Made by a program: the position numbers and the translations under genes. Below, one piece after another: positions 1 to 64,000 of a DNA stretch of 64,000 bases (positions within the stretch are counted from its first letter, which is position 1; each line of letters starts with the position of its first letter). Origin of the DNA: Synergistales bacterium (lineage in GTDB: Bacteria > Synergistota > Synergistia > Synergistales > JAFGMB01); contig OY762654.1 of NCBI GenBank assembly GCA_963666205.1, positions 1,696,001-1,760,000 on the forward strand, given 5' to 3'. A model generated the notes under the pieces. It was not told where the DNA came from. It searched no databases and saw nothing but the letters and a program-made list of their open reading frames with translations.

Positions 1-13
1 TACTGAAAGGGTA

Positions 14-1204
14 TTAGATTTTCGGGTTCTGTTCTTTTTTCAGAGAGTATACGTAGGCAAGGACTTCTGCTACAGCCACATAAAGATCCTGGGGTATCTC
101 CTGTCCGATCTCTACCGTCCTGTAAAGGCCTCTGGCGAGGGGCTTGTCTTCAAAGAGGGGAACATCTGCTTCTCGGGCAATTTCCCTGATCCGAAATGCC
201 AGATAGCCCGCGCCTTTGGCTACAACCAAAGGCGCCCCCATTTGATGACGGTCGTATTTCAGGGCAACTGCGAAATGGGTGGGGTTTGTCACAACAACAT
301 CCGCTTCAGGAATCTGGCTCATCATCCGGTTCCTTCCCAGTTCGACCTGTTTGCGGCGGATCCTTTGCCGGACCAAGGGGTCTCCTTCAGTCTGTTTGAA
401 TTCATCCTTGATCTCCTGTTTTGTCATTTTTATGGATTTGGAAAATTCCCATTTCTGGTAGCCAAAATCAAAGAGCCCCAGCGCAAGGAGAGCTATGCCC
501 AGCTTTATGGAGAGATTAAAAAACACGGAGAGTACAATAGTGAAACCCCTGGCTGCATCAGTTCTGGAAATCTCCTGGAAAAGAGGAAGTTCTTTCCTTA
601 TCCCGAAATAGAGGACAAAGAAGAGAAGGGTCGCCTTAAGAAGGGCCTTTATAGCTTCAACGAAGGATCTGAGAGAGAACATCTTTTTAATGCCCTTCAA
701 AGGGTCGAAGCGCTCCATTTTAGGTATCAGGGGATTTGGGGAGATCTTGAGACCTACCTGGCAAGCCGTTACAAAAAAGCATATTCCCAAGGAGATAAGA
801 GCCATGGGAAGCCAGGCCTGTATAAAGAAGAGGGTTCCCTTTCCAGCGAGCGTCATGGGCCAGTGTTCCCTGGCTTTGGCAACGGTGGGAAGCCAGGCAA
901 GACACCATTGCAGGAAACTCGAATAAGCCTTCCACATGAAGCTGGAAAAGATAAAAAGGGTCGCGGTACCTGTAAGGATACTTACCGCGGCCGTGAGGTC
1001 CCTGCTTTGTGCTACTCTTCCTTCTTCCCTTTCCTTGCGGCGTTTCCTGGGTGTTGCTTCCTCTGTTTTTTCCTGAGCGAAGATCTGCAGGTTGAAAAAG
1101 GGCAACATCGATCTCAAAGAATGAGATTTACGGTTTTGCCCTTTTATTGTTTCGAGTATTGACCCAAAGGAGAGATCGAAAGATTGTTTAATATATTTCA
1201 CCAT
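14..1204 (-). CDS. flhB: Flagellar export switch protein FlhB (true start may be the ATG at 1108)
   Basis: N-terminal LQIFAQEKTEEATPRKR, four TM segments, KQEIKDEFKQTEGDP and the NPTH autocleavage motif. Confidence 0.97.
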   Translation of the reverse strand: MVKYIKQSFDLSFGSILETIKGQNRKSHSLRSMLPFFNLQIFAQEKTEEATPRKRRKEREEGRVAQSRDLTAAVSILTGTATLFIFSSFMWKAYSSFLQWCLAWLPTVAKAREHWPMTLAGKGTLFFIQAWLPMALISLGICFFVTACQVGLKISPNPLIPKMERFDPLKGIKKMFSLRSFVEAIKALLKATLLFFVLYFGIRKELPLFQEISRTDAARGFTIVLSVFFNLSIKLGIALLALGLFDFGYQKWEFSKSIKMTKQEIKDEFKQTEGDPLVRQRIRRKQVELGRNRMMSQIPEADVVVTNPTHFAVALKYDRHQMGAPLVVAKGAGYLAFRIREIAREADVPLFEDKPLARGLYRTVEIGQEIPQDLYVAVAEVLAYVYSLKKEQNPKI

Positions 1205-1269
1205 CCATAATTTATATTAATATAAATAACAATAGTTATATTAATATAAATAAGTGTGGGAGGAAAGAT

Positions 1270-4191
1270 TTAAGTAAGGTAATCTACCAGGGTGGGTTGG
1301 ACAGCCTTTGCTATTGTAGCCAGGGTTGCCTGGTAGACGGTCTGGGCTGTTTGAAATTCCATTGCAGCTTCTGCAATATCAACGTCCATTATATTGCTGT
1401 AGAGTTCATTGAAGGCGATGCTGTTTTCTCCAAGCCTGTTACTGGCTGTTTCATACCTTTTTTGAAGAGCACCACAGTAGGACCTTGCCTGCAGTGCTTC
1501 ATCCATAGCTTTATCGAGCTTTGGAAGGAAGCTTTCCGACAGGGCCTTATCGGCACCCTGTTCTATCGCCACTGCCAAATCGTCCAGTAGAGCGAAGAGA
1601 TCGACCTCCTCTACGTTGGCACCGCTGCGGATAGCCAGGTTCTGGTTATAGGGACCGGGTGCATTGCTCGCTCCCCGGTCAGGGGTCGTGACTACTCCAA
1701 GAGGAAGGTTCATACCGACAGGGACCCCGAGGATGTGGACATCTTTCCCCGCAGGGGAATAGAGGATTAAATCGCCGCTATCGGCTATTCGGGTGTGAAC
1801 ATCCCCTTCGCTGAAGCGTGTGTTCACCAGATCAGCAACTTCCTGCAGAGAGGATAGATCTCTAAGGTCCATCTCATGGGTATATCCGTCAACTGAAAGG
1901 CTGAGAATATCTCCACCGGACCAGGTGCCTTTCTCGATCCTGACATCAGTGTTCAGGTTAAAGTCTCGGGCAGCAGAACCGTTTACATCGTAAATATTTA
2001 TAGGGCTCCCGTCCTTTGGGAAGAGAGCAAGTCTGTATTGGCCTGACGCATCGGATGCCAGAGAGACATCCAACCAGCTCCCCGCCAGGTCTTCAAGCCT
2101 TGAGGCTACAGATTGCAGATCCTCTCCGGAAGATACAGACAGAGCGACTTCCCTGCTTCCCGAAGATATAACGAAGCTGCCCTTACCTGACGCAGAACTG
2201 GACCAACTACTGGCTACCCCTGACTGAAGGCCCGAGGACATGGCCAGGCCGGATGAAAGTCTATTAAAGGAAGGATCGCTATAGGGCAGGTCCATGATAC
2301 GCAGGGGTTCTCCGGTCACGGAGTATAGGACGAAACCGGTGCTCCATCCGGTGAGATCGAAACCGACCTTGTCGGATCCCACCTGTTCCCTGATCTTAAG
2401 GGCCATGGCCTTGGGATCTATGAATCCGGTTGAGGTATCAACAACATCTTTCTGATATAGTTTTACCTCGTGAATATCACCATCGATTTCCACGCCTATT
2501 CTGATCGGAACTTCAGATCCTGCGGTATCCGGGAAAACCAGATTGCTAAGGTCCACAGTGGAGAGGGCAGTCTGGATGCCGAGTATTTTTGCCCAGTCAT
2601 TTTGCTTGTCGTAGATTGTGAGGGGGCTGCCATCCTTTGGCCATATCATGAGTCTCTTTGTTCCAACTTCGGAGTCGCCGACTGAAGAGTCTGTCAGGTC
2701 GGTCCTTCCAGGATCTTGCTGGACAACAACTTCAAGCCAATCTCCAGCTGCGGCCTTTATCTGTTCGGCAAGTTTTTCCAGGGTAAGGTGGACGTCGTCG
2801 TTTACATTAATTTCCAGTTTGTTATTACTGGACTGGAATACAATATCCAGTTCCTGTCCGGTAAGGAGAGATGTATCGCCGAGTTCAGATGTTATCTCTG
2901 TAGATGTTACGGCAGTGGCCAGGCCAAGATAGTTTGACAGGCCTATATGGCTTATCTCTTTTGGTTCAATCATGGCCTGGGATATTTTATCTGTTCCGAA
3001 AAGGTCTGTAGCGCTGCCCGAGGCGATGATGGAAAAAGGATTGGAGAAATTTTCCGCAACAAGGGCGATTGATCCGTTATCCCTGACTCCGACCCAAAGA
3101 CTCTCAACGGCAGCGAGGGAATCGGCCACATCCTTCAGGGTATCTCCTGCACTGATCTGGATATTGTAGGAAATGTTATCGTCCATAACGATGGAGATCT
3201 GTCCATTCGAATCGGCATTCCACCCTCCACCGGGAGCTTCTGAGCTGATGAACTGCCCCCTTTCCTGAAGGCCTTCCCATGGCAGGGATATCACTTGAAG
3301 AGGTTCGCCAGAAAGACTTTGGATGGAGAGCTTCTCAGTTTCTGAAAGGATATCCGTCTCGACTGATGCATGTACGAGCTTTCCCGCACCGTCATTGGCA
3401 TTTATCAGCTTGGCGATCTCCGAAAGGGAATAGCCCATAATTTCCTCTCCAGGGGATGCAAAGCTGTTGTAGTCGGAAAGATCTGCCAGGTTGCTGGTGT
3501 TGTGGTCGAACCATCTCTGAGGAAGCATCACCTGAGCTGAATCATTTCCCACAGAGATCTGAAGAACCTCCGAACTGCTCTCCCAAGTGAAACCCATGGG
3601 TACCTCAATACTAGTTACGTCCCTTTTGAGAAAGGAAGTGGGGAAAACGTCCCTTCCATTGAGGGATACGCAACCGGTCAGGCCCTCCTCTATCTCGAAG
3701 GATATTCTGTTGTCATCCCCCTGGTAGAGCACATCTCCTTCATCGTTCTTGAGAAAGGGAGCTTTGGAGGTTTGAAGGCCTCCCATAAGGAACTGTCCCC
3801 CTACGTTGAAGTTGGCGGCCTGCATGAGCTCGTCCCTCATTGCCCTGATGTCCTGGGCTATAGCCTCGCGATCTGTCTGGGAAAGGGACCCGTCACCTGC
3901 ATATATTGTCTGTTCTCTGATGGAGGATATGAGGTCTGTTATCTGCCCAAGAGAGGTTTCGGTGTTGGAAAGCCATGTGACGGCATCATCAAGGTTCCTC
4001 ATGTACTGCTCGTTCCGGGAGATGGTATTTTTCACGGTCATACCCCTGGAAACCTCCGCGGGGTTGTCTGAAGGTTTTGAATAGAGTTGCTGGCTGGACA
4101 TCTGTTTTTCTACATCCATCAGCCTATTGAGGCTGCTGTGCATATCCTTGAGGAACATGCTCGACATCATGGATTGGGATATTCGCTGCAC
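1270..4191 (-). CDS. flgL: Flagellar hook-associated protein 3 FlgL, very long (973 aa)
   Basis: Flagellin-like N-terminus (SKPSDNP...RNLDDAVTWLSNTETSL) and C-terminus (DVDIAEAAMEFQTAQTVYQATL...QPTLVDYL), typical of FlgL; TTG start. Confidence 0.88.
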   Translation of the reverse strand: MQRISQSMMSSMFLKDMHSSLNRLMDVEKQMSSQQLYSKPSDNPAEVSRGMTVKNTISRNEQYMRNLDDAVTWLSNTETSLGQITDLISSIREQTIYAGDGSLSQTDREAIAQDIRAMRDELMQAANFNVGGQFLMGGLQTSKAPFLKNDEGDVLYQGDDNRISFEIEEGLTGCVSLNGRDVFPTSFLKRDVTSIEVPMGFTWESSSEVLQISVGNDSAQVMLPQRWFDHNTSNLADLSDYNSFASPGEEIMGYSLSEIAKLINANDGAGKLVHASVETDILSETEKLSIQSLSGEPLQVISLPWEGLQERGQFISSEAPGGGWNADSNGQISIVMDDNISYNIQISAGDTLKDVADSLAAVESLWVGVRDNGSIALVAENFSNPFSIIASGSATDLFGTDKISQAMIEPKEISHIGLSNYLGLATAVTSTEITSELGDTSLLTGQELDIVFQSSNNKLEINVNDDVHLTLEKLAEQIKAAAGDWLEVVVQQDPGRTDLTDSSVGDSEVGTKRLMIWPKDGSPLTIYDKQNDWAKILGIQTALSTVDLSNLVFPDTAGSEVPIRIGVEIDGDIHEVKLYQKDVVDTSTGFIDPKAMALKIREQVGSDKVGFDLTGWSTGFVLYSVTGEPLRIMDLPYSDPSFNRLSSGLAMSSGLQSGVASSWSSSASGKGSFVISSGSREVALSVSSGEDLQSVASRLEDLAGSWLDVSLASDASGQYRLALFPKDGSPINIYDVNGSAARDFNLNTDVRIEKGTWSGGDILSLSVDGYTHEMDLRDLSSLQEVADLVNTRFSEGDVHTRIADSGDLILYSPAGKDVHILGVPVGMNLPLGVVTTPDRGASNAPGPYNQNLAIRSGANVEEVDLFALLDDLAVAIEQGADKALSESFLPKLDKAMDEALQARSYCGALQKRYETASNRLGENSIAFNELYSNIMDVDIAEAAMEFQTAQTVYQATLATIAKAVQPTLVDYLT

Positions 4192-4240
4192 AATAGATCA
4201 CCTCACAGAAATAGAGACTCCTATGTTTCAGTTATATTTG

Positions 4241-6163
4241 TTACCTCTTGAGGTTCATCAATTCTTCCAGGATCTCATCGCTCGTTGTTATTACCCTGGC
4301 AGACGCCTGGAAACCTCTCTGGGCGATTATCAGATCGACAAATTCAGAGGTAAGATCTACATTTGAGGCTTCCAGGCTGTTTCCTGCGATGCTTCCTGCC
4401 CCGCCCTCCATGGGCCTGAGGATCTGAGGTATGCCTGAATTAGAGGTGTCCCTATATACCCCACTGCCCAGTTTCTCAAGACCGCTGGCATTTGAAAAAA
4501 CGGCCAGTGCTACAGTATAGAGATTTTCAGTCTGTCCGTTATCGTAAACACCCCTGATAACACCATCCCCGCCAACGGAATAATCCTGCAGGACTCCCAT
4601 TTCGTAACCATCCTGGTAGTATTCCTTTGTTGTAAAGGATGATCCGAACTGAGTAACGGCATCTATATCGTCTGTTCCCAGGGCGTTGCCAGTAAAGTCC
4701 AGCTGGATCTGTGAATCCTCAGCACCAACGGCTGCAAAATTGATATTGATGGTGCTTGCTTCAGCTCCGGTTGAATCGGTCACACCTTCTACCAGACCAG
4801 CGGGCGAAAATTCCACCAGGCCGGTGTTACTGTTTAGTTCCACACCTGGCATATCTGGAAGCCATGTTCGCCAGCGCCATGTGTTGTTATCGATCTTTTC
4901 CCAGCTTGTTTCCAATGTGTATGCATTGCCCTGTGAGTCGAAGATATCATATTTCGTTGAATGTATGCTTGAAGTCTGGAGATCGAAGCTTCTGATAACT
5001 GTTCCGCCTTGTCCAAGTGAAACACCCATTCCGGAGGGGGTTGCATCCACATCGATGGTCTCTCCTGCAATTGTTATCTGGGTACCCGAGGGTATATTGA
5101 AGGATCCGTCATCATGGGCCGCAAGATCCACAGAAAAAGTGTCCATGGTGTTTGTTCCCGAACCGTTGTCTCCCCACAGGGTCAGTGTTCGTCCTCCGGC
5201 GGCAAGATCATTGAATTCGGCTAGATAAGGAGTGGAGGTTCCACCCACATTTATGTCAACGATCCGGTAATTGAGGGCAGCACCGATCTCACCTGTCCAA
5301 ACTGAAATTCCCCCATTTGTAACCTGTATCTGACCGGTGGTGTCGTTGAAACCAATAGTTTCCAATATTCCGTCACCATCTAGATCTACATTGGAATTAC
5401 CAAGAGTTGGAAGGCCCGTGGTGGTGTTGATGCCGGTCATTGCAAGATTGGCAGTGATGGGTGCTCCACCGTTCTGAGTGAATGTGATGGTGAGGAAGTC
5501 AGTAGCAGAAGATCCCTCCGAGAAGGTAATGCCCGTAAAATCCGTCTCTCCGATGGTTCCCTGCAATACCAGGTCTTTTGAGCTGAGTCCCATGGGTAGG
5601 ACATTACCTAACCTGGAATCGAGATTACATCGGAAACCAACAGTAGTGGTGGCCTTGGCGGGCAGTTTCTGGCCTACGGGTATGTTTATGTCCGTGAGAT
5701 CCGTACCAACGACCTTTGTACCTGGATTCAAGGGGTCGTCAAACATTTCAAAGCCCTGGAGCCTATATCCAGTTCCGCTCTGAACCATATCGCCATTACC
5801 ATCCAGGATGAAATTTCCTGCCCTGGAGTAGACATTGGTTGTTCCGTCTTCCACCACAAAAAGGCCATCCCCTTCAATGGCCATATCGCTTTTTGCACCG
5901 GTATAGTTTATGTTACCCTGGCTCTGATCTATAACCACGCTTCCCACAGCTGTTCCCAGTCCAACCTGCTTAGGGTTTGTGCCTCCTTTTTCTGCGCTTG
6001 GAGCAGTTGCGGCCTCTTCGGTCTGACTCATGAGTTCCTGGAATTGAACATCTGATTTTTTGAATGCTGTTGTGTTGGCGTTGGATATATTATCGCCGAC
6101 CACATCGAGAAGGGTCTGATTGGCTTTAACCCCACTGACACCTGATGTTAAGGATCTGAGCAT
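4241..6163 (-). CDS. flgE: Flagellar hook protein FlgE
   Basis: MLRSLTSGVSG...DNISNANT N-terminus; LEASNVDLTSEFVDLIIAQRGFQASARVITTSD C-terminus. Confidence 0.96.
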   Translation of the reverse strand: MLRSLTSGVSGVKANQTLLDVVGDNISNANTTAFKKSDVQFQELMSQTEEAATAPSAEKGGTNPKQVGLGTAVGSVVIDQSQGNINYTGAKSDMAIEGDGLFVVEDGTTNVYSRAGNFILDGNGDMVQSGTGYRLQGFEMFDDPLNPGTKVVGTDLTDINIPVGQKLPAKATTTVGFRCNLDSRLGNVLPMGLSSKDLVLQGTIGETDFTGITFSEGSSATDFLTITFTQNGGAPITANLAMTGINTTTGLPTLGNSNVDLDGDGILETIGFNDTTGQIQVTNGGISVWTGEIGAALNYRIVDINVGGTSTPYLAEFNDLAAGGRTLTLWGDNGSGTNTMDTFSVDLAAHDDGSFNIPSGTQITIAGETIDVDATPSGMGVSLGQGGTVIRSFDLQTSSIHSTKYDIFDSQGNAYTLETSWEKIDNNTWRWRTWLPDMPGVELNSNTGLVEFSPAGLVEGVTDSTGAEASTININFAAVGAEDSQIQLDFTGNALGTDDIDAVTQFGSSFTTKEYYQDGYEMGVLQDYSVGGDGVIRGVYDNGQTENLYTVALAVFSNASGLEKLGSGVYRDTSNSGIPQILRPMEGGAGSIAGNSLEASNVDLTSEFVDLIIAQRGFQASARVITTSDEILEELMNLKR

Positions 6164-6242
6164 TCCTTTAACCTCCCTTGATATCTACTTTACAAATCGT
6201 TCTTATTCTTTGAGACCGCCATTCTTTTCGTAAGGCCATTCT

Positions 6243-6665
6243 TTATTGATTGAATCCTGTGATCTGATCTAACGGAATTTCCACACCATCTTCAATTCTT
6301 ACCTTTATGTTGTCGGCCTCAAATACCACCGACTGTACTGTCCCCGTTTTTATCCCGCCGTCTTCCAGATCTGCATAGGATATCTTCGAACCTACCATGG
6401 CAGAGGATGAAAATTTCATGTACTGTCCCAGTGATTCAAGCCTGTCTTCTATATTGGCAACCTGTTCAACCTGGCTGAATTGTGCCATCTGCGAAATGAA
6501 TTCGGATTGGTCCAGCGGCTCAAGGGGATCCTGATTCGCTAGCTCTGTAACCAGGATCTTTAAAAAGGCATCCTTGCCCAGAAGGCTGTTGCTGGCTGCA
6601 GTTTCAGTAGCAACCTGCCCGTTTATGTAAGTAGTTCCCACCGATCCCACCGGTGCTTCACTCAT
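6243..6665 (-). CDS. flgD: Flagellar hook capping protein FlgD
   Basis: LGKDAFLKILVTELANQDPLEP...FISQMAQFSQVEQ motif. Confidence 0.95.
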   Translation of the reverse strand: MSEAPVGSVGTTYINGQVATETAASNSLLGKDAFLKILVTELANQDPLEPLDQSEFISQMAQFSQVEQVANIEDRLESLGQYMKFSSSAMVGSKISYADLEDGGIKTGTVQSVVFEADNIKVRIEDGVEIPLDQITGFNQ

Positions 6666-6699
6666 GGAGATCTCTCCTTTCAGTGATACCTCTGATTAC

Positions 6700-6727
6700 T
6701 TATCGGCAGGTTTACTTCATCATCTTA
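6700..6727 (-). promoter_or_regulatory. Sigma28 (FliA/SigD)-type promoter for the flgD operon
   Basis: Minus strand TAAG-N16-GCCGATAA, a perfect -10 element about 35 nt upstream of the flgD ATG. Confidence 0.75.
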
Positions 6728-6829
6728 AGGTAAGTATGCCTGGATCATGAGAAAAGGGGAGAACAGGGGAAAGAAAAGGGGGTACCCATTCAGGGGTCCC
6801 CTGAGTTTCAGATCAATGTTTTACAGAGA

Positions 6830-6913
6830 TCAGTGGACATATCGCTTTTCTAATCTCTTTTCCCATGAGATTCGCTCGAAGGTTCCGTCCATATTCGACA
6901 TAAGAGCTGAATA
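6830..6913 (-). pseudogene. C-terminal remnant of an LpxH-like metallophosphoesterase
   Basis: Translates YSALMSNMDGTFERISWEK..., matching CSALVENMDGTFEIIRW (9028..9777) and CSALVEHMDGTFEVIRW (29821..30693); in-frame stop a few codons upstream. Confidence 0.7.
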
Positions 6914-7148
6914 GCCTTGTTTTCAAAAGCCTCAGTAATCGTGGTGTCTTAAGAGGTGAGCCCTATACTATGGAGGAAATATGCAGCAGATAATACATTC
7001 ATCTGTTTCTGAAGATGATCTGTGACTGAGGTTTAAATTTAGGATTATGGTAGACAGTTGGGCAAAAAGACCTGGTTTTTGGTTACAATACCAGACTGGA
7101 AGAATCGGGCTTTCCCACTTTGCATCATCTTGTTGGAGAGAAGGGTTA

Positions 7149-8696
7149 TTAAATCAATCCCTGGAGAAATTCTAATGTTGCTGTCTTTTTTTCTCTTTTG
7201 GCTCTGTACATCATTTCATCTGCTTGCCTGAAGAGGGTCTCCAGATCATCGCAAGAGGGATATCCGTGAGAAAATCCAACCGAAAAACTGACTTGCATAT
7301 CGCTTTTCTTTTGATTGTATTCTGCCAGGTGATCAAGGAGCCTTTTCTTTAAGGATGCAACAGATTTTTTGGTACAATCAGGAATAAGAGCGGCAAATTC
7401 GTCACCGCCTATCCTGGCCAGGATATCCCCTTCTCTGAAACATCCTATAAGGATATCTGCCGTGCCCTTTATGACTCTATCTCCTGAATTGTGTCCCCTT
7501 GTGTCATTAATTTGCTTTAATCCATCAACATCACATACCATTATACAAATGCCATTCTTCATTTCGATCTGTTGAAACTGTCTTGTTTTTTCATCAAAGA
7601 ACCTGCGGTTGAAAAGCCCTGTCATAGTATCGTGAGTGTCTATGTACTCCATTTCTGCTTCTTTTTCCTTAATTATCAGGGATTTACTGCTGTTTGATAT
7701 CGCAAGTCCAATAACTCCTGCAATATCAAGGATGAAGTTCAGGTATTTAAACATATTTGCAGGAAACTGAAAATCAGCTAAATGAAGTATTCCTCTGATC
7801 TTTCCGCCCTGTTCTATTTTGACCAAAAAACCGGAATTATCGTCCAGAACCTTATATTTTTTCCTTTCTCTAAGGAAAGATGAATAGTAAACCTCCAAAG
7901 GCTCCGAAATATCTTTTCGACTGGCAGAAATATATTCAACCTTTTTACAGGAGAACAAGGTGGAAAGTTCTTCCTGTATTGTAGAAATTATTTCCGGTAC
8001 GCTTTCCTTATCAGTAAATTTCCTAATTATTTCAAAGATTTTCATGTGATCTGCAGGCTGTTTTCTGTAAAATTCATCTTCATTGGAATGATTATTATTG
8101 TTTTTCTTTAATTTCCAATCTTCATACAGATGTTGCAGAAGATCTCTAATGTAGGAATAGTCAGGTTTCATTATAGAAAAGGGAAGGTTAAGATATCGGG
8201 AAAATTCTTCCAGTTCAGGTATCACGATGTTCTCTGGTCCTTCTGATATGCAAATGATCCGGCGGGCGATTTCGCCATAAAACCGTTGAGCTCTTTCCCT
8301 TTCCCTCTCCAGACCCTTTCCCTCTATATGGTCTTTCCATCTCCGGACCCAGAGTTCTGTGATCAGATAACCTCCCTGGGCAATCAGATCCTTGACCACC
8401 GTCTTTCCCAGGAGATGGGAAAAGCAGTTATCCTGCTTTTCGACCTGAACATGTACTGCTCTTTCAATTATCGATTTAAAGGCTGGACATAAATAGCCTC
8501 CAGATATAAGAACGGAATTACCGTAATAATTTGCCATGCTTTCTGAAAAAGGATGTTCTAATCCATCATATTGATGACAGGAAATACATGGATAACTGAA
8601 GTTAATGATCTCCATATCCTGGAATTCGGGAAGAGCAATCTTCTGAAAATAGGAATGAAAACATTCACAAACAAGGATTTTCAATTTATATGCCAT
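7149..8696 (-). CDS. Diguanylate cyclase (DUF1638-like Cys-containing N-terminus + GGDEF domain)
   Basis: DTMTGLFNRR, DVDGLKQINDTRGHNSGD, RxxD I-site (REGD) and intact GGDEF; visibly AT-rich. Confidence 0.92.
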   Translation of the reverse strand: MAYKLKILVCECFHSYFQKIALPEFQDMEIINFSYPCISCHQYDGLEHPFSESMANYYGNSVLISGGYLCPAFKSIIERAVHVQVEKQDNCFSHLLGKTVVKDLIAQGGYLITELWVRRWKDHIEGKGLERERERAQRFYGEIARRIICISEGPENIVIPELEEFSRYLNLPFSIMKPDYSYIRDLLQHLYEDWKLKKNNNNHSNEDEFYRKQPADHMKIFEIIRKFTDKESVPEIISTIQEELSTLFSCKKVEYISASRKDISEPLEVYYSSFLRERKKYKVLDDNSGFLVKIEQGGKIRGILHLADFQFPANMFKYLNFILDIAGVIGLAISNSSKSLIIKEKEAEMEYIDTHDTMTGLFNRRFFDEKTRQFQQIEMKNGICIMVCDVDGLKQINDTRGHNSGDRVIKGTADILIGCFREGDILARIGGDEFAALIPDCTKKSVASLKKRLLDHLAEYNQKKSDMQVSFSVGFSHGYPSCDDLETLFRQADEMMYRAKREKKTATLEFLQGLI

Positions 8697-9008
8697 TTTG
8701 ACTCCTTTGAACTATTCCTCTCTGATTTCTATGCAGGAAGGTCTTTTCTGATTTCGCACTTCCTTAATGGTGGAAAATATGTTCTCATGAAAAAATAGGG
8801 TTATTTCTCCATGATTTTCAAAAAAAAGCCTCCAACCGGTAGATTTTAACCAGGGAGTATTTTCTCTATTTTCAGATTGATTCAATTTGTACTGTCTCAT
8901 CTCTTTGCTGTTGTATATTGCATGGAAGATAAACAATACCCCTCAAGCCATCTATCCTGAGCAATTATTGGCGATGCTCACGCTCATATTTCCCATAGCT
9001 GTTCTTAT

Positions 9009-9035
9009 TTATCGGCCTTCGAGGAGGTCATTTCA
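9009..9035 (-). promoter_or_regulatory. Possible sigma28 promoter upstream of the diguanylate cyclase
   Basis: Minus strand TGAA-N15-GCCGATAA; perfect -10 and imperfect -35, about 310 nt upstream of the ATG. Confidence 0.45.
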
Positions 9036-9777
9036 AGAATAATGTTTCTGGTCCCTGATCCCAGCGGATGATCTCGAAGGTGCCGTCCATGTTCTCAACC
9101 AGAGCTGAGCAGCTCTGAAGCCAGTCGCCGCAGTTATAATAACTTGCATCGCCGATGACCCTCATCTCGGGGCGGTGGATATGTCCGCACACGATACCCT
9201 CTACTCCCCTGTTCCTTGCAGCTGTCTTGATGGAATTGTCAAAATCACTGAGCTTCTGAACAATATCCTTGACCTTGTGCTTCAGGAAGTTGGCAATTAA
9301 AAGGTTCTGTTCCCTGTTTCTCGAGATAATCCGCTCTATGTTCGAATTTATGGTCATGGCCGCCTGGTAGGCAGAATGTCCCAGTTTTGCCATCCATCCC
9401 CGGTATCTGCTTATGATGTCGTATTCATCCCCATGCACCAGGAGCAGTTTTCTGCCGTCCAGGGCTGAATAAATGGAATCTTTCAGTACGTCGACTCCAT
9501 CGAAACAGGAACCGGCAAACTCATCAAGAAAGGCATCATGGTTTCCCGTCACATATTGAATTTTCGAGACCCTCGCCATTTTCAGGACCTTCCTCATTAA
9601 GGGGTGCCTGCGAAGGTTCCATTTTGCAGATCTTTTACTGTTCCAACCTTCAAAGACATCTCCAAGCAGGAAAAGGTTTTCGCACGAAACATTTGAAAGG
9701 AAAGAATTAAGATTCCTTACCTTGCACCAGCGATTCCCCAAATGGATATCCGAGATAAAAACCGAACGAAACTGCAT
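9028..9777 (-). CDS. LpxH-like (UDP-2,3-diacylglucosamine diphosphatase family) metallophosphoesterase
   Basis: SDIHLG, GD, GNHD, HGD, CGHIH and NCGDW calcineurin-like motifs. Confidence 0.88.
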   Translation of the reverse strand: MQFRSVFISDIHLGNRWCKVRNLNSFLSNVSCENLFLLGDVFEGWNSKRSAKWNLRRHPLMRKVLKMARVSKIQYVTGNHDAFLDEFAGSCFDGVDVLKDSIYSALDGRKLLLVHGDEYDIISRYRGWMAKLGHSAYQAAMTINSNIERIISRNREQNLLIANFLKHKVKDIVQKLSDFDNSIKTAARNRGVEGIVCGHIHRPEMRVIGDASYYNCGDWLQSCSALVENMDGTFEIIRWDQGPETLFLK

Positions 9778-9952
9778 ATAACTACTCCTTACTATTGGAA
9801 TAAAAACTCCAGAGTTCTAAGCTTATCATAAAAATCATCATCTATAAGATATAAATATGCAATTTTACCATAAATCGTTATTCACAATCTCTCAATTCAT
9901 AGATATACTAGGATAAATAGTTAAAACGCAAAGCACAGGGGAGACGATTTCA

Positions 9953-11428
9953 TTGCTGGAAACCCTCGATCTCGATAAACACCTGTCAAAAAAAGATTTC
10001 AGGAATCTTTCTGAAAAATGTCAGATCAGGCTGGGAGTTCTTCAAAGGGAATTTCGTGACCATGGTATTCCGGTTATTCTCATATTTGAGGGTCTTGGTG
10101 CTTCCGGAAAGGGCAGGCTGATAAACAATCTTCTTCTTTGCTGGGATCCCAGGGGTTTTACCTACCACTATGTCAAACTATCCCAGGAAGAAAAAGACCG
10201 TTATCCCATGCTTTATCACTACGGCAGCAGAGCTCCTGCCAGGGGAAGGATAAGCATATTCGGCAGATGCTGGTATAGGGAGATCCTGGACAGGGGCGTT
10301 GAAAAAGGATTTGAAGACCAGTTTTTCAGGGATGGCATTGTAATGGCAGATGCCTTTGAAAGGCAGCTTGCTGCAGATGGGACCCTTGTTCTCAAATTTT
10401 TTCTTCATATAGATAGAAAGGAACAGAAAAAAAGGTTAAAGGAGAGAGAAAAAGACCCGGCCAGCGCCTGGGCAGTGACTGATTATGACTGGAATCAGAA
10501 CCGTGATCACAAACAATATGTCAAGACACTCGAAACGATATTTCAGAAAACGGACAGTGAATATGCTCCATGGACAATAGTTGAGGCTACGGACTGGAGA
10601 TTTGCCACATGTAAAATTCTTTCAACGGTGGAGAATGCCATGAAAGAACGTCTTTCCGGAAAAGTACTTTCAACGCCACCCAGCACGGTCCTTCCTGAAG
10701 AAGTTTCTATGATCACGTCGGTCCTGGACAATCTTGATCTGACAAAGGATCTCATCGGCAATGAATATAAGAAAGAACTTGAAAAATCTCAGGAACTCCT
10801 CCACTCCCTTGAACTGGAGATTTTCCACAGAGGGTTACCAGTTATAACACTTTTCGAGGGAATAGATGCCGCAGGCAAGGGTGGCGCCATAAAGCGTCTT
10901 GCCCAGTGTCTCTACCCCCGGAATTATGAGGTGGTTCCCGTTGGAGCTCCAAATGAGTGGGAGCTGAACCACCATTACCTCTGGAGGTTCTGGAGAGAAC
11001 TCCCAGCCAGGGGACAGATCAAGATCTTCGACAGGAGCTGGTATGGAAGGGTCCTTGTAGAAAGGGTTGAAAACCTGGCAACACCAGAGGAATGGAAAAG
11101 AGCTTATCGCGAGATCAACGAGATGGAAGAGGATCTGGATCGTTTCGGAGCCATAATAATAAAATTCTGGCTTCAGGTTGACAGGGATGAACAGCTTGCC
11201 CGTTTTGAGGCCCGCAAGGAAGATCCTGAAAAGGAGTGGAAACTCACTGAAGAGGACTGGCGAAACCGTGAGAAGTGGGACCAGTACATGGAGGCGGCCA
11301 GGGAGATGCTCTTCCGTACAAGTACAACCTATGCTCCCTGGACAGTGGTGGAGGCAAACTCCAAGCAGTATGCAAGAATAAAGGTCCTGAAGACTTTATG
11401 CGAGGCAGTGAAGAAAGCCCTGGGATGA
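9953..11428 (+). CDS. pap: Two-domain polyphosphate kinase 2 (polyphosphate:AMP phosphotransferase)
   Basis: Two PPK2 domains (FEGLGASGKG; FEGIDAAGKGG...FDRSWYGRVLVERVE). Confidence 0.92.
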   Translation: MLETLDLDKHLSKKDFRNLSEKCQIRLGVLQREFRDHGIPVILIFEGLGASGKGRLINNLLLCWDPRGFTYHYVKLSQEEKDRYPMLYHYGSRAPARGRISIFGRCWYREILDRGVEKGFEDQFFRDGIVMADAFERQLAADGTLVLKFFLHIDRKEQKKRLKEREKDPASAWAVTDYDWNQNRDHKQYVKTLETIFQKTDSEYAPWTIVEATDWRFATCKILSTVENAMKERLSGKVLSTPPSTVLPEEVSMITSVLDNLDLTKDLIGNEYKKELEKSQELLHSLELEIFHRGLPVITLFEGIDAAGKGGAIKRLAQCLYPRNYEVVPVGAPNEWELNHHYLWRFWRELPARGQIKIFDRSWYGRVLVERVENLATPEEWKRAYREINEMEEDLDRFGAIIIKFWLQVDRDEQLARFEARKEDPEKEWKLTEEDWRNREKWDQYMEAAREMLFRTSTTYAPWTVVEANSKQYARIKVLKTLCEAVKKALG

Positions 11429-11444
11429 GGGCTTTCTAATTCTG

Positions 11445-11547
11445 GATTGCCGATTTTAGATTTTGGATTAAAATCATCAGGTCAAAAACCAGAAACAAAA
11501 ACCAGAAACAAAAACCCTTCAGGCCGGGCAGACCATCGCCCGGCTTG
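11445..11547 (+). repeat. Array repeat copy 0 (GATTTT heptamer tract + GCCGGGC/GCCCGGC hairpin) after ppk2
   Basis: Near-identical to 14724-14825, 18744-18845, 21599-21700 and 23333-23433; carries an extra internal AAAAACCAGAAAC unit. Confidence 0.93.
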
Positions 11548-11704
11548 ATCTCTAATAAATAGTTTCTATGGGGTGTGCTTCGAAGAATCGATCTGTGACC
11601 TGAGTCCCTAAATGTTAGTCCAAATGTCCCGGCACATGAAAGAGAAATCGGGTATATTGATATCTATTATTCCTGTACTTTCTAAAAGTCGCTCAACCTT
11701 ATAT

Positions 11705-11792
11705 GAAGTAAAAGCAAAACCGTCGAAAGGCGGTGACGCAAAGCCACGGGTCTAAAGCCTCAAAAGGAAATGATCGCCGGGTTGCCGATGCA
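11705..11792 (+). promoter_or_regulatory. GEMM-I riboswitch copy 1, A20 variant (candidate 3',3'-cGAMP / GEMM-Ib type)
   Basis: GCAAAACCGTC-GAAA-GGCGGTGACGCAAAGCCACGGGTCTAA...GGGTTGCCGATG matches the c-di-GMP-I consensus; A at the position-20 equivalent (11713). Confidence 0.9.
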
Positions 11793-11816
11793 GTTCATTT
11801 GCCCTTTATGTGTATT

Positions 11817-11847
11817 ATCTCCGGGCAGAAAGGTTCGGGGATTTTTT
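11817..11847 (+). terminator. Riboswitch expression-platform intrinsic terminator (copy 1)
   Basis: ATCTCCGGG-loop-TTCGGGGAT followed by a T-tract. Confidence 0.7.
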
Positions 11848-12041
11848 ATTCTGTTTTAAAAGAACGTTATAATTCCGAGAAAAAGTATAATTTTTTGCAC
11901 ATTCTCTTCCATACTCCTGACAATTCATCACTGACAAAGTACCTGTTCAGGTTTATTTCAGGAAATTCAATTTTTCCGAAGTACGCCTGATTTTTAATTA
12001 TGATTACTTTCAAATTTTCATGAAGAGGAGATGAACTTTAA

Positions 12042-14723
12042 ATGAAAAATTTAAGAATCTTGAAGTTGTTGTTAGTTCTTTCAATTGTATTTCTTATGAG
12101 TGTTTCAACAGGATTTGCTTCTTCGCATGTAGTAACGAATCTGGATGGTGGAACGGAAGTGCCTGGTTCGCTGAGAAACATTTTGCTCTATGTCGTTCCA
12201 GGTGATTTAGTAACCTTTCCGGATGGTTTTAGCGGAACTATTAACCTTACCGGGCAGATATTTCTAACCCAGGATATTACTATTCAGGGACCCTGGGAGG
12301 GGTTGATCACTGTAAGTGGGTCTTTTATTGAACCTGCTAGTCTGATCCAGGTTGGCTATGGGGTAAATGCTCAGATATCGGGTCTTACATTTGCAAATGC
12401 AAATGCTGGAATCCAGGACGGTGCAGCGATCTCCAATGCTGGTAATCTTAGATTAACTGAATGTTCATTCCTGGGAAACCAGGCAGCTCGTGGAGGGGCA
12501 GTTTATAACGGTACAGGCTTAATTGACCCTGTGGCCTCAATGGATATTTTCGACTGCCAGTTTTGGGGCAATCAATCTGATTCCGGTGGAGCCATATATA
12601 ACGAAGGAGATCTCTCTGTAGAGAGCTGCGATTTTACCGGCAACCAGGCTCTTACCAGTGATGGTGGCGCCATATCCAACCATGGCAGCGCGTCATTAAC
12701 ATGGTGCAACCTGACCGGTAACACGATGACATCAACTTTCATGTCCGGTGGAGGTGCCATATCTAACTATGATGCCCTGGTGCTGGATTCCTGCGTGCTT
12801 GAAAACAATCAGGCCCTTAATAACCGCAATGGTGGAGCAATATACAGTTACAATGCGGAGGGCGGTACTTTCCTCAACAACTGTACTCTTAAAGGAAACA
12901 GTGCAGGTTCCGGCGGGGCCATACGAAACCAGGATGCAGAAAATTACCATAGCGAAGGGATTTCTCTAAGTCTTACAAATTGTATTTTGGAAAATAACGT
13001 GGCTCAATATGGCGGGGGGATTTACAGTAATCCCCAATATAACAAAACGATCCTCACAAACTGTATCATAGCCGGGAATACTGCAACAGTATCAGCAGGA
13101 GGCATCTCCAATGGCAACAACCAGCTTGAGATGAGAAAGTGTACAGTCAGCGGGAATATTGCCGGTTCCTCTGGTGGGGGAATATATAACTCCATTTATT
13201 CTGATAATTCTGCCTTGAGACTCTGGAACTCCACTATTACTGGAAATATTGTTTCAACTGACCAGGGAGATGGTGGTGGAGGTGCTTGTAATGTTCAAGG
13301 GACCTTCCAGACTACAAATTGTACTATTACCGGAAACTCTTCCCCTAAAGGCGGAGGATTATCATTTCTGAATGGATATGTTGTCCTGAAAAACACCATA
13401 GTAGCCTTTAACGAAGGTACCGTTTCCAGGGATATTTATGTTGATCCTTCCGGTTCTGCAGAATGTGCAATAAACAATGTTGTCAACAATCTGGTAGGAG
13501 TGGATCCTGATCCTGCTAGCTGGTTTGGCAGATCTCAAACAAATATCGTACTCTCAGGTGACATTGCCTCAACGGATGTATTTTCCGGGATCGAGGAAGG
13601 TCCCGAGGTTGGAGCTCCGGGTAATACAGAAAAAATGCAGGTTCTTGCTCTTAAGGCGGGTTCCATAGCTATTGATGCCGCACATTGGTTCGATCTTTTT
13701 GGAAAACTTGTATCAGAAGACCAGCGCGGAGTTTCCAGGCCTCAGGGAGATTATAATGACATCGGAGCTTTCGAACGTGAATTGGCAACCTACACCATAA
13801 CCGCCACTTCTTCAGCTGGAGGAACTATTTCCCCGGTATCAGCGGATGTTCCAGAGGGAATGGATCAGTCCTTCACGATAACCCCCTACGACGGTTTTGT
13901 CATAGAGGAACTTTATGCTGACAGGCAAAGAGTCGATTTTATTGCCCAGGGCGATACCTACATCTTTAATAATGTTTCGTCAAATCACGAACTTGAAGCC
14001 AGCTTTATGGTAGACCCTGCCATGATGGAAGATGCAGGGATTGAAGATTTTGGTATAACGGGAACGGACAAAGGACCCCTTGCAGACCCTGTAGCTATAA
14101 CTAAGCAGGACCTGCTTTCTATCAGTGTGGAAAAAGTGGACTTGGCTGAACTTGGTGCAGGCATACCAGAGGGGAATTTTGTGACCGGCCTTTCCTTAGA
14201 GATGGAATTTGATTCACCTGATATGGGAAATGCAGTCACCCAGGTGGATCTGGTGTTGGAAATATCCAGAGACCTTCTCGGTACAGATACATGTGCTGCC
14301 ATCGATGCAGGAGACGACCTGGAAGAGGCATTCTTTGAAAACGTGTCCCTGTATAAAATAGTTAGTCCGGATGTGTATGACCTTTTCGAAGTTGCATCAG
14401 AGGATCAGGATCCCTATGATTTCTTTGAAGTATCCAGTGATGACAGTGGTTATTATGTGTCCATGATTCTAGTCATAGCCGATGAAACTGCGCCAGAGGG
14501 AGAAGAATGCGTTCAGGCCCTTTTGGAAGGGCAGGATAGGTTCTTCTTTGTCTATGATGGAACTAAGGACGGCTGTTTCACAGATCCCATAGTGGCGGCA
14601 ATAAAAACTGCAGACGAGATTACAGAAAGCGGTACAGGCGGTGGAGGCAGCTGCAACGTGGGGACCTTACCCTCAGCATTCGGGCTTCTCATGGTGCCGT
14701 TACTCTTCCTGCTTCGCAGGTAA
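12042..14723 (+). CDS. Secreted beta-helix (Pmp-like GGAI/FxxN repeats) surface protein with Synergist-CTERM anchor
   Basis: Signal peptide; repeated N.A..GGAIYN; DQRGVSRPQG..DIGAFE; C-terminal GGGGSCNVGTLPSAFGLLMVPLLFLLRR. Confidence 0.88.
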   Translation: MKNLRILKLLLVLSIVFLMSVSTGFASSHVVTNLDGGTEVPGSLRNILLYVVPGDLVTFPDGFSGTINLTGQIFLTQDITIQGPWEGLITVSGSFIEPASLIQVGYGVNAQISGLTFANANAGIQDGAAISNAGNLRLTECSFLGNQAARGGAVYNGTGLIDPVASMDIFDCQFWGNQSDSGGAIYNEGDLSVESCDFTGNQALTSDGGAISNHGSASLTWCNLTGNTMTSTFMSGGGAISNYDALVLDSCVLENNQALNNRNGGAIYSYNAEGGTFLNNCTLKGNSAGSGGAIRNQDAENYHSEGISLSLTNCILENNVAQYGGGIYSNPQYNKTILTNCIIAGNTATVSAGGISNGNNQLEMRKCTVSGNIAGSSGGGIYNSIYSDNSALRLWNSTITGNIVSTDQGDGGGGACNVQGTFQTTNCTITGNSSPKGGGLSFLNGYVVLKNTIVAFNEGTVSRDIYVDPSGSAECAINNVVNNLVGVDPDPASWFGRSQTNIVLSGDIASTDVFSGIEEGPEVGAPGNTEKMQVLALKAGSIAIDAAHWFDLFGKLVSEDQRGVSRPQGDYNDIGAFERELATYTITATSSAGGTISPVSADVPEGMDQSFTITPYDGFVIEELYADRQRVDFIAQGDTYIFNNVSSNHELEASFMVDPAMMEDAGIEDFGITGTDKGPLADPVAITKQDLLSISVEKVDLAELGAGIPEGNFVTGLSLEMEFDSPDMGNAVTQVDLVLEISRDLLGTDTCAAIDAGDDLEEAFFENVSLYKIVSPDVYDLFEVASEDQDPYDFFEVSSDDSGYYVSMILVIADETAPEGEECVQALLEGQDRFFFVYDGTKDGCFTDPIVAAIKTADEITESGTGGGGSCNVGTLPSAFGLLMVPLLFLLRR

Positions 14724-14810
14724 GTCGATTTTAGATTGCCGATTTTAAATTTTGGATTAAAATCATAAGTTCAAAAACCAGAAACAAAAACCCTTCAAGC
14801 CGGGCAGATT
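13838..14810 (+). repeat. About 970-bp near-identical direct repeat of 17858-18830 (offset 4020)
   Basis: Line-by-line comparison shows about a dozen substitutions; covers the C-terminal third of the gene plus the downstream repeat. Confidence 0.95.
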
Positions 14811-14825
14811 AATTGCCCGGCTTGC
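14724..14825 (+). repeat. Array repeat copy 1 with terminator-like hairpin
   Basis: GTCGATTTTAGATTGCCGATTTT...CAAGCCGGGC-loop-GCCCGGCTTG. Confidence 0.93.
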
Positions 14826-15313
14826 TGGTATTCTAATTGAGAAGATCTTTTATCTCTGATTCAATAGTTTCATCAGAAATGTTCTCTCCAGGATTCTCCA
14901 GGTTTATGAATACGTTGGAAATTAGGACAGAACTGTTTTCCATATTATAGGGACTACCGCTTTTCCCCGTTGACACATGAGTCCCGGTAGATCTTCAACA
15001 AAGGATTTATATTTTTCTTTTGATTTTTGTGATATTCTTAATATGATATTTTTATATACGGCAGGCCTCTGTTCTTAAGAGACGCTCAATAACTACATGA
15101 ATATCCCTCCCAATTTATATTGAATAATTTCCTTAGCATTAAACCTGTCTATTCCTGTTTTTCACATAGCTTTACAGCCCCGGTTTCATTAGTGTGAGGG
15201 CTTTATTTTGAGTTGCATAAGCAGGTACATAGGTACAGCTCTGTAATACAGCCTGCTATTCCATAGGGCAAGTTCAATTTTTTTTATTAAATCCTTACTG
15301 GGAGGGATGAATA

Positions 15314-15787
15314 ATGAAAAGATACAGAATTGCCGTGGTACTGGTATTTTTATTCTGTCTTTGCGGCACTTCCTTCGGAGCGCTATCTTCTGCAATCAAC
15401 CCTAATCCTTCGAATGGGGCTATCGGAATTAACCGTGAGGGTCTTGTAATTGACTGGGACTGTAGTGAGTTCGGAACCTTCGATCTTTTCTTCGGGACCT
15501 CTCCGGGCGACCTTCTTCTTATTGCTGAAGACCTTGCATCTGCCGTCTACTTTGATCTTGATACTCTCGATCCTGAAACGACCTACTATTGGCGGGTGGA
15601 TGTGGTATCTTCTGACACTATTACTACGGTTACAGGGGATATCTGGAATTTCACCACATGGGCTTCGGCGCCTGACGACGATGATGACGATAGCGGTGGA
15701 GGAGGCGGAGGCGGCTGCAACACTGGTTTGATACCCGCAGCATTCGGATCTCTGCTGGTGCCCTTGATGTTCCTGCTGAGGAAATAG
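15314..15787 (+). CDS. Small secreted FN3-like domain protein with Synergist-CTERM anchor
   Basis: Signal peptide; LDPETTYYWRVDV...GDIWNFTT; acidic/Gly linker; CNTGLIPAAFGSLLVPLMFLLRK. Confidence 0.85.
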   Translation: MKRYRIAVVLVFLFCLCGTSFGALSSAINPNPSNGAIGINREGLVIDWDCSEFGTFDLFFGTSPGDLLLIAEDLASAVYFDLDTLDPETTYYWRVDVVSSDTITTVTGDIWNFTTWASAPDDDDDDSGGGGGGGCNTGLIPAAFGSLLVPLMFLLRK

Positions 15788-15830
15788 GTTTGATGGGCTG
15801 AAGCACACCCTGCGATTGTCAAAGTAAACT

Positions 15831-15897
15831 GATTTTAGATTAAACCATAAGTTCCAAAACAAGATAAGCAAGCCGGGCAGAACATCGCCCGGCTTGC
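15831..15897 (+). repeat. Array repeat copy 2 (degenerate) with terminator-like hairpin
   Basis: GATTTTAGATTAAACCATAAGTTC...GCAAGCCGGGC-loop-GCCCGGCTTGC. Confidence 0.85.
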
Positions 15898-16056
15898 TTG
15901 ATGTTTTTAGCTATTTTCCAGATGTTAAATAGCTGAAGCTCAATCTGTGACCTGAGTCCCTAAATGTTAGTCCATATGTCCCGGCACATGAAAGAAAAAT
16001 CGGGTATATTAATATGAATTATTTCTGTACTTTCTATAAATCATTCAACTTTATAT

Positions 16057-16144
16057 TCAGCAAGGGCAAAACCGTCGAAAGACGGTGACGCAAAGCCACG
16101 GGTCTAAAGCCTCAAAAGGAAATGATCGCCGGGTTGCCGATGCA
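16057..16144 (+). promoter_or_regulatory. c-di-GMP-I (GEMM-I) riboswitch copy 2
   Basis: AAGGGCAAAACCGTC-GAAA-GACGGTGACGCAAAGCC...GTTGCCGATG; G20 at 16065; terminator-like hairpin at about 16169-16198. Confidence 0.93.
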
Positions 16145-16397
16145 GTTCATTTGCCCTTTATGAGTATTATCTCCGGGCAGAAAACCAGGGGATTTTTATT
16201 AACCTGTGTTGAAAGGAGGAGAAAATTACCCTGAAATTAAGCAAAGTTCCCCTGCAGGAGAAAGATGATCGAGAGAAGAAAATCTTTACGAAAATAATGT
16301 TGGAATCCATATGATGTTATCCCTGTCTTGATTTACCAGGTCAGTAATTATTTGTCATTAAAAAATCAGATTTAGTTGCAAAGGAGATGGACTTGAG

Positions 16398-18743
16398 ATG
16401 ATGAATTTTAGAACTGTGAAGTTGTTATTAGCTCTTGTAATTGTATTTTTTGTTGGTATTTCAGCAGGATGGGCTGATACACTTACTGTAACAAACTCCT
16501 CCGATTCTGGAGCAGGATCCCTGAGACAAGCAATTGCTGATGCAGCTGAGGGAGATACTATAGATTTTAGCAGTGATTTAGAGAGTATCACCCTGTCTGG
16601 AACGCTGGTTATAAGCAAAAACATCACCATTATGGGATCCGGTGCTGGCACCCTTTCCATCAATGGGGGTGGCAACTGCAGGATATTTGAGATCGAGAGT
16701 GGAGCCTCAGTTGATATTTCCAACCTTTCCGTAGTAAGCGGTGATGCGACAGTATATGCAAGAGGTAAGAATGGCGGAGGGATATTGTTAGGGAACAATG
16801 CTGCACTCAGCTTGAATGGCTGTACCTTTGAAGATTGCAGGGCCAGACTTGGCGGAGCTATTACCTGCGTAAATGGAAGCAGTACTAATATTGAAAACTG
16901 CACTTTCAAAAACAATGAAGCTGTTGGAGATGCAAACAGTATCCCAACAGAAGGTTACGGTGGCGGGATCTATACTGGCGCAAACAGCGCCTCTTTAACC
17001 TACCTTTCTGTAACTGATTCAAATTTTTACGGCAATAAAGCCAGGGATTACGGTGGCGGTATTTACAATATCAGGGACTCAAATGCTACTGTTACAAACT
17101 GCAATTTCAGCGAAAACACTGCCGGAGTTAACGGCGGCGGTATTTGGAATTACTCAGAAAGTCTAACCCTTTCCGGATGTACCTTCAGCAATAATAGTGT
17201 AACTGATGGGGGTGGCGGAATATATAATGTTTCTCCAGGTCTTGCCGTGCTCCTGAACTGTACTATTACACGCAATATAGCCTCATCAGAAGATGGAAAT
17301 GGGGGCGGGGGGATTTACAATAGATCCGGGTACCTTAAAATCTCAAACTGTACTATTTCCGATAATTATTCTCCTAAAGGTGCCGGGATATCGGGTAGGG
17401 ATGGTACCGTTGCCCTGAAAAATACCATAATCGCCTTTAACAATGGTGAAGTTTCCAGAGATGTTTATATTATTCCTGGTGGTTCCTGTGTATATGGTAA
17501 TGGCTCAGGTTACAACCTTGCAGGAAACGTTCCTGAAAGCTGGTTCATGAATTATGGGGATATCATCCTCTCTGCCGATATTACCTCATCCGATGTTTTT
17601 TCAGGTTTAGAAAACGGTCCTGAAGCCGGTGCTCCTGGGGATACAGAAAAAATGCAGGTACTTGCACTGAAGGCTGGGGCATTGGCGGTGGAGGCAGCCC
17701 ATTGGTTCGACCTCCGTGAACAATTAGTTTCCGAAGACCAGCGCGGTGTATCAAGGCCCCAGGGATATTACAATGACATAGGTGCTTTCGAGCTTGAGCT
17801 TGCATCCTATTCCATAACCACCTCCTCTACTTCCGGCGGCGGAAGCATTTCTCCCGAGTCAGCGGATGTTCCAGAGGGAATGGATCAGTCCTTCACGATA
17901 ACCCCCTACGACGGTTTTGTCATAGAGGAACTTAATGCTGACAGGCAAAGAGTCGATTTTATTGCCCAGGGCGATACCTACATCTTTAATAATGTTTCGT
18001 CAGACCATGAACTTGAAGCCAGCTTTATGGTAGACCCTGCCATGATGGAAGAAGCAGGGATTGAAGATTTTGGTATAACGGGAACGGACAAAGGACCCCT
18101 TGCAGACCCGGTAACTATCACTAAGCAGGACCTGCTTTCTATCAGTGTGGAAAAAGTGGACTTGGCTGAACTTGGTGCAGGCATACCAGAGGGGAATTTT
18201 GTGACCGGCCTTTCCTTCGAGATGGAATTTGATTCACCCGATATGGGAAATGCAGTCACCCAGGTGGATCTGGTGTTGGAAATATCCAGAGACCTTCTCG
18301 GTACAGATACATGTGCTGCCATCGATGCAGGAGACGACCTGGAAGAGGCATTCTTTGAAAACGTGTCCCTGTATAAAATAGTTAGTCCGGATGTGTATGA
18401 CCTTTTCGAAGTTGCATCAGAGGATCAGGATCCCTATGATTTCTTTGAAGTATCCAGTGATGACAGTGGTTATTATGTGTCCATGATTCTAGTCATAGCC
18501 GATGAAGCTGCGCCAGAGGGAGAAGCATGCGTTCAGGCCCTTTTGGAAGGGCAGGATAGGTTCTTCTTTGTCTATGATGGAACTAAGGACGGCTGTTTCA
18601 CAGATCCCATAGTGGCGGCAATAAAAACTGCAGACGAGATTACAGAAAGCGGTACAGGCGGTGGAGGCAGCTGCAACGTGGGGACCTTACCCTCAGCATT
18701 CGGGCTTCTCATGGTGCCGTTACTCTTCCTGCTTCGCAGGTAA
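16398..18743 (+). CDS. Secreted beta-helix surface protein with Synergist-CTERM anchor (paralog of 12042..14723)
   Basis: VTNSSDSGAGSLRQAI N-terminus, GGGIYN repeats, C-terminal about 290 aa nearly identical to the paralog. Confidence 0.88.
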   Translation: MMNFRTVKLLLALVIVFFVGISAGWADTLTVTNSSDSGAGSLRQAIADAAEGDTIDFSSDLESITLSGTLVISKNITIMGSGAGTLSINGGGNCRIFEIESGASVDISNLSVVSGDATVYARGKNGGGILLGNNAALSLNGCTFEDCRARLGGAITCVNGSSTNIENCTFKNNEAVGDANSIPTEGYGGGIYTGANSASLTYLSVTDSNFYGNKARDYGGGIYNIRDSNATVTNCNFSENTAGVNGGGIWNYSESLTLSGCTFSNNSVTDGGGGIYNVSPGLAVLLNCTITRNIASSEDGNGGGGIYNRSGYLKISNCTISDNYSPKGAGISGRDGTVALKNTIIAFNNGEVSRDVYIIPGGSCVYGNGSGYNLAGNVPESWFMNYGDIILSADITSSDVFSGLENGPEAGAPGDTEKMQVLALKAGALAVEAAHWFDLREQLVSEDQRGVSRPQGYYNDIGAFELELASYSITTSSTSGGGSISPESADVPEGMDQSFTITPYDGFVIEELNADRQRVDFIAQGDTYIFNNVSSDHELEASFMVDPAMMEEAGIEDFGITGTDKGPLADPVTITKQDLLSISVEKVDLAELGAGIPEGNFVTGLSFEMEFDSPDMGNAVTQVDLVLEISRDLLGTDTCAAIDAGDDLEEAFFENVSLYKIVSPDVYDLFEVASEDQDPYDFFEVSSDDSGYYVSMILVIADEAAPEGEACVQALLEGQDRFFFVYDGTKDGCFTDPIVAAIKTADEITESGTGGGGSCNVGTLPSAFGLLMVPLLFLLRR

Positions 18744-18845
18744 GTCGATTTTAGATTGCCGATTTTAAATTTTGGATTAAAATCATAAGTTCAAAAACCA
18801 GAAACAAAAACCCTTCAAGCCGGGCAGATTCATCGCCCGGCTTGC
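18744..18845 (+). repeat. Array repeat copy 3
   Basis: Same repeat and hairpin; 18694-19120 matches 21549-21975 (offset 2855). Confidence 0.93.
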
Positions 18846-18990
18846 TTGCACTAAATAACTTTTATTTCAATCCATGGATCTGGGACCTGAGTCCTGAAAT
18901 GTTGAGACATAAGTCCCGATAAAAGATTACAAAATACGATATAGTGAGAACTGTTATAGCTTTTATCTGAAAAGTCACCCAACTTTATAT

Positions 18991-19078
18991 TCAGCAAGGG
19001 CAAAACCGCCGAAAGGCGGTGACGCAAAGCCACGGGTCTAAAGCCTCAAAAGGAAATGATCGCCGGGTTGCCGATGCA
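18991..19078 (+). promoter_or_regulatory. c-di-GMP-I riboswitch copy 3
   Basis: P2 CCGCC-GAAA-GGCGG; G20 at 18999; terminator ATCTCCGG...CCGGGGAT-TTT at 19103-19133. Confidence 0.93.
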
Positions 19079-19276
19079 GTTCATTTGCCCTTTATGAGTA
19101 TTATCTCCGGGCAGAAAGATCCGGGGATTTTGTTATTTACAGGTGTTTCTCTAATTGAATTCTCAACCATTTTCTAATTGAGGAGAGGTTCATCCTGTCC
19201 ATATCTTTTGAGAGTTGAAGATCTGATATTTGAATCATTACATAATTCCATACTTTTTCTAAAAAGGAGAGATACC

Positions 19277-21598
19277 ATGTTGATGAGAAGACTTAGTATT
19301 GCACTGGCCATGATATTGCTGTTTTCATTCTCCGCATTTGCAGTTGAGATGAGTGTTGAAACCGTTGATGAAGGAAGTACCCAGGGCTACAGCTCTTCCC
19401 TTGCAATTGATGAGGACGGTAACCCCCACATATCTTTTAAAGCAGATTCACAGATCCTCAAGTATGCTTATTTCGATGGAGATGAATGGGTTACACAGAA
19501 CGTGGTGGAGGGATCTAGTTATATTAACCAGACCTCAATCGCCCTGGATTCAGAAGGAAACCCATGTATTGCCTTTCAGAGAGGCGCCTATCCCGACAGC
19601 TCTGTAATGTTCACATCCTTCAACGGCAGCATCTGGGAGACAGTATCAGTTGATCAGGGTTACTCCGGTACGGGAAATACCCTCTCCCTCGCATTCGACA
19701 ATAACGGTGATCCGGGTATTGCTTATACTTATTACGATCAGGAGGATTCATCTGTTCTCAGGTTCGCAAAAAGGGAAAATGGCTCCTGGTCTCGGGATAC
19801 CGTTAATTCCGACGACCATTCTTATTCAAACAAATGCACCCTTGCATTCAGCAGTACAGGTGTGCCCTTCATAGGTTATGGATATTTTACTGATACCTAT
19901 GGAGATACCTGTAATATGTATTATTCATGGCTCGATGAGAATACCGCTCAGTGGCAGATGGAGTTAGTAGACGATCCTATGACCAAAACGGCTTATCAAA
20001 CTTCCACCATGGCTCTTGATACCAACGATAATCCTCACTTCGTTTATTCTGCCAATGATGACGACTCTCTTAGATATGCATTCAAAAATGGAGAAAGTTT
20101 TTCTTTTTTGACTGTTGAAAACGCAGACAGGATTGGACACTACTCATCCCTTGTAATTGATGATGAAAACGTTCCCCATCTTGCATACTGTGCTTTTTCG
20201 GGCGAAAGTGACCTGAAATATGGAGTTCTTCAGGGAAATTCATGGGTAACAAGTGTTGCCGATTCCCAGGGTGATGTGGGAACCTTCCCCTCTATAGCTC
20301 TTGATCCGTCGGGCAATCCCTGTGTCAGTTATCTCGAAGCAGATGATTATGACCTTCAGTATGCCTGTAAAAATGGACAGGAATGGGATGTGCAGACCGT
20401 TCCCATCGAGGGAAAGAGAAGAGGTTCCTGCCCCGAGATAGCCCTGAATTCAAAGGGTGAGCCCAGCCTGGTCTATATGCTTCAGGATACAAGAGCCATG
20501 CTGTTTGCCTCAAAGGATGGAAACGAATGGGAAAGATCCACAATAATTTCCTTCGAAGACCTGGACTCGGGCCATTATTTAAGGGATCCTTCCTACATTA
20601 TCGATGAAGATGATAATGATCATCTGCTTTTTGTATCAGACGATGTGCTTACATATGCGGTAAGGACAACTGATGCATGGGACTTTGAATCCATATCTTC
20701 CGATATTGAGTGCTGGGAATGTGATCTTGCTATGGATAGTTCAGTATGTCCCCATGCTGCTTTTAATATGAGTGAATATCTTGTTATTCCCAGCGGAATG
20801 TCCTCCTCTGCACAGTACACAAGCAATCTGTGGTACGGCACAAAGATCGATTCGGGCTGGGAATTTGAGAGAATTGACATCGGGCGGGTGGATAATATCG
20901 ATATGGTTCTTTCTGAAGATGAAAAAGCCTTCATATGCTATTTCGAAGATAACGAAGATGAGTTGAAGTATTGTGTTCAGAACGAGGTCAGTTGGGACAT
21001 TGGTGTAGTTTCTTCAGATCTGAGGGATGTCCATTCTCTTTCCCTCGAAATGGATTCCTCCGGCATTCCTCACCTGGCCTTTATTTCAACGAATCAGACT
21101 TCCGAAAGTGTTCCACTCAGAGAATCTGAAGTCGTAAGTTATTCGTATACATTGAACCATGCCATATTCTCTGGCAATGATTGGATCATTGAGAAAGTAG
21201 ATGATCTGAAATTTAGTGGAGGTGTAAGGCAGATCAAAATGGTCTTTGACTCCCTTGATAATCCTCAGATAGTATACGGGACAGGTTCTTTCGGGATGCA
21301 GGGGGGAACCGATTCTGACATTAAGGCTGAATTACGATACGCCTGGTTTGACGGTGAGTCCTGGAACAAGGTGATGCTGGATGAAAATTACCTTACCTCC
21401 TTTGCGTCATATTCCACTGTGGTCCTCAATTCAAATGATGTGCCTCACATAGCATATTTCACCGGCACAGGTTTGAATTATGGTACTTTAACATTCGAGG
21501 ATGTTGCAACCGGTGGCGGCAGCACCTGTAACGTGGGGGTCTTCCCGGCAGCATTCGGGCTTCTGATGGTACCGTTACTCTTCCTGCTGCGCAGGTAA
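19277..21598 (+). CDS. Secreted acidic repeat protein (probable beta-propeller) with Synergist-CTERM anchor
   Basis: AGGAG RBS before ATG 19277; signal peptide; more than 10 repeats of S(I/L)ALDxxGNP(H/C)IxY...L.YA...W; CTERM tail. Confidence 0.85.
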   Translation: MLMRRLSIALAMILLFSFSAFAVEMSVETVDEGSTQGYSSSLAIDEDGNPHISFKADSQILKYAYFDGDEWVTQNVVEGSSYINQTSIALDSEGNPCIAFQRGAYPDSSVMFTSFNGSIWETVSVDQGYSGTGNTLSLAFDNNGDPGIAYTYYDQEDSSVLRFAKRENGSWSRDTVNSDDHSYSNKCTLAFSSTGVPFIGYGYFTDTYGDTCNMYYSWLDENTAQWQMELVDDPMTKTAYQTSTMALDTNDNPHFVYSANDDDSLRYAFKNGESFSFLTVENADRIGHYSSLVIDDENVPHLAYCAFSGESDLKYGVLQGNSWVTSVADSQGDVGTFPSIALDPSGNPCVSYLEADDYDLQYACKNGQEWDVQTVPIEGKRRGSCPEIALNSKGEPSLVYMLQDTRAMLFASKDGNEWERSTIISFEDLDSGHYLRDPSYIIDEDDNDHLLFVSDDVLTYAVRTTDAWDFESISSDIECWECDLAMDSSVCPHAAFNMSEYLVIPSGMSSSAQYTSNLWYGTKIDSGWEFERIDIGRVDNIDMVLSEDEKAFICYFEDNEDELKYCVQNEVSWDIGVVSSDLRDVHSLSLEMDSSGIPHLAFISTNQTSESVPLRESEVVSYSYTLNHAIFSGNDWIIEKVDDLKFSGGVRQIKMVFDSLDNPQIVYGTGSFGMQGGTDSDIKAELRYAWFDGESWNKVMLDENYLTSFASYSTVVLNSNDVPHIAYFTGTGLNYGTLTFEDVATGGGSTCNVGVFPAAFGLLMVPLLFLLRR

Positions 21599-21700
21599 GT
21601 CGATTTTAGATTGCCGATTTTAGATTTTGGATTAAAAATATAAGTTCAAAAACCAGAAACAAAAACCCTTCAAGCCGGGCAGATTCATCGCCCGGCTTGC
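21599..21700 (+). repeat. Array repeat copy 4
   Basis: Same repeat and hairpin. Confidence 0.93.
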
Positions 21701-21845
21701 TTGCACTAAATAACTTCTATTTCAACCCATGGATCTGGGACCTGAGTCCTGAAATGTTGAGACATAAGTCCCGATAAAAGATTACAAAATACGATATAGT
21801 GATATCTGTTATAGCTTTTATCTGAAAAGTCACCCAACTTTATAT

Positions 21846-21933
21846 TCAGCAAGGGCAAAACCGTCGAAAGGCGGTGACGCAAAGCCACGGGTCTAAAGCC
21901 TCAAAAGGAAATGATCGCCGGGTTGCCGATGCA
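21846..21933 (+). promoter_or_regulatory. c-di-GMP-I riboswitch copy 4
   Basis: Consensus aptamer with G20 at 21854; perfect terminator ATCTCCGGG-CAGAAAA-CCCGGAGAT-TTTTT at 21958-21987. Confidence 0.93.
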
Positions 21934-22135
21934 GTTCATTTGCCCTTTATGAGTATTATCTCCGGGCAGAAAACCCGGAGATTTTTTGTTTGAGGAGAAC
22001 AATTTCTCTAATGGAATTCAGAATAGATTTTCACATTTTCCCGGGAGGTGGTCGGAACAACTTGTTTTTTAAGGGATGGAGCTTTATTTCAGTTAAATTA
22101 AACCTTTCATAAACTTTTATAAGGAGAGATGAATA

Positions 22136-23332
22136 ATGAAAAGATTAAGTATTTTCCTTGTCCTGTTATTCTGCATGTTCTGTATTTGCGGCACCTCCTT
22201 TGGATATGTGGTCTACTCCGAGGATTTTGAGGCTTTGGATGGAGGATATATCCATAGCGGGACTGGAGATTGCTGGCAATGGGGAACCCCGACAGCATGG
22301 CCCAATGCAGCGGCTTCAGGCACGAATTGCTGGGGAACCAATCTGGCTGGCAACTATGCGAACAACGCAAATTTCTCTCTTGTTTCGGGCTGGATAGATC
22401 TTACTGCCTACCCGGCAGGGACACCACTGACCCTCAAATGGAAACAGGCCCTGGACATAGAAAGCTCAACCTGGGACAACGCTTCCTGCTCGGGTGAAAC
22501 CGATGTCCCTGAGACTGAAATTTTTTGGCAGCACAGTGGGAGTAGCATTACTTACGGCTGGACAGAGGTTTCTGCTGACATCTCCTTCGCTGCAGGTAAA
22601 CAGTTCAGGTTAACCTGGAGATTTTCTACTGACGGCAGTATTACATACGACGGTCTTTTTATCGATGATGTGATGATCGAAGTCTCAATATCCCCAGCTA
22701 CGGATCCTGATCCGGAAGATGGTTCCAGCGGCAATTCATACGAAGATCCTGTCCTTTCCTGGGTATGTGAATCGGCTGACTCTTTCGACCTGTATTTCGG
22801 AACCGCCTTGGATGATCTTGACCTGATCTCTGAAGATATGACAGTGACCTCCTGCGACCTGCCCCTTCTTGAGCAGGGTACAACCTATTACTGGCGGGTG
22901 GATGTCGCATCTGGAGATATAGCTGTATCTGGAGACCTGTGGTCCTTCACTACCCTCCTGGAGAAACCGGCTTCCCCGGATCCCTCGAACGGAGCGGATG
23001 ATGCAGTAAATGCGGATGTAGTCCTCTCCTGGGAGCATCTTTCAGATAACGTTTCTTTCGATGTCTATTTCGGACTGACTTCGGATGATATGGAAGTCCT
23101 TGCGACCGGGATCTCTGAAGGATCGGTGGTTTTAGAGGATGATCTGGATTTCCTAACTGAATATTTCTGGAGAGTTGATGTCAGGACAGAAGATGCAGCG
23201 GAATCCGGAGACCTCTGGAGCTTTACCACAGCGGATGAGAGGGTGTCTGGTAGTGGAGGATGCAACGCCGGTTCAATACCGGCAGCATTCGGGCTTCTCA
23301 TGGTACCGTTACTCTTCCTGCTTCGCAGGTAA
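22136..23332 (+). CDS. Secreted protein: jelly-roll (MAM/cleaved-adhesin-like) domain + two FN3-like domains + Synergist-CTERM anchor
   Basis: WQWGTP..CWGTNLAGNY..FIDDV; two YxWRVDV...GDLWSFTT repeats; CTERM tail. Confidence 0.83.
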   Translation: MKRLSIFLVLLFCMFCICGTSFGYVVYSEDFEALDGGYIHSGTGDCWQWGTPTAWPNAAASGTNCWGTNLAGNYANNANFSLVSGWIDLTAYPAGTPLTLKWKQALDIESSTWDNASCSGETDVPETEIFWQHSGSSITYGWTEVSADISFAAGKQFRLTWRFSTDGSITYDGLFIDDVMIEVSISPATDPDPEDGSSGNSYEDPVLSWVCESADSFDLYFGTALDDLDLISEDMTVTSCDLPLLEQGTTYYWRVDVASGDIAVSGDLWSFTTLLEKPASPDPSNGADDAVNADVVLSWEHLSDNVSFDVYFGLTSDDMEVLATGISEGSVVLEDDLDFLTEYFWRVDVRTEDAAESGDLWSFTTADERVSGSGGCNAGSIPAAFGLLMVPLLFLLRR

Positions 23333-23433
23333 GTCGATTTTAGATTGCCGATTTTAGATTTTGGATTAAAATCATAAGTTCAAAAACCAGAAACAAAAAC
23401 CCTTCAAGCCGGGCAGACCATCGCCCGGCTTGC
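23333..23433 (+). repeat. Array repeat copy 5 (right border)
   Basis: Same repeat; hairpin loop identical to copy 0. Confidence 0.93.
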
Positions 23434-23454
23434 TCTTATCTTTAGGAATCGACC

Positions 23455-23480
23455 GCAGGATGGGCTTCAGCCCATCCTGC
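23455..23480. terminator. Hairpin downstream of ppx, between the converging transcription units
   Basis: GCAGGATGGGC-TTCA-GCCCATCCTGC perfect inverted repeat. Confidence 0.7.
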
Positions 23481-23491
23481 TTTCCGGTCTT

Positions 23492-25090
23492 TCACGATTG
23501 AGGAAGTACTTCCACTTTGACTTCGAAATTTTCTCCGAAGGTTTTTTTAAAGAACTTCTGCTGGTTCTCCAGGGCCCAGAGCTCTATTTCATAACCCTCA
23601 AGGGCCTTTATATTCAACACAAGTCTTCGGGCGTGACGAGAAAACCATGCCTCCTGTATCAACTGATGATGACTGCGGTCAAGGCTTTCTGCTATTGACA
23701 GGAGCATGCTCAGTACCTTTACCGTTTCCCTGGATCGTGGATCAAGGCCTGAAAACTCCGGATGTTTGTTCCTGGGGTATTTTCTGCTGTGATAAAAGGC
23801 GGTGCTGGCCATTATTGCTATCTCACGGGAATAAAAGCCAAGAAGCTCCGCATTTCTGATGATGTAATAGGTATGGGCGTGGTGGTTGACGAAGGAGAGG
23901 AACATTCCCACATCATGGAGCATGGCAGAATATCTGAGAAGTTCTCCCTCTTCATCCCCTAGACTGTGAAGCGCCGATTCCCGGCCACTTTCGAACAACT
24001 GGACTGCCAGTCTCGAAATATGCCGGCCATGGGTTTCGTTGAAACCGCAGCTCCTTCCAAGCTGGAGAACGCTCTGTTCGCGCACTGATATCCGAGGTTT
24101 GGCTTCAAGATAGCCGTATTTCCCCCGGATAAGGTAATCATGTAGCAGTCCGTGTCTCAGGTTTCGTCGGCTTATATGGATCTCCTCAAGTCCCATCTCC
24201 TCCATCAGGGTGTGAAGGATTGCGGCACCTGGAATGATAATGTCGGCCCTCCGGGGGTTCATTCCGCGGACCTTTGCAAGATCCTGCAAAGAAAGTGAAC
24301 ATAACAGTTTTACGGTATTGTCAAGTTCCTGGAGAGAGAGTACTTCCTGCCCCTCCTCGACATCGATTCGCTTTCCCTGGATATTGTTGCGCCTGGCTAT
24401 TTCATAAAGTGTCTCGATGGTCCCCGAGCTGCCTATTGCAAGGTGGGATTCCGTATCCCTGAACCGCTGTATGCTTCTGAGAGCGGAATTGCGGACATGC
24501 TGCTGAAGCAGGTCATAATTATCCATATGAACGGGGCCCTGATCTTCTTCAGGAAAGAACATGTTCTTCAGCCTTACCGCGCCGAGTTTCATGGAATCCA
24601 GGGAAAAGTATTCGAACTGATTTCCCAGAATTGTTTCTGTACTTCCTCCGCCGATGTCCAGAAACATGGCAGTTTTATCCCCGAGATGAAATCCGCTTGA
24701 TACACCCAGGTATATGAGCCGCGCTTCCTCGAGGCCCGAAATGACATTCAGATCAAGGTCTGCTTCGTTCTTTACCCTGTCAATAAACTCATCCCGATTC
24801 TGGGCATCCCTGGTTGCGGATGTTGCAACTGCCCACAGGTCTTTTGCGCCCAGGTTGGCGGACATCTCGACAAAACGCTTCAAGACCAGTATGGTACGGT
24901 CCATGGCTTCCTTGCGGAGCACACCCCGGGTGAACTCCCCTTCTCCAAGGCGTACCATGACCTTATGCTGGTTAATGATGGTATATGATCGATTGGGGTT
25001 GAGGCGGACCACCATAAGTCTGACGGAGTTTGTTCCCAGGTCGATGAGTCCTACCACGTTCCCCGATTCCACATTCAGATTTGGTCCCAC
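23492..25090 (-). CDS. ppx: Exopolyphosphatase Ppx/GppA
   Basis: IDLGTNSVRL, ATSATRDA, DIGGGSTE and C-terminal LHDVG HD domain. Confidence 0.95.
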   Translation of the reverse strand: MGPNLNVESGNVVGLIDLGTNSVRLMVVRLNPNRSYTIINQHKVMVRLGEGEFTRGVLRKEAMDRTILVLKRFVEMSANLGAKDLWAVATSATRDAQNRDEFIDRVKNEADLDLNVISGLEEARLIYLGVSSGFHLGDKTAMFLDIGGGSTETILGNQFEYFSLDSMKLGAVRLKNMFFPEEDQGPVHMDNYDLLQQHVRNSALRSIQRFRDTESHLAIGSSGTIETLYEIARRNNIQGKRIDVEEGQEVLSLQELDNTVKLLCSLSLQDLAKVRGMNPRRADIIIPGAAILHTLMEEMGLEEIHISRRNLRHGLLHDYLIRGKYGYLEAKPRISVREQSVLQLGRSCGFNETHGRHISRLAVQLFESGRESALHSLGDEEGELLRYSAMLHDVGMFLSFVNHHAHTYYIIRNAELLGFYSREIAIMASTAFYHSRKYPRNKHPEFSGLDPRSRETVKVLSMLLSIAESLDRSHHQLIQEAWFSRHARRLVLNIKALEGYEIELWALENQQKFFKKTFGENFEVKVEVLPQS

Positions 25091-26463
25091 GATACAGATA
25101 ACCTTCTCTCAAACACTTTTTCGAAGAGCTGACCCTTTTGAAGGGCCCTTTCTCTCTCTTCTTCCGATGGATGATGGACCATGCAGTGCAGGTTAACCTT
25201 AGCTTCATCCACTTCGCAGAAAATATCCTTTACATTGTCCAGATGTTCCCAGTCCAGACCATCCGCTATTCTTATTATAGATGCCAAGGATTTAACCACA
25301 TTTCTATCCTTCTCTGCAAGTTCCCTGTAATGGGAATGTTTAATGTCCGGATCAGCCTTGCGATGGTATCTTGCGATGGAAGCTACCATAAGGCGCAGTC
25401 GGTTATCGGGAATGACTTCTTCGGCCTTCAATACCATTTCCAGGGCCGTTTTGTGATGCCCTTTCTGTCCCTTTACCCAGCCGATATCGTGTAGATTGGC
25501 TGCCAGTTCCAGCGCCAGACGTCCTTCTTTATTTATGCAGTGGAGCGGGAGAAGCTGATCGAAGAGGCTCAGCGAGAGTTTTGCCACCTGTCTGCAGTGG
25601 GGTGCATGGATGGGAGCATTCTCTTCGAGATATGCCCGGGCCCTCTGCACCGACGGGTCTTCCTCCGGTATACCCGGGTCTCCATTCTCGTGAGGGTCGG
25701 TTACGCAGGGATCACTTTCGGTCTTTTCTTCAGGGGGGTCCACGTCATCCAGGTTTCTGCCCTGGAGGAACATCTCCGAGAATGAGGAGGGCAGTCCTTT
25801 GTTCTCTAACTCAGCAACTGTTTTTTTAACGTCATATTCCACCCTGTAGTGGTCGATCCGGAAAAATCCCGACTTGATCTGAAGGATCGCATAAGAAGCT
25901 CTGGGATCGCCATCATCGGGACGTCCTACACTTCCGGGGTTCAGGAACCATGTTCCGCCGATCTTCTTTGAGAATGCTTCGTGGGAATGGCCAGTGATTA
26001 TTATCTGGGCATTTGCCAGATGGGCCAATTCGGTAAAACGCTCGTCGGAGGTGTCTTTACCCAGGTGTTCGCTTATGCTTGTAGGGCTTCCGTGGGTGAC
26101 GAGGATAGTCTTGTTCCCTGTGACGAATGCTTTCCTGGCCGGAAGTGAGGAGAGATAGTTTCTGGTTTCGGGACCAAGCTGTTCGAAAGCCCACTGGAAG
26201 GCTTTCCACTTCTCGGGGCGTTTCTTCTTTTTCCATTCCTCCAGTTTCTGCTCTACTTTCAGCACTTTTCTGTCGTAATTTCCTATAACGCTAACTGTCT
26301 CTTTTCCCATGAGGAGCTTTACGGTCTCCTCCGGACATGGACCGTAGCCAGTGTAGTCTCCAGTATTGATTATGATATCCGCTCCCCTGTCGGTCAGGTC
26401 TTCCAGAACGGCCTCAAGAGCGGCCAGGTTTGCGTGAACATCTCCGATAAGGGCTATCTTCAT
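25075..26463 (-). CDS. Metallophosphoesterase fused to a Ppx-type HD domain
   Basis: GDVHAN, GD, GNYD, HGSP, GHSH, NPGSVG; C-terminal LHDIG...IARYH...RIADGLD. Confidence 0.88.
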   Translation of the reverse strand: MKIALIGDVHANLAALEAVLEDLTDRGADIIINTGDYTGYGPCPEETVKLLMGKETVSVIGNYDRKVLKVEQKLEEWKKKKRPEKWKAFQWAFEQLGPETRNYLSSLPARKAFVTGNKTILVTHGSPTSISEHLGKDTSDERFTELAHLANAQIIITGHSHEAFSKKIGGTWFLNPGSVGRPDDGDPRASYAILQIKSGFFRIDHYRVEYDVKKTVAELENKGLPSSFSEMFLQGRNLDDVDPPEEKTESDPCVTDPHENGDPGIPEEDPSVQRARAYLEENAPIHAPHCRQVAKLSLSLFDQLLPLHCINKEGRLALELAANLHDIGWVKGQKGHHKTALEMVLKAEEVIPDNRLRLMVASIARYHRKADPDIKHSHYRELAEKDRNVVKSLASIIRIADGLDWEHLDNVKDIFCEVDEAKVNLHCMVHHPSEEERERALQKGQLFEKVFERRLSVSWDQI

Positions 26464-26481
26464 TTCTCTCACCTTCCAATA

Positions 26482-27477
26482 CTAAAGGTCGGCCGGGACC
26501 TTGTCTTCAAGAAGGTCGTAACCGGAACGAAGGGTGTTTTTGAGTTTTTCCCAGAAGTTTTCAGAGATCAGCCTGTCCCAGCATTTCAGGAACTCTTCAT
26601 ACAGTTTTTCCCTTGAGTTTCTTCGTTCTGACAGTAAATGCTCTATTCCCCTTTTTATTTTAGGAATGGGTCTGGAATGGCCGTAGTACTCCATGGTTCT
26701 GCGGGTCTCTTCCTCGATAAAACGGGGAAGAAAGTCGGACCACACATCGCAGTCATGTATATCTCCAATAAGGGTCTGCAGGTTCTTCACTTCTTCTATG
26801 TAGGGCTTTAGTTGCGTATTATAGGGCAGGTCGTAGAATTCGAGGGTGTAACGCAGACGCTTGGCAGATTTTCTAAGTGCATGGATCTGTTCTACGTTTA
26901 CTGGGTCACGTACAAAATCATCGTAGCTGAGAGCATCGGCCATTCTCTCCATTCCCCTATCCACGGCAGTGCTGAATATGGACTCCGAAAGAGGGGGTAC
27001 TTCCTCTACCCTTGCTTTTCCCAGCACTTCGCGGAAGCACTCCATCATGTTCTGTTCCACTCCGCTGTTTACAAAGCGGTCGATAGCCTTTCTGACCCGT
27101 TCCTGAAGGGCTTCCCTGTTCTGTCTTATTCGCAGACAGAGTCTCTGAACGCCTCGTTCCAGGTCGGAGTCGGCCGTGTCTTTGAGCGATTCTTCCAGTA
27201 CCAGCAGCTGCACATCCGCATCCCTGGCTTCACCGAGGGCCCTGGTTATCCGTTTTATCTCCTTTTCCCAGGCCTGGACCTGGTTTGCCGGGAAACATGA
27301 GGCAAACAGGGGCAGGGCGCTTCTCAACCTTCTGGTTGCCACCCTCATTCGGTGAACGTATTCCGTATCCTCAAAGGCGTGATCTCTCACCCCATCGATT
27401 TCTGCGGTCAGCCTGCCCAGGTGCTTGAGCAGGGTTCTGGCGCCGAAGGCACAATAGGACAGGTCGATCTTACTCAA
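26482..27477 (-). CDS. CHAD domain protein (polyphosphate-binding)
   Basis: VHRMRVATRRLRS, HALRKSAKRLRY, LIGDIHDCDV. Confidence 0.92.
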   Translation of the reverse strand: MSKIDLSYCAFGARTLLKHLGRLTAEIDGVRDHAFEDTEYVHRMRVATRRLRSALPLFASCFPANQVQAWEKEIKRITRALGEARDADVQLLVLEESLKDTADSDLERGVQRLCLRIRQNREALQERVRKAIDRFVNSGVEQNMMECFREVLGKARVEEVPPLSESIFSTAVDRGMERMADALSYDDFVRDPVNVEQIHALRKSAKRLRYTLEFYDLPYNTQLKPYIEEVKNLQTLIGDIHDCDVWSDFLPRFIEEETRRTMEYYGHSRPIPKIKRGIEHLLSERRNSREKLYEEFLKCWDRLISENFWEKLKNTLRSGYDLLEDKVPADL

Positions 27478-27480
27478 GAG

Positions 27481-29646
27481 CTATTCCTCCTCTCCCAGGT
27501 AATTCCATCCTCCTTCATGGCTCATCATAAGAGCCTGGGAATCAATAGGGATGCTTCCATCCCTGAGAACCTTTTCATAGTTCCCATCGCTTTTAAGGCG
27601 TCTTCCCTTTACGTTGTCTTTCAGGTGGATCTCCAGTATCTCCGAATAGATCCTGTTTCTTAGGTTTGGATTTTCGATGGGTGTAAGGACCTCTATCCTT
27701 CTGTCCAGGTTGCGGGGCATAAGGTCTGCACTTCCAATGTACATCTCATCCCTGCCCCCATTGCGGAAATAGAATATACGGATATGTTCGAGAAAACGCC
27801 CCACGATGGAGGTTATCCTGACGTTGTCGCTTATTCCTTCAATACAGGGGACAAGACAGCAGATACCCCTGATCTGAAGATCTATCTTTACCCCGGCCAT
27901 GGAGGCTCTGTAAAGGGCCTTTATACATTGTTTATCCACCAGCTGATTCATCTTCATGGCTATAAAGCCATTACCTTCCTCAAGGTGTCTTTCTATTTCC
28001 CGATCTATCCGTTTTATGATCTCATTCCTGGTGGATGTGGGAGAAACCAGGAGTTTCCTGTAGTTTTCCTTGTAGGAGTAGCCTGTCATGGCGTTGAAAA
28101 GATCTGTTACATCCGCGCAGATATCGGGGTCACAGGTGAAGAAACCCATGTCAGTGTATATTTTTGCCGTATCTGGGTTGTAGTTACCAGTTCCTATGTG
28201 AACGTATCTTTTAACACCCGTTGATTCCTTTCTAAGGATGAGACACAGCTTGGCATGGATCTTGTAACCTGCAAATCCGTAGACAACATGAACGCCTGCT
28301 TCTTCAAGGGCACGGGCCCAGGTTATATTCTGTTCCTCGTCAAACCTGGCTTTTAATTCCACCATTACAGTAACCTGTTTACCATTTTTACGGGCTTCCA
28401 TAAGAGCTTTGACTATGGGGGAATTGCTTCCAACCCTGTAAAGAGTCTGTTTGATGGCCAGAACCTTCGGGTCTCTGGCAGCTTTGCGGACAAATTCAAG
28501 GACGGGGGAAAAACTGTCATAAGGGTGGTAAAGGATTATGTCATTTTCCCTGATCATTGGGTGAAGAGAAGAACCTTCTATCAGGGGGGCAGGTATACGG
28601 GGAATATAGGGACTGTATTTCAGATCGGGCCTGTCAACGCCATAGAGCCTTAGAAAGTCGGAAAAAGCCAGGGGGATCTTTGATTTATATATCTGAAAGG
28701 GAGCAAGTTGTAGCCTTTTCATCAGGAACCTGTACATATCCGAGGGCATGCCGGTTTTTATCTCCAGGCGGATAGCCTCTCCGAAGCTTCTCTTCTCCAC
28801 GTAGTCTTCAACTGCCTCAAGAAGGTCGTGAGCCTCATCTTCCTCAATTTCAATATCAGTATTCCTGGTGACCCTGAAGGTTGAGGCATTGAGCACCTCA
28901 AGGCCCGGGAAAAGCATACCCAGATGCTGCATAATTAGATCTTCCACCAGTATTATCTCGTTGCTCCGGACATTTACCGAAAAACCGAGGTTCGTATAGG
29001 TCTTGGCTTCCTTGTTACGGGGTATGAAGACAAAACGGGACAGGTTTTTGGGGATCTTGACCCTGGCAAATTTCACCCCGCTGTATGGATCGCGAAGCTG
29101 GACCAGGAAGTTGAGACTGAGGCCCGAGATCCTGGGAAAGGGGCGTCCGGGATCGATGGCCTGTGGGGTAAGGACGGGATATACCTCATCCTCGAAATAT
29201 CTTTTCAGAAAAACTTTATGTTTATCCGTAAGGTTCTTATAGCTGGTGATATGTATATTGGCATCATGGAGAGCCGGGCTCATCTCTTTGTTCCAGTAAT
29301 CCTGGGCCAGTGCCAGCTGTGGGATAAGTTTTTTCCTTATGAGGGTAAGCTGTTTCGCAGGGGAGAACATATCAGGGGAGGAACTGCCTACCCCCTCCTT
29401 GTACTGACGCACCAGGCCTGCGATTCTGACCATGAAGAACTCATCGATGTTGTTGAAGAAAATTCCCAGGAAGTTAAGTTTCTCCAGGAGCGGGTTCGAA
29501 ATTTCCATGGCTTCCTCAAGGACCTTGTAGTTGAAGTCAAGCCAGTTGATCTCCCTGTTAAGATATAGTCTCGGGTCGTCCAGATCTACTATGGGATTTT
29601 CTTTTTCAACGGTTTTCAGGGAATCCTTCTCCTTTTTATGGGTCAT
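27481..29646 (-). CDS. ppk1: Polyphosphate kinase 1
   Basis: YLNREINWLDFN, HPYDSF, IKQTLYR, KIHAK, GRFLEH, SADLMPRNLDRRIE. Confidence 0.97.
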   Translation of the reverse strand: MTHKKEKDSLKTVEKENPIVDLDDPRLYLNREINWLDFNYKVLEEAMEISNPLLEKLNFLGIFFNNIDEFFMVRIAGLVRQYKEGVGSSSPDMFSPAKQLTLIRKKLIPQLALAQDYWNKEMSPALHDANIHITSYKNLTDKHKVFLKRYFEDEVYPVLTPQAIDPGRPFPRISGLSLNFLVQLRDPYSGVKFARVKIPKNLSRFVFIPRNKEAKTYTNLGFSVNVRSNEIILVEDLIMQHLGMLFPGLEVLNASTFRVTRNTDIEIEEDEAHDLLEAVEDYVEKRSFGEAIRLEIKTGMPSDMYRFLMKRLQLAPFQIYKSKIPLAFSDFLRLYGVDRPDLKYSPYIPRIPAPLIEGSSLHPMIRENDIILYHPYDSFSPVLEFVRKAARDPKVLAIKQTLYRVGSNSPIVKALMEARKNGKQVTVMVELKARFDEEQNITWARALEEAGVHVVYGFAGYKIHAKLCLILRKESTGVKRYVHIGTGNYNPDTAKIYTDMGFFTCDPDICADVTDLFNAMTGYSYKENYRKLLVSPTSTRNEIIKRIDREIERHLEEGNGFIAMKMNQLVDKQCIKALYRASMAGVKIDLQIRGICCLVPCIEGISDNVRITSIVGRFLEHIRIFYFRNGGRDEMYIGSADLMPRNLDRRIEVLTPIENPNLRNRIYSEILEIHLKDNVKGRRLKSDGNYEKVLRDGSIPIDSQALMMSHEGGWNYLGEEE

Positions 29647-29754
29647 GCTGGAACCTCCAATTGCTTTATTTATATAGATAGATATCCTTATAAAAACAAG
29701 TTAGCATTATATAGTTAATCTATTATAGCGCTATATTAATTCGATTAAAATACA

Positions 29755-29785
29755 CCCAGCGGCAGGCTTAAGCCTGCCGCTGGGT
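29755..29785. terminator. Intrinsic terminator-like hairpin
   Basis: CCCAGCGGCAGGC-TTAA-GCCTGCCGCTGGG perfect inverted repeat. Confidence 0.75.
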
Positions 29786-29820
29786 ACAAAGAGGGAAAAC
29801 AATTGCTTCAAGGAGGCGCT

Positions 29821-30693
29821 TTATTGGATCAAGTCCTTGGCTAAGGAGCTTTCTGTGATAATAACAGGCTCGGACATATGATGTCGGACCAGCGGTTCCA
29901 AGGTTCCCTTCTGTCTGTAGGCCATTTCCCCATCAGCAGTTATTATGGGAATACCCTGTTTTTCAGGTCCGAACCATCTGATAACCTCGAAAGTTCCATC
30001 CATATGTTCAACCAGGGCAGAGCAGGTCTCTACCCAGTCACCCGTATTGAAGTAGCTGATATTTCCCACTTTCCGGAGGGCAGGACGGTGAATATGACCG
30101 CAGATTATTCCGTCCACTCCATTTTTATCTGCTGTCTTAAGGAGGTAATCTTCGTATGTTCCTATGTATTTCACAGCATCCTTTACCTTGTGTTTCATGT
30201 ACTGCGAAAGGGACCAGTATTCCCTTCCGAGGATCGACCTGAGTCTGTTAAAACCGCAGTTGACCCATAGGGCAACATCATAGGCATAATCTCCGAGAGT
30301 TGAAAGCCAGCGGTTGTATTTCACTACAATGTCGTATTCATCTCCATGAACCACAAGAAATTTACGCCCATCCAGTGATGTGTAGAAAGCCTTTTTACAG
30401 ATCTTGATATGTCCAAAGCTGTACTGATCGAACTCGTCCATAAATTCGTCATGATTTCCGGAAATATAGGTAATTTCAGTGTTTTTTGACATCTTGAGAA
30501 GTTTCTGGATTACCTTGTTATGAGACTGGGGCCACTTTGATCTTCTTTTTAGCTTCCATCCGTCTATGATGTCTCCCACAAGGTATAATTCTTCGCATTG
30601 TATGGAGGATAGGAAAGAGGAAAGGTATTTCGCTTTGCACCATCTGCTACCGAGGTGAGTGTCAGAAATGAATACCGAACGGAATTTCATCAT
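29821..30693 (-). CDS. LpxH-like metallophosphoesterase (paralog of 9028..9777)
   Basis: FRSVFISDTHLG, GDIIDGW, GNHD, HGD, CGHIH, NTGDW. Confidence 0.88.
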   Translation of the reverse strand: MMKFRSVFISDTHLGSRWCKAKYLSSFLSSIQCEELYLVGDIIDGWKLKRRSKWPQSHNKVIQKLLKMSKNTEITYISGNHDEFMDEFDQYSFGHIKICKKAFYTSLDGRKFLVVHGDEYDIVVKYNRWLSTLGDYAYDVALWVNCGFNRLRSILGREYWSLSQYMKHKVKDAVKYIGTYEDYLLKTADKNGVDGIICGHIHRPALRKVGNISYFNTGDWVETCSALVEHMDGTFEVIRWFGPEKQGIPIITADGEMAYRQKGTLEPLVRHHMSEPVIITESSLAKDLIQ

Positions 30694-31862
30694 ATCACTC
30701 CTGTCCCTGTGGGTGTCCTTTCCCTGTCAGGCAGGTGGAATATTCCTTCAACTTTAGAAAGATCACGGCGGATAACTCTTTTTACGATGTTGGAAGATGC
30801 CATTGGCCGAGCCAGTTCGCTGCATCTGTTTTTCATTTTTTCGATTTTTTCCGGATAGTGGAATAGTTGGCTTATCCTGTTAAGGACATCTTTGATATCT
30901 TCGCAGAGGCAGCCGGCCCCCTGGCTGTCCAGAAATATCGCGTTCTTGGTCTCCTGAAATGGTATGGGGGAGAAGAGGATCATGGGAAGCTGAGCGCAAA
31001 GGGCCTCGGAAATAGTAAGACCACCCGGCTTGGTTATCATCAGATCTGCCTTTGTCATCAGCTCATCCATATTATCCACGAAGCCGTGAATATTTATTCT
31101 GACGGGAGGACAGCTGATGAAATCCTTGAGCTTGTCGAAGAGAGCCTCATTTCTCCCGGTTATTATTTCAAGATCAAGGGGAAGTTCAAGATCGTTCAGC
31201 CCTTCGAGAATGGAAAATACTTTTTTGTCGGAGATGGAGCTACCTGAAAAGAGGATCCGCAGTCTTGAATCCCTGGGACCGCTTTTCCTTGGCAAGTTGC
31301 TGAATTTTGAATTCACAGGTATACCGGTAATATTGATCTTTTCTTCATCAACACCCAGATGTATAAGTTTATCCCTTATGTTTCTGTTGGCCACGAAGTA
31401 TTCATCAACTCCATGGCAAAACCACATGAGATGGAGGTCAAAATCAGTTATACAGCTATAAACCTGGCCAGAATAAAGACCTCGAGTTTTCATCTTTGCA
31501 AGAATAGCCTGGGGCAGAAAATGAGTGCAGATAACGGCAGGAGGGTCATTATCCGTTATAAAGCTTCTGAACTGGTTAAGACTTATCTCGCTCAACCGAT
31601 CTACCAGCTTGACAAGGTTGCTTTCCTCTCTGTCCTGATCAGTGAGTTTATATATGGCTCCGCAGCTTGAGTGAGAGTGTTCACCGATGACCTCGTAGAT
31701 ATTTGAATAGATCATTCTGAAAACCCTGTCGGAGAAATTAAGAACATCCACCGTTACGCAAGGTTTATCTTCTCTTTCGAAGGCTTCCTTCAGCGACATG
31801 GAAGCTGACCTGTGTCCATTTCCTGCTGTTACATAAGGCAAAAGAAAAGGTTTCATTTTCAT
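30690..31862 (-). CDS. MGDG synthase / UgtP-family glycosyltransferase (GT28)
   Basis: GNGH, ICTHF, ITDF..H, TGIPV, GFVDNM, ITKPGGLTISEA, QE..NA. Confidence 0.88.
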   Translation of the reverse strand: MKMKPFLLPYVTAGNGHRSASMSLKEAFEREDKPCVTVDVLNFSDRVFRMIYSNIYEVIGEHSHSSCGAIYKLTDQDREESNLVKLVDRLSEISLNQFRSFITDNDPPAVICTHFLPQAILAKMKTRGLYSGQVYSCITDFDLHLMWFCHGVDEYFVANRNIRDKLIHLGVDEEKINITGIPVNSKFSNLPRKSGPRDSRLRILFSGSSISDKKVFSILEGLNDLELPLDLEIITGRNEALFDKLKDFISCPPVRINIHGFVDNMDELMTKADLMITKPGGLTISEALCAQLPMILFSPIPFQETKNAIFLDSQGAGCLCEDIKDVLNRISQLFHYPEKIEKMKNRCSELARPMASSNIVKRVIRRDLSKVEGIFHLPDRERTPTGTGVI

Positions 31863-32083
31863 CTTCCTTTGTTTATTCTTGGGTTAAATTTAACTCATTG
31901 TGGTAACAGGAATATGAATTTCAGGTAACAAAAAGGTTACAGTCCAGCTTAAAGAAATTTATGGTTTACGAACCTTCTTTTTACAGGAAATGGCCTTAAG
32001 GATCATTGCAATTGCTTCTACATAGCGATAAAATATTAAAGTAATAAATAGTACTGTGATTTATGTTAGAAAGGCATGATCGA

Positions 32084-32932
32084 ATGAAAAGGCTGATTTC
32101 TGTCATTGTGTCTGTATATCTTCTATCTGTATTTTTAACTGTGCCCTCTTTTTCGAAAGAGAGTCCAGATGTGGATGTTTCTGTACCATGGTCCTGGATG
32201 TACAGTCCCATATCTGCTGTAAATGAAGGGTTCCAGATAATTTCATTCGAGGGGAACAACAAAGTAGACCTTTTCCTTATTCCTCTTCAGAGACAGGTGG
32301 GAAATATCCCTGAAATCTGGCATTTAGGCCTTTCCATGAAGAAGGGGGATAAACTTGCCTTTGGTATTTCCTGGACTCCGGGATTGATTGAAGATGAAAT
32401 GAAGGGCCCCCGGGATGAGAATTTAATCGAAAACAGGATCCCCTGGGGAACCTATGGGGCAATGGCCTGGAAAGAAAGTATGGAGATCCCACAAACCCTT
32501 CATTGGGGTATCTTTTACAGACCGGAATCAGATCTTCTTGCCGAAGCAGGTCTTTCCTATACACAATGGAGCAGATACAGCACGGATAATAATTTCTCCT
32601 TTAATTACGGAAATCAGTCACTTCAGGATACACTGGGTATTCAGCTTGGTCTGATTTACAGCCTGAATCAGACCATGAATATTCAGGCAGGTTACATTTT
32701 TGATCCGTCGCCAATTGGCGGAGGTTCTTCCTTTCGGGGATATACCCCCTATGACAGACACATTCTTCGATTCGGGACCGGATACAGGAGGGGGGAACTT
32801 GACATGAGTCTTTCATACATGTTTTTACTCTATGAGAACAGCGGTCAGCAGACTGGTAGCTCTGCTTCTGACCCCTTCATGGACGAGGAGGATGCCAGCC
32901 AGCTGGAACTGAAGGTTCAATACAGGTTTTAG
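32084..32932 (+). CDS. Outer-membrane beta-barrel protein, OmpP1/FadL-like
   Basis: Signal peptide, YTQWS, AGYIFDPSP, alternating beta strands and C-terminal YRF. Confidence 0.6.
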   Translation: MKRLISVIVSVYLLSVFLTVPSFSKESPDVDVSVPWSWMYSPISAVNEGFQIISFEGNNKVDLFLIPLQRQVGNIPEIWHLGLSMKKGDKLAFGISWTPGLIEDEMKGPRDENLIENRIPWGTYGAMAWKESMEIPQTLHWGIFYRPESDLLAEAGLSYTQWSRYSTDNNFSFNYGNQSLQDTLGIQLGLIYSLNQTMNIQAGYIFDPSPIGGGSSFRGYTPYDRHILRFGTGYRRGELDMSLSYMFLLYENSGQQTGSSASDPFMDEEDASQLELKVQYRF

Positions 32933-33067
32933 AAATATCCTTCCACCCCTACCTTTCAAGATAAGGTAAAAACAAAATAACAATTTGCAAAACAAGAAAA
33001 TATAAGTATAATACCTCGTATATAAAGGTAATAAAGTTCTTATTACTATTTAAGCGAGGTATTTAAT

Positions 33068-33535
33068 ATGGATTACATCGACAGACAGATCCTGAAAGAA
33101 CTTATTAGCAATGGAAGGGTAACCCTGGCGGAACTGTCGGAAAAGCTGGGTCTTTCTTCTCCAAGTCTCTCGGAGAGGATAAGAAAGCTTGAAAGAAAGA
33201 AGATTATCAAGGGTTTTACCGCCATTATCGATCCTGAAAAGACAGGTTCCCCCCTTCTTTCCTTTCTTGCTGTTACCCTGGAAAAACCTTCTGATCGGGG
33301 GATCTTTCTTAAACTTGTTTCTGAAATGGATGAAGTCCTCGAATGTCACCATATAGCAGGTGATTTTGATTATCTTATCAAGGTAAGGTGCAGAAATACG
33401 GCCCATCTTGAAGACATAATAAGCAACAGGCTCAAATCACTTGAAGGAGTGGTCCGCACAAGGACAATGATAGCCCTTTCCAGCGTCAGGGAAATTTCTT
33501 TTCAGCCCACGGAAGGACCGGAAGAAGATCTATGA
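33068..33535 (+). CDS. Lrp/AsnC family regulator
   Basis: MDYIDRQIL..L..NGR..LAELS..LGLS...ERIRKLE; ECHHIAGDFDY. Confidence 0.93.
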   Translation: MDYIDRQILKELISNGRVTLAELSEKLGLSSPSLSERIRKLERKKIIKGFTAIIDPEKTGSPLLSFLAVTLEKPSDRGIFLKLVSEMDEVLECHHIAGDFDYLIKVRCRNTAHLEDIISNRLKSLEGVVRTRTMIALSSVREISFQPTEGPEEDL

Positions 33536-34167
33536 TACCTGTCAGCATGGTGTTTCTGTTTTTCAAGGGAGCCGTCATGGGTTTTTCCATAGCTGCTCCT
33601 GTGGGGCCCATCGGAGTTCTATGTATAAGAAGGACTATTTCTCATGGAATGCTTAACGGACTGGTTTCCGGCCTGGGAGCAGCAACGGCCGACGGGTGTT
33701 ACGGAATTATCGCAGCAGCGGGCCTTACCACCCTTTCTTCTCTTCTCGTTGATAATCAGGTTCTTTTAAGAGTTGCAGGAGGTGCCTTTCTTCTTTACCT
33801 TGGCATAAAAACCCTTTTTTCAAAACCCTCAATTACAGCTTCCGGAGATGACAGGCCCCAGCCCGGGCAACTTGTTAAAGCCTATTCATCCATCTTTGCC
33901 CTCACCATAACCAATCCTATGACCATAATAAGTTTTACAGCCATATTCGCAGGTCTGGGCATTGGCTCTTCTGCTGGAAGCATAGGCGGTGCTGTGATAA
34001 TGGTGGCCGGGGTGTTTTCCGGTTCAGCTGCATGGTGGCTGATCCTCAGCGGTTCCTTTGGTCTTGTCCGAAGGAAGGTAAACCGGGGAATGATGCTCTG
34101 GGTCAACAGGGTGTCGGGGGTAGTTATCAGCACCTTCGGGGTGCTTGCCATAGCTTCTCTTTTGTAG
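33532..34167 (+). CDS. LysE/RhtB family exporter
   Basis: AAPVGPIG, GAATAD, LTITNP; hydrophobic. Confidence 0.9.
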   Translation: MIPVSMVFLFFKGAVMGFSIAAPVGPIGVLCIRRTISHGMLNGLVSGLGAATADGCYGIIAAAGLTTLSSLLVDNQVLLRVAGGAFLLYLGIKTLFSKPSITASGDDRPQPGQLVKAYSSIFALTITNPMTIISFTAIFAGLGIGSSAGSIGGAVIMVAGVFSGSAAWWLILSGSFGLVRRKVNRGMMLWVNRVSGVVISTFGVLAIASLL

Positions 34168-34182
34168 GATGGGTTTGATGCC

Positions 34183-34220
34183 TTTTAATCCAAAATCCAA
34201 AATCGGCAATCTAAAATCGA
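34183..34220 (-). repeat. Inverted copy of the GATTTT-heptamer core of the array repeat
   Basis: Reverse complement reads TCGATTTTAGATTGCCGATTTTGGATTTTGGATTAAAA. Confidence 0.88.
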
Positions 34221-34559
34221 TTCACCCCAGGGGATGCAGAGGTTTCGCAGAGTACCGCCGAGGAAAATCCGCCAAAACCCATTAAATAAACCGAAGGCGG
34301 GCGGACCTTCGGCCCTTAAAACTCACTGTTCTACTGTGCAAAATGGTGAACCCGATTTTGCACGAGAAAACATTAACTTCTCTTTCCAGGGTGGAATGCA
34401 GCTCATCAGGTAAGTTGTGATTTTGATGTTTAATTCAAAATCACACTTGTCCAAAAGCTATTCTGGACAAGTGTGGGAACAGGGCACCATTCCCTGGATG
34501 AAATTATCTTTATTGAGTGATATGTGATATTTTGTAGAAAATATTTTCTGAAGGAGGCC

Positions 34560-35207
34560 ATGGGCATGAACGAATTTATAGAGTGGCATAATGAAATAAC
34601 TGGCGAAACAGTTGTTAAAGCCCTTACTGGAAATGGTTTTTCTGCAACCTATTGCAAGACGGCAAAAGAAGCTGCCACAGCGATTCTTGATCAGATCCCT
34701 AATGAAGCAACAGTGGGTATGGGTGGTTCATGGACTGTAGGTGAATTGGGTTTGCCGGATGAACTTGCTGCACGAGGCAACAAAGTTCTGAATCATGGTA
34801 AAGCCGGATTGAGTAAGGAGGAAAAAAATGAGATCAGGCGGCAACAGCTTACCTGTGACGTTTTTCTGACAGGAACTAATGCTGTCACAATGGATGGAGA
34901 AATGATAAACGTGGATGGAACGGGCAACAGGGTCGCAGCAATGATCTATGGTCCCCACAAAGTCATTGTTGTGGTTGGCATTAACAAGATCGTGCAGAAT
35001 CTGACAGCGGCGATGGAGAGGATACAATCAATTGCTGCTCCGATCAATAACAAGCGTCTCGGATTGCCCAATCCTTGTACAAAGACTGGAGAATGTATGG
35101 ATTGCCAGGGGCCGACCAGGATTTGCAATGTGACGACTATTCTGCACAAACAGCCATTACTGTCTGATATTCACGTGTTTATCGTGGGTGAAAACCTGGG
35201 GTTCTAG
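34560..35207 (+). CDS. LUD-domain (LutC/YkgG-like) protein
   Basis: GGS.T, NAVTMDG..INVDGTGNRVAA, PCTKTGECMDC..RIC. Confidence 0.85.
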   Translation: MGMNEFIEWHNEITGETVVKALTGNGFSATYCKTAKEAATAILDQIPNEATVGMGGSWTVGELGLPDELAARGNKVLNHGKAGLSKEEKNEIRRQQLTCDVFLTGTNAVTMDGEMINVDGTGNRVAAMIYGPHKVIVVVGINKIVQNLTAAMERIQSIAAPINNKRLGLPNPCTKTGECMDCQGPTRICNVTTILHKQPLLSDIHVFIVGENLGF

Positions 35208-35481
35208 AATATAAATGAAAATATCAGTCCATAAAATGAAGAGGCTGTTTTGATAGACCGTACTGGCGAAAGCAGGCCCCCTATTTCTCAGGGAATAGCT
35301 TGAACAATAGGGGGCAGGTCTTTCGTGAACGGTTCTGTAGTATTAGCACAGAGGATTTAGATCCCCTTTGAAAAATAAAATGCCCTGGAGGACGTAAGTT
35401 TTTTTCTGTCCTTTCTCTCTTAACCCGAAATCCAGAAAAGACAATCCCAAATATCCGGTTCGTCGGATATTTCAATATGGG

Positions 35482-35510
35482 TTGGACTTCTGATGGGAAA
35501 GGCGTATAAT
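35482..35510 (+). promoter_or_regulatory. Sigma70 promoter of the tRNA gene
   Basis: TTGGAC-N17-TATAAT. Confidence 0.7.
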
Positions 35511-35548
35511 TGGCGGGCTGTTGCAGGTTATCAAAACAACATGGATAT

Positions 35549-35624
<76 letters not shown>

Positions 35625-35633
35625 AATCAATAC

Positions 35634-35664
35634 AGGGGTTCTGTCGGATGACGGAACCCCTTTT
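35634..35664 (+). terminator. tRNA terminator
   Basis: AGGGGTTCTGTC-GGAT-GACGGAACCCCT-TTT. Confidence 0.85.
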
Positions 35665-35804
35665 CCAGTTTAATCCTTGTCCACTAATTCCATACACCTA
35701 ATACACGAGGCCTTGCACGTGCGGTTTTGCAATACTATTCATGGAGCTGAACATTCCTTAATAAAAGATGACCCTAAGCTCATTTGGTGGACTATTGCCC
35801 TTGC

Positions 35805-35841
35805 TTTTAATACAAAATCCAAAATTGACGATCTAAAATCG
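35805..35841 (-). repeat. Degenerate inverted copy of the heptamer core
   Basis: Reverse complement reads CGATTTTAGATCGTCAATTTTGGATTTTGTATTAAAA. Confidence 0.75.
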
Positions 35842-36139
35842 TCAGTGTCAGCCATTGATTTTAACCTTATGTATGCAATAATGATGATTACTCCCAATCT
35901 ATTGAATACTCCATTGAACTCTATCTTCTTTTAATATAGATTAATCCGGTGAGATATATTACTTTGAGGGACTGGATATTTCCCAAAGTGACCCTTCACA
36001 ACATGGCAAGCTTTGATGGATATCCGGAACAGGCCAGGGATTTGCCCGAGGCTCTTTTCAATTTCTATGAATTGAGTTTTTGCTGAAAGACGGCAGGGAA
36101 TTGATGACGGATTCTTAAACAGAGAAAGGAGAACATACA

Positions 36140-37081
36140 GTGAAAGCCAAAAGAGGAAAATATGTAGAAAAGCAGATATATCTTTATAATATCAGGATAC
36201 ATAAAGGGTCTTTCGGGCTTATGGTCTGTTTGACAGCCCTGTTTCTGGTTCTCTGGGTCTCGGGAGCACAGGCTCAATGGCCTGGCGTTGTGCCTTCCAG
36301 AGATGGGACACCCATTTCCTACGAGACCTATGGGGCCGGTGAACCTACCCTTGTATTCGTCCACGGCTGGAGTTGCGACAGCCGCTACTGGAGAGAGCAG
36401 ATTCCCTGTTTCTCAAGGAATAATCGTGTTGTCCTTCTGGATCTTGCCGGTCACGGGCACTCTGGTTCCGATCGTTCAGGGTATACCATGAGGGCTTTCG
36501 GAGAAGATGTTCAGTCGGTGGTAAATGTTATCGGCGGCGGGAGTGTCATCCTGATCGGGCATTCCATGGGCGGATCTGTCATTGCTGAAGCTGCCCGGCT
36601 TATGCCGGACCGGGTTCTGGGGCTGATAGGTATAGATACCCTCGAGAATGTGGAATATCCACTGACCCGTGAAGAGCTGGATCAGATGCTGTCAGCTTTT
36701 AAACAGGATTTCAAAGCCGGAACCAGGCATTTTGTGGAAAACATGATCCTGCCTGGAACTGAACCTTTGCTCAGGGAATGGATCATTTCTGATATGTCTG
36801 CTGCTCCGCCTGCTGTTGCCCTGAGCGCTATTGAAGAGATGATGACCCAGTACATTACAGGTGAAGCTGCAGGGATATTTGAAGAAATACCGATTCCCGT
36901 TGTGACAGTGAATGGGAGTCTCTGGCCTGTTAACGTTGAAGCGAACAGGAAGCATATGTTTTCTTTCGATGCCATTGTTCTCGATGATGCGGACCATTTC
37001 CTGATGCTGAACCAGGCGGAAAAATTCAACAAAGCACTTGAGGATGCAATTGATATGGTAGTGAAAAAGCGACTGAAATAG
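36140..37081 (+). CDS. Secreted alpha/beta hydrolase (start uncertain)
   Basis: FVHGW, DLAGHG.S, GHSMGG nucleophile elbow, C-terminal HF. Confidence 0.9.
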   Translation: MKAKRGKYVEKQIYLYNIRIHKGSFGLMVCLTALFLVLWVSGAQAQWPGVVPSRDGTPISYETYGAGEPTLVFVHGWSCDSRYWREQIPCFSRNNRVVLLDLAGHGHSGSDRSGYTMRAFGEDVQSVVNVIGGGSVILIGHSMGGSVIAEAARLMPDRVLGLIGIDTLENVEYPLTREELDQMLSAFKQDFKAGTRHFVENMILPGTEPLLREWIISDMSAAPPAVALSAIEEMMTQYITGEAAGIFEEIPIPVVTVNGSLWPVNVEANRKHMFSFDAIVLDDADHFLMLNQAEKFNKALEDAIDMVVKKRLK

Positions 37082-37226
37082 AAATATTCTTATACAAGCC
37101 AGATTCCTGTCTTTGCTTTTATTCCTAAATTGTCAGGGTCAGAGTTCAGTAAGGCCTATTAGAAGTTTTTACTATAGCCCAAGCCCATTTCAAAGCCTGG
37201 TTGTTCATTGCAAGTTCCTATGAAGG

Positions 37227-37646
37227 TTAGCCGATTTGCTGGTCTTCCTGTTTGACATCAGCACCCTTTTCGATGAATAACTTTCTCAGCACTGATATAT
37301 GACAGTGTTCTTCATTTTCACAGTAACATCCTACAGAGAAGCTGGTCTGATGGGAAAGGGCGACTAAAAGTTCCAGGAGGTGGCTTTTTTCTGGTTTTGC
37401 CAATTCTGCACGGTATTTCCTTTTGAAGGCCATCCAGTCTTTTTCAGTCTTTGCGCTCTTTCCGAACTTCATTGTCTCAAGGCTCGGAGCAAGGTTCGGA
37501 AACCGGACATCGTACCAGTTCTTTGAGCTGAAATCTGCCTTTGATACTCCACGAGGGGGACGATTGACTATACCTATTCTAAGGCCTTCCCCTTCTACCC
37601 GCTCACTTCCCAGTCTTACAATACGAATGGACATGGCTACCTCCAT
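37227..37646 (-). CDS. DUF488 family protein
   Basis: EGLRIGIVNRPPRGVSK, LAPS, F.RKYRAEL, CYCENEEHCH. Confidence 0.8.
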   Translation of the reverse strand: MEVAMSIRIVRLGSERVEGEGLRIGIVNRPPRGVSKADFSSKNWYDVRFPNLAPSLETMKFGKSAKTEKDWMAFKRKYRAELAKPEKSHLLELLVALSHQTSFSVGCYCENEEHCHISVLRKLFIEKGADVKQEDQQIG

Positions 37647-37711
37647 AAAAATTAAGCCTCTTCTCCGGAAATGAACAAAATCTTCTTAAGAAACAGGCTG
37701 GATTTATCTTG

Positions 37712-38100
37712 TTAATAATCGATGTTAAATCGGAATCCGAAAACAGGCAGCTTTCCCTGCATAAAATCAAGGTCTGCCGATCTCCTGAACCCCATATCTT
37801 CATACATTTTCCACGCTACCTGCATAAATTTTGTGGAATGTATTATCTATCACCTGGCTCCTTTTATTCCGCCTGTCTTTTTCAAGGCACTCAATGGTCA
37901 GTCCTTTTCCCATTCCCTCTCCCCTATGGGATGGATCAACAGTCAGAACCTGAAACCTGCAGCATTTTTCTCACTGGTTGCAGTACCGCCTGGTGCGTAA
38001 TATTTCATATCATTGAAATACACTACAGCCTCTACTCTCTTTCCAGTTGTTGAAACCGCTGCCAGAAGTCCCGGGTCCACTTCCGGTAGCACCGGATAAA
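37712..38100 (-). pseudogene. GNAT acetyltransferase pseudogene
   Basis: AVVYFNDMKYY...NAAGFR / frameshift near 37947 / LTVDPSHRGEGMGKGL (acetyl-CoA motif A) / stops TGA-TAG at 37847-37852 / IIHSTKFMQVAWKMYEDMGF. Confidence 0.85.
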
Positions 38101-38360
38101 GCTGAAAAAGATTTCCCTCTGTTTTTCACTTATCATTAAGATTACCCCCGGCAAGAAGTAAAATATCAATTCCTCTTTGCAGTTTATCATCTGGGTCATG
38201 GAAGTGCTTCTGATATGCAATTTATCTGCCAAAGGAACGAACTCTGGTTCGAGTATTCAAGTGTGCAGTGGCTGTTTTCCTGTTAAGGATCGGGGGAAGG
38301 ATCTTCAAGGAAATTGATATAATGATCAACATAAAAATCAGGAACCAGAGGATTTAAGCT

Positions 38361-39104
38361 ATGAAAGTCAAGGAAATCCATTCAAAAACCATTCTCTCGG
38401 TATCTAAAATTTATGATTATGTCATTAATCCATATGTTGGCTGTCAGCATGCATGTACCTACTGCTATGCCCGTTTTATGAAAAAATTTACCGGGCATAG
38501 TGAGCCATGGGGCGATTTTGTGGATGTCAAGATCAATGCTCCCGATCTGTTGCAGGTGGAGATAAAAAGGAAAAGGGAGGGGACCGTATGGGTAAGCGGA
38601 GTATGTGATCCTTATCAGCCCCTTGAAGCAAGATACAGGCTGACTCGAAGATGCCTTGAAATTCTTACACAAAATTGCTGGCCTGTTTTTATCCAGACCC
38701 GCTCTCCCCTGGTTCTCAGGGATATGGATATCCTTAAAGAAGCTGTAAATATGGAAGTGGGGTTTTCCATTACCACGGCAGACGATAGTATCAGGGAACT
38801 ATTTGAACCTCATGCTCCATCCATAAAAGACAGGCTTCGAGCACTTGAAGAATTGCATAACTCCGGGATAAGGACCTATGCCATGATCGCTCCTCTTCTT
38901 CCGGGAGCAGAAGCTCTGGCCGAATGCCTGGAAGGAATAGTTGACTACATCCTTGTTGATCGCATGAACTATCACTATGCCGACTGGATTTACAGGAAGT
39001 ACGGATTGGAAGACATGCTTTCTGAAGATTTCTTTTACCGTACAGCCCGAGAGATCGACCGGATGTCCAGGGAAGCTGGGATCGAATGCCGAATCGTTTT
39101 TTAA
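38361..39104 (+). CDS. Radical SAM protein, spore photoproduct lyase-like family
   Basis: NPYVGCQHACTYCYA (CxxxCxxC), DPYQPLE, FEP.A. Confidence 0.88.
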   Translation: MKVKEIHSKTILSVSKIYDYVINPYVGCQHACTYCYARFMKKFTGHSEPWGDFVDVKINAPDLLQVEIKRKREGTVWVSGVCDPYQPLEARYRLTRRCLEILTQNCWPVFIQTRSPLVLRDMDILKEAVNMEVGFSITTADDSIRELFEPHAPSIKDRLRALEELHNSGIRTYAMIAPLLPGAEALAECLEGIVDYILVDRMNYHYADWIYRKYGLEDMLSEDFFYRTAREIDRMSREAGIECRIVF

Positions 39105-39185
39105 AATGATTATCTGCTGTTTAAAAGTTTAACGATATGATTTGTATTGATATTTTCATGTTCAGAAGGAACTGAGATTAATCCT

Positions 39186-42100
39186 TCAATTGCTGCTGCC
39201 GCTGTTTATGGCATCCTCGTCTATGAAGATCTGCTTGAGAAGGTTTTCCATGACCTGTTTTTTGAACTGGTCTCCGGCACTTTCCGAAGTGTCTGTGCCC
39301 TCCCCTGTGGGAATACTGACCTCGAACTTTATTTCTTTCTGATTCGGCATCCCCGGATCATTGTCCTGAGGGATTGAGGAAGCAGACGTAGTCGAATTAT
39401 CAATTTCAAGACTGTAAAGGGCTGGTTTGCTCCAGGTTCCTACAAGTTCGAAGTTGATCTTTCTGAAATCGGGACCTGAATATCCTCCCACCAGTCCGGA
39501 AAGGAAATCCTGAAGAAGAAGATTTGCATCTCCGCCATTGCCGCTTCTTACTATCCCCTGGATAACACCCTGAAGGGCATTAAGGGCCTGGGTGTTTATC
39601 TGTCCGCTGCATTTGAGGTCCATGTTTGTATGGGGACCTCCAAGGGCACCGCTGAAGGAGAGATATTTATATACTTTATCGTCGGGATATGCCGATACTC
39701 TGCTTCCGGGCAGAAGATAGACATTCCCTCCATCTAGGTTGAAACAGGTGTTCAGATTACGATATTTCAGAATGCCGTCCTGGGTCAGTGATTTCAGGGC
39801 ATCAAAGCCGCCTACGGTACCCTCTCTAAGAGCCATGGAACCTGTTCCTGAAAGAAGATATACTTTGTCGAGAACCCCGGAGAGAGCGATTTCAAGGTCG
39901 CCTTTTCCTGTGCTGTTAACTTTGAATTCCCTGAAGTCCCGGGAGAATCTTGCCAGGTCTGCATCTTTAAGGATCAAGCCCATTTCCCATTTAGCCTTAT
40001 CCATATCTAAACTGCCTTCCATCAGTGCATTGCCACCGTAAATTCCGGCAGAGGCTCCCTTGCTTATCATCTTATTACCCTTCAAAGTAAAGGGTATTAC
40101 AAGGTTGTTCATGTTGTATCCCTGGATGGTCATCTTTGAGGAAGTAAGTTTCCCTTCCCCCCTAATGGAATGCCCTGTGATCTTTCCCTTGCAGGTAAAA
40201 TTGAAATTACCCTGTAAGGTGCTTTTCAGGTTTCCCATTATTTTCTCAGTAAGTTTTTCCGCATCAAGGTCCCTGCCCGTTGATTCAAACGTTATTTCCA
40301 GGCCGGATTCCTTTTTCGTGGCCACAGTGCCTGTTATCTCCAGAGGTGTATCTCCTGTATATGTTCTGAGGAGATATTCCACAGGTTCTTCCCTGTTTTC
40401 CCCAAGCCTGGTTTCAAGTTCCAGACCGTCAAATGTCAGTCCTCCCAGGTTGAATGTCTTTGAAGAAACAGACATGGAGATCTCTGGATGTTTTAGAACT
40501 CCAGTTATGGTGATATCCGTTGAAACCACTCCGGAAACTGGAAGGTCAGGGAAGGCTTTTTCTGTAAGTGAAAAGAGGTCCAGGCTCTCTATAGTAGTCC
40601 TCAAATCAAGGGTATCCTTATCTTCATCCAGAAGCTTAATGGTTCCGCTGCTCCTGAGGGGGGAACCTGCAAGGTCGGCCTTCATCCCTTTGATGAAAAG
40701 TTTTCCATCCCGTGCCTTTATTGAAGCTTTTGCGGCCTTGAGGGGAAGACCGTTGATACTTAATCCTGAAGAGTCAAGAGTTGCTGCGACTTCCGGGGCA
40801 GAAGGTGAACCCAGAATCGAAAAAACGGAATCTACTTTTCCCTTTATGTTCAGAGGTACTCCCAGGTCTGCTGCAAGGTTCTGAATTTTCATCCCGGTAG
40901 ACTTTCCCTTGAGATCAAAGCATGGGCTACTCTCTTCAGGGAACTTTACCTGGCCGGAAAGGTTAAGTTTTCCCCCGGCAAGATCTGAAGTAAAAGATTT
41001 AAGTGACAGGATCCCATTTTCAAAAGTTCCCGAAGAGTTGATATTCTTGATGTCAAGAGTCTTAAAAGCCTTTACACCTGGAGAGGAAAGGGTCATCTCT
41101 CCACGGGGAGACTTTCCATTGATATCAAGCAGGCGTCCTTTTCCTTTAAATGAGGAACCCATCCATTTCGTTTCCAGATTCTCCACCTTTGTTTCCTCTC
41201 CCGTATTAAGGAAGGAAAATCGAAGATCCTGAAGAAGATGTTCCTGTAGTCTAGCCTTATCGGAACCGAAAGATCCGGATATTTTGAGATCATTAGTGTA
41301 GCCTTTAAGGATGGCCTTTCCAGCCAGGGTGCCCTGGAGATCAAGACTTCCCACGACAGGATATCTGTTCTTCATCTGATGGATATCCAGGTCCTTCGTT
41401 TCAAAACTCATATCCAGGTATGAGGCTGGTTTTACGATATGGATAGATCCCTCTCCCTTGATATTGGCTTTGTACCAGGTGCCATTTGCCCGAAGGTTGA
41501 GATCTTTACCGTTATTCAGCTCCAGATCTGCAGAAAGCTTTTCGAAAGGATGTCCTTGTATGACTGCTCCCTTTCCGGTGTGAAAGGATACACTGCCTGA
41601 CAGTTTTTTGAAGGGACCTTTGAGATTGACTTCAATGTTATCCAACCTGCCAGTGGCAAAATCGAGCCAGGGCAGCGGTGTGTACCAGTCTGCAACATTC
41701 AGATCCCTTCCACTCAGTTTCAGCAGCGATTCAAGGGGGCCGCCAGTAAAGATTATGTCAATATCACCAGATACGGGTGAGCCAAAAACAAGAGAATCTA
41801 TATTAGAGAAGGAAAGGGTCCTGTCGAAGAATTTCCAGCTTGCCCTCCCTTTGTCAAATCGGAATCGGGCTACAGAAAAATCTCTCGCTGAAAGACTGCC
41901 TTCCAGTAGAGGAGTTTTAAACGGTCCTGTTATCGTAAGATCCGTATTGACCCCTCCCTTTAAACGGGCCTTTACTGTCTTCGGGATCAGCTTTGAAATA
42001 AAGGAAAGGTCAGGAGTGGAAAACTTTCCGGCAAGATCCAGATCCTTTCCTGCTGTTCCAGATAGAGATAGCAGAGTTGCCCCGGATGTTATATCCATTT

Positions 42101-42692
42101 TTTCAACAGCAAAGGAATTCTCATCCTTCACTATTATGATATCTGCTTCAAAGTCCATGCCATTCAGTATGGCTTTTCCTTCTCCATGTAATTGCCCCGT
42201 AGAAGGGATCTTTACCACAAGGTCTTTCACCTCAAGAAGAGAGGATCCTGAAGAGAAAGAACAGTTCTCAAATTCCATTCTGCTGAGGAAATTTTCGGAA
42301 TTCGGCATCTGATCAGCCTGATACCTGGAAAGGACGGAGGTCAGCATGTCAACATCAAAACGGGCATCCCTGAAGTAAAGGTTCGATAGATGGAGTTTCC
42401 CTTTGAGGAGGGCCTGCTTTTCAAAACCCACTTTCAGAAAGGATGCTTTAATGACCCTTGTACCATCGCCTGACTCTATATTGATATTTTTCAATGTAAA
42501 GCCTGTAACGGGATTCCCATTTATCTCTTCAGTTCGAAACTGGAAGCCTGAAAGATCATTGATCCTTTTTTCCAGTTCGGTCTTGAGGGTTTCAGTACCT
42601 ATGTTATTCCTTTTAAGGAAAAGGGCAGATAAAGAAAGGCCTGCCACAAAAATAACAAGGAGTAAAAGAAGGATCCTGGATTTATTTTTCAT
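39186..42692 (-). CDS. AsmA-like / TamB-like envelope protein
   Basis: N-terminal TM anchor, GNPVTGF motif, long repetitive beta-strand body. Confidence 0.72.
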   Translation of the reverse strand: MKNKSRILLLLLVIFVAGLSLSALFLKRNNIGTETLKTELEKRINDLSGFQFRTEEINGNPVTGFTLKNINIESGDGTRVIKASFLKVGFEKQALLKGKLHLSNLYFRDARFDVDMLTSVLSRYQADQMPNSENFLSRMEFENCSFSSGSSLLEVKDLVVKIPSTGQLHGEGKAILNGMDFEADIIIVKDENSFAVEKMDITSGATLLSLSGTAGKDLDLAGKFSTPDLSFISKLIPKTVKARLKGGVNTDLTITGPFKTPLLEGSLSARDFSVARFRFDKGRASWKFFDRTLSFSNIDSLVFGSPVSGDIDIIFTGGPLESLLKLSGRDLNVADWYTPLPWLDFATGRLDNIEVNLKGPFKKLSGSVSFHTGKGAVIQGHPFEKLSADLELNNGKDLNLRANGTWYKANIKGEGSIHIVKPASYLDMSFETKDLDIHQMKNRYPVVGSLDLQGTLAGKAILKGYTNDLKISGSFGSDKARLQEHLLQDLRFSFLNTGEETKVENLETKWMGSSFKGKGRLLDINGKSPRGEMTLSSPGVKAFKTLDIKNINSSGTFENGILSLKSFTSDLAGGKLNLSGQVKFPEESSPCFDLKGKSTGMKIQNLAADLGVPLNIKGKVDSVFSILGSPSAPEVAATLDSSGLSINGLPLKAAKASIKARDGKLFIKGMKADLAGSPLRSSGTIKLLDEDKDTLDLRTTIESLDLFSLTEKAFPDLPVSGVVSTDITITGVLKHPEISMSVSSKTFNLGGLTFDGLELETRLGENREEPVEYLLRTYTGDTPLEITGTVATKKESGLEITFESTGRDLDAEKLTEKIMGNLKSTLQGNFNFTCKGKITGHSIRGEGKLTSSKMTIQGYNMNNLVIPFTLKGNKMISKGASAGIYGGNALMEGSLDMDKAKWEMGLILKDADLARFSRDFREFKVNSTGKGDLEIALSGVLDKVYLLSGTGSMALREGTVGGFDALKSLTQDGILKYRNLNTCFNLDGGNVYLLPGSRVSAYPDDKVYKYLSFSGALGGPHTNMDLKCSGQINTQALNALQGVIQGIVRSGNGGDANLLLQDFLSGLVGGYSGPDFRKINFELVGTWSKPALYSLEIDNSTTSASSIPQDNDPGMPNQKEIKFEVSIPTGEGTDTSESAGDQFKKQVMENLLKQIFIDEDAINSGSSN

Positions 42693-42719
42693 GGAAGTTA
42701 CAGCAACTCCTGACTATCT

Positions 42720-42995
42720 TTCATATTTTGAAAACTTTTTTACCTTTTCTCTTTTTCTCGATATTGGCTGAAGTATATAAAAACCCTTCATATAATAGAG
42801 GAAGAATATTTTTTTTTCACTGTAAAATTACCTAAAAGGGAGGGATTCTGCGTTTTATGGATAATTAGAAAGGGAAAGTGGATATTTCATCAACAATATG
42901 TGGATATGTGTATAAACTTGTGGAAAAGATGACCTAAATATGGTCTGAACTCCCTTCAAAACAACCTTTGTGGATAACTATGGTGATGTGGATGA
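42720..42995. other. Candidate oriC (AT-rich tract + DnaA-box cluster)
   Basis: TGTGGATAA 42969-77, TGTGTATAA 42907-15, TGTGGAAAA 42919-27, TGTGGATAT 42899-907, TATGGATAA 42856-64, TGTGGATGA 42987-95. Confidence 0.7.
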
Positions 42996-43814
42996 ATTAT
43001 CCGTACCAAAATCCAGAATCTGTAAAGGGTCTTTCAGGATAATTTCTCCACCATGATATCCAGCCATTACCTTTCCCACAACCTTCAATTCTTTTCCAGA
43101 AAATGGGATGAGAAAGGCAAACTTCTCAATATCGCTATCATATATTACTAGGGAAAAATGTCCACTGTCTGCGAGTAGAATATTTCTGTTTCCACTTCTG
43201 ATGATCTTTTTAACCTTTATCTTCAGGGTAATAAAGTTCCCTTTCAGGTAGGGTAATTCCGCCCATGCCTGAGCAGTGCTGAAATGCCTTTTACGAGCCC
43301 TTTTCCATAGCCCATTCTCTTTCTCTCTGGCAAAATCCAGGGCTTTATGGATCCTCTCTGTGTATTTCACATTGGGAGGGATGGTAAGAGGCATGGCGAA
43401 TCCCCTCCTGACAAGTTCCTCGTTTACCATGAACTGTCTATCTTTATCCAGCCACAGGTAGGCCAGGAGCCTCCCATATTTATCTCTTTCCTGAAGGTCG
43501 AGTTCCAGAAAAACCTGTCTCTTTTCCACCATTTCCCTGTTTGCAAGAAAGGCTTCTATTCCCAGCTCTTCACGCCCCCGTTGAGGATGATGGGTTTCAG
43601 GAGTGTCTATAAGAAGGTATCTTACCGTTTCCAGGGAGCCTTTCTTAAGCCTTATCTTTGCTGTATCTCCATCAATAACATCAATAACACTGCCCTCCAG
43701 AAGATCTTCAGGGTGTTGACCTGAAGGGTAACTTTCAAGAGAGGAACAAAACATAAACTGGAATATCAGCGTTATTGCCAGAAGCAGTAGAGAGATCTTT
43801 TTTCTCATTTTCAA
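42978..43814 (-). CDS. Secreted thermonuclease (SNase) family protein with a C-terminal OB-fold-like extension
   Basis: VIDGDT, VRYLLIDTPE, RDKYGRLLAY, NEELVRRGFA, GLW. Confidence 0.9.
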   Translation of the reverse strand: MKMRKKISLLLLAITLIFQFMFCSSLESYPSGQHPEDLLEGSVIDVIDGDTAKIRLKKGSLETVRYLLIDTPETHHPQRGREELGIEAFLANREMVEKRQVFLELDLQERDKYGRLLAYLWLDKDRQFMVNEELVRRGFAMPLTIPPNVKYTERIHKALDFAREKENGLWKRARKRHFSTAQAWAELPYLKGNFITLKIKVKKIIRSGNRNILLADSGHFSLVIYDSDIEKFAFLIPFSGKELKVVGKVMAGYHGGEIILKDPLQILDFGTDNSSTSP

Positions 43815-44165
43815 AGTCGGAAAGATCTTCCGGTTCCTTTCTGAACGTTTTTATCTGTTACCATAGATCGCTCTACGGGTAAGGTAATTGACAGAATCCG
43901 CAGTTCAATAAAACAGAAGGCAAAGCCACCAGCAGAGCTGCACAATATTTATTATCATATACAGCTGTAAGCTTTTTCATGTATCATAACAGAAACCGCT
44001 CTTTCCTTTCAGGAAGAATGAAAAATGATTCTTATGTAACTGACACCATGTCAACCGGTGCAGCGCTGAAGAGTTAAAGGATCTTTTTCTTCAGTTTTTG
44101 GTAAACTTTAATAAACATGATGATCCAGATCTCAAGCTGCATAATACTTACCAGGGGGTTATCTA

Positions 44166-44861
44166 TTGACAGATCTTCAGCAGATATTTCCGGAAGATTT
44201 CGCTTCTCTTAGGGAACCGAAGGAATCTCTTCTTAAACAATATTGCCATCTCCTGTCCGGTTATTCGGGAAAGATCCGATTGACAGGGCCTTCTGACCCC
44301 GAAGTGCTTTGGAGGGAACATGTTCTTGATTCATGTTATGCTCTGCCCCTCCTTCCAGCATCCGGAACGATTCTGGATGTTGGAACTGGAGGAGGACTTC
44401 CTGGTATTGTCTGGGCTGTCTGCAGGCCCGACCTTGAGATACATCTTCTTGACAGCATAAAGAAAAAATGTGTGGCCCTGGAACAGATAATATCTGATCT
44501 TTCCTTAAGGAACGTGAAGGTAATATGCTCCCGTTCGGAAGAACTTGCCCAAAATTCCAGGGAAAGCTACGATCTTGCCGCTGCAAGAGCAGTAACTGCC
44601 ACAGGTGTCCTTTTGGAATACCTGGCTCCCCTTGTAAAACCAAAGGGCCAGGCTCTTGCATTTAAGGGGTCCAGCTATATTTCCGAAATAGGAGATCTGA
44701 CCAACAGATGGTCTGATCTGGGTTTTTCCGATCCTTCTATCCGGAATTATTTTGTGGGATCCAGTGAGCACTTTATTCTCTTATGGAACAAGAACAGTTC
44801 ATGCCCTTCCGGATTTCCCCGTAGAGCTGGAATGGCAGAAAAAAAACCATGGTGGAGGTGA
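44166..44861 (+). CDS. rsmG: 16S rRNA m7G527 methyltransferase RsmG (GidB)
   Basis: HVLDS, LDVGTGGGLPG, RSEE, ARAV, FPRRAG; upstream of parAB. Confidence 0.93.
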   Translation: MTDLQQIFPEDFASLREPKESLLKQYCHLLSGYSGKIRLTGPSDPEVLWREHVLDSCYALPLLPASGTILDVGTGGGLPGIVWAVCRPDLEIHLLDSIKKKCVALEQIISDLSLRNVKVICSRSEELAQNSRESYDLAAARAVTATGVLLEYLAPLVKPKGQALAFKGSSYISEIGDLTNRWSDLGFSDPSIRNYFVGSSEHFILLWNKNSSCPSGFPRRAGMAEKKPWWR

Positions 44862-44865
44862 CTTC

Positions 44866-45636
44866 TTGATCACTTTAGCAATGACTAACCAGAAGGGCGG
44901 CGTTGGGAAAACGACGAGCTGTGTAAATCTCGCTTCTGAACTGGGCAATGCCGGTTACAACGTTCTAGTAGTAGATATAGACCCCCAGGGTAACTGTACC
45001 AGTGGCTTGGGAATAGAAGCATCACAGATCGAAAATTCACTATATGATCTTCTTCTTGATGATGCCGAGATCTCTGAGGTGGTTACACCCACATCATGGA
45101 AGGGAGTTTCCGTTATTCCGGCAACCATAGATCTTGCGGGGGCAGAAGTTGAACTGGCAAGTGCCATCAGCCGGGAAACCAGGCTGAGTCGAGCCCTGGA
45201 AAAATCTACAGGTTTTGATATAACCATTATTGATTGTCCTCCATCACTGGGTATTCTTACCATCAATGCTCTTGTGGCAGCAAATAAACTCGTTATACCA
45301 ATTCAGTGTGAGTATTATGCCCTTGAGGGTGTCGGACAGCTTACAAGAACAGTCAAGCTACTTAAGGATTTTCTCAATCCCTCTCTTTGTGTTGATGGAG
45401 TTCTTCTCACAATGTATGATCCACGAACAAATCTTTCAAATGAGGTTCTGGAGGAAGTCCGTAACCAGTTTGGTGAACTTGTATTTGAATCTGTAATTCC
45501 CCGAAATGTCAAACTTGCTGAAGCCCCAAGTTTTTCGACACCCATAACATACTATGAACCTAATTGTTCCGGAGCAAAAGCGTATAAGGAATTTGCCAGG
45601 GAGGTGGCTGTAAGATGGTTAAACACCGCGCCCTAG
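44866..45636 (+). CDS. parA: ParA/Soj ATPase
   Basis: NQKGGVGKTT, DIDPQGN, DCPPSLG, QCEYYALEG; TTG start after GGAGG. Confidence 0.95.
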   Translation: MITLAMTNQKGGVGKTTSCVNLASELGNAGYNVLVVDIDPQGNCTSGLGIEASQIENSLYDLLLDDAEISEVVTPTSWKGVSVIPATIDLAGAEVELASAISRETRLSRALEKSTGFDITIIDCPPSLGILTINALVAANKLVIPIQCEYYALEGVGQLTRTVKLLKDFLNPSLCVDGVLLTMYDPRTNLSNEVLEEVRNQFGELVFESVIPRNVKLAEAPSFSTPITYYEPNCSGAKAYKEFAREVAVRWLNTAP

Positions 45637-46517
45637 GAAAGGGACTTGGAGCCCTGATTCCAGGAGCTCCAGAGATGCCCGACCGAAACTGTGATGAAGT
45701 CTTGCTTCCTTCGCATAAGACCTCTACCCTGCCGGTTAACAAACTCTTTCCCAATCCCGATCAACCAAGAAAAGCAATGGACGAAGAAAGTCTGAAGGCT
45801 CTGGCTGAATCTCTGAAGGTCCATGGAATTGTTCAACCACTGGTAGTCAGGGAGAAAGATGGCTCCTTTGAGATAGTTGCAGGAGAAAGGAGATGGCGGG
45901 CTGCTCAACTTGTGGGCATAAATGAAGTTCCTGTCACTTTCTTTGAGGGTTCTGACCAGGATGCCATGGAAGTATCTCTCATCGAAAATATTCAGAGGGA
46001 AGATCTATCACCCCTTGAGATCGCTCAGGCTATTCTTGATCTGACCACAGAGTTTTCACTCACCCAGGAAGAGGTCGCAAAGAAACTTGGCTGGAGCAGG
46101 GTTTCAATAACGAACAAGCTCAGACTTCTCAAATTACCGGAGGAAGTCAAGTTTCTCCTAAACAACGGACTCCTTTCCGAAGGCCATGCCAGAGCTCTCC
46201 TTGGTCTTGAAATCGATGAAGATCGTATCAGTTATGCCAGGCGCTCTGTATATAAAATGTGGTCGGTCCGACAACTTGAAAAGACTATACAGGAGAGGAA
46301 ACACAATACAATACCCCAATATGTTGAGAATGCACTTGAGGTTTCACCCTTTCAGAAGCATACGGCTCTATTTGCTACCCGCTTTGGCCTTTCTTTACGT
46401 GTTTCAGGCAAGGAATCCAACATGAAACTTTCCCTTACAGGTCTTCAGGCCAAAGAAGTCGAACAAATACTTGATATTCTAGAAAATGAGGCTGAACAGT
46501 TATTTCCCGGGAAATAA
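45615..46517 (+). CDS. parB: ParB/Spo0J
   Basis: LGKGLGALI, NPDQPRK, GERRWRA, ENIQREDL, GHARALL. Confidence 0.96.
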   Translation: MVKHRALGKGLGALIPGAPEMPDRNCDEVLLPSHKTSTLPVNKLFPNPDQPRKAMDEESLKALAESLKVHGIVQPLVVREKDGSFEIVAGERRWRAAQLVGINEVPVTFFEGSDQDAMEVSLIENIQREDLSPLEIAQAILDLTTEFSLTQEEVAKKLGWSRVSITNKLRLLKLPEEVKFLLNNGLLSEGHARALLGLEIDEDRISYARRSVYKMWSVRQLEKTIQERKHNTIPQYVENALEVSPFQKHTALFATRFGLSLRVSGKESNMKLSLTGLQAKEVEQILDILENEAEQLFPGK

Positions 46518-46556
46518 CACCATATCAGTAGTTAGTACTTAAAGGAGGTACATGCT

Positions 46557-46772
46557 ATGGATAAGCGAATTGAAGATCTTTTATATTTTGGACGCATTAT
46601 ATCCTCGGCCCTCCTCATTTGTGGTTTTGTAGTGCTTGGTATGATCATCGGCAAAAAACTGGTCGAAAAAGGATATCCCAACTGGGTAATCTTGCTATGC
46701 GCATCACTTGGCGCCCTTTTCGGATTGTGGCAGGCGTGGCTTTGGATTACAAAGATAATTAAACGTAATTAA
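46557..46772 (+). CDS. Small two-TM membrane protein (AtpZ/AtpI-like)
   Basis: AAGGAGG RBS; two hydrophobic helices. Confidence 0.6.
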   Translation: MDKRIEDLLYFGRIISSALLICGFVVLGMIIGKKLVEKGYPNWVILLCASLGALFGLWQAWLWITKIIKRN

Positions 46773-46814
46773 CCAAAAATCAATATAGTATATAGTCTGT
46801 TAAATATTCATTAA

Positions 46815-46830
46815 TGTTTCACGTGAAACA
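46815..46830. promoter_or_regulatory. parS site 1
   Basis: Perfect TGTTTCACGTGAAACA palindrome. Confidence 0.95.
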
Positions 46831-46905
46831 TTATCTTCAGCGCGCATATTTCGTGATCGTCTTTAGAAGTAAAATAGAAACCCTATTTCGGAAGGTGATG
46901 ATAGT

Positions 46906-47385
46906 ATGGATCATCTATTTGCTCCCTGGCGCATGTCATATATAGGAGATGAAAACAAGAAACAGGGATGTATCTTCTGTGATTTTCCTAAAGAAAATAA
47001 TGATCATATCCGTAATATCCTGTTTCGTGGGAAATCCTGCTTTGTAATTCTTAATGCTTTTCCTTATAATTCGGGCCACGTGATGGTTGCGCCCTATCGT
47101 CATGTGGCAAATTATGACGATCTTTCTCTTGAAGAAATCACGGATCTCAACCTACTTACCTGCAGGTGTTTAAAGATGATGAGAAAAGTACTCAAACCCG
47201 AGGGTTTTAATATGGGTATTAACATGGGTAAAGTTGCTGGTGCCGGGTTTGCAGGTCATGTTCATCTTCACATAGTACCCCGCTGGAACGGCGATACCAA
47301 TTTTATGTCTGTAATCAACAATACCAGGGTTGTTCCCGAAGCTTTGTCCCAGACTTATACCAAGTTTTCTGAAGCCTGGGAGTAA
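46906..47385 (+). CDS. HIT family (Fhit/Ap4A phosphorylase-like) protein
   Basis: APWR..YI, CIFC, PYNSGH, HVHLHIVPRW.GD.NF. Confidence 0.92.
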   Translation: MDHLFAPWRMSYIGDENKKQGCIFCDFPKENNDHIRNILFRGKSCFVILNAFPYNSGHVMVAPYRHVANYDDLSLEEITDLNLLTCRCLKMMRKVLKPEGFNMGINMGKVAGAGFAGHVHLHIVPRWNGDTNFMSVINNTRVVPEALSQTYTKFSEAWE

Positions 47386-47387
47386 AT

Positions 47388-48011
47388 ATGTCGGAAATCG
47401 TATATCTCCGTCCCTTCCGGAACATTTCTGTTGATTTTAAGGAAAAACGCTCTCTGTTTATTGGACATGTTCGCCTTGTCACCAGTGAAGAAGAAGTCCG
47501 ATTGGAACTTAAAACCCTCTCTGAACAATATAAAGATGCCTCTCATAACTGTTGGGCTTATCGTCTTGATTTCCCTTCCTACAGGGAATACTACTCAGAT
47601 GCCGGGGAACCATCCGGCACAGCGGGTAAGCCTATCTCAGGCGCAATCGCCCGAAAAGGTATTACCGATGTCCTTGTCGTGGTTACGCGCTATTTCGGGG
47701 GTACTAAACTGGGAGTCCGCGGCCTTATTGAAGCGTACGGCAGAGCTGCTGACATGGCACTTGACGCCTCGGATGCCTGTCCTTATACCCCTTCCATCCT
47801 CGTACATCTTGTTATTCCCTATGATGGGATCCGCTCAGTGCTTTATGCCCTTAAATGCCTTGGCATCCATGAGAACGATGCCACCATTTCTTACCTTGAT
47901 TTCATAGAAATCCTGATCCCCATTCCGCTCATCATAAAGGATCAGGCCTCGGAACTGTTCACTGGTCTTACACACAAAAACTACATCCTTCGATGGAACT
48001 GGCAGCACTGA
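47388..48011 (+). CDS. YigZ/IMPACT family protein
   Basis: ASHNCWAY, DAGEPSGTAG.P, VTRYFGGTKLGVRGLIEAY. Confidence 0.93.
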   Translation: MSEIVYLRPFRNISVDFKEKRSLFIGHVRLVTSEEEVRLELKTLSEQYKDASHNCWAYRLDFPSYREYYSDAGEPSGTAGKPISGAIARKGITDVLVVVTRYFGGTKLGVRGLIEAYGRAADMALDASDACPYTPSILVHLVIPYDGIRSVLYALKCLGIHENDATISYLDFIEILIPIPLIIKDQASELFTGLTHKNYILRWNWQH

Positions 48012-48150
48012 ATACTTTCACACTCAATAATGCCCCTTCTTCCCTGTGGCGGGAACACTCCCAGTCACATCGCTTTGAATAGTTCATTTCCAATCATCAT
48101 GACCAGTTTAACTATCTCTACCGTGGCCAGCACCACGATGTGATCAAAAA

Positions 48151-48166
48151 TGTTTCACGTGGAACA
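48151..48166. promoter_or_regulatory. parS site 2
   Basis: TGTTTCACGTGGAACA fits the parS consensus. Confidence 0.92.
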
Positions 48167-48329
48167 TTTTAAGGGGAGTAGTTATAAAGTCCTAGGTCAG
48201 TAATGGTCAGCGCCTATCTACACATCTAATGTCCACGAATAAAGGTATCCATGCCAATTGTTGTTACTCTTGAAATCGCGATGTCAGTCTGTATAATAAA
48301 CGGGTGACACTTACATTGGAGGTTGAAGT

Positions 48330-48911
48330 TTGAAAAATAAAACCGTGTTCCTGATAATGTCTTCCCTGTTTGCTATTCTTACGGCTATCGGCGCCCAGAT
48401 ACGAATCCCATTTCCTTTTGTGCCTCTGACACTGCAGACATTCCTGGTTGTTCTCTCGGGTCTTGTTCTTGGACCAGTCGCAGGGGCTGTTTCTCAGGTG
48501 GTTTATATTGTTATGGGTCTCCTTGGTCTTCCTGTATTTGCAGGCGGAGGAGGTCTTCATTATATATTCCATCCAACTTTCGGATTCCTTGCTGGTTTTG
48601 TTCCAGGGGCATGGATAGCGGGTAAGATGGCCAGGAAGATCCGATCTGGAAATATCTGGACTTATGTTCCTGCCTGTACTACTGCAACTGCAGTGATTTA
48701 CATATGTGGACTTTCTGTTCTGTATTTCAATCTTAACTTTATTGCAGGGAAATCCCTTCCCTTTGGAAGTATCATTCGTATGGGGCTGCTTCCCTTTCTA
48801 CCGGGTGACCTGTTCAAAATATTCGGAGCTGCATTTCTTGCAGATAAGGTTTTACCTGTTCTGCACCATGCTGATCTATTCAATACTGCTGATTCAAGGG
48901 AGAATCCTTAA
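48330..48911 (+). CDS. bioY: Biotin ECF S-component BioY
   Basis: VPLTLQT, GLLGLPVFAGG, PTFGFL, PFLPGD..K. Confidence 0.92.
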   Translation: MKNKTVFLIMSSLFAILTAIGAQIRIPFPFVPLTLQTFLVVLSGLVLGPVAGAVSQVVYIVMGLLGLPVFAGGGGLHYIFHPTFGFLAGFVPGAWIAGKMARKIRSGNIWTYVPACTTATAVIYICGLSVLYFNLNFIAGKSLPFGSIIRMGLLPFLPGDLFKIFGAAFLADKVLPVLHHADLFNTADSRENP

Positions 48912-49097
48912 AAGATATATACCACACATCCCAATTCTAATTTCTGATCTGCGAAGGTGAAGGGTTTCTGGCACAGGGTAGTGGATGTCTTCTTTTCTTT
49001 TTAAAAAACTGCCCTGAGAAGAGTATCCAAAGCCTGATCAAAACTGACCTAAACGTGCGATCTTTCCATACATCAAGTACACATATTTCTCTTTCTT

Positions 49098-50456
49098 TTA
49101 CCTTTCAGCCATAGCCTTTATTTGTTCTATATATCTCTGCACATTGAATTTCCTTGTTGCTCCCTTGTAGTTCATGTATCGTATCTTCCCGAAAACAGGC
49201 CTTGAAGGCCATGCACGGTCATGTACCCCTCCTATGCTCCAGGCTATTCCAGTGTATCCGTTGGGATCTCTTCCATCCAGTTCATAGCGGTCATTCAGCA
49301 GAATAGCTCTCTGGAGGGCTTCTTCTGGAGAAGGTGACCATTCCAGTATCTTTTTTGCCCAGTACATCCTTATCCATCCATGCATTTTCCCCTTCATAAC
49401 CATCTCCAACTGTCCGGCGTTCCATAGTTCATCATGGGTTTCAGCACCTTCAAGTTCGCTGAATGAATATAGATGTTCCCTTCTGTCCTGACGGTGTTCA
49501 TTGAGGCTATTACGTGCCCATTCGGGGAAAGAACTGTATGAGTCATAAAAAGGTGTATAAAAACAAAAATTATCGGCCAGTTCCCTTCTTACAATGACCT
49601 CTTCCAGAAAGGCTTCTTTAGCTTCCGTTCTTTTTCTGGAGAGTGAAACTTCAAGTGCAGTTCTCTGAGGAGATATATGTCCGAAATGGAGATATGGAGA
49701 AAGAAGGGATAAACCAGGAATTCCCGGATCATTTCTGTCCAGAGGATATCTCTCAAGTCTTTCTGAAATAAACTTTTCCAGAACTTTCATTCCTCCTTCA
49801 CTCCCGGGAACGAGCCAGGAAACAGGTGGTACTGATCTGTCTGCCCTGATCCGTCTCTGGATTTCTTTCCATGCCACCCTGGGGATTTTCTTTTCAAGGG
49901 GGAATGGGTGGAAAAGCAGGTCCGGAAAGGAGACAAGGTATTTATTCAGAAGTCGATGGATCTTTGGTCTTATGGTCCTTGCAGCGAATTCTTTCTTTGT
50001 TGATGTTTCCCAGCAGGGTATGATGTTATGGGAATCAACTTCATGTAAGGGTATATCGATGGTATCTCCAACCTTTCTTTTCCACTGCTTTTTTATTCGC
50101 AGAGGATCAAAGTCGGTGATGATCTCGGAAACTGAATACCTGCTGACAAGAATGGAAATATTCTGTTCAGGTTCTCCCTCCAGCAGGAAGAATGGTATTC
50201 TTTTAGCCAACAGCTTTTTTTCAGTTTCTTCCATCCCTTTGAGCATAAAGTCATAGGCTCGGTAGGGAGAGTCCAGGAAAGAGGGAGTAATATTGAAACA
50301 GACAATGAGGGGAACCTTCATATCAATAGCTCTTTCCTGAGAGTAGAGGAGAGCCCAGTTGTCATCTGCTCTCTGGTCTCTGCTCATCCAGTACAGGACT
50401 GGTCCCTTCTTTCTTTTCCCCTCCTGAAGTAGCCTTGTTCTTGATTTATCGATCAT
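49098..50456 (-). CDS. phr: Class II CPD photolyase
   Basis: YWMSRDQRADDNWAL, LSPYLHFG, RRELADNF, MHGWIRMYWAKKILEW, DGRDPNG. Confidence 0.95.
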   Translation of the reverse strand: MIDKSRTRLLQEGKRKKGPVLYWMSRDQRADDNWALLYSQERAIDMKVPLIVCFNITPSFLDSPYRAYDFMLKGMEETEKKLLAKRIPFFLLEGEPEQNISILVSRYSVSEIITDFDPLRIKKQWKRKVGDTIDIPLHEVDSHNIIPCWETSTKKEFAARTIRPKIHRLLNKYLVSFPDLLFHPFPLEKKIPRVAWKEIQRRIRADRSVPPVSWLVPGSEGGMKVLEKFISERLERYPLDRNDPGIPGLSLLSPYLHFGHISPQRTALEVSLSRKRTEAKEAFLEEVIVRRELADNFCFYTPFYDSYSSFPEWARNSLNEHRQDRREHLYSFSELEGAETHDELWNAGQLEMVMKGKMHGWIRMYWAKKILEWSPSPEEALQRAILLNDRYELDGRDPNGYTGIAWSIGGVHDRAWPSRPVFGKIRYMNYKGATRKFNVQRYIEQIKAMAER

Positions 50457-50879
50457 TATAATTCCTCCATAAAAGGATCCACTCTTTTCACTATTTTTTT
50501 TAATGTAGAATATTCCATACTGTTCAGATCAGATAGTAGGTCCTTCTCTCCGGGTACCGAAGAACAGGGGATCCTGAAAAAAGAATACTTTGCTTGCTTT
50601 CTCGAGAGTTGGATGGTTAGTAAAAAGCTGATAAGGAAAGATCAAAAGGGCCTGTTCCCGGCGTGGAGTTCTGTTCTCATGGTCCTTCTGATCATCTCGA
50701 GGATTAAAGAGTTGGATCCCATTGATTTTCCATTGTAAAGCTTTCAGGCAGAATAGTTAATCAATGATAATTATCAGGATGATTCTAATCGTCACTTTCA
50801 GTTGCATGGGATGGGTAAAACGAATAGAGTGAAAAGAGATAGAGTATTCATTTACTTGCCATGGAGGGGTTTAGAGAAT

Positions 50880-52103
50880 ATGAGTGTTGAGAAAATGGGA
50901 TTTTTCATGAGGGATTTTATTGTTTCAGACATTAAGGCAACTGAAAAAAAAGTGGAAATATTTCCAGGAGATATATTGAAGAACATTGTCAGAAAAGAGC
51001 TGATAGTTGAATATGAAGATTTGGACGTTGACCTCAGGGAATTGGATTTTTCTATACTTACGGTTCCATATATTCTGAATGTAGCACCTGTCATTTGGGC
51101 AATGGGCCTGAAGTGTCGCATATATTCCATGGATGAGGTCTTTGTTCAAAGCCTTGAGGTAATTAAAAATGGTTTAAAGAAACTTTACCCGGCCCTGAAC
51201 TGGGATGGAGAGATCATTCCTGAAATGGTGGTGAAGAATTTCTTACCAGAGGCAAGGGAGAATTACAGGGATGTCCTCTTTTTCTCGGGAGGGTTTGATT
51301 CGACTTATTCCGCATTGAAAAGTGATCCCGAAAAAACAGTTCTTTTGACTGTAAGGGGTCATGATATTTCTCTGAACAATGATTCAGCATGGCACTCTGT
51401 AATTTCGAGGGTAGAAGATTTTTCAAAGGCTCTTGGATTCAGGACGGGAAGGGTGAATGCAAATATTTTCCGATTTTTGTATTACACTCCGATTCATAAG
51501 AGATTTCCTGAACTTAAGCCCTGGTATGCTTTTGTACAGCATGGATTGAGTCTTGCTGGTCTGGCATTTCCTCTTGCCTTTACGAAGGGGTGGAATTCCG
51601 TAGGTTTTTCTTCTTCAAATGATGAAGTATCAGCTCATCTTCCATGGGGGGCTCATCCTCTGCTTGAACCAGAAATTAAAGTGAGTGGTATATCTGTTAA
51701 ATCTGTTGGAGCAGAGATCAACTGGATTAACAAATTGAAGGATATCGTAACTTTTTACCGGAAAAATCCTGATCTCCCGAAGCCTTTTTTAAGGGTCTGT
51801 CTTGATAAAATGTCAGGTCGAGCCTCTGAAAACTGTTGTAGATGTACTAAATGTCTGAGGAGGATAATTGCATTGCTTCTATTTTCAGAAAATCCTAATC
51901 AATGGGGGTTTAATGTTCCTGAACCAGTTTTTCTCCACGTCAGGAAACGTTGTCTTGCCCTGGATATTACAAATACTTATGATGAGTATTACTGGCATGA
52001 GATGGCCAGGATGGCGTTCCCCTACTTCGGGAAGGAGAACGAAGAATATGAAAATTTCTTTAGCTGGCTTGAAAAATGGATTCCGGGAGACTGTGATTCC
52101 TGA
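50880..52103 (+). CDS. Hypothetical PP-loop-like protein with a C-terminal Cys cluster
   Basis: FFSGGFDS and VC...NCCRCTKC motifs; AT-rich; start uncertain. Confidence 0.6.
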   Translation: MSVEKMGFFMRDFIVSDIKATEKKVEIFPGDILKNIVRKELIVEYEDLDVDLRELDFSILTVPYILNVAPVIWAMGLKCRIYSMDEVFVQSLEVIKNGLKKLYPALNWDGEIIPEMVVKNFLPEARENYRDVLFFSGGFDSTYSALKSDPEKTVLLTVRGHDISLNNDSAWHSVISRVEDFSKALGFRTGRVNANIFRFLYYTPIHKRFPELKPWYAFVQHGLSLAGLAFPLAFTKGWNSVGFSSSNDEVSAHLPWGAHPLLEPEIKVSGISVKSVGAEINWINKLKDIVTFYRKNPDLPKPFLRVCLDKMSGRASENCCRCTKCLRRIIALLLFSENPNQWGFNVPEPVFLHVRKRCLALDITNTYDEYYWHEMARMAFPYFGKENEEYENFFSWLEKWIPGDCDS

Positions 52104-52138
52104 TGATCGAACTTGAAAACAGGGGGGTAGGGAAAAGG

Positions 52139-52858
52139 ATGGATGATCTTTTGAAATTTGCAGAAATGATAAAAACTTCTTCGAAAGTTGTTGTTTTCAC
52201 AGGAGCCGGTATGAGTACCGAATCGGGTTTGCCCGACTTCAGATCTGATAATGGCTTATGGAAGGAAGTTGATCCCACCCAGCTTGCTTCAGTGGAGGCT
52301 ATGGAAATGGGAGGCGAGGAATTTTTTTCCTTTTACAGGGACAGAATCGATACCCTCATGAAAGTGAAACCAAACCCGGGGCACTATATTCTTTCCGAAT
52401 GGGAACGAAAAGAGGTCATTGCTGGAATAATAACCCAGAATGTGGATGGGCTCCATCACCGGGCAGGATCGAAGAATGTCGCCGAGCTTCATGGCAACCT
52501 GAGAGAAGTAAGGTGCAGAAGGTGCCAGAAGATCTTTCCCGCATCGTTGTTTCTTGAAAGCAGGAAATGTCACGAATGTGGCGGCAGGTTAAGGCCATGT
52601 GTTGTTCTTTTCGGGGAGATGCTTCCTGTGACAGGGCTTACGAAGAGCGAGGATCTGTTAAGGGGATGTGACCTTTTCATAGTGCTTGGTTCATCTCTGC
52701 AGGTATCTCCTGCCAACTGGTTTCCTCGGGATGCCAAAGCAGCCGGAGCGGATCTTGTGATAGTGAACAGAACTCCAACTCCCCTGGATGAACTGGCTGA
52801 TCTGGTCATTGCGGGATCTGTTGCAGAGGTTCTCGGGAAAATTAATGCCATCCTTTAG
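52139..52858 (+). CDS. cobB: Sir2/CobB NAD-dependent deacylase
   Basis: TGAGMSTESGLPDFR, TQNVDGLH, HG, CxxC..CxxC, GSSLQV.PA. Confidence 0.92.
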   Translation: MDDLLKFAEMIKTSSKVVVFTGAGMSTESGLPDFRSDNGLWKEVDPTQLASVEAMEMGGEEFFSFYRDRIDTLMKVKPNPGHYILSEWERKEVIAGIITQNVDGLHHRAGSKNVAELHGNLREVRCRRCQKIFPASLFLESRKCHECGGRLRPCVVLFGEMLPVTGLTKSEDLLRGCDLFIVLGSSLQVSPANWFPRDAKAAGADLVIVNRTPTPLDELADLVIAGSVAEVLGKINAIL

Positions 52859-52997
52859 AGGGGAATGGGGCTTCTCTGATCATCCTCTTCCATTTTGAGA
52901 TGATCATGAAAGTTATTTGCAGTAATTTCAGAAATATTTGACTTGTCTTGCCGGAGAATGGTATAAAGACTTCATCTTGTTTCTCTCAGGAGATTTT

Positions 52998-53081
52998 ATG
53001 ACAGATTTCTTTGATCTTTCTGTTGTTCTGCCCAATATATTTATTCTAAGTGTGGGACCCCCTTTGGGGACCGACGCTTAG
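52998..53081 (+). CDS. Putative attenuator leader peptide MTDFFDLSVVLPNIFILSVGPPLGTDA
   Basis: AGGAG RBS at 52988-92; ORF overlaps the 5' arm of a long hairpin and stops in its loop. Confidence 0.65.
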   Translation: MTDFFDLSVVLPNIFILSVGPPLGTDA

Positions 53082-53100
53082 TTGCGTCTGGTTTACCAAA

Positions 53101-53137
53101 GGCCGGGGTCCCAATAAGGGAATCCCGGCCTTTTTTT
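53101..53137 (+). terminator. Attenuator terminator in the leader region
   Basis: GGCCGGGGTCCC-AATAA-GGGAATCCCGGCC-TTTTTTT; mutually exclusive with the hairpin at 53053-53113. Confidence 0.85.
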
Positions 53138-53277
53138 ATGTTTTCAATTGTTCAGCATGTAATTCTACAGGAGGTGATGCATAGAGAAAAGGGGAAGCAT
53201 TGGTACGGATCTTCAGCATCAGTGTTTAGTGCGTTATTTTGAACTTATCCTGGAGTGTAAGAACGGAGGAAAATGAT

Positions 53278-54456
53278 ATGGATTCTCTTACAGCGTTTGT
53301 TATTATCGCAGCAGTTTTTGCAGTTGGTGATTTTGTTGCATGCAAGACAAAAGCAATATGTTCCATGATTTTTGTTTCAGGGCTTGTTTTTCTTGTGGGG
53401 TTCTGGTATTTCATCCCGAAAACTCTTTTTGCTGATTCCCAGCTGATCCAGGTAGGGATACTTTCCATCCCCATCCTCCTCGTTTACATGGGGACCCTGA
53501 TGAAACTAAAGGACCTTAAGGATGAATGGAAAACGGTCCTCATAGCCTTTGGAGCTGTTGTCGCAGTGGGAATTTCCATGCTTTTTGTAGCAAGCCCCAT
53601 TATTGGAAAGCAGTTTGCAGTAGCAGGTGCGGGTCCCATCTCCGGCGGAGTTGTGGCCACTTTCATGGTCAATGAAGTTGCCACCGCAAAGGGACTTGAT
53701 GAAGTGGCAGTGTTCGCGACACTCCTGCTGGTCCTTCAGACCTTTGTGGGTCTGCCCATTGCTTCCATATGTCTTGCGAAGGAAGGGAAAAAACTTCATA
53801 GCCAGTTCAAGGCTGGAGAAGTCCTCATGGCTGATCCCTCGAAGGACGGGGCGGATCCCGACAAACCTACATGGAAGATCTTCCCGGCTACCCCGAAGCA
53901 GCTTCAGACACCATTTATTCTTATAATGAAAACAGCCCTTATCGGATTGCTTGCCTTCAAGGCCGCTGCCCTTACGGGTGGTGTTGTGAATAAATATATT
54001 CTCTGTCTTGTTTTCGGTATGCTTTTCTATGAGACAGGTTTCCTTGAACATAAGATCATGGATAAGGCCAATGCAACAGGTTTCCTTCTTTTCCCGCTTA
54101 TGGTGATAATTTTCCTGAATCTTCCCAAGGCAACCCCCGATATGGTGGCCAAACTGATAACGCCCATAGTCATAGCTTTTGCAGTTTCAGTTGTTGGAAT
54201 AGCAATATTTACATTTGTCCTGGGCAAATTCTGTAAATACTCCTGGAATCTTTCCCTTGCAATAGGGGTTACATGTATGTTCGGTTTTCCCGGCACCTTC
54301 ATAGTGGCCCAGGAAGTATGCCAGGCTGTTTCAGATACACCTGAGGAGAAGGAATTCCTTTTGAGCCGACTTCTTCCCAAGATGCTTGTCGCTGGATTTA
54401 CCACAGTTACCATAGCATCTGTGGTCCTGGCCGGTGTCCTGGTCAAGTACATCTAG
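53278..54456 (+). CDS. Multi-pass membrane protein, probable amino-acid/peptide transporter
   Basis: About 11-12 hydrophobic segments; GGAGG RBS; first gene of an operon with two hydrolases. Confidence 0.7.
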   Translation: MDSLTAFVIIAAVFAVGDFVACKTKAICSMIFVSGLVFLVGFWYFIPKTLFADSQLIQVGILSIPILLVYMGTLMKLKDLKDEWKTVLIAFGAVVAVGISMLFVASPIIGKQFAVAGAGPISGGVVATFMVNEVATAKGLDEVAVFATLLLVLQTFVGLPIASICLAKEGKKLHSQFKAGEVLMADPSKDGADPDKPTWKIFPATPKQLQTPFILIMKTALIGLLAFKAAALTGGVVNKYILCLVFGMLFYETGFLEHKIMDKANATGFLLFPLMVIIFLNLPKATPDMVAKLITPIVIAFAVSVVGIAIFTFVLGKFCKYSWNLSLAIGVTCMFGFPGTFIVAQEVCQAVSDTPEEKEFLLSRLLPKMLVAGFTTVTIASVVLAGVLVKYI

Positions 54457-54482
54457 ACATGACTCGAAAGGAAGATTCGAAT

Positions 54483-55676
54483 ATGTCAGGAAGGATCCTT
54501 TTCAAGGGAGCCACATTAATCGATGGAACCGGTAAGGAACCTGTCGAAAACGCGTTTCTCCTTGTGGAGGAAGACAGAATAGCGGCTACAGGAATATCTG
54601 CAGAGAATCTGGTTGGGAAATATGATGAAGTAATGGACCTCTCCGGAAAATATCTTATGCCGGGAATGATGAACTGCCATACCCATGTTGTAATGGAACC
54701 CGTTGCTGATATGCAGTCTTTTGCCAGGGATCAGACCCCCGTTACCCATGCTGCAAGGGGAGTAGCCAATCTTCAGAAACTTCTGAAGTCCGGTACCACT
54801 TTTATCAGGGATATGGGTGCACCCTACGCAGCTGACCTTGGTCTGAAAAGGTGTATGAAAGAAGGTGTTTTCAAAGGGCCTGACATGTTCTGTTCCGGGA
54901 AAATGATAACCATGACAGGTGGGCATGGCTGGATGTTCGGCAGGGAGGCCGACGGCCCCGATGATGTCAGAAAAGCAGCCAGGGAACAGCTTCGAGCCGG
55001 TGCGGATGTTATTAAAATCATGGCTACGGGGGGAGTCCTGACCCCTGGAGTGGAACCCGGTTCACCCCAGTTTACAGAGGAAGAGATACGCGCAGCGGTG
55101 GAAGAGGCTCATAAGGCCGGGAAAAAGACCGCAACCCATGCACAGGGAACAACGGGTATCAAAAACGCTATCCGTGCCGGGATCGACTCCATAGAGCATG
55201 GATGCATAATGGATGATGAAGCAATTGAAATGATGCTTGAGAGGGGCACCTGTTTTGTTCCTACTCTCGCTGCTGTTTTCCAGATAATTGATAATGGAGT
55301 GGAAGCTGGAATTCCAGAATATGCCGTCGAAAAATGCAGGAGGATCTTTGATCATCATCTTGAAAGTTTCCGCAAAGCTAGACAGGCTGGTGTTAAAATA
55401 GCCTGTGGGACAGATGCCAGTACTCCCTTTAACGGTTTCGACAAGACAGCCCTGGAACTTGTTCTGATGACCAGGGCCGGGATGGGTAACATGGAGGCCA
55501 TAGTATCTGCCACCAGGGTAAGTTCCGAACTCATAGGATGTGACAGGGAATATGGCACCCTTGAGAAGGGAAAGTTTGCCGATTTCCTCATTCTTGATAA
55601 GGATCCCCTGGCCGACATAAGTACCCTTCTGGAAGTCGGATCCGTTTACAAAAAGGGAGAATTGGTCTCCTGCTGA
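54483..55676 (+). CDS. Amidohydrolase-superfamily metallo-dipeptidase (Xaa-Pro dipeptidase-like)
   Basis: PGMMNCHTH, TGGHG, IKIMATGG, HAQG, SIEHG, GTD, GKFADF. Confidence 0.88.
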   Translation: MSGRILFKGATLIDGTGKEPVENAFLLVEEDRIAATGISAENLVGKYDEVMDLSGKYLMPGMMNCHTHVVMEPVADMQSFARDQTPVTHAARGVANLQKLLKSGTTFIRDMGAPYAADLGLKRCMKEGVFKGPDMFCSGKMITMTGGHGWMFGREADGPDDVRKAAREQLRAGADVIKIMATGGVLTPGVEPGSPQFTEEEIRAAVEEAHKAGKKTATHAQGTTGIKNAIRAGIDSIEHGCIMDDEAIEMMLERGTCFVPTLAAVFQIIDNGVEAGIPEYAVEKCRRIFDHHLESFRKARQAGVKIACGTDASTPFNGFDKTALELVLMTRAGMGNMEAIVSATRVSSELIGCDREYGTLEKGKFADFLILDKDPLADISTLLEVGSVYKKGELVSC

Positions 55677-55720
55677 AAATACTTCCGTTAATGGAAATGA
55701 AAGGTGGAGATTTTACAGGT

Positions 55721-56914
55721 ATGCTTAACAGAATAAAGGAACTGGGAGAACAGTTCCACCATGATGTGGTCGATCTTAGAAGGCATTTCCATGCCCACCC
55801 TGAGGTTGCCTGGAATGAAGTGGAGACAACTAAAAAGGTGGCAGAGGTACTTAAGGGACTGGGATGTGAAAATATCCGAACCGGTTTTGGCGGGACAGAA
55901 TGTGGTCTTACTGCCGAGATCACAGGTTCCAAACCGGGTCCCTGTGTTGCCCTCAGGGCAGATATGGATGCTCTCCCTCTCTCTGAAGAGAACGAGGTGT
56001 CCTATAAATCCCTGAACGTTGGAGCTATGCATGCGTGTGGACATGATTCCCATACTGCCATGCTTCTCGGTGCAGCTATGGTCCTTACCAAGATAAAGGA
56101 TGAGCTTCCCGGCAAGGTCCGCCTGATCTTCCAGCCGGCAGAGGAACATGGTCTTAACTCAGGGGCTGACAATATGGCCCGTGAGGGAGTATTGGAAGGT
56201 GTGGACGTAATATGCGGCCTTCATGTATGGTCTCCTGTAAAATCGGGAACAATAGCATACAGGGTAGGTCCCATGATGGCTTCCTGTGATGCCTGGGAAG
56301 CGGTAATAAGGGGCAAAGGTGGTCATGGGTCTGCTCCCCATATGGCTGTTGATCCCACTATAGCCGCCGCAGATATTATCTCTTCTCTCCAGACAATTGT
56401 GGGAAGGGAAGTCGATCCCATGGAAGCTGCGGTAATAAGCACGGGGAAGATGGAAGCCGGTTCTGCCTTTAACATCATTCCGGAAAGAGTAAGCCTTCTT
56501 GGTACTACCAGATCCTTTGTTCCCGAGGTTCAGGATATGGTTGAAAATAGCATAGGCCGTCTGATCCATGGGATATGTTCGGCTTTTCAGTGTACGGCAG
56601 AGTACAAGTACACCAGGTATGTTCCTTCAACTATAAACGACAGGGAAGCAACTCTTATCGTCAAGGAACTGGGAGAAGAATTCTTCGGACCGGAAAAAGT
56701 TGAAGAGGCCGCCCTTGTCATGGGAGCCGAAGACTTCAGCTATTTCCAGCGCAAGATCCCGGGGACACTGTTCTTCCTGGGGTGCGGCGATCCGGAAAAG
56801 GGGACCGATAAGCCCCATCATTCGCCCACTTTCAATGTTGATGAGGATGTCCTTTCCAGTGGTGTTGCCATGCTTGCCGGTTTTGCATGGAAATATATGA
56901 CCTCAAAAAAATAG
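55721..56914 (+). CDS. M20D family amidohydrolase / carboxypeptidase
   Basis: LRADMDAL, MHACGHD.H, FQPAEE, GGHGS.PH, AEDF, HH.P.F. Confidence 0.92.
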   Translation: MLNRIKELGEQFHHDVVDLRRHFHAHPEVAWNEVETTKKVAEVLKGLGCENIRTGFGGTECGLTAEITGSKPGPCVALRADMDALPLSEENEVSYKSLNVGAMHACGHDSHTAMLLGAAMVLTKIKDELPGKVRLIFQPAEEHGLNSGADNMAREGVLEGVDVICGLHVWSPVKSGTIAYRVGPMMASCDAWEAVIRGKGGHGSAPHMAVDPTIAAADIISSLQTIVGREVDPMEAAVISTGKMEAGSAFNIIPERVSLLGTTRSFVPEVQDMVENSIGRLIHGICSAFQCTAEYKYTRYVPSTINDREATLIVKELGEEFFGPEKVEEAALVMGAEDFSYFQRKIPGTLFFLGCGDPEKGTDKPHHSPTFNVDEDVLSSGVAMLAGFAWKYMTSKK

Positions 56915-57089
56915 TTTCTTATAGGGGAAAATAGACAATAGATACCAGGGGGAGGGTCCCTTTCATCAGGAAAAGGATCCTCCTCCTGGTATTATCGTAG
57001 TCATAGTGTCCTTTCTTTTCAGGAAGGGAACTATAATATAAAGAGGTTATTATCGTTCGTCCATTCTGAAAGGAAAGGAAGTAGCCCTT

Positions 57090-57692
57090 TTGGAAGAGAA
57101 GGGTAGATATCTTGAAGAACTGGAAATATCCATAGGGGAATGTTTCAGATGTTCCATAGCATCATACAGAAAAAGAGTAGTCATGGGAGAAGGTCCCTTT
57201 TCCTCAGGTCTTATGATCGTAGCCCAGGCGCCAAACAGACATGAGATGGAGAGCGGAAGGATCTTCACAGGGTCTTCGGGGGCAGTCCTGGATGAACTGC
57301 TGGCAGCTGGAGGATATACCAGGCTGGATTGCTATATCACAAACCTTCTGAAGTGTCCCCTTCCTCATTGCAGAAAACCCCGCAGGGCTGAGATAGGATC
57401 ATGCCTTCCCTTCCTCCGGAAGGAAATAAAGATCCTCAGACCGAGAGTATTGATACCTCTGGGACGTTACGCGATAAAAGAAGTCCTCCGTGAATATGGA
57501 CACTCTGTTCCCCCCAGGAATAATGAAATACCATTCCTCTTCGGTCATATATTCCGAGGGGGCGGTATTTTTGTTATTCCTCTCCCGCACCCGGCTACTG
57601 TCCTCTACAGACCAGCCTTTTTTGAGCCGACCCTTAAGCTTTATGGAGAGACCCTTTTGAAGGTTACGAAAATCCTGAATTGTCTGGAATAA
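57090..57692 (+). CDS. Uracil-DNA glycosylase family 4-like protein
   Basis: CxxC, AQAP..E...G..F.G.SG, YITNLLKC, C..FL, HPA. Confidence 0.8.
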   Translation: MEEKGRYLEELEISIGECFRCSIASYRKRVVMGEGPFSSGLMIVAQAPNRHEMESGRIFTGSSGAVLDELLAAGGYTRLDCYITNLLKCPLPHCRKPRRAEIGSCLPFLRKEIKILRPRVLIPLGRYAIKEVLREYGHSVPPRNNEIPFLFGHIFRGGGIFVIPLPHPATVLYRPAFFEPTLKLYGETLLKVTKILNCLE

Positions 57693-57818
57693 AAAAGGGG
57701 ATCGGGGCCTGCCGGCCGAATTATGCAGGCCCCGGCTTTCGAGGATCTTTCCTCAAAAGTGTTTCTATCAGAAGGGGGGTAGTAAGCGATTATATAATAT
57801 CCAGGCCTTTTGACTTTT

Positions 57819-58739
57819 TCAGCCTACGATCCTGTCTTTGCCGTGGTATTTTTCCTCAAGTACATTTCGGGGAAGATATTCTTCTTCCATTTTTCTGATG
57901 TTCTCGAGGTGAACCACTTCTGTGAAATCCCTGAATGATATCAGTTTATCCAGGTACCGGTCGGAGACTCCATTTTCCCTTATCTCACTCATCACTTCGT
58001 ACATGCCCTTTGCAGCCGAATATAGGGTGGAAAGGGGAGGAACTATCCATTTATAGCCCATCTCTTCTGCTTCTGCTATGGGAATAATAGGAGTTTTACC
58101 GCCTTCGATGAGGTTAAGCATAAGGAGAGTCCCTTTAAGTTCTCTGGCTGTATTTTCTATCTGTTCCCTTGTTTCCAGGGCTTCAACAAAGATCATGTCA
58201 ACGCCTAGATCCACTGCATTTTTTGCACGTTCGAGAGCATCCTGGTAACCATTTACCGCAATGGCATCTGTCCGGTAGATGATCAGAAAATCTGGATCAA
58301 GACTAGCCCTGGCATCCATGGCGGCCCGGAGTTTCCCTTCCATCTCTTTGTAGGGGATAACCTGTTTGCCTTCCATATGGCCGCATCTCTTCGGAGCGAC
58401 CTGGTCCTCAATGAATAGTCCGGCAGCTCCTGCTGCAATGAATTCCTGTACTGTCCAGTAGGCATTGACGGCGTTTCCGAATCCGTTATCGGAATCAGCT
58501 ACAACAGGAATATTGACAGATCTTGCTATGGTCCTGACCTGGGAGACCATTTCTGTGAGGGTCAGAAGACCTATATCGGGCTGTCCCAGCATAACTGCCG
58601 CGGTGCCGTATCCCGAGTGCTGAAGGGCTTCAAATCCGACCATTTCACATATCCTGGCACTTAAACAGTCATAAACTCCCGGTGCTACGATCGCGCGGGA
58701 TTCCCTAAGCCTGTTTCTGAGCATGGTTGATTTTTTCAT
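57819..58739 (-). CDS. Isocitrate lyase / PEP mutase family lyase
   Basis: APGVYD, DSDNGFG, EDQVAPKRCGH, RTDA. Confidence 0.9.
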   Translation of the reverse strand: MKKSTMLRNRLRESRAIVAPGVYDCLSARICEMVGFEALQHSGYGTAAVMLGQPDIGLLTLTEMVSQVRTIARSVNIPVVADSDNGFGNAVNAYWTVQEFIAAGAAGLFIEDQVAPKRCGHMEGKQVIPYKEMEGKLRAAMDARASLDPDFLIIYRTDAIAVNGYQDALERAKNAVDLGVDMIFVEALETREQIENTARELKGTLLMLNLIEGGKTPIIPIAEAEEMGYKWIVPPLSTLYSAAKGMYEVMSEIRENGVSDRYLDKLISFRDFTEVVHLENIRKMEEEYLPRNVLEEKYHGKDRIVG

Positions 58740-58777
58740 GGCTATTCCTCCAAACCTGTGAGCTCCCTTCCAGGAGA

Positions 58778-59683
58778 TCAACTATCAGCTTCTATTCCTC
58801 TTCCGGTGGAATAACGGGTCTCCATTTCACGGATAGCCTGCAGACCAATGAGTTTGTTGAAATCCTCGAAGGCTATCATCTGATCTATCATTCTTTCTGT
58901 GGACCCCGTTTCCTTAAGAGTTTTCATTACCTCTGTAACTGCCTTTGCTATTACGTAGGTGGCTGTTACAGGGAATATGGCCAGGTCGTAACCGAGCTCT
59001 TCCAGCCTCGAAACGTTAAGGAATGGAGTCCGTCCATGTTCAACCATATTGGCAATTACAGGAACATTGAAGCTGGCAGTAATAAGTTTCATTTCCTCTT
59101 CGGACTCGGGAGATTCGATAAAGATGATATCTGCGCCGGCCTCTTCGTAGGCTTTACCTCTTTTCAGGGCCTCATCGATGCCGAAGTTTGTCCTCGCATC
59201 AGTTCTTGCCATGATCAGAAGGTCTTCATCCCGCCTGGCATCACAGGCTGCCTTGATCTTTCCGGTCATTTCTTCCAGGGATATGACTTCTCTACCAAGC
59301 ATGTGGCCGCATTTTTTGGGTGCGACCTGGTCTTCAAGCTGGAGGCATGCAACGCCCGCTTTCTCATATTCCCTTACTGTCCGGGTTACGTTAACTGCAT
59401 TGCCATAACCTGTGTCGGCGTCTGCAATGACCGGGATATCTACTGCATCTGCAAGCCTTGAAGCCCTGGCGGCCATCTCCGTAAGAGTAAGAAGCCCCAC
59501 ATCAGGTTTGCCCAGCATGCTGGCAGAAGTTCCGTAACCGGTCATATAGAGAGCATTGAATCCCTCTTTTTCTATTATCCTGGCGGTGAGACCATCATGT
59601 ACTCCCGGAGCTACCAGTATCTCTTTTCGGGCAAGAAGTTCCCTCAACCTGGTCCTGGTGCTTTCTTTTTTCAAAATCTGCAT
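58778..59683 (-). CDS. Isocitrate lyase / PEP mutase family lyase (PrpB / dimethylmalate lyase-like)
   Basis: DADTGYG, EDQVAPKKCGH, ARTDA, NMVEHGRTP. Confidence 0.9.
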   Translation of the reverse strand: MQILKKESTRTRLRELLARKEILVAPGVHDGLTARIIEKEGFNALYMTGYGTSASMLGKPDVGLLTLTEMAARASRLADAVDIPVIADADTGYGNAVNVTRTVREYEKAGVACLQLEDQVAPKKCGHMLGREVISLEEMTGKIKAACDARRDEDLLIMARTDARTNFGIDEALKRGKAYEEAGADIIFIESPESEEEMKLITASFNVPVIANMVEHGRTPFLNVSRLEELGYDLAIFPVTATYVIAKAVTEVMKTLKETGSTERMIDQMIAFEDFNKLIGLQAIREMETRYSTGRGIEADS

Positions 59684-59713
59684 CTCCTTTTTACTTCAGT
59701 TACCATTGTGTTA

Positions 59714-60994
59714 CTAATGCATTACCGATGGCAACCAGAGACTGATCTGAGGGAAGGCTATTGCCAGTATCAGCATGAAGACCATAAGTATGATAAAGGG
59801 CCATACTCCCTGGATGATGTCGGACATGTGAATATCCTTCCGGAGGCCGTTAATAACGTAAAGATTCATCCCGACAGGAGGTGTTATCAGGGCCATGGTC
59901 ATGTTTATGGTGAGGATAATGGCGTACCATATCGGGTCAATATGCAGGGCGAAGAGAATAGGTGTGACCAGGGGCATTGTAAGTAGAATTATGGATACGG
60001 TTTCCAGTATCATTCCCAGTATTACCATAAGCAGGTTCATGGCAAGGATGAACATCAGGGGCGAAAGGTTATTTTCGATGATCAGCTGGGTCAGCTTCTG
60101 TGGGATCATAAGCATGGTCATGACTTTTCCGAAGAGTATAGCCGCTGCGATAATGACAGCTATCATACAGGATGTACCCACTGATTTCAGGCAGACCTGG
60201 GGAAGTTCAGTTATCTTTATGGTCCTGTAAACAACAACGGTAATAAAAAGGCTGTACACCAGTCCGACCGCTGCTGCTTCGGTGGGAGTGAAAATGCCGC
60301 TGTAGATACCGCCGATGATAAGTACCGGAAGGAAAATACCCCAGATATTCTTCCGGGTTATCTTCAATCTTTCTGACCAGCTGGTTCTCTCCATGGGAGT
60401 AAAGCCGCCCCTGCGGCTCTTCATTACAGCGTAGACAATGAATATGGCGGTAAGAATAAGTCCGGGAACCACTCCTGCGATGAAAAGTTTTCCTACGGAT
60501 TCTTCCGTTATAGCTCCGTAAAGGATCATGGGAATGCTGGGCGGGATCAGGATACCCAGAGTGCCTCCGGCAGCAAGGAGTCCGAGGGTGAATTTCTTGT
60601 CATATCCCCTCTCGATCATTGCAGGGTAGGCTACCATCCCTATGGTTGCAGCAGTAGCTGCCCCGGAACCTGTTATAGCAGCAAAGAAGGCGCATGCAAG
60701 GATGGTTGCAATGGCAAGTCCGCCAGGAAGATGCCTGACCCAGGCATTCATTACTTCGAAAAGGTCGTCTCCAACCCGGCCGTCCAGGAGGATCTGGCTC
60801 ATGAGAATGAACAGGGGAATGGCCAGAAGGGTAAAGCTTTCCATGCCTGAGAACATGGTTGATCCGACTATCTTTGTCGGAAGATCATAAAGAAGGATCA
60901 GAACGACAGATGTTGATCCAAGGGAGAAGGCCACGGGGAGTCCCATAAAGAGAATGATCAGAAGAAGTCCGATAACCATAAGGAAACTCAGCAT
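59714..60994 (-). CDS. dctM: TRAP transporter large permease
   Basis: LLAIPLFI, GTLGILIPPSI, TPTEAAA, ITPPVG.NL. Confidence 0.94.
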   Translation of the reverse strand: MLSFLMVIGLLLIILFMGLPVAFSLGSTSVVLILLYDLPTKIVGSTMFSGMESFTLLAIPLFILMSQILLDGRVGDDLFEVMNAWVRHLPGGLAIATILACAFFAAITGSGAATAATIGMVAYPAMIERGYDKKFTLGLLAAGGTLGILIPPSIPMILYGAITEESVGKLFIAGVVPGLILTAIFIVYAVMKSRRGGFTPMERTSWSERLKITRKNIWGIFLPVLIIGGIYSGIFTPTEAAAVGLVYSLFITVVVYRTIKITELPQVCLKSVGTSCMIAVIIAAAILFGKVMTMLMIPQKLTQLIIENNLSPLMFILAMNLLMVILGMILETVSIILLTMPLVTPILFALHIDPIWYAIILTINMTMALITPPVGMNLYVINGLRKDIHMSDIIQGVWPFIILMVFMLILAIAFPQISLWLPSVMH

Positions 60995-61509
60995 GGCTGT
61001 TCACCTTCCTTTTTTTCATGTCCGCCAAGGGTTGAAAGTTTTGTGCCTATGATAACGATGAACTGCAGGGTCAGAAGAGCAAATCCCACAAGAAGGGCAA
61101 GCTGGGGGATCCACAGGGGTACCCTGAGCGGAGTTGCAGACAGTTTGTGATACTTGAGTGTTGCTTCCAGCATATTCCAGGCCTGTAATGTTACGAAGGC
61201 TGAAAAGAGCATTCCCAGTATACTTGTAAAGAATTCAAGGAAACTCTGGGTCTTCTTTGAAAAACGGATGATCAGGAGGTCTATCCTGACATGTTTACCC
61301 ACCTGCAGGGTGTAGGCTGCGCCTGCAAGCATGGTCCAGATAAAGAGGTAAATGGATATTTCCTGGGCCCATATTGTGGGTGAGTTGAAGAAGTACCTCA
61401 CTATGACTTCATAAAAAAGGATGATCCCCATGGCCAGAATACCAAGGCCGCTGCAGTATCCAAGAAGAAGATTCACCCTTTCTACAAAACTTTTTAAAGA
61501 CGAGAGCAT
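60988..61509 (-). CDS. dctQ: TRAP transporter small permease
   Basis: EVIVRYFFNSPTIWAQE, HVRID; four TM segments. Confidence 0.92.
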   Translation of the reverse strand: MLSSLKSFVERVNLLLGYCSGLGILAMGIILFYEVIVRYFFNSPTIWAQEISIYLFIWTMLAGAAYTLQVGKHVRIDLLIIRFSKKTQSFLEFFTSILGMLFSAFVTLQAWNMLEATLKYHKLSATPLRVPLWIPQLALLVGFALLTLQFIVIIGTKLSTLGGHEKKEGEQPC

Positions 61510-61543
61510 GTCAATTCCCCATTTCAGGTTTTTCTTTAATTTA

Positions 61544-61578
61544 AGGGAAGGAGGAGGGTTTAAACCCTCCTCCTTCCC
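61544..61578. terminator. Strong hairpin between dctP and dctQ (mRNA stabiliser or partial terminator)
   Basis: GGGAAGGAGGAGGGT-TTAA-ACCCTCCTCCTTCCC. Confidence 0.7.
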
Positions 61579-61624
61579 CAGGTGATAGAAATATACTTAC
61601 TCTGAAAAAGTGTTTTTGTTCAGA

Positions 61625-62620
61625 TCAGTCAAGAGTTGATGCTATTTCCATCAGCTTTTTGCCTATTTCGCCCGTATTCTGGGTAAAGGCAGCTCTTACA
61701 GGCTCGGTAGCCTTTACGAAAACAGCCAGCTCTTCATCGCTGAGTGTGTAGATCTCGACACCGTAATCCTTGATAACGTTATAGGCCTTTTCTTCAGCCG
61801 CTTCAATGGAGCCGCGTATGAATTTGGATGCATCTTCACCGGCCCTGAGGAGAACGTCTCTCTCGTTGTCATTGAGGGAATCCCACCACTCAAGGTTTGA
61901 CTGGACGAAGAACTGGGCGGTTGTATAGTTGGCGATAGTCATATATTTCTGGACTTCAAAGATCTTTCTGGACACTGCTGCGGGCATACCGGTGGTAGCA
62001 CCGTCAACGGTGCCTCTCTGAAGAGCCATGTACATTTCGGAAGAGCTCATTACTGCAGGTGTACCACCAAGGGCAGTTACAGTATCTGCTGAACCCTTGC
62101 TGAAGGTCCTTATCTTGAGGCCTTCAAAGTCAGAAGGTTTGGTGAGAGGACGTTTGTTGTTATAGAATTGAACAAGTCCATAGTCAACCCAGAAAACGAT
62201 CTTTGCGCCCTTGCTCATGAATTCCTTGTCCAGAATCTCTCCAGCACCGGCCTTCACGAACTTTTCAGGAGAATTGAGATCTTTGAGGATGAAGGGCATC
62301 TCGAAGACGTCAGCTGCAGGAACCATTCCAGACCATTTATTGACGGGTACCAGGGCCATTTCGACGAGACCTTCCTGAATGGCTTCAACTATCTCGGTAT
62401 CCTTGAAAAGCTGGGCTGAGTGGAAAACCTCGACTTTCATCTCGCCCTTGGAATATTCGGCCACTTTCTCGGCGAAAACATCCATTCCCTTGGAGATGAA
62501 GTGGGATGGGGGGAGCTGATTAGAAAGCTTCCATGAGGTCACTGCCATTGCCGGCAAAGAGCAGAAGGCTACGATCATTGCAACTACAGTTGCCATTAAA
62601 ACAAATCTTCCAAGTTTCAT
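61625..62620 (-). CDS. dctP: TRAP substrate-binding protein
   Basis: Signal peptide, DFEGLKIR, EMYMALQRGTVDG, EVQKY. Confidence 0.93.
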   Translation of the reverse strand: MKLGRFVLMATVVAMIVAFCSLPAMAVTSWKLSNQLPPSHFISKGMDVFAEKVAEYSKGEMKVEVFHSAQLFKDTEIVEAIQEGLVEMALVPVNKWSGMVPAADVFEMPFILKDLNSPEKFVKAGAGEILDKEFMSKGAKIVFWVDYGLVQFYNNKRPLTKPSDFEGLKIRTFSKGSADTVTALGGTPAVMSSSEMYMALQRGTVDGATTGMPAAVSRKIFEVQKYMTIANYTTAQFFVQSNLEWWDSLNDNERDVLLRAGEDASKFIRGSIEAAEEKAYNVIKDYGVEIYTLSDEELAVFVKATEPVRAAFTQNTGEIGKKLMEIASTLD

Positions 62621-62747
62621 TCTTTTTACACCTCCATGAATTTTGTTCTTTCTTGAAAAATGTTGCCTTTATACTTTTAAAACCCTGATGGTTTCTTTTT
62701 AAGGAAACACCTCCATTCGTCAAAAAATGCCCCGTTATTTATTATTG

Positions 62748-62760
62748 GTCGACAGTCGAC
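62748..62760. promoter_or_regulatory. Candidate GntR operator GTCGACAGTCGAC upstream of dctP
   Basis: Identical 13-mer palindrome also at 63502-63514. Confidence 0.65.
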
Positions 62761-62783
62761 TCTGTTTATGTTTATAAAAAGAA

Positions 62784-63464
62784 TCAACCCCCGGTTTTAA
62801 TATTTTCAAGCCTTCTTGCGAACAGACTCCAGGATCTGCTTTGTTTGAGCTTTTCGATCTCGCCCTTTTTCAGGAATTCCAGGATCTTGTAATGATTGCG
62901 GGCTGTTTCTTCCAGATTTTTTTCATGACTCAGATCGTCAAGCATTCCAAGTTCAAGCTGATGGTAAAGATCGGTAAGGATCTTTCTGGTTCGTGGTCTT
63001 TCCGCTTTCATCCATGTATGGTGATGGAATTCTATGTCTTTTCTGAAGAAAGCCAGAACCTTTTCATCCGGTAGCATTTCAGATCGTGCAATTTCCACCA
63101 TCTGGTCTATCAGGCAGGAAAGGTGGCTGTAATCAGTTTCCTTAAGGAGACTATTTTTAACCAGAGTCTCGTAAATGTTTCCCTCAAGGAGATAACGCAG
63201 GTCGTAAATTTCTTCTATAGCTTCCTCTGAAAGATCGCACACGAAGGTTCCCCTCCGGGGAACTGAGGTTACCAGCCCCTGGCTCTCAAGGCGGCGCAGC
63301 GCCTCCCTCACGGGAGCGCGGCTGATATTGAGCTTTTCTGCGATCTCTGATTCAACAAGCTTATCTCCCTTCCTGTAGGTTTTAGAGACAAGTATCTGAT
63401 TTCTCAGATAGCTTATTACCTTGGAAGTTATCGTTTCATTCAGTCCGAGTTCGTTATAGCCCAT
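62784..63464 (-). CDS. GntR/FadR (FCD) family regulator
   Basis: LVESEIAEKLNISRAPVREALRRLE..GLV...RRG; DIEFH. Confidence 0.93.
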   Translation of the reverse strand: MGYNELGLNETITSKVISYLRNQILVSKTYRKGDKLVESEIAEKLNISRAPVREALRRLESQGLVTSVPRRGTFVCDLSEEAIEEIYDLRYLLEGNIYETLVKNSLLKETDYSHLSCLIDQMVEIARSEMLPDEKVLAFFRKDIEFHHHTWMKAERPRTRKILTDLYHQLELGMLDDLSHEKNLEETARNHYKILEFLKKGEIEKLKQSRSWSLFARRLENIKTGG

Positions 63465-63501
63465 GCGTACTCTGCTCCTTGTTGAAAAAGAAGTGATTAT
63501 A

Positions 63502-63514
63502 GTCGACAGTCGAC
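63502..63514. promoter_or_regulatory. Candidate GntR operator upstream of gntR
   Basis: GTCGACAGTCGAC about 40 nt upstream of the ATG. Confidence 0.65.
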
Positions 63515-63675
63515 GACAATGGGATAATTCTATAATAACAGAGGGGTATTTACAATGTGGATAATAAATGGAGTATACAGTATCCCAAGTGCAAAATAGG
63601 GATTATGCTCAAAGACTAATTAAAGAAATGGGGTACTGTTTTTTTCTCGAAAGAGGAATTATCTGTCTGTTTTTA

Positions 63676-63999
63676 CTACTCCAGCCACTTGGTGATATTT
63701 TCAAGGTATTTCCTGTGCAGTTTACTGGTGATGGGTCCGGGTTTACCCTGACCTATTGTAATATCACCTATTCTTGTGACAGGAAGGATTTCCTTGATGG
63801 AGCCGGTTATAAAGGCTTCTCTGGCCTGAGGGAGTTCTTTCACCAGGGGGCATCGTTCTTCAATATTGATATTTAATTCTGACGCTATGGATATTACAAG
63901 TTCCCTTGTAGTGCCTGCAAGGACTCTGTTCAGGGGTGCGGTTATGAGACTGTCATTTATGATCAGGAAAAAATTGCTGTGGGAAGATTCAGTTATCTC
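63676..63999 (-). CDS. Aminotransferase class IV (IlvE/Dat-like), 3' part only, truncated by the window edge
   Basis: Manual translation: [11 protein letters not shown]...VLAGTTR...[16 protein letters not shown]...GKPGPIT. Confidence 0.88.
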
Positions 64000-64000
64000 T

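Follow-up and report, generated by a model that had tools for sequence, protein, structure and literature searches.

A variable array of self-contained, mostly riboswitch-led genes for predicted surface proteins between ppk2 and ppx in a Synergistales bacterium

Between a ppk2-type polyphosphate:AMP phosphotransferase (PAP) gene and ppx, a Synergistales bacterium carries five co-oriented plus-strand ORFs (A to E) for exported-protein-like products, in which different passengers stand between similar flanks. The array lies in a 64,000-nucleotide stretch of DNA (the window), and as an observation it is confirmed. We think it probable that the genes, each a self-contained unit for a predicted surface protein, make up an array of variable content whose flanks act as homology arms, with ordinary homologous recombination swapping the passengers. 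The arms would be the shared promoter-riboswitch leader and the shared stalk-tail-terminator end; through recombination between them, passengers would be gained, lost, homogenised and exchanged within a genome and, now and then, between genera. Every part is of a known kind and the recombination chemistry is ordinary.

We compared four such loci from different species: the window, a congener (G001), a family member (G003) and a metagenome contig (L061), in all of which ppk2 adjoins the array. In the window, each of the five cassette ORFs is preceded by an RBS and begins with a signal-peptide-like N-terminus (judged by eye), and spacer copies, each a heptamer repeat plus hairpin, bound the array at both ends (Table 1). 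It is unlikely that the array is an assembly artefact, because its copies differ from one another and the congener has a similar array.

Table 1. The array, its cassettes and its flanking genes (positions in the window)
Feature	Position	Strand	Remark
ppk2-type polyphosphate:AMP phosphotransferase (PAP)	9953..11428	+	TIGR03708 596 bits, above cut-off; conserved left flank
First heptamer-repeat and hairpin spacer copy, 3' of ppk2	11439..11551	.	75-80% to post-stop copies of A, C, D, E
Double box and TATA.T hexamer of A; predicted promoter/operator	11595..11658	+	
c-di-GMP-I aptamer of A, A at G20 position	11703..11850 incl. platform	+	RF01051
Leader of A: predicted switching strand; intrinsic terminator	11798-11804; 11817-11842	+	
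Cassette A, 893 aa: beta-helix head, choice-of-anchor Q, acidic stalk of unknown family, Synerg-CTERM-type tail; mosaic	12042..14723	+	
A tract common with 17859-18846: stalk, tail, spacer; sharp edges	13839..14826	+	14 mismatches in 988 nt
Post-stop heptamer repeat and hairpin of A	14724..14826	.	
Degenerate double box and TATA.T hexamer of B; no riboswitch after	14950..15013	+	Box found by training pattern, score not independent
Cassette B, 157 aa: signal, one FN3-like domain, tail	15314..15787	+	
Hairpin terminator 3' of B	15865..15900	.	
Leader of C: double box, aptamer 16055-16141 (G20), switching strand, terminator	15947..16200	+	
Block 96.5% identical (2316/2401) to L061's single cassette	16190..18590	+	L061 flanking genes 67-72% identical
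Cassette C, 781 aa: beta-helix head, stalk, tail	16398..18743	+	
Post-stop heptamer repeat and hairpin of C	18744..18846	.	
Leader of D: double box, aptamer 18989-19075 (G20), terminator 19103-19128	18882..19136	+	
Cassette D, 773 aa: predicted double beta-propeller, tail	19277..21598	+	
Post-stop heptamer repeat and hairpin of D	21599..21701	.	
Leader of E: double box, aptamer 21844-21930 (G20), terminator 21958-21982	21737..21990	+	
Cassette E, 398 aa: MAM/jelly-roll, two FN3, tail	22136..23332	+	
Last heptamer repeat and hairpin, 3' of E	23333..23434	.	T-run on minus strand
ppx/gppA exopolyphosphatase-family gene	23492..25090	-	Conserved right flank

The first-pass annotation had described two beta-helix passengers, an FN3-like, a propeller-like and a jelly-roll+FN3 one, and these assignments are borne out by family matches, predicted structures and, for B, alignment to E. 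A and C are beta-helix proteins with choice-of-anchor Q; D is all-beta, with double propellers as the best structural matches of its predicted model (pLDDT 77.6); E combines a MAM/jelly-roll with two FN3 domains in a model of pLDDT only 67; and the single FN3-like domain of B is read from its alignment to E (53%). An Atlas search with the stalk domain returned unnamed clusters alone, with scores <=0.90. The passengers may serve in adhesion or ligand binding.

All five proteins end, as had been claimed, in a common tail (Gly/Ser-C-N-x-G...P...hydrophobic-RR/RK), and all five show the features by which Synerg-CTERM is described: a Gly/Ser cluster ending in one invariant Cys, a Leu-rich TM segment with Pro and a basic C-terminus (bioRxiv 10.1101/2023.06.07.544157, in part). 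The HMM was less clear-cut. Against a TIGR04564 cut-off of 22.5 bits, none of the five whole proteins reached the threshold (B 20.7, E 17.6; A, C and D no match), and one did in a six-frame genome search (B 24.5; E 21.6); the proposed membership holds for the tail features, but the scores of these tails lie at or below the cut-off. They may form a lineage-specific Synerg-CTERM subtype close to or under the reach of the model. The genome encodes the predicted sortase MrtS (NF040589, 229 bits; cut-off 130) and a Synerg-type T2SS GspC (NF041616, 280 bits; cut-off 200), the one T2SS component searched; rhombosortase, the GlyGly-CTERM partner, gave 0 matches in the genome (TIGR03902). Going by known families, the cassette proteins would be exported by Sec and MrtS would cleave the Cys-containing tail; by analogy with MYXO-CTERM/MrtX, the experimental analogue of Synerg-CTERM/MrtS (PMC11980579, in part), the tail would probably be lipidated and the protein delivered to the surface by the T2SS. 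The array agrees with the described system (TIGR04564, NF040589, NF041616) in tail layout, Synergistales host, mrtS and gspC; it differs in that the available text of the preprint (bioRxiv 10.1101/2023.06.07.544157) has nothing on regulation, arrays or passenger exchange.

On the DNA level, tail and following 100-bp repeat had been called nearly identical in four cassettes (A, C, D and E). This stands for the repeat, since the 105 nt after the stop codons are 93-97% identical, but not for the tail, which is 100% identical in A and C only and 85-88% in the other pairs. The first half of the post-stop repeat is a GATTTTA-heptamer repeat with 18 genome sites, 5 of them in the array. In the hairpin it is the minus strand that carries the T-run; judging from its sequence, the hairpin at 23333..23434 probably serves the converging ppx operon as a terminator too.

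Of the 5' elements, none is as constant as a promoter-like double box; the riboswitch is optional (it is missing before B and in G003). The box consists of two GGGAC-N4-GTCCC-like palindromes 22 bp apart (A copy 11595..11658), stands upstream of all five cassettes, including riboswitch-less B, and is followed at a fixed 22 nt by a TATA.T hexamer, a spacing that fits an operator, at which a common regulator may act. It is nearly confined to array loci: outside the array and a D-paralog locus there were three weak above-threshold matches. Two other promoter readings were rejected: for sigma54, motif search found no RpoN box or bEBP, and 0 of 21 genome-wide -24/-12-like sites fell in the array; for sigma28 in the box region, there were three strict genome-wide sites, none in the array and no excess over other spacings. 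A generic sigma70 scan stayed at chance level (28 vs 21.2).

Cassette number and identity differ among the four loci: between ppk2 and ppx there are five cassettes in the window, four in G001, one (D-like) in G003 and one (C-like) in L061, and in a further genome (G002) ppx directly adjoins flgD with no array. The congener has two beta-helix proteins, one D-like protein (47-48%) and one 704-aa protein without passenger counterpart in the window; its housekeeping flanks are 82-93% identical to ours in amino acids, as against only 43-62% for the passengers. As relatives hold other proteins between the same flanks, the flanks likely allow swapping by ordinary recombination. The ppx-anchored scans gave 2 close loci among 43 and, in a second scan, 1 among 25, the three ~50% loci of the latter having no array; a leader-pattern scan of metagenome contigs gave 0 matches. 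Flagellar genes and a diguanylate cyclase had been placed right next to the array, which proved wrong for the cyclase, located two genes upstream of ppk2, and not general for either, because they are neighbours in only two of the four arrays and absent beside L061, while the G003 contig ends in ppk2.

Four of 22 public read runs were compared over 14830-25100 (cassette A and the ppk2 junction lie outside). The best public run contained 0.98 of sampled D-E-ppx words but does not count as independent, since the window itself may come from it; in X4, the nearest of the independent runs, D, E and a part of B were almost exactly as in the window, with no change there. Contigs from X5 and X9 (one study) have 366 nt of the E jelly-roll replaced by 357 other letters, which fits 395-aa variants, and relatives have the E jelly-roll in two allelic forms. 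The C head had no read cover in any of the four runs, which is no proof of absence. Two contigs were discarded as evidence: an X5 joint at 15815-18816 (side 30), read as skipping of C, because B's own hairpin resembles that at 18816, and a tail-then-leader contig of X8, because it fits any internal junction. The RNA run X9 has contigs over parts of B, D, E and ppx, which are no sign of transcription.

The cassettes appear mosaic in identity matrices and sliding windows. A and C share a 988-bp tract at 98.6% nucleotide identity, which leaps from ~75% to this value at 13839; at the protein level their heads are 36%, their stalks 94% and their tails 100% identical. The first 60 aa of A are 87-89% identical to the second G001 cassette and 37% to the first, to which, in turn, residues 167-380 of A are closer (60-71%). 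Window aptamer and platform are 71-87% identical to the G001 copies, and the block upstream of the aptamer comes in two types, each of them present in both species (A and C with g772, 89-93%; D and E with g704, 83-86%). Heads and stalks assort independently among 11 beta-helix proteins (P0005 and P0010 share 99% of the stalk and 23% of the head), and in other assemblies E-type passengers are found with both lineages' tails (P0126, P0127).

The L061 cassette is 96.5% identical to the window over the C block, 63% in the leader and 56% at the tail end; one breakpoint falls at the riboswitch terminator and the other shortly before the tail. Its tail resembles that of G003 (75%, vs 50-65% to window tails), approximately the distance of its ppx to that of G003 (77% nt), and its protein occurs on two JGI contigs, perhaps of one sample. 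Apparently, then, the C passenger was swapped across genera, as read from one metagenomic contig that could be a chimeric assembly. Breakpoints overall are scattered (the box-aptamer gap, the terminator, inside heads, the stalk start, inside the jelly-roll, before the tail), and since they also fall inside passengers there is no clean cassette-exchange machine. The idea of an interchangeable display system with constant flanks survives in part: content varies, instead of being identical in all relatives as its refutation would require, copies are mosaic and the L061 passenger has the leader and tail of another lineage around it, but the riboswitch is optional and passengers themselves are broken. 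More speculatively, and with the balance somewhat against it, terminator and pre-tail stalk may be standing landing pads for a cross-genus passenger pool in this Synergistales family, an incoming gene obtaining the host's box, c-di-GMP switch and sorting tail, and G20/A20 tuning the slots.

Four near-identical GEMM-I leaders had been proposed, and a search with RF01051 (c-di-GMP-I) placed all four above the gathering score of 35 bits (matches at 11703, 16055, 18989 and 21844, 82.3-85.7 bits, full model) and none before B; aptamer and platform are 98-99% identical among window copies. At Rfam column 11, which we take to be Vc2 G20, three of the four window aptamers have G and that before A has A, whereas C92 is present in 4/4; A20 occurs in one of four window and two of four G001 array copies, and in the first cassette of both arrays. 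Known members of the family suggest that the array aptamers bind c-di-GMP, and G20A aptamers still do so with a KD of 53 nM (PMC6140456, in part).

An intrinsic terminator is present in all riboswitch leaders, and 9 of 10 have a conserved switching strand and terminator loop. Ligand binding would free the UUYGCCC strand, which would pair with the terminator 5' arm and loop and allow read-through. Folding at full length kept the terminator in both states in 10/10 leaders. Truncated transcripts gave an ON-type shift (0.5 to 1.0) in C, D and E only; five other leaders were pre-formed without ligand, and those of A and L061, when free, were antiterminated by another pairing, the terminator 5' arm pairing in the free state with the aptamer at 0.98 (A) and 0.81 (L061), compared with ~0.23 (C, D, E). 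The antiterminator helix was pairable in 91% of cells vs 30-69% when slid, and in covariation neither helix rose above shuffles. The folding results are equivocal; we lean slightly towards a transcriptional ON switch over an OFF switch.

The same array might run on other logic, which we consider rather unlikely: the riboswitches could be OFF switches, or the A20 copy could read 3',3'-cGAMP, so that A would be controlled apart from C, D and E. The aptamer pairing of the free terminator 5' arm in A and L061, the recurrence of A20 in first cassettes and the OFF action of class I riboswitches in C. difficile (PMC6200980, in part) lend themselves to such schemes, against which stand the conserved switching strand and terminator loop and the c-di-GMP binding retained by G20A aptamers. 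Nor did the genome yield a cGAMP synthase: 10/10 motif-found GGDEF domains have Asp at the Hypr Ser position (PMC6456294, in part), and PF18144, the SMODS nucleotidyltransferase (CD-NTase), had 0 matches. We set cGAMP signalling aside on these searches despite the one A20 aptamer; divergent synthases are possible.

A swap of passengers between homology arms has also to be weighed against ordinary tandem paralogy, with old duplications, some gene conversion and loss, flanks as by-products and the L061 block as a chimera or one-off. The lack of a recombinase nearby, the partly genome-wide dispersed spacer repeat, the ~30 similar tailed genes elsewhere in the genome (mostly without the array-type leader), the C passenger DNA in only 2 of 268 phylum genomes and the near identity of X4 where covered would all suit paralogy. 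What makes it improbable is that three unrelated folds have common aptamers (98-99%) and spacers (93-97%), for which simple duplication is insufficient; the L061 block, moreover, is 96.5% and not 100% identical, with two junctions and a lineage-native tail, and other assemblies have E-type passengers joined to the tails of both lineages. A dedicated site-specific system (integron- or shufflon-like), with the double box or post-stop repeat as a site acted on in trans, could account for a conserved palindromic box before every cassette, nearly confined to these loci, and for spacer copies at both array ends. We give it very little credence, as the breakpoints are scattered rather than at one fixed site, the box keeps its 22 nt from the hexamer as an operator would, and a search for tyrosine recombinases found six PF00589 matches, all >0.8 Mb away.

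Homologous recombination exchanges variable surface-protein loci in the Chlamydia pmp clusters and, reportedly, at Mycoplasma genitalium mgpB/mgpC, and C. difficile S-layer cassette types are also exchanged by recombination. The array resembles these in its variable exposed part on a conserved anchor, mosaic alleles and lack of a local recombinase; unlike them, it has unrelated folds on common flanks and a promoter, terminator and usually riboswitch for each cassette, lacks both a silent archive and a single expression site, and shows one exchange that apparently spans genera. Integron arrays are likewise repeat-bounded, co-oriented and variable in content, but the array here has no adjacent integrase, its cassettes bring their own promoters, and its breakpoints are at no single site. 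The C. difficile S-layer cassettes comprise 14 types with a phage-receptor role (PMC10100898, in part).

As for regulation, the C. difficile c-di-GMP regulon (PMC6200980, in part) is alike in its ~16 riboswitches per genome, several of them before surface proteins and putative adhesins; there, however, adhesins have ON switches of class II and the class I riboswitches act as OFF switches, whereas here class I copies at 98-99% identity form a tandem array whose leader coincides with recombination breakpoints. The Geobacter GEMM-Ib/Hypr GGDEF GacA system (PMC6456294, PMC6140456 and PMC9262584, each in part) shares the class I fold, ligand-induced transcriptional ON switching for surface functions and A20, which here is found in one array copy only, with no Hypr GGDEF or SMODS synthase found. 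The literature searched on Synerg-CTERM, Synergistota c-di-GMP riboswitches and riboswitch gene conversion or tandem arrays (mostly open-access papers, and a preprint without supplement) does not describe this arrangement or passenger swap.

If our reading holds, an acquired gene could gain regulation and a surface address in one recombination step, the riboswitch leader doubling as homology arm. The array supplies natural substrates for MrtS processing of Synerg-CTERM, so far only predicted, and its near-isogenic leaders (98-99%, one differing at the G20 contact) should be useful for c-di-GMP action in Synergistota. The pairing of riboswitch and tail extends genome-wide: 9 of the 16 riboswitches over the cut-off stand before CTERM-tailed genes.

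In the single-contig, 2.95-Mb genome, five co-oriented open reading frames, cassettes A to E (893, 157, 781, 773 and 398 aa), occupy the interval from a ppk2-type gene to ppx, which runs towards them. Each has a ribosome-binding site, an N-terminus resembling a signal peptide, an acidic body and a Gly/Ser-Cys-hydrophobic-basic tail. Together with four c-di-GMP-I aptamers (82-86 bits), they bear out the array of tailed, riboswitch-led cassettes proposed in the first-pass annotation. A and C combine a beta-helix with choice-of-anchor Q, the structure model of D is all-beta and matches double propellers, that of E (of modest confidence) combines MAM with two FN3 domains, and B aligns to the signal and first FN3 of E. 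The near identity claimed for tail and following repeat in A, C, D and E holds for the 105 nt after the stop (93-97%) but not throughout the tails (85-100%). Two metallophosphoesterase-like paralogues, their starts 71-77% DNA-identical, lie one on either side of the region that holds the array and the polyphosphate operon.

Cassette content varies among relatives, as had been anticipated: against five in the window, the ppk2-ppx site holds four riboswitch-led cassettes in the congener G001 (864, 834, 772 and 704 aa), a single D-like one in the family genome G003 and a single C-like one in the metagenome contig L061; ppx had no match in G004. Comparison of window and congener gives 82-93% identity for the flank proteins and 43-62% for the passengers. 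The cyclase and flagellar genes are neighbours of the array in these two genomes but not in L061, so that part of the earlier picture is not general. In both, a cyclase-metallophosphoesterase-ppk2-array segment lies between flgD and ppx; in G002, without ppk2 or array, ppx abuts flgD, and thus the whole segment would have been inserted, or lost in G002. In the congener's last cassette (704 aa) the passenger has no relationship to those of the window, the stalk matches in part (28%), and both the switching strand and the terminator loop of the leader have diverged.

The array is real and dynamic, with recombination breakpoints falling at both its regulatory leader and its anchoring end. The heads of A and C are saturated (36% aa), but a 988-nt tract with a sharp left boundary differs between the two cassettes at only 14 positions; the N-terminus of A resembles the second congener cassette (87-89%) and its middle the first. 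Among the four window copies the aptamer-platform is 98-99% identical, against 71-87% to the congener's, and the upstream leader block occurs in two types, each found in both species. Heads and stalks assort independently across 11 beta-helix homologues. The acidic membrane-proximal stalk of the C protein (C781, residues 545-745), present in all close beta-helix homologues, had no Pfam match and only unnamed clusters in the Atlas. The jelly-roll of E has two alleles, with FN3 and tail ends nearly identical, and in contigs from two runs of a single study precisely this stretch is exchanged for another; a single 12.3-kb contig from another public run (X8) matches tail and ppx only, which suggests another last passenger.

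Exchange also appears to have crossed lineages. L061 is only 67% (ppx) and 72% (ppk2) identical to the window in DNA, and a block covering the passenger of C is 96.5% identical, against 63% in the leader and 56% at the end. High identity sets in at the riboswitch terminator, on its 3' arm, and is lost at a conserved motif some 50 codons short of the stop; the tail and hairpin are G003-like. The type of stalk in the block belongs to the window's own genus (77% to the congener's), so transfer more likely ran from a donor resembling the window than the other way. The case comes from one metagenomic contig, and the block could instead be a chimera; E-type passengers with G003-like tails occur in other assemblies and, like L061, speak for exchange between lineages. 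DNA of the C passenger matched in only 2 of 268 genomes of the phylum. All these cases can be explained by homologous recombination, both at the flanks that cassettes have in common and within internal domains that they share. The earlier proposal of recombination between flanks is partly supported: exchange points also fall inside the passengers. With breakpoints scattered and all six tyrosine-recombinase matches far from the array, it appears to have no dedicated recombination machine. Components and recombination route are all of known kinds; the literature searched contained no description of this combination of parts or of the cross-lineage swap.

In an alignment of ten leaders from two genomes, some 290 nt form a conserved module. 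It consists of two GGGAC-N4-GTCCC-like palindromes spaced 22 bp, a TATA.T hexamer another 22 nt on, then the aptamer, the conserved strand TTYGCCC and finally an intrinsic terminator. The double box also precedes B and the G003 cassette, both without riboswitch; apart from the five cassettes, only one paralogous locus in the genome has strong matches to it, and a stricter version of the pattern was present in 3 of 5 family genomes, solely at cassette-type loci (control matches, zero). The constant 5' element is therefore a predicted promoter/operator, perhaps bound by a regulator, with the riboswitch as an optional layer. Motif searches gave no support for a sigma54 promoter in the array. A weaker double-box-like match (19 bits, above shuffled background) lies near folD-like and amino-acid permease genes.

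At the Hypr Ser position (as defined from PMC6456294), each of the ten GGDEF domains found carries Asp, and no SMODS enzyme was found in the genome search, so c-di-GMP is the likely ligand. Three window aptamers have G20; the copy before A and two of the four congener array copies have A20, and G20A aptamers are described as binding both c-di-GMP and cGAMP (PMC6140456). As A20 weakens the predicted anti-aptamer helix, such slots may be leaky; an A20 aptamer precedes the first cassette in both genomes. The TTYGCCC strand has two possible partners, the 5' pocket strand of the aptamer and the 5' arm plus loop of the terminator; the second pairing would give an ON switch. This antiterminator helix pairs in 91% of cells, with no covariation; full-length folding retained the terminator in both states in all ten leaders, and truncated transcripts shifted ON-wise in only three. 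Highly similar aptamers may be ON or OFF (PMC9262584), and C. difficile class I switches are described as OFF (PMC6200980); we lean modestly towards ON.

The tails conform to the Synerg-CTERM description (bioRxiv 2023.06.07.544157), in keeping with the sorting/anchor role first assigned to them, but score near or under the HMM cut-off. MrtS and a Synerg-type GspC are encoded, and these Synerg-specific models, both over cut-off, point to Synergistales as the source; a genome search for rhombosortase returned none. By analogy with MYXO-CTERM (PMC11980579), the array proteins would be cleaved, lipidated and exported by a T2SS.

Coordinates of the array and related features
Feature	Location	Remark
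Cassettes A; B; C; D; E	window 12042-14723; 15314-15787; 16398-18743; 19277-21598; 22136-23332	all +
Metallophosphoesterase-like paralogues	window 9028-9777; 29821-30693	
flgD-ppx segments compared	window 7149-11428; L083 2219-4483	
Tract common to A and C	window 13839-14826; 17859-18846	
L061-like block	window 16190-18590	
C781 stalk	window ~18030-18630	
A20 aptamers	window 11703; L009 (congener array) 7961, 14426	
Congener 704-aa cassette	L009 17773-19887	
D paralogue, second locus	G000:C1 (host) 1557466-1560180 (L013); G001:C4 87479-90182 (L011)	same leader
Weaker double-box-like match	G000:C1 1120131	minus strand, intergenic
Other host riboswitches	G000:C1 1165842; 1650462; 2297548; 2826747; 921306; 654640	
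Tandem riboswitches	G027:C5 94528-94894; G012:C1 1716907-1717196	
Heptamer repeats, examples	G000:C1 1031851-1046180; window ~34183-34226	intergenic

Over-cut-off riboswitches precede 8 of about 30 tailed genes (our own count), and 9 of 16 genome-wide lie upstream of tailed genes; given this pairing, the array is part of a wider regulon. At the second leader locus, where two further tailed genes follow the D paralogue, the host aptamer lacks some 30 nt, P2 among them (32.7 bits, under cut-off), and the congener's is intact (88.2 bits), so the host riboswitch has likely decayed with its terminator kept. Downstream of six other host riboswitches are a GGDEF gene, genes after flagellin, two related small proteins, a secreted protein and a pilin-like gene. 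RF01051 is present in 10 of 31 genomes, mostly of the window's family, and other Synergistales families have tandem double and triple c-di-GMP-I riboswitches. Half of the post-stop spacer is a heptamer repeat of the GATTTTA/G family, found at 18 intergenic sites across the genome, often with a second conserved stretch after it.

Follow-up and report, generated by a model that had tools for sequence, protein, structure and literature searches.

Copy 1, the first of four sibling c-di-GMP-I riboswitch aptamers in the window (the whole stretch of DNA that was analysed, 64,000 nucleotides of a Synergistales genome), is an intact riboswitch and not a wreck. It carries adenine at the position equivalent to G20 of the Vc2 aptamer, and is an ordinary member of the known A20-type GEMM-I subclass, whose aptamers are common and often bispecific. 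We consider the most likely reading, probable although far from assured, to be that copy 1 is a c-di-GMP-responsive switch with a shifted threshold, which would be bispecific in vitro.

Fold and ligand pocket of the four aptamers

Four full-length matches to RF01051 (c-di-GMP-I) were found on the + strand of the window with cmscan, at scores of 82.3–85.7 bits (gathering score 35). The aptamers and the pocket bases of copy 1 are as follows.

11703–11789, + strand: aptamer of copy 1, a GEMM-I / c-di-GMP-I fold in which A replaces G20 (RF01051, 82.3 bits, model positions 1–87, no indels)
11712–11713, + strand: A19 and A20 equivalents of copy 1 (cmscan alignment; 11713 is the ligand-contacting position)
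11740, + strand: A47 equivalent, the intercalating adenine, unchanged (model position 38)
11785, + strand: C92 equivalent, the Watson-Crick partner of G-beta, unchanged (model position 83)
16055–16141, + strand: copy 2 aptamer (G20), 5′ of gene P2 (RF01051, 85.7 bits)
18989–19075, + strand: copy 3 aptamer (G20), 5′ of gene P3 (RF01051, 85.7 bits)
21844–21930, + strand: copy 4 aptamer (G20), 5′ of gene P4 (RF01051, 84.5 bits)

The diagnostic stretch reads GTAAAAGCAAAA in copy 1 and GCAAGGGCAAAA in copies 2–4. Nucleotide 11713 corresponds to model position 11, which is unpaired and lies just 5′ of the G-C pair that opens the first hairpin; it is A in copy 1 and G in copies 2–4. The G at position 20 that distinguishes c-di-GMP-I is thereby replaced in copy 1, and the A at the Vc2 G20 equivalent that distinguishes GEMM-Ib is present. 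The offset between Vc2 and model numbering is 9, anchored on the C44/G83 inter-helix pair, as described in the relevant part of PMC3764141, and on the Rfam structure line. The neighbouring nucleotide, 11712 (model position 10, Vc2 position 19), is A in copy 1, which is the Rfam consensus base. Beyond the C44/G83 anchor, the Vc2 position numbers given to aptamer bases are those that we take to apply.

The preliminary description, made from the sequence alone, had singled out one of the four sibling riboswitches for an A at the G20 position, a second A at position 19, and unchanged A47 and C92 equivalents. The alignment bears this out for 11713 and for A47 at 11740, and also for position 19, although A is the consensus there. 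For C92, the statement that the base is unchanged holds, since 11785 and 11786 are both C in all four copies; the coordinate given, 11786, has to be moved one base to the left, to 11785.

Copies 1 and 2 disagree at six of the 87 positions covered by the model (11705, 11706, 11709, 11712, 11713 and 11730). Between 11714 and 11810 no difference separates the four copies except on both sides of one base pair of the P2 helix, where the change is compensated. The features expected of GEMM-I, namely the GAAA loop (a GNRA tetraloop), the CAAA junction with its conserved adenines (A47–A49) and the CC after P3, with C92, are all found in copy 1 as in its siblings.

The nucleotide at position 20 contacts G-alpha of c-di-GMP, and an A there is the mark of GEMM-Ib, according to the parts of Keller 2018 (PMC6140456) that deal with this pocket; the same assignment, which had been put forward as established in the preliminary description, agrees with what Hallberg 2019 (PMC6456294) reports on these switches. 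In A20 aptamers the adenine of cGAMP sits in the place of G-alpha, and c-di-GMP is still bound by way of an N1-protonated adenine (Keller 2018, PMC6140456). The values given there for Vc2 G20A are 53 nM for c-di-GMP and 120 nM for cGAMP, with a picomolar wild type, and those for Cbe 1-2, a natural A20 aptamer from Clostridium beijerinckii, are 30 nM and 463 nM, respectively; bispecific binding is termed 'widespread' among A20 members. The promiscuity of natural A20 aptamers, which had been named as an alternative to cGAMP sensing, fits these values, as both Vc2 G20A and Cbe 1-2 are bispecific. The determinants of selectivity beyond A20, possibly in the P1 stem, are stated to be unresolved (Keller 2018, PMC6140456). 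Because some A20 aptamers, those of Geobacter, are strongly cGAMP-selective and these further determinants are unsettled, the selectivity of copy 1 is not readable from its sequence.

Leaders, terminators and neighbouring genes

Each of the four aptamers is followed, within ~30 nt downstream, by a G+C-rich hairpin and a T-run, and each of the four leaders precedes a gene for a secreted-looking protein. The cluster is bordered by a PPK2 gene on the left and a Ppx/GppA gene on the right, and is made up of the following elements.

7149–8696, − strand: GGDEF protein, 515 aa, 3 kb upstream of the cluster, with Asp at the Hypr position; syntenic in congener G001
9953–11428: PPK2, left border of the cluster
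11590–11702, + strand: conserved region 5′ of copy 1, common to the sibling leaders according to alignments; presumed promoter and 5′ leader
11817–11848, + strand: intrinsic terminator of copy 1, a stem-loop at 11817–11842 followed by a T-run (terminator scan; RNAalifold helix)
12042–14723, + strand: gene P1, 893 aa; signal-peptide-like N-terminus, beta-helix/PMP repeats, choice-of-anchor Q domain and Synerg-CTERM-like tail
16398–18743, + strand: gene P2, 781 aa; Beta_helix PF13229
19178–21598, + strand: gene P3, as listed for the ORF, with a likely start at 19283; BNR_4
22136–23332, + strand: gene P4, 398 aa; InhA-like MAM
23492–25090, − strand: Ppx/GppA, right border of the cluster

The conserved region at 11590–11702 shows 89% identity to the corresponding region of copy 2 and 92% to the leader of the third riboswitch (RS3) of congener G001. 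A promoter scan gave no convincing site in 11590–11702; its sole site, at 11447–11474, is no more than shuffles give. The terminator stem is backed by compensatory changes among nine sibling leaders (RNAalifold).

Proteins P1 and P2 share 70.8% identity over 674 aa and agree in every one of their last 70 residues, in line with the preliminary description of the proteins behind copies 1 and 2 as paralogues with near-identical C-termini. A tail of the form ...GGGxCNxG..FGLLMVPLLFLLRR is common to P1–P4; the Synerg-CTERM model (TIGR04564) matches P4 only, at 17.6 bits with a cut-off of 22.5. Residue 36 of protein P3 aligns to residue 1 of its congener counterpart, Q3. The congener counterpart of the GGDEF protein at 7149–8696 is found at L049:2431-3963.

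RNA-library contigs from two marine-sediment studies match parts of the P1 ORF and give no starts, ends or levels. One such contig, of 218 nt, spans 11699–11903 with 16 differences; no contig is informative on 11713.

Cyclic dinucleotide synthases

The source genome of the window (G000; one contig, 2.95 Mb, 100% complete) contains ten PF00990 GGDEF domains, and all ten have Asp at the position that is Ser/Thr in Hypr enzymes. This position was read as the residue 9 after the conserved Asn and 24 before GG[DE]EF; Hallberg 2019 (PMC6456294), in its account of these enzymes, defines Hypr GGDEFs by Ser348, with Asn339 and Asp374 setting the geometry. Asp was likewise found in 28/28 readable GGDEF domains of four relatives (G001–G004) that also have A20 aptamers; PF00990 matched 36 times in these genomes, sequences were retrieved for 30 of the matches, and the regular expression could read 28 of them. 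SMODS (PF18144) had no match in the five genomes G000–G004, and its positive control rang in five genomes. DncV-like (PF21654) and Mab-21 (PF03281) domains had no match in G000, and these are weak negatives because their controls rang in no genome. One DAC (c-di-AMP) domain is present in G000.

Judging by these genes, the cyclic dinucleotides on offer within the known families are predicted to be c-di-GMP and c-di-AMP. The check proposed in the preliminary description, a search for cGAMP synthase genes of the Hypr GGDEF or CD-NTase kind, recognised none among the families covered, and the condition given there as refuting a cGAMP sensor, a genome that has no cGAMP synthase, speaks to this extent against that reading. 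Such a synthase would be a need of the cell's physiology and not a property of the RNA. With no recognisable cGAMP-making enzyme in the genome, copy 1 is most likely still responsive to c-di-GMP.

Expression platform

A segment between the aptamer and the terminator is predicted to pair with either of them.

11798–11806, + strand: switch segment TTTGCCCTT, predicted to pair with the aptamer 5′ strand (positions 17–25) or with the terminator 5′ arm/loop (RNAduplex, constrained folds)
Switch segment with the aptamer 5′ strand (RNAduplex): −19.9 kcal/mol in copies 2–4 (AAGGGCAAA) and −9.0 kcal/mol in copy 1 (AAAAGCAAA)
Switch segment with GGGCAGA of the terminator 5′ arm/loop (RNAduplex): −11.6 kcal/mol in all four copies

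The GCCC and GGGC motifs are kept in 8/9 sibling leaders, and the ninth, the fourth riboswitch of G001 (RS4), is altered on both sides. The change from GG to AA at positions 19–20 of copy 1 removes two G-C pairs from the predicted anti-aptamer helix. For transcripts ending just past the switch segment, the aptamer-competent fold costs 7.6 kcal/mol in copies 2–4 and 0.4 kcal/mol in copy 1. Folds constrained to retain the aptamer show, for each of the four copies, pairing between the switch segment and the arm of the terminator. The terminator hairpin of the full-length transcript lies within the minimum-energy fold in both states, and any switching must therefore be kinetic. In each of the five leaders from the congener the competing helix is weak (−5.3 to −11.5 kcal/mol), A20 or G20 alike. 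The loss of affinity through G20A amounts to ~4–5 kcal/mol by arithmetic, with an assumed wild-type Kd of ~10 pM, and is of similar size to the drop in the platform barrier.

RNAalifold also returned a 5-bp helix between positions 15–19 and UUUGC of the switch segment; it was rejected as a candidate for the ligand-bound P1, since it would loop out 13 nt after C92.

Proposed ligand and mode of action of copy 1

We take copy 1 to be a functional GEMM-I-fold riboswitch for a cyclic dinucleotide, which would govern the transcription of the secreted cell-surface beta-helix protein P1 by means of its intrinsic terminator. Its physiological ligand would be c-di-GMP, because this is the only recognised ligand of the GEMM-I fold with a recognisable synthase in the genome. 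By analogy with Vc2 G20A and Cbe 1-2, A20 is expected to lower the affinity for c-di-GMP from picomolar to tens of nM, with a protonated adenine in the pocket, and to admit 3′,3′-cGAMP as well in vitro.

The helix between the aptamer 5′ strand AAGGGCAAA and the downstream switch segment UUUGCCCUU would compete with aptamer formation. As two G-C pairs are lost from this helix, copy 1 would need much less binding energy to stay folded. The net effect would be a c-di-GMP threshold that differs, or a basal read-through that is higher, for P1 compared with its paralogue P2. In the proposed ON logic, the ligand would hold the pocket strand, and the freed switch segment would block the 5′ arm of the terminator, so that transcription would read on; when no ligand is bound, the switch segment would pair with the aptamer strand and the terminator would form. 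The fold, the A at 11713, the intact terminator and gene, the lack of recognisable cGAMP synthases and the return of A20 in relatives are observations; which ligand copy 1 answers to, how tightly it binds, its ON logic and its shifted threshold are what we infer, and the ON-switch model in particular is thermodynamic guesswork.

Comparison with the congener: decay, drift or retention

The cluster is syntenic in congener G001, in the order PPK2, riboswitch, Q1, riboswitch, Q2, riboswitch, Q3, riboswitch, Q4. Protein P1 is 56% identical to Q1 over its full length, and P3 is 47% identical to Q3. The first G001 riboswitch (L049:6962-7048), which is the positional orthologue of copy 1, has A20 together with U at the C92 position. 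The third, RS3, has A20 with C92, and its leader is the closest to that of copy 1 (87% over 261 nt); its counterpart in the window, the third riboswitch of G000, has G20. The aptamers are homogenised within each genome, G000-specific states being common to the four copies at seven alignment columns, and A20 persists in the leader lineage of copy 1 despite this homogenisation.

A fifth sibling leader of G000, at C1:1557543, is degenerate: a loss of ~30 nt has taken away its pocket strand and all of the first hairpin (P2), and the switch segment and the terminator are retained. It precedes an orthologue of G001 Q5 (74% identity); the riboswitch of Q5 itself is intact. Simple decay of copy 1, which the preliminary description had left as a possibility, finds no backing here. 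No damage is seen in the aptamer, the terminator or the gene, A20 recurs in the closest congener leader and in the positional orthologue, and true decay among the siblings takes the form of the ~30-nt loss; copy 1 is for these reasons regarded as not decayed.

The reading that comes next after a c-di-GMP switch with a shifted threshold, and one we hold to be rather unlikely, is that of a neutral variant: copy 1 would respond to c-di-GMP like its siblings, and A20 and the nearby changes would be drift or an unconverted relic. Five copy-1-specific changes are clustered, with 5/19 differences in 9/244 columns (columns 2–245; permutation p ~0.02). These clustered changes could be the relic of an older leader type, marked by ATGAAG, instead of a selected change, since the tract over which the four copies have been made uniform has its 5′ edge precisely at the changed patch, 11705–11713. 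The ATGAAG motif of this patch occurs also in the fifth riboswitch of G001 (RS5) and in the degenerate fifth copy, and G and A alternate at position 20 among the nine sibling leaders with no clear tie to gene type. GEMM-I switches are moreover described as kinetically controlled in Keller 2018 (PMC6140456), and under kinetic control a lost equilibrium affinity would have no regulatory consequence. Against neutrality, both the leader lineage closest to copy 1 and its positional orthologue retain A20, in a congener with only 47–56% identity between orthologous proteins, and the ~11 kcal/mol lost from the predicted competing helix would be unlikely to remain without effect if that helix is real.

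Occurrence of A20 and the case for a possible cGAMP sensor

The genome G000 has 16 c-di-GMP-I aptamers above threshold and two below, with A20 in 2/17 that could be scored. The second A20 aptamer is of a long-insert type (C1:885018, minus strand), and no gene of at least 150 aa was found downstream of it. Across five genomes of the bacterial family, A20 is present in 7/66 scorable aptamers, one truncated match in G003 and one degenerate match in G000 being left out; the counts per genome are as follows.

G000: A20 in 2/17
G001: A20 in 2/18
G002: A20 in 1/12
G003: A20 in 1/13
G004: A20 in 1/6

Within the family, 4/6 aptamers of one long-insert subclass have A20. A strict 18-base pattern, applied to 268 genomes of the phylum, matched 5 times in its A form, in 4 genomes, and 91 times in its G form, in 39 genomes; 4/5 of the A-type matches belong to this bacterial family. 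Over all the species genomes scanned, the strict A20 motif was found in at least 119 stretches from many phyla; the A-type matches listed include Clostridia, Bacilli, Izemoplasmatales, Chloroflexota, Bacteroidales, Gammaproteobacteria and others. Twenty A-type loci were hand-picked from the motif matches for taxonomic spread, and 18 of these were confirmed by Rfam as members of the GEMM-I clan (16 RF01051 and 2 RF03167). A20 is a minority state, yet widespread; in the phylum it is rare outside this bacterial family.

It had been suggested in the preliminary description that P1 and P2 may each answer to a second messenger of its own, which would hint at cGAMP signalling in this lineage. The suggestion goes unsupported, as no synthase is recognised among the families covered and a single G20A change on a c-di-GMP scaffold gives a bispecific aptamer. 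In its full form, this reading makes copy 1 an in vivo 3′,3′-cGAMP sensor of the GEMM-Ib type, with P1 and P2 on different messengers and cGAMP made by an enzyme of an unrecognised kind; we regard it as doubtful. Its appeal lies in the defining GEMM-Ib change at the G20 position and in the finding that A20G converts a Geobacter cGAMP switch into a c-di-GMP switch, as reported in the part of Hallberg 2019 (PMC6456294) on these variants. The recurrence of A20 in the family, above all in the long-insert subclass, and its rarity in the rest of the phylum also speak for it, as does the first copy of congener G001, which has gone further towards adenine recognition with A20 and U at C92. It is opposed by the Asp at the Hypr position of every domain read, here and in the four relatives, and by the lack of SMODS, DncV-like and Mab-21 matches (with controls of the last two that rang nowhere). 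The scaffold of copy 1 is that of its c-di-GMP siblings, which makes it a counterpart in nature of the G20A mutant, itself bispecific, and Cbe 1-2, likewise natural and A20, binds c-di-GMP in preference to cGAMP (Keller 2018, PMC6140456). Furthermore, A20 aptamers span many phyla without described cGAMP riboswitch signalling. A true cGAMP sensor would call for two things at once, a synthase outside the recognised families and a ligand selectivity not so far obtained by changing G20 to A alone.

The weakest reading is a loss of function, in which A20 and the altered 5′ strand of the P1 stem would cripple sensing and leave gene P1 constitutive or permanently terminated: the changed pocket base, the weakening of one P1 stem pair by C16 to U, and the enforced-aptamer folds of ViennaRNA (a 3-bp P1 stem in copies 2–4, none in copy 1) point that way, but the reading is very improbable given that the rest of the aptamer and the platform are conserved to the base, that P1 stem duplex energies are similar (−3.4 versus −3.2 kcal/mol), that ligand binding is tight both for G20A mutants and for A20 aptamers from nature in the cases covered by Keller 2018 (PMC6140456), and that decay among the siblings proper is a 30-nt deletion while A20 leaders persist in two species.

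Significance

Copies 1 and 2 constitute a natural minimal pair that shares promoter-side sequence, aptamer core and terminator, and that precedes paralogous genes. The aptamers have 6 differences, of which 5 are clustered at the pocket and the 5′ strand of the P1 stem. Together with the A20/U92 copy of the congener, the pair would provide one scaffold for testing the determinants of cGAMP versus c-di-GMP selectivity. In the predicted platform the pocket strand would serve twice, also forming one side of the competing helix, and this offers a way in which a single base of the pocket may be coupled to the expression platform.

The sibling leaders of the genus might also be taken as a natural allelic series that is being retuned towards adenine dinucleotides, a proposal that we would back only as a long shot. 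Its members would be G20/C92 (c-di-GMP), A20/C92 (copy 1 and G001 RS3) and A20/U92 (the positional orthologue in G001); copy 1 would sense cGAMP made by an unrecognised synthase family, and the A20/U92 copy would sense c-di-AMP. Binding of c-di-AMP reportedly occurs in a G20A/C92U double mutant, and the genome can make c-di-AMP through its one DAC domain. The proposal needs a selectivity unseen in the published single G20A cases, and an enzyme missed by all searches. The most interesting lead, this A20/U92 copy in G001, lies beyond the window. Detection of cGAMP in this phylum would carry cGAMP signalling by riboswitches far past Geobacter.

Comparison with known systems

The Vc2 G20A aptamer of Vibrio cholerae (3MUM and 4YB1, as cited in Keller 2018) resembles copy 1 in that the base contacting G-alpha has gone from G to A and that A47 and C92 are retained. 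It is, however, an engineered and isolated aptamer, whereas copy 1 is natural, is joined to a terminator platform, and carries four more changes in the 5′ strand of the P1 stem and at position 19. Cbe 1-2 (Nelson 2015, as cited in Keller 2018) is a natural A20 aptamer from outside Geobacter that prefers c-di-GMP, which is the behaviour predicted for copy 1; the two differ in phylum and in flanks, and the passages of Keller 2018 on Cbe 1-2 describe no sibling series on one scaffold.

The GEMM-Ib riboswitches of Geobacter (Gs1761/pgcA, Gmet_0970 and pilM), as portrayed in the sources drawn on here, have A20 and are transcriptional ON switches with terminators, located upstream of genes with extracellular or surface functions. 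The pgcA aptamer is cGAMP-selective by ~1200-fold. These switches work with the Hypr GGDEF enzyme GacA (Ser348), whereas G000 is without a Hypr GGDEF. In pilM the aptamer and terminator folds are mutually exclusive, while the terminator of copy 1 is a separate hairpin.

In this last respect a parallel is offered by Cd1 of Clostridioides difficile, which in the account of Landgraf 2022 has an aptamer and a self-contained terminator that can coexist, with a third, competing pairing that decides between the outcomes, as is predicted for copy 1. The two would differ in the strand used and in the sense of the response: Cd1 is an OFF switch with an antiterminator drawn from the 3′ strand of its aptamer, whereas copy 1 is predicted to employ the 5′ pocket strand and to act as an ON switch.

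Organization of the riboswitch-controlled cluster

The adhesin-like cluster under riboswitch control is flanked by the polyphosphate genes PPK2 and Ppx/GppA, with genes for a GGDEF protein and a metallophosphoesterase just upstream. Synteny with the congener (genome G001) covers the left-hand part (GGDEF, phosphoesterase, PPK2).

Features of the cluster and its borders (window positions)
7149–8696, minus strand, GGDEF protein
9953–11428, plus strand, PPK2
11590–11860, leader of copy 1
15314–15787, plus strand, 157-aa ORF between P1 and copy 2
15942–16225, leader of copy 2
18876–19160, leader of copy 3
21731–22015, leader of copy 4
23492–25090, minus strand, Ppx/GppA

The 157-aa ORF has no Pfam match and is overlapped by a 162-aa ORF on the opposite strand; it may not be a real gene. 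The proteins encoded downstream of the four copies, P1 to P4 (12042–23332), are otherwise dissimilar secreted proteins that have in common a near-identical C-terminal tail of 25 residues, Gly-rich, with a Cys, a hydrophobic helix and RR. This tail is similar to the Synerg-CTERM sorting signal, yet scores under the cut-off of the model. The last 70 residues of P1 and P2 are identical, which suggests recent gene conversion.

Evolution of the leaders

The four leaders of the window show concerted evolution. The aptamer cores are homogenised inside the genome (G000), and the 110 nt upstream are of two types, copies 1 and 2 versus copies 3 and 4, each of which is closer to a counterpart from the congener than to the other type. 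A small hairpin near the 5' end, GAC-CUGA-GUC, is invariant across all nine leaders.

A fifth, degenerate sibling leader is found outside the window (L017:1380–1720, equal to G000:C1:~1557420–1557760). It has lost the pocket strand along with the first hairpin through a deletion of ~30 nt, and retains the P3 hairpin, the TTTGCCC segment and the terminator. The gene behind it is the orthologue of Q5 of the congener (74% identity, 428 aa), the riboswitch of which is intact. If the ligand-held aptamer indeed frees the switch segment and permits read-through, this gene would either stay terminated at all times or require another input.

Other GEMM-I arrangements

Tandem GEMM-I aptamers spaced by ~140–150 nt occur in other families of the same order (stretches L021, L023, L026, L028–L030 and others), including a triple row in genome G027 (C5:94535, 94676 and 94817); all of these aptamers have G20.

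A long-insert GEMM-I subclass of ~140 nt, the second hairpin of which contains roughly 50 additional nt, was found at six loci, all outside the window.

Long-insert GEMM-I aptamers
G000:C1:2072718–2072855, minus strand
G000:C1:885018–885117, minus strand
G001:C8:269065, relative
G002:C50:7889, relative
G003:C243:647, relative
G004:C11:19123, relative

The P1 stem is the palindrome CCUUUAAAGG, followed by a U-run in five of the six, so that the closed aptamer itself resembles a terminator. The subclass thus looks like an OFF design, in which the closed aptamer would double as the terminator. A TATAAT-like box lies immediately upstream in four of the six, and A20 is likewise present in four. The copy at G000:C1:885018 is without the U-run, and no obvious downstream gene was found for it.

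The A20/U92 riboswitch of the congener

In the congener, the riboswitch orthologous to copy 1 by position (L049:6962–7048, equal to G001:C4:227961–228047, outside the window; RF01051, 75.6 bits) precedes an intact 864-aa orthologue of P1. It combines A20 with a U at the C92 equivalent (model position 83), and A47 is unchanged. Both ligand-pairing bases are thereby altered in what would be the direction of adenine recognition. A DAC domain is present in G000, the genome of the window. The same pair of changes has a counterpart in an engineered Vc2 double mutant, G20A/C92U, which reportedly binds c-di-AMP.
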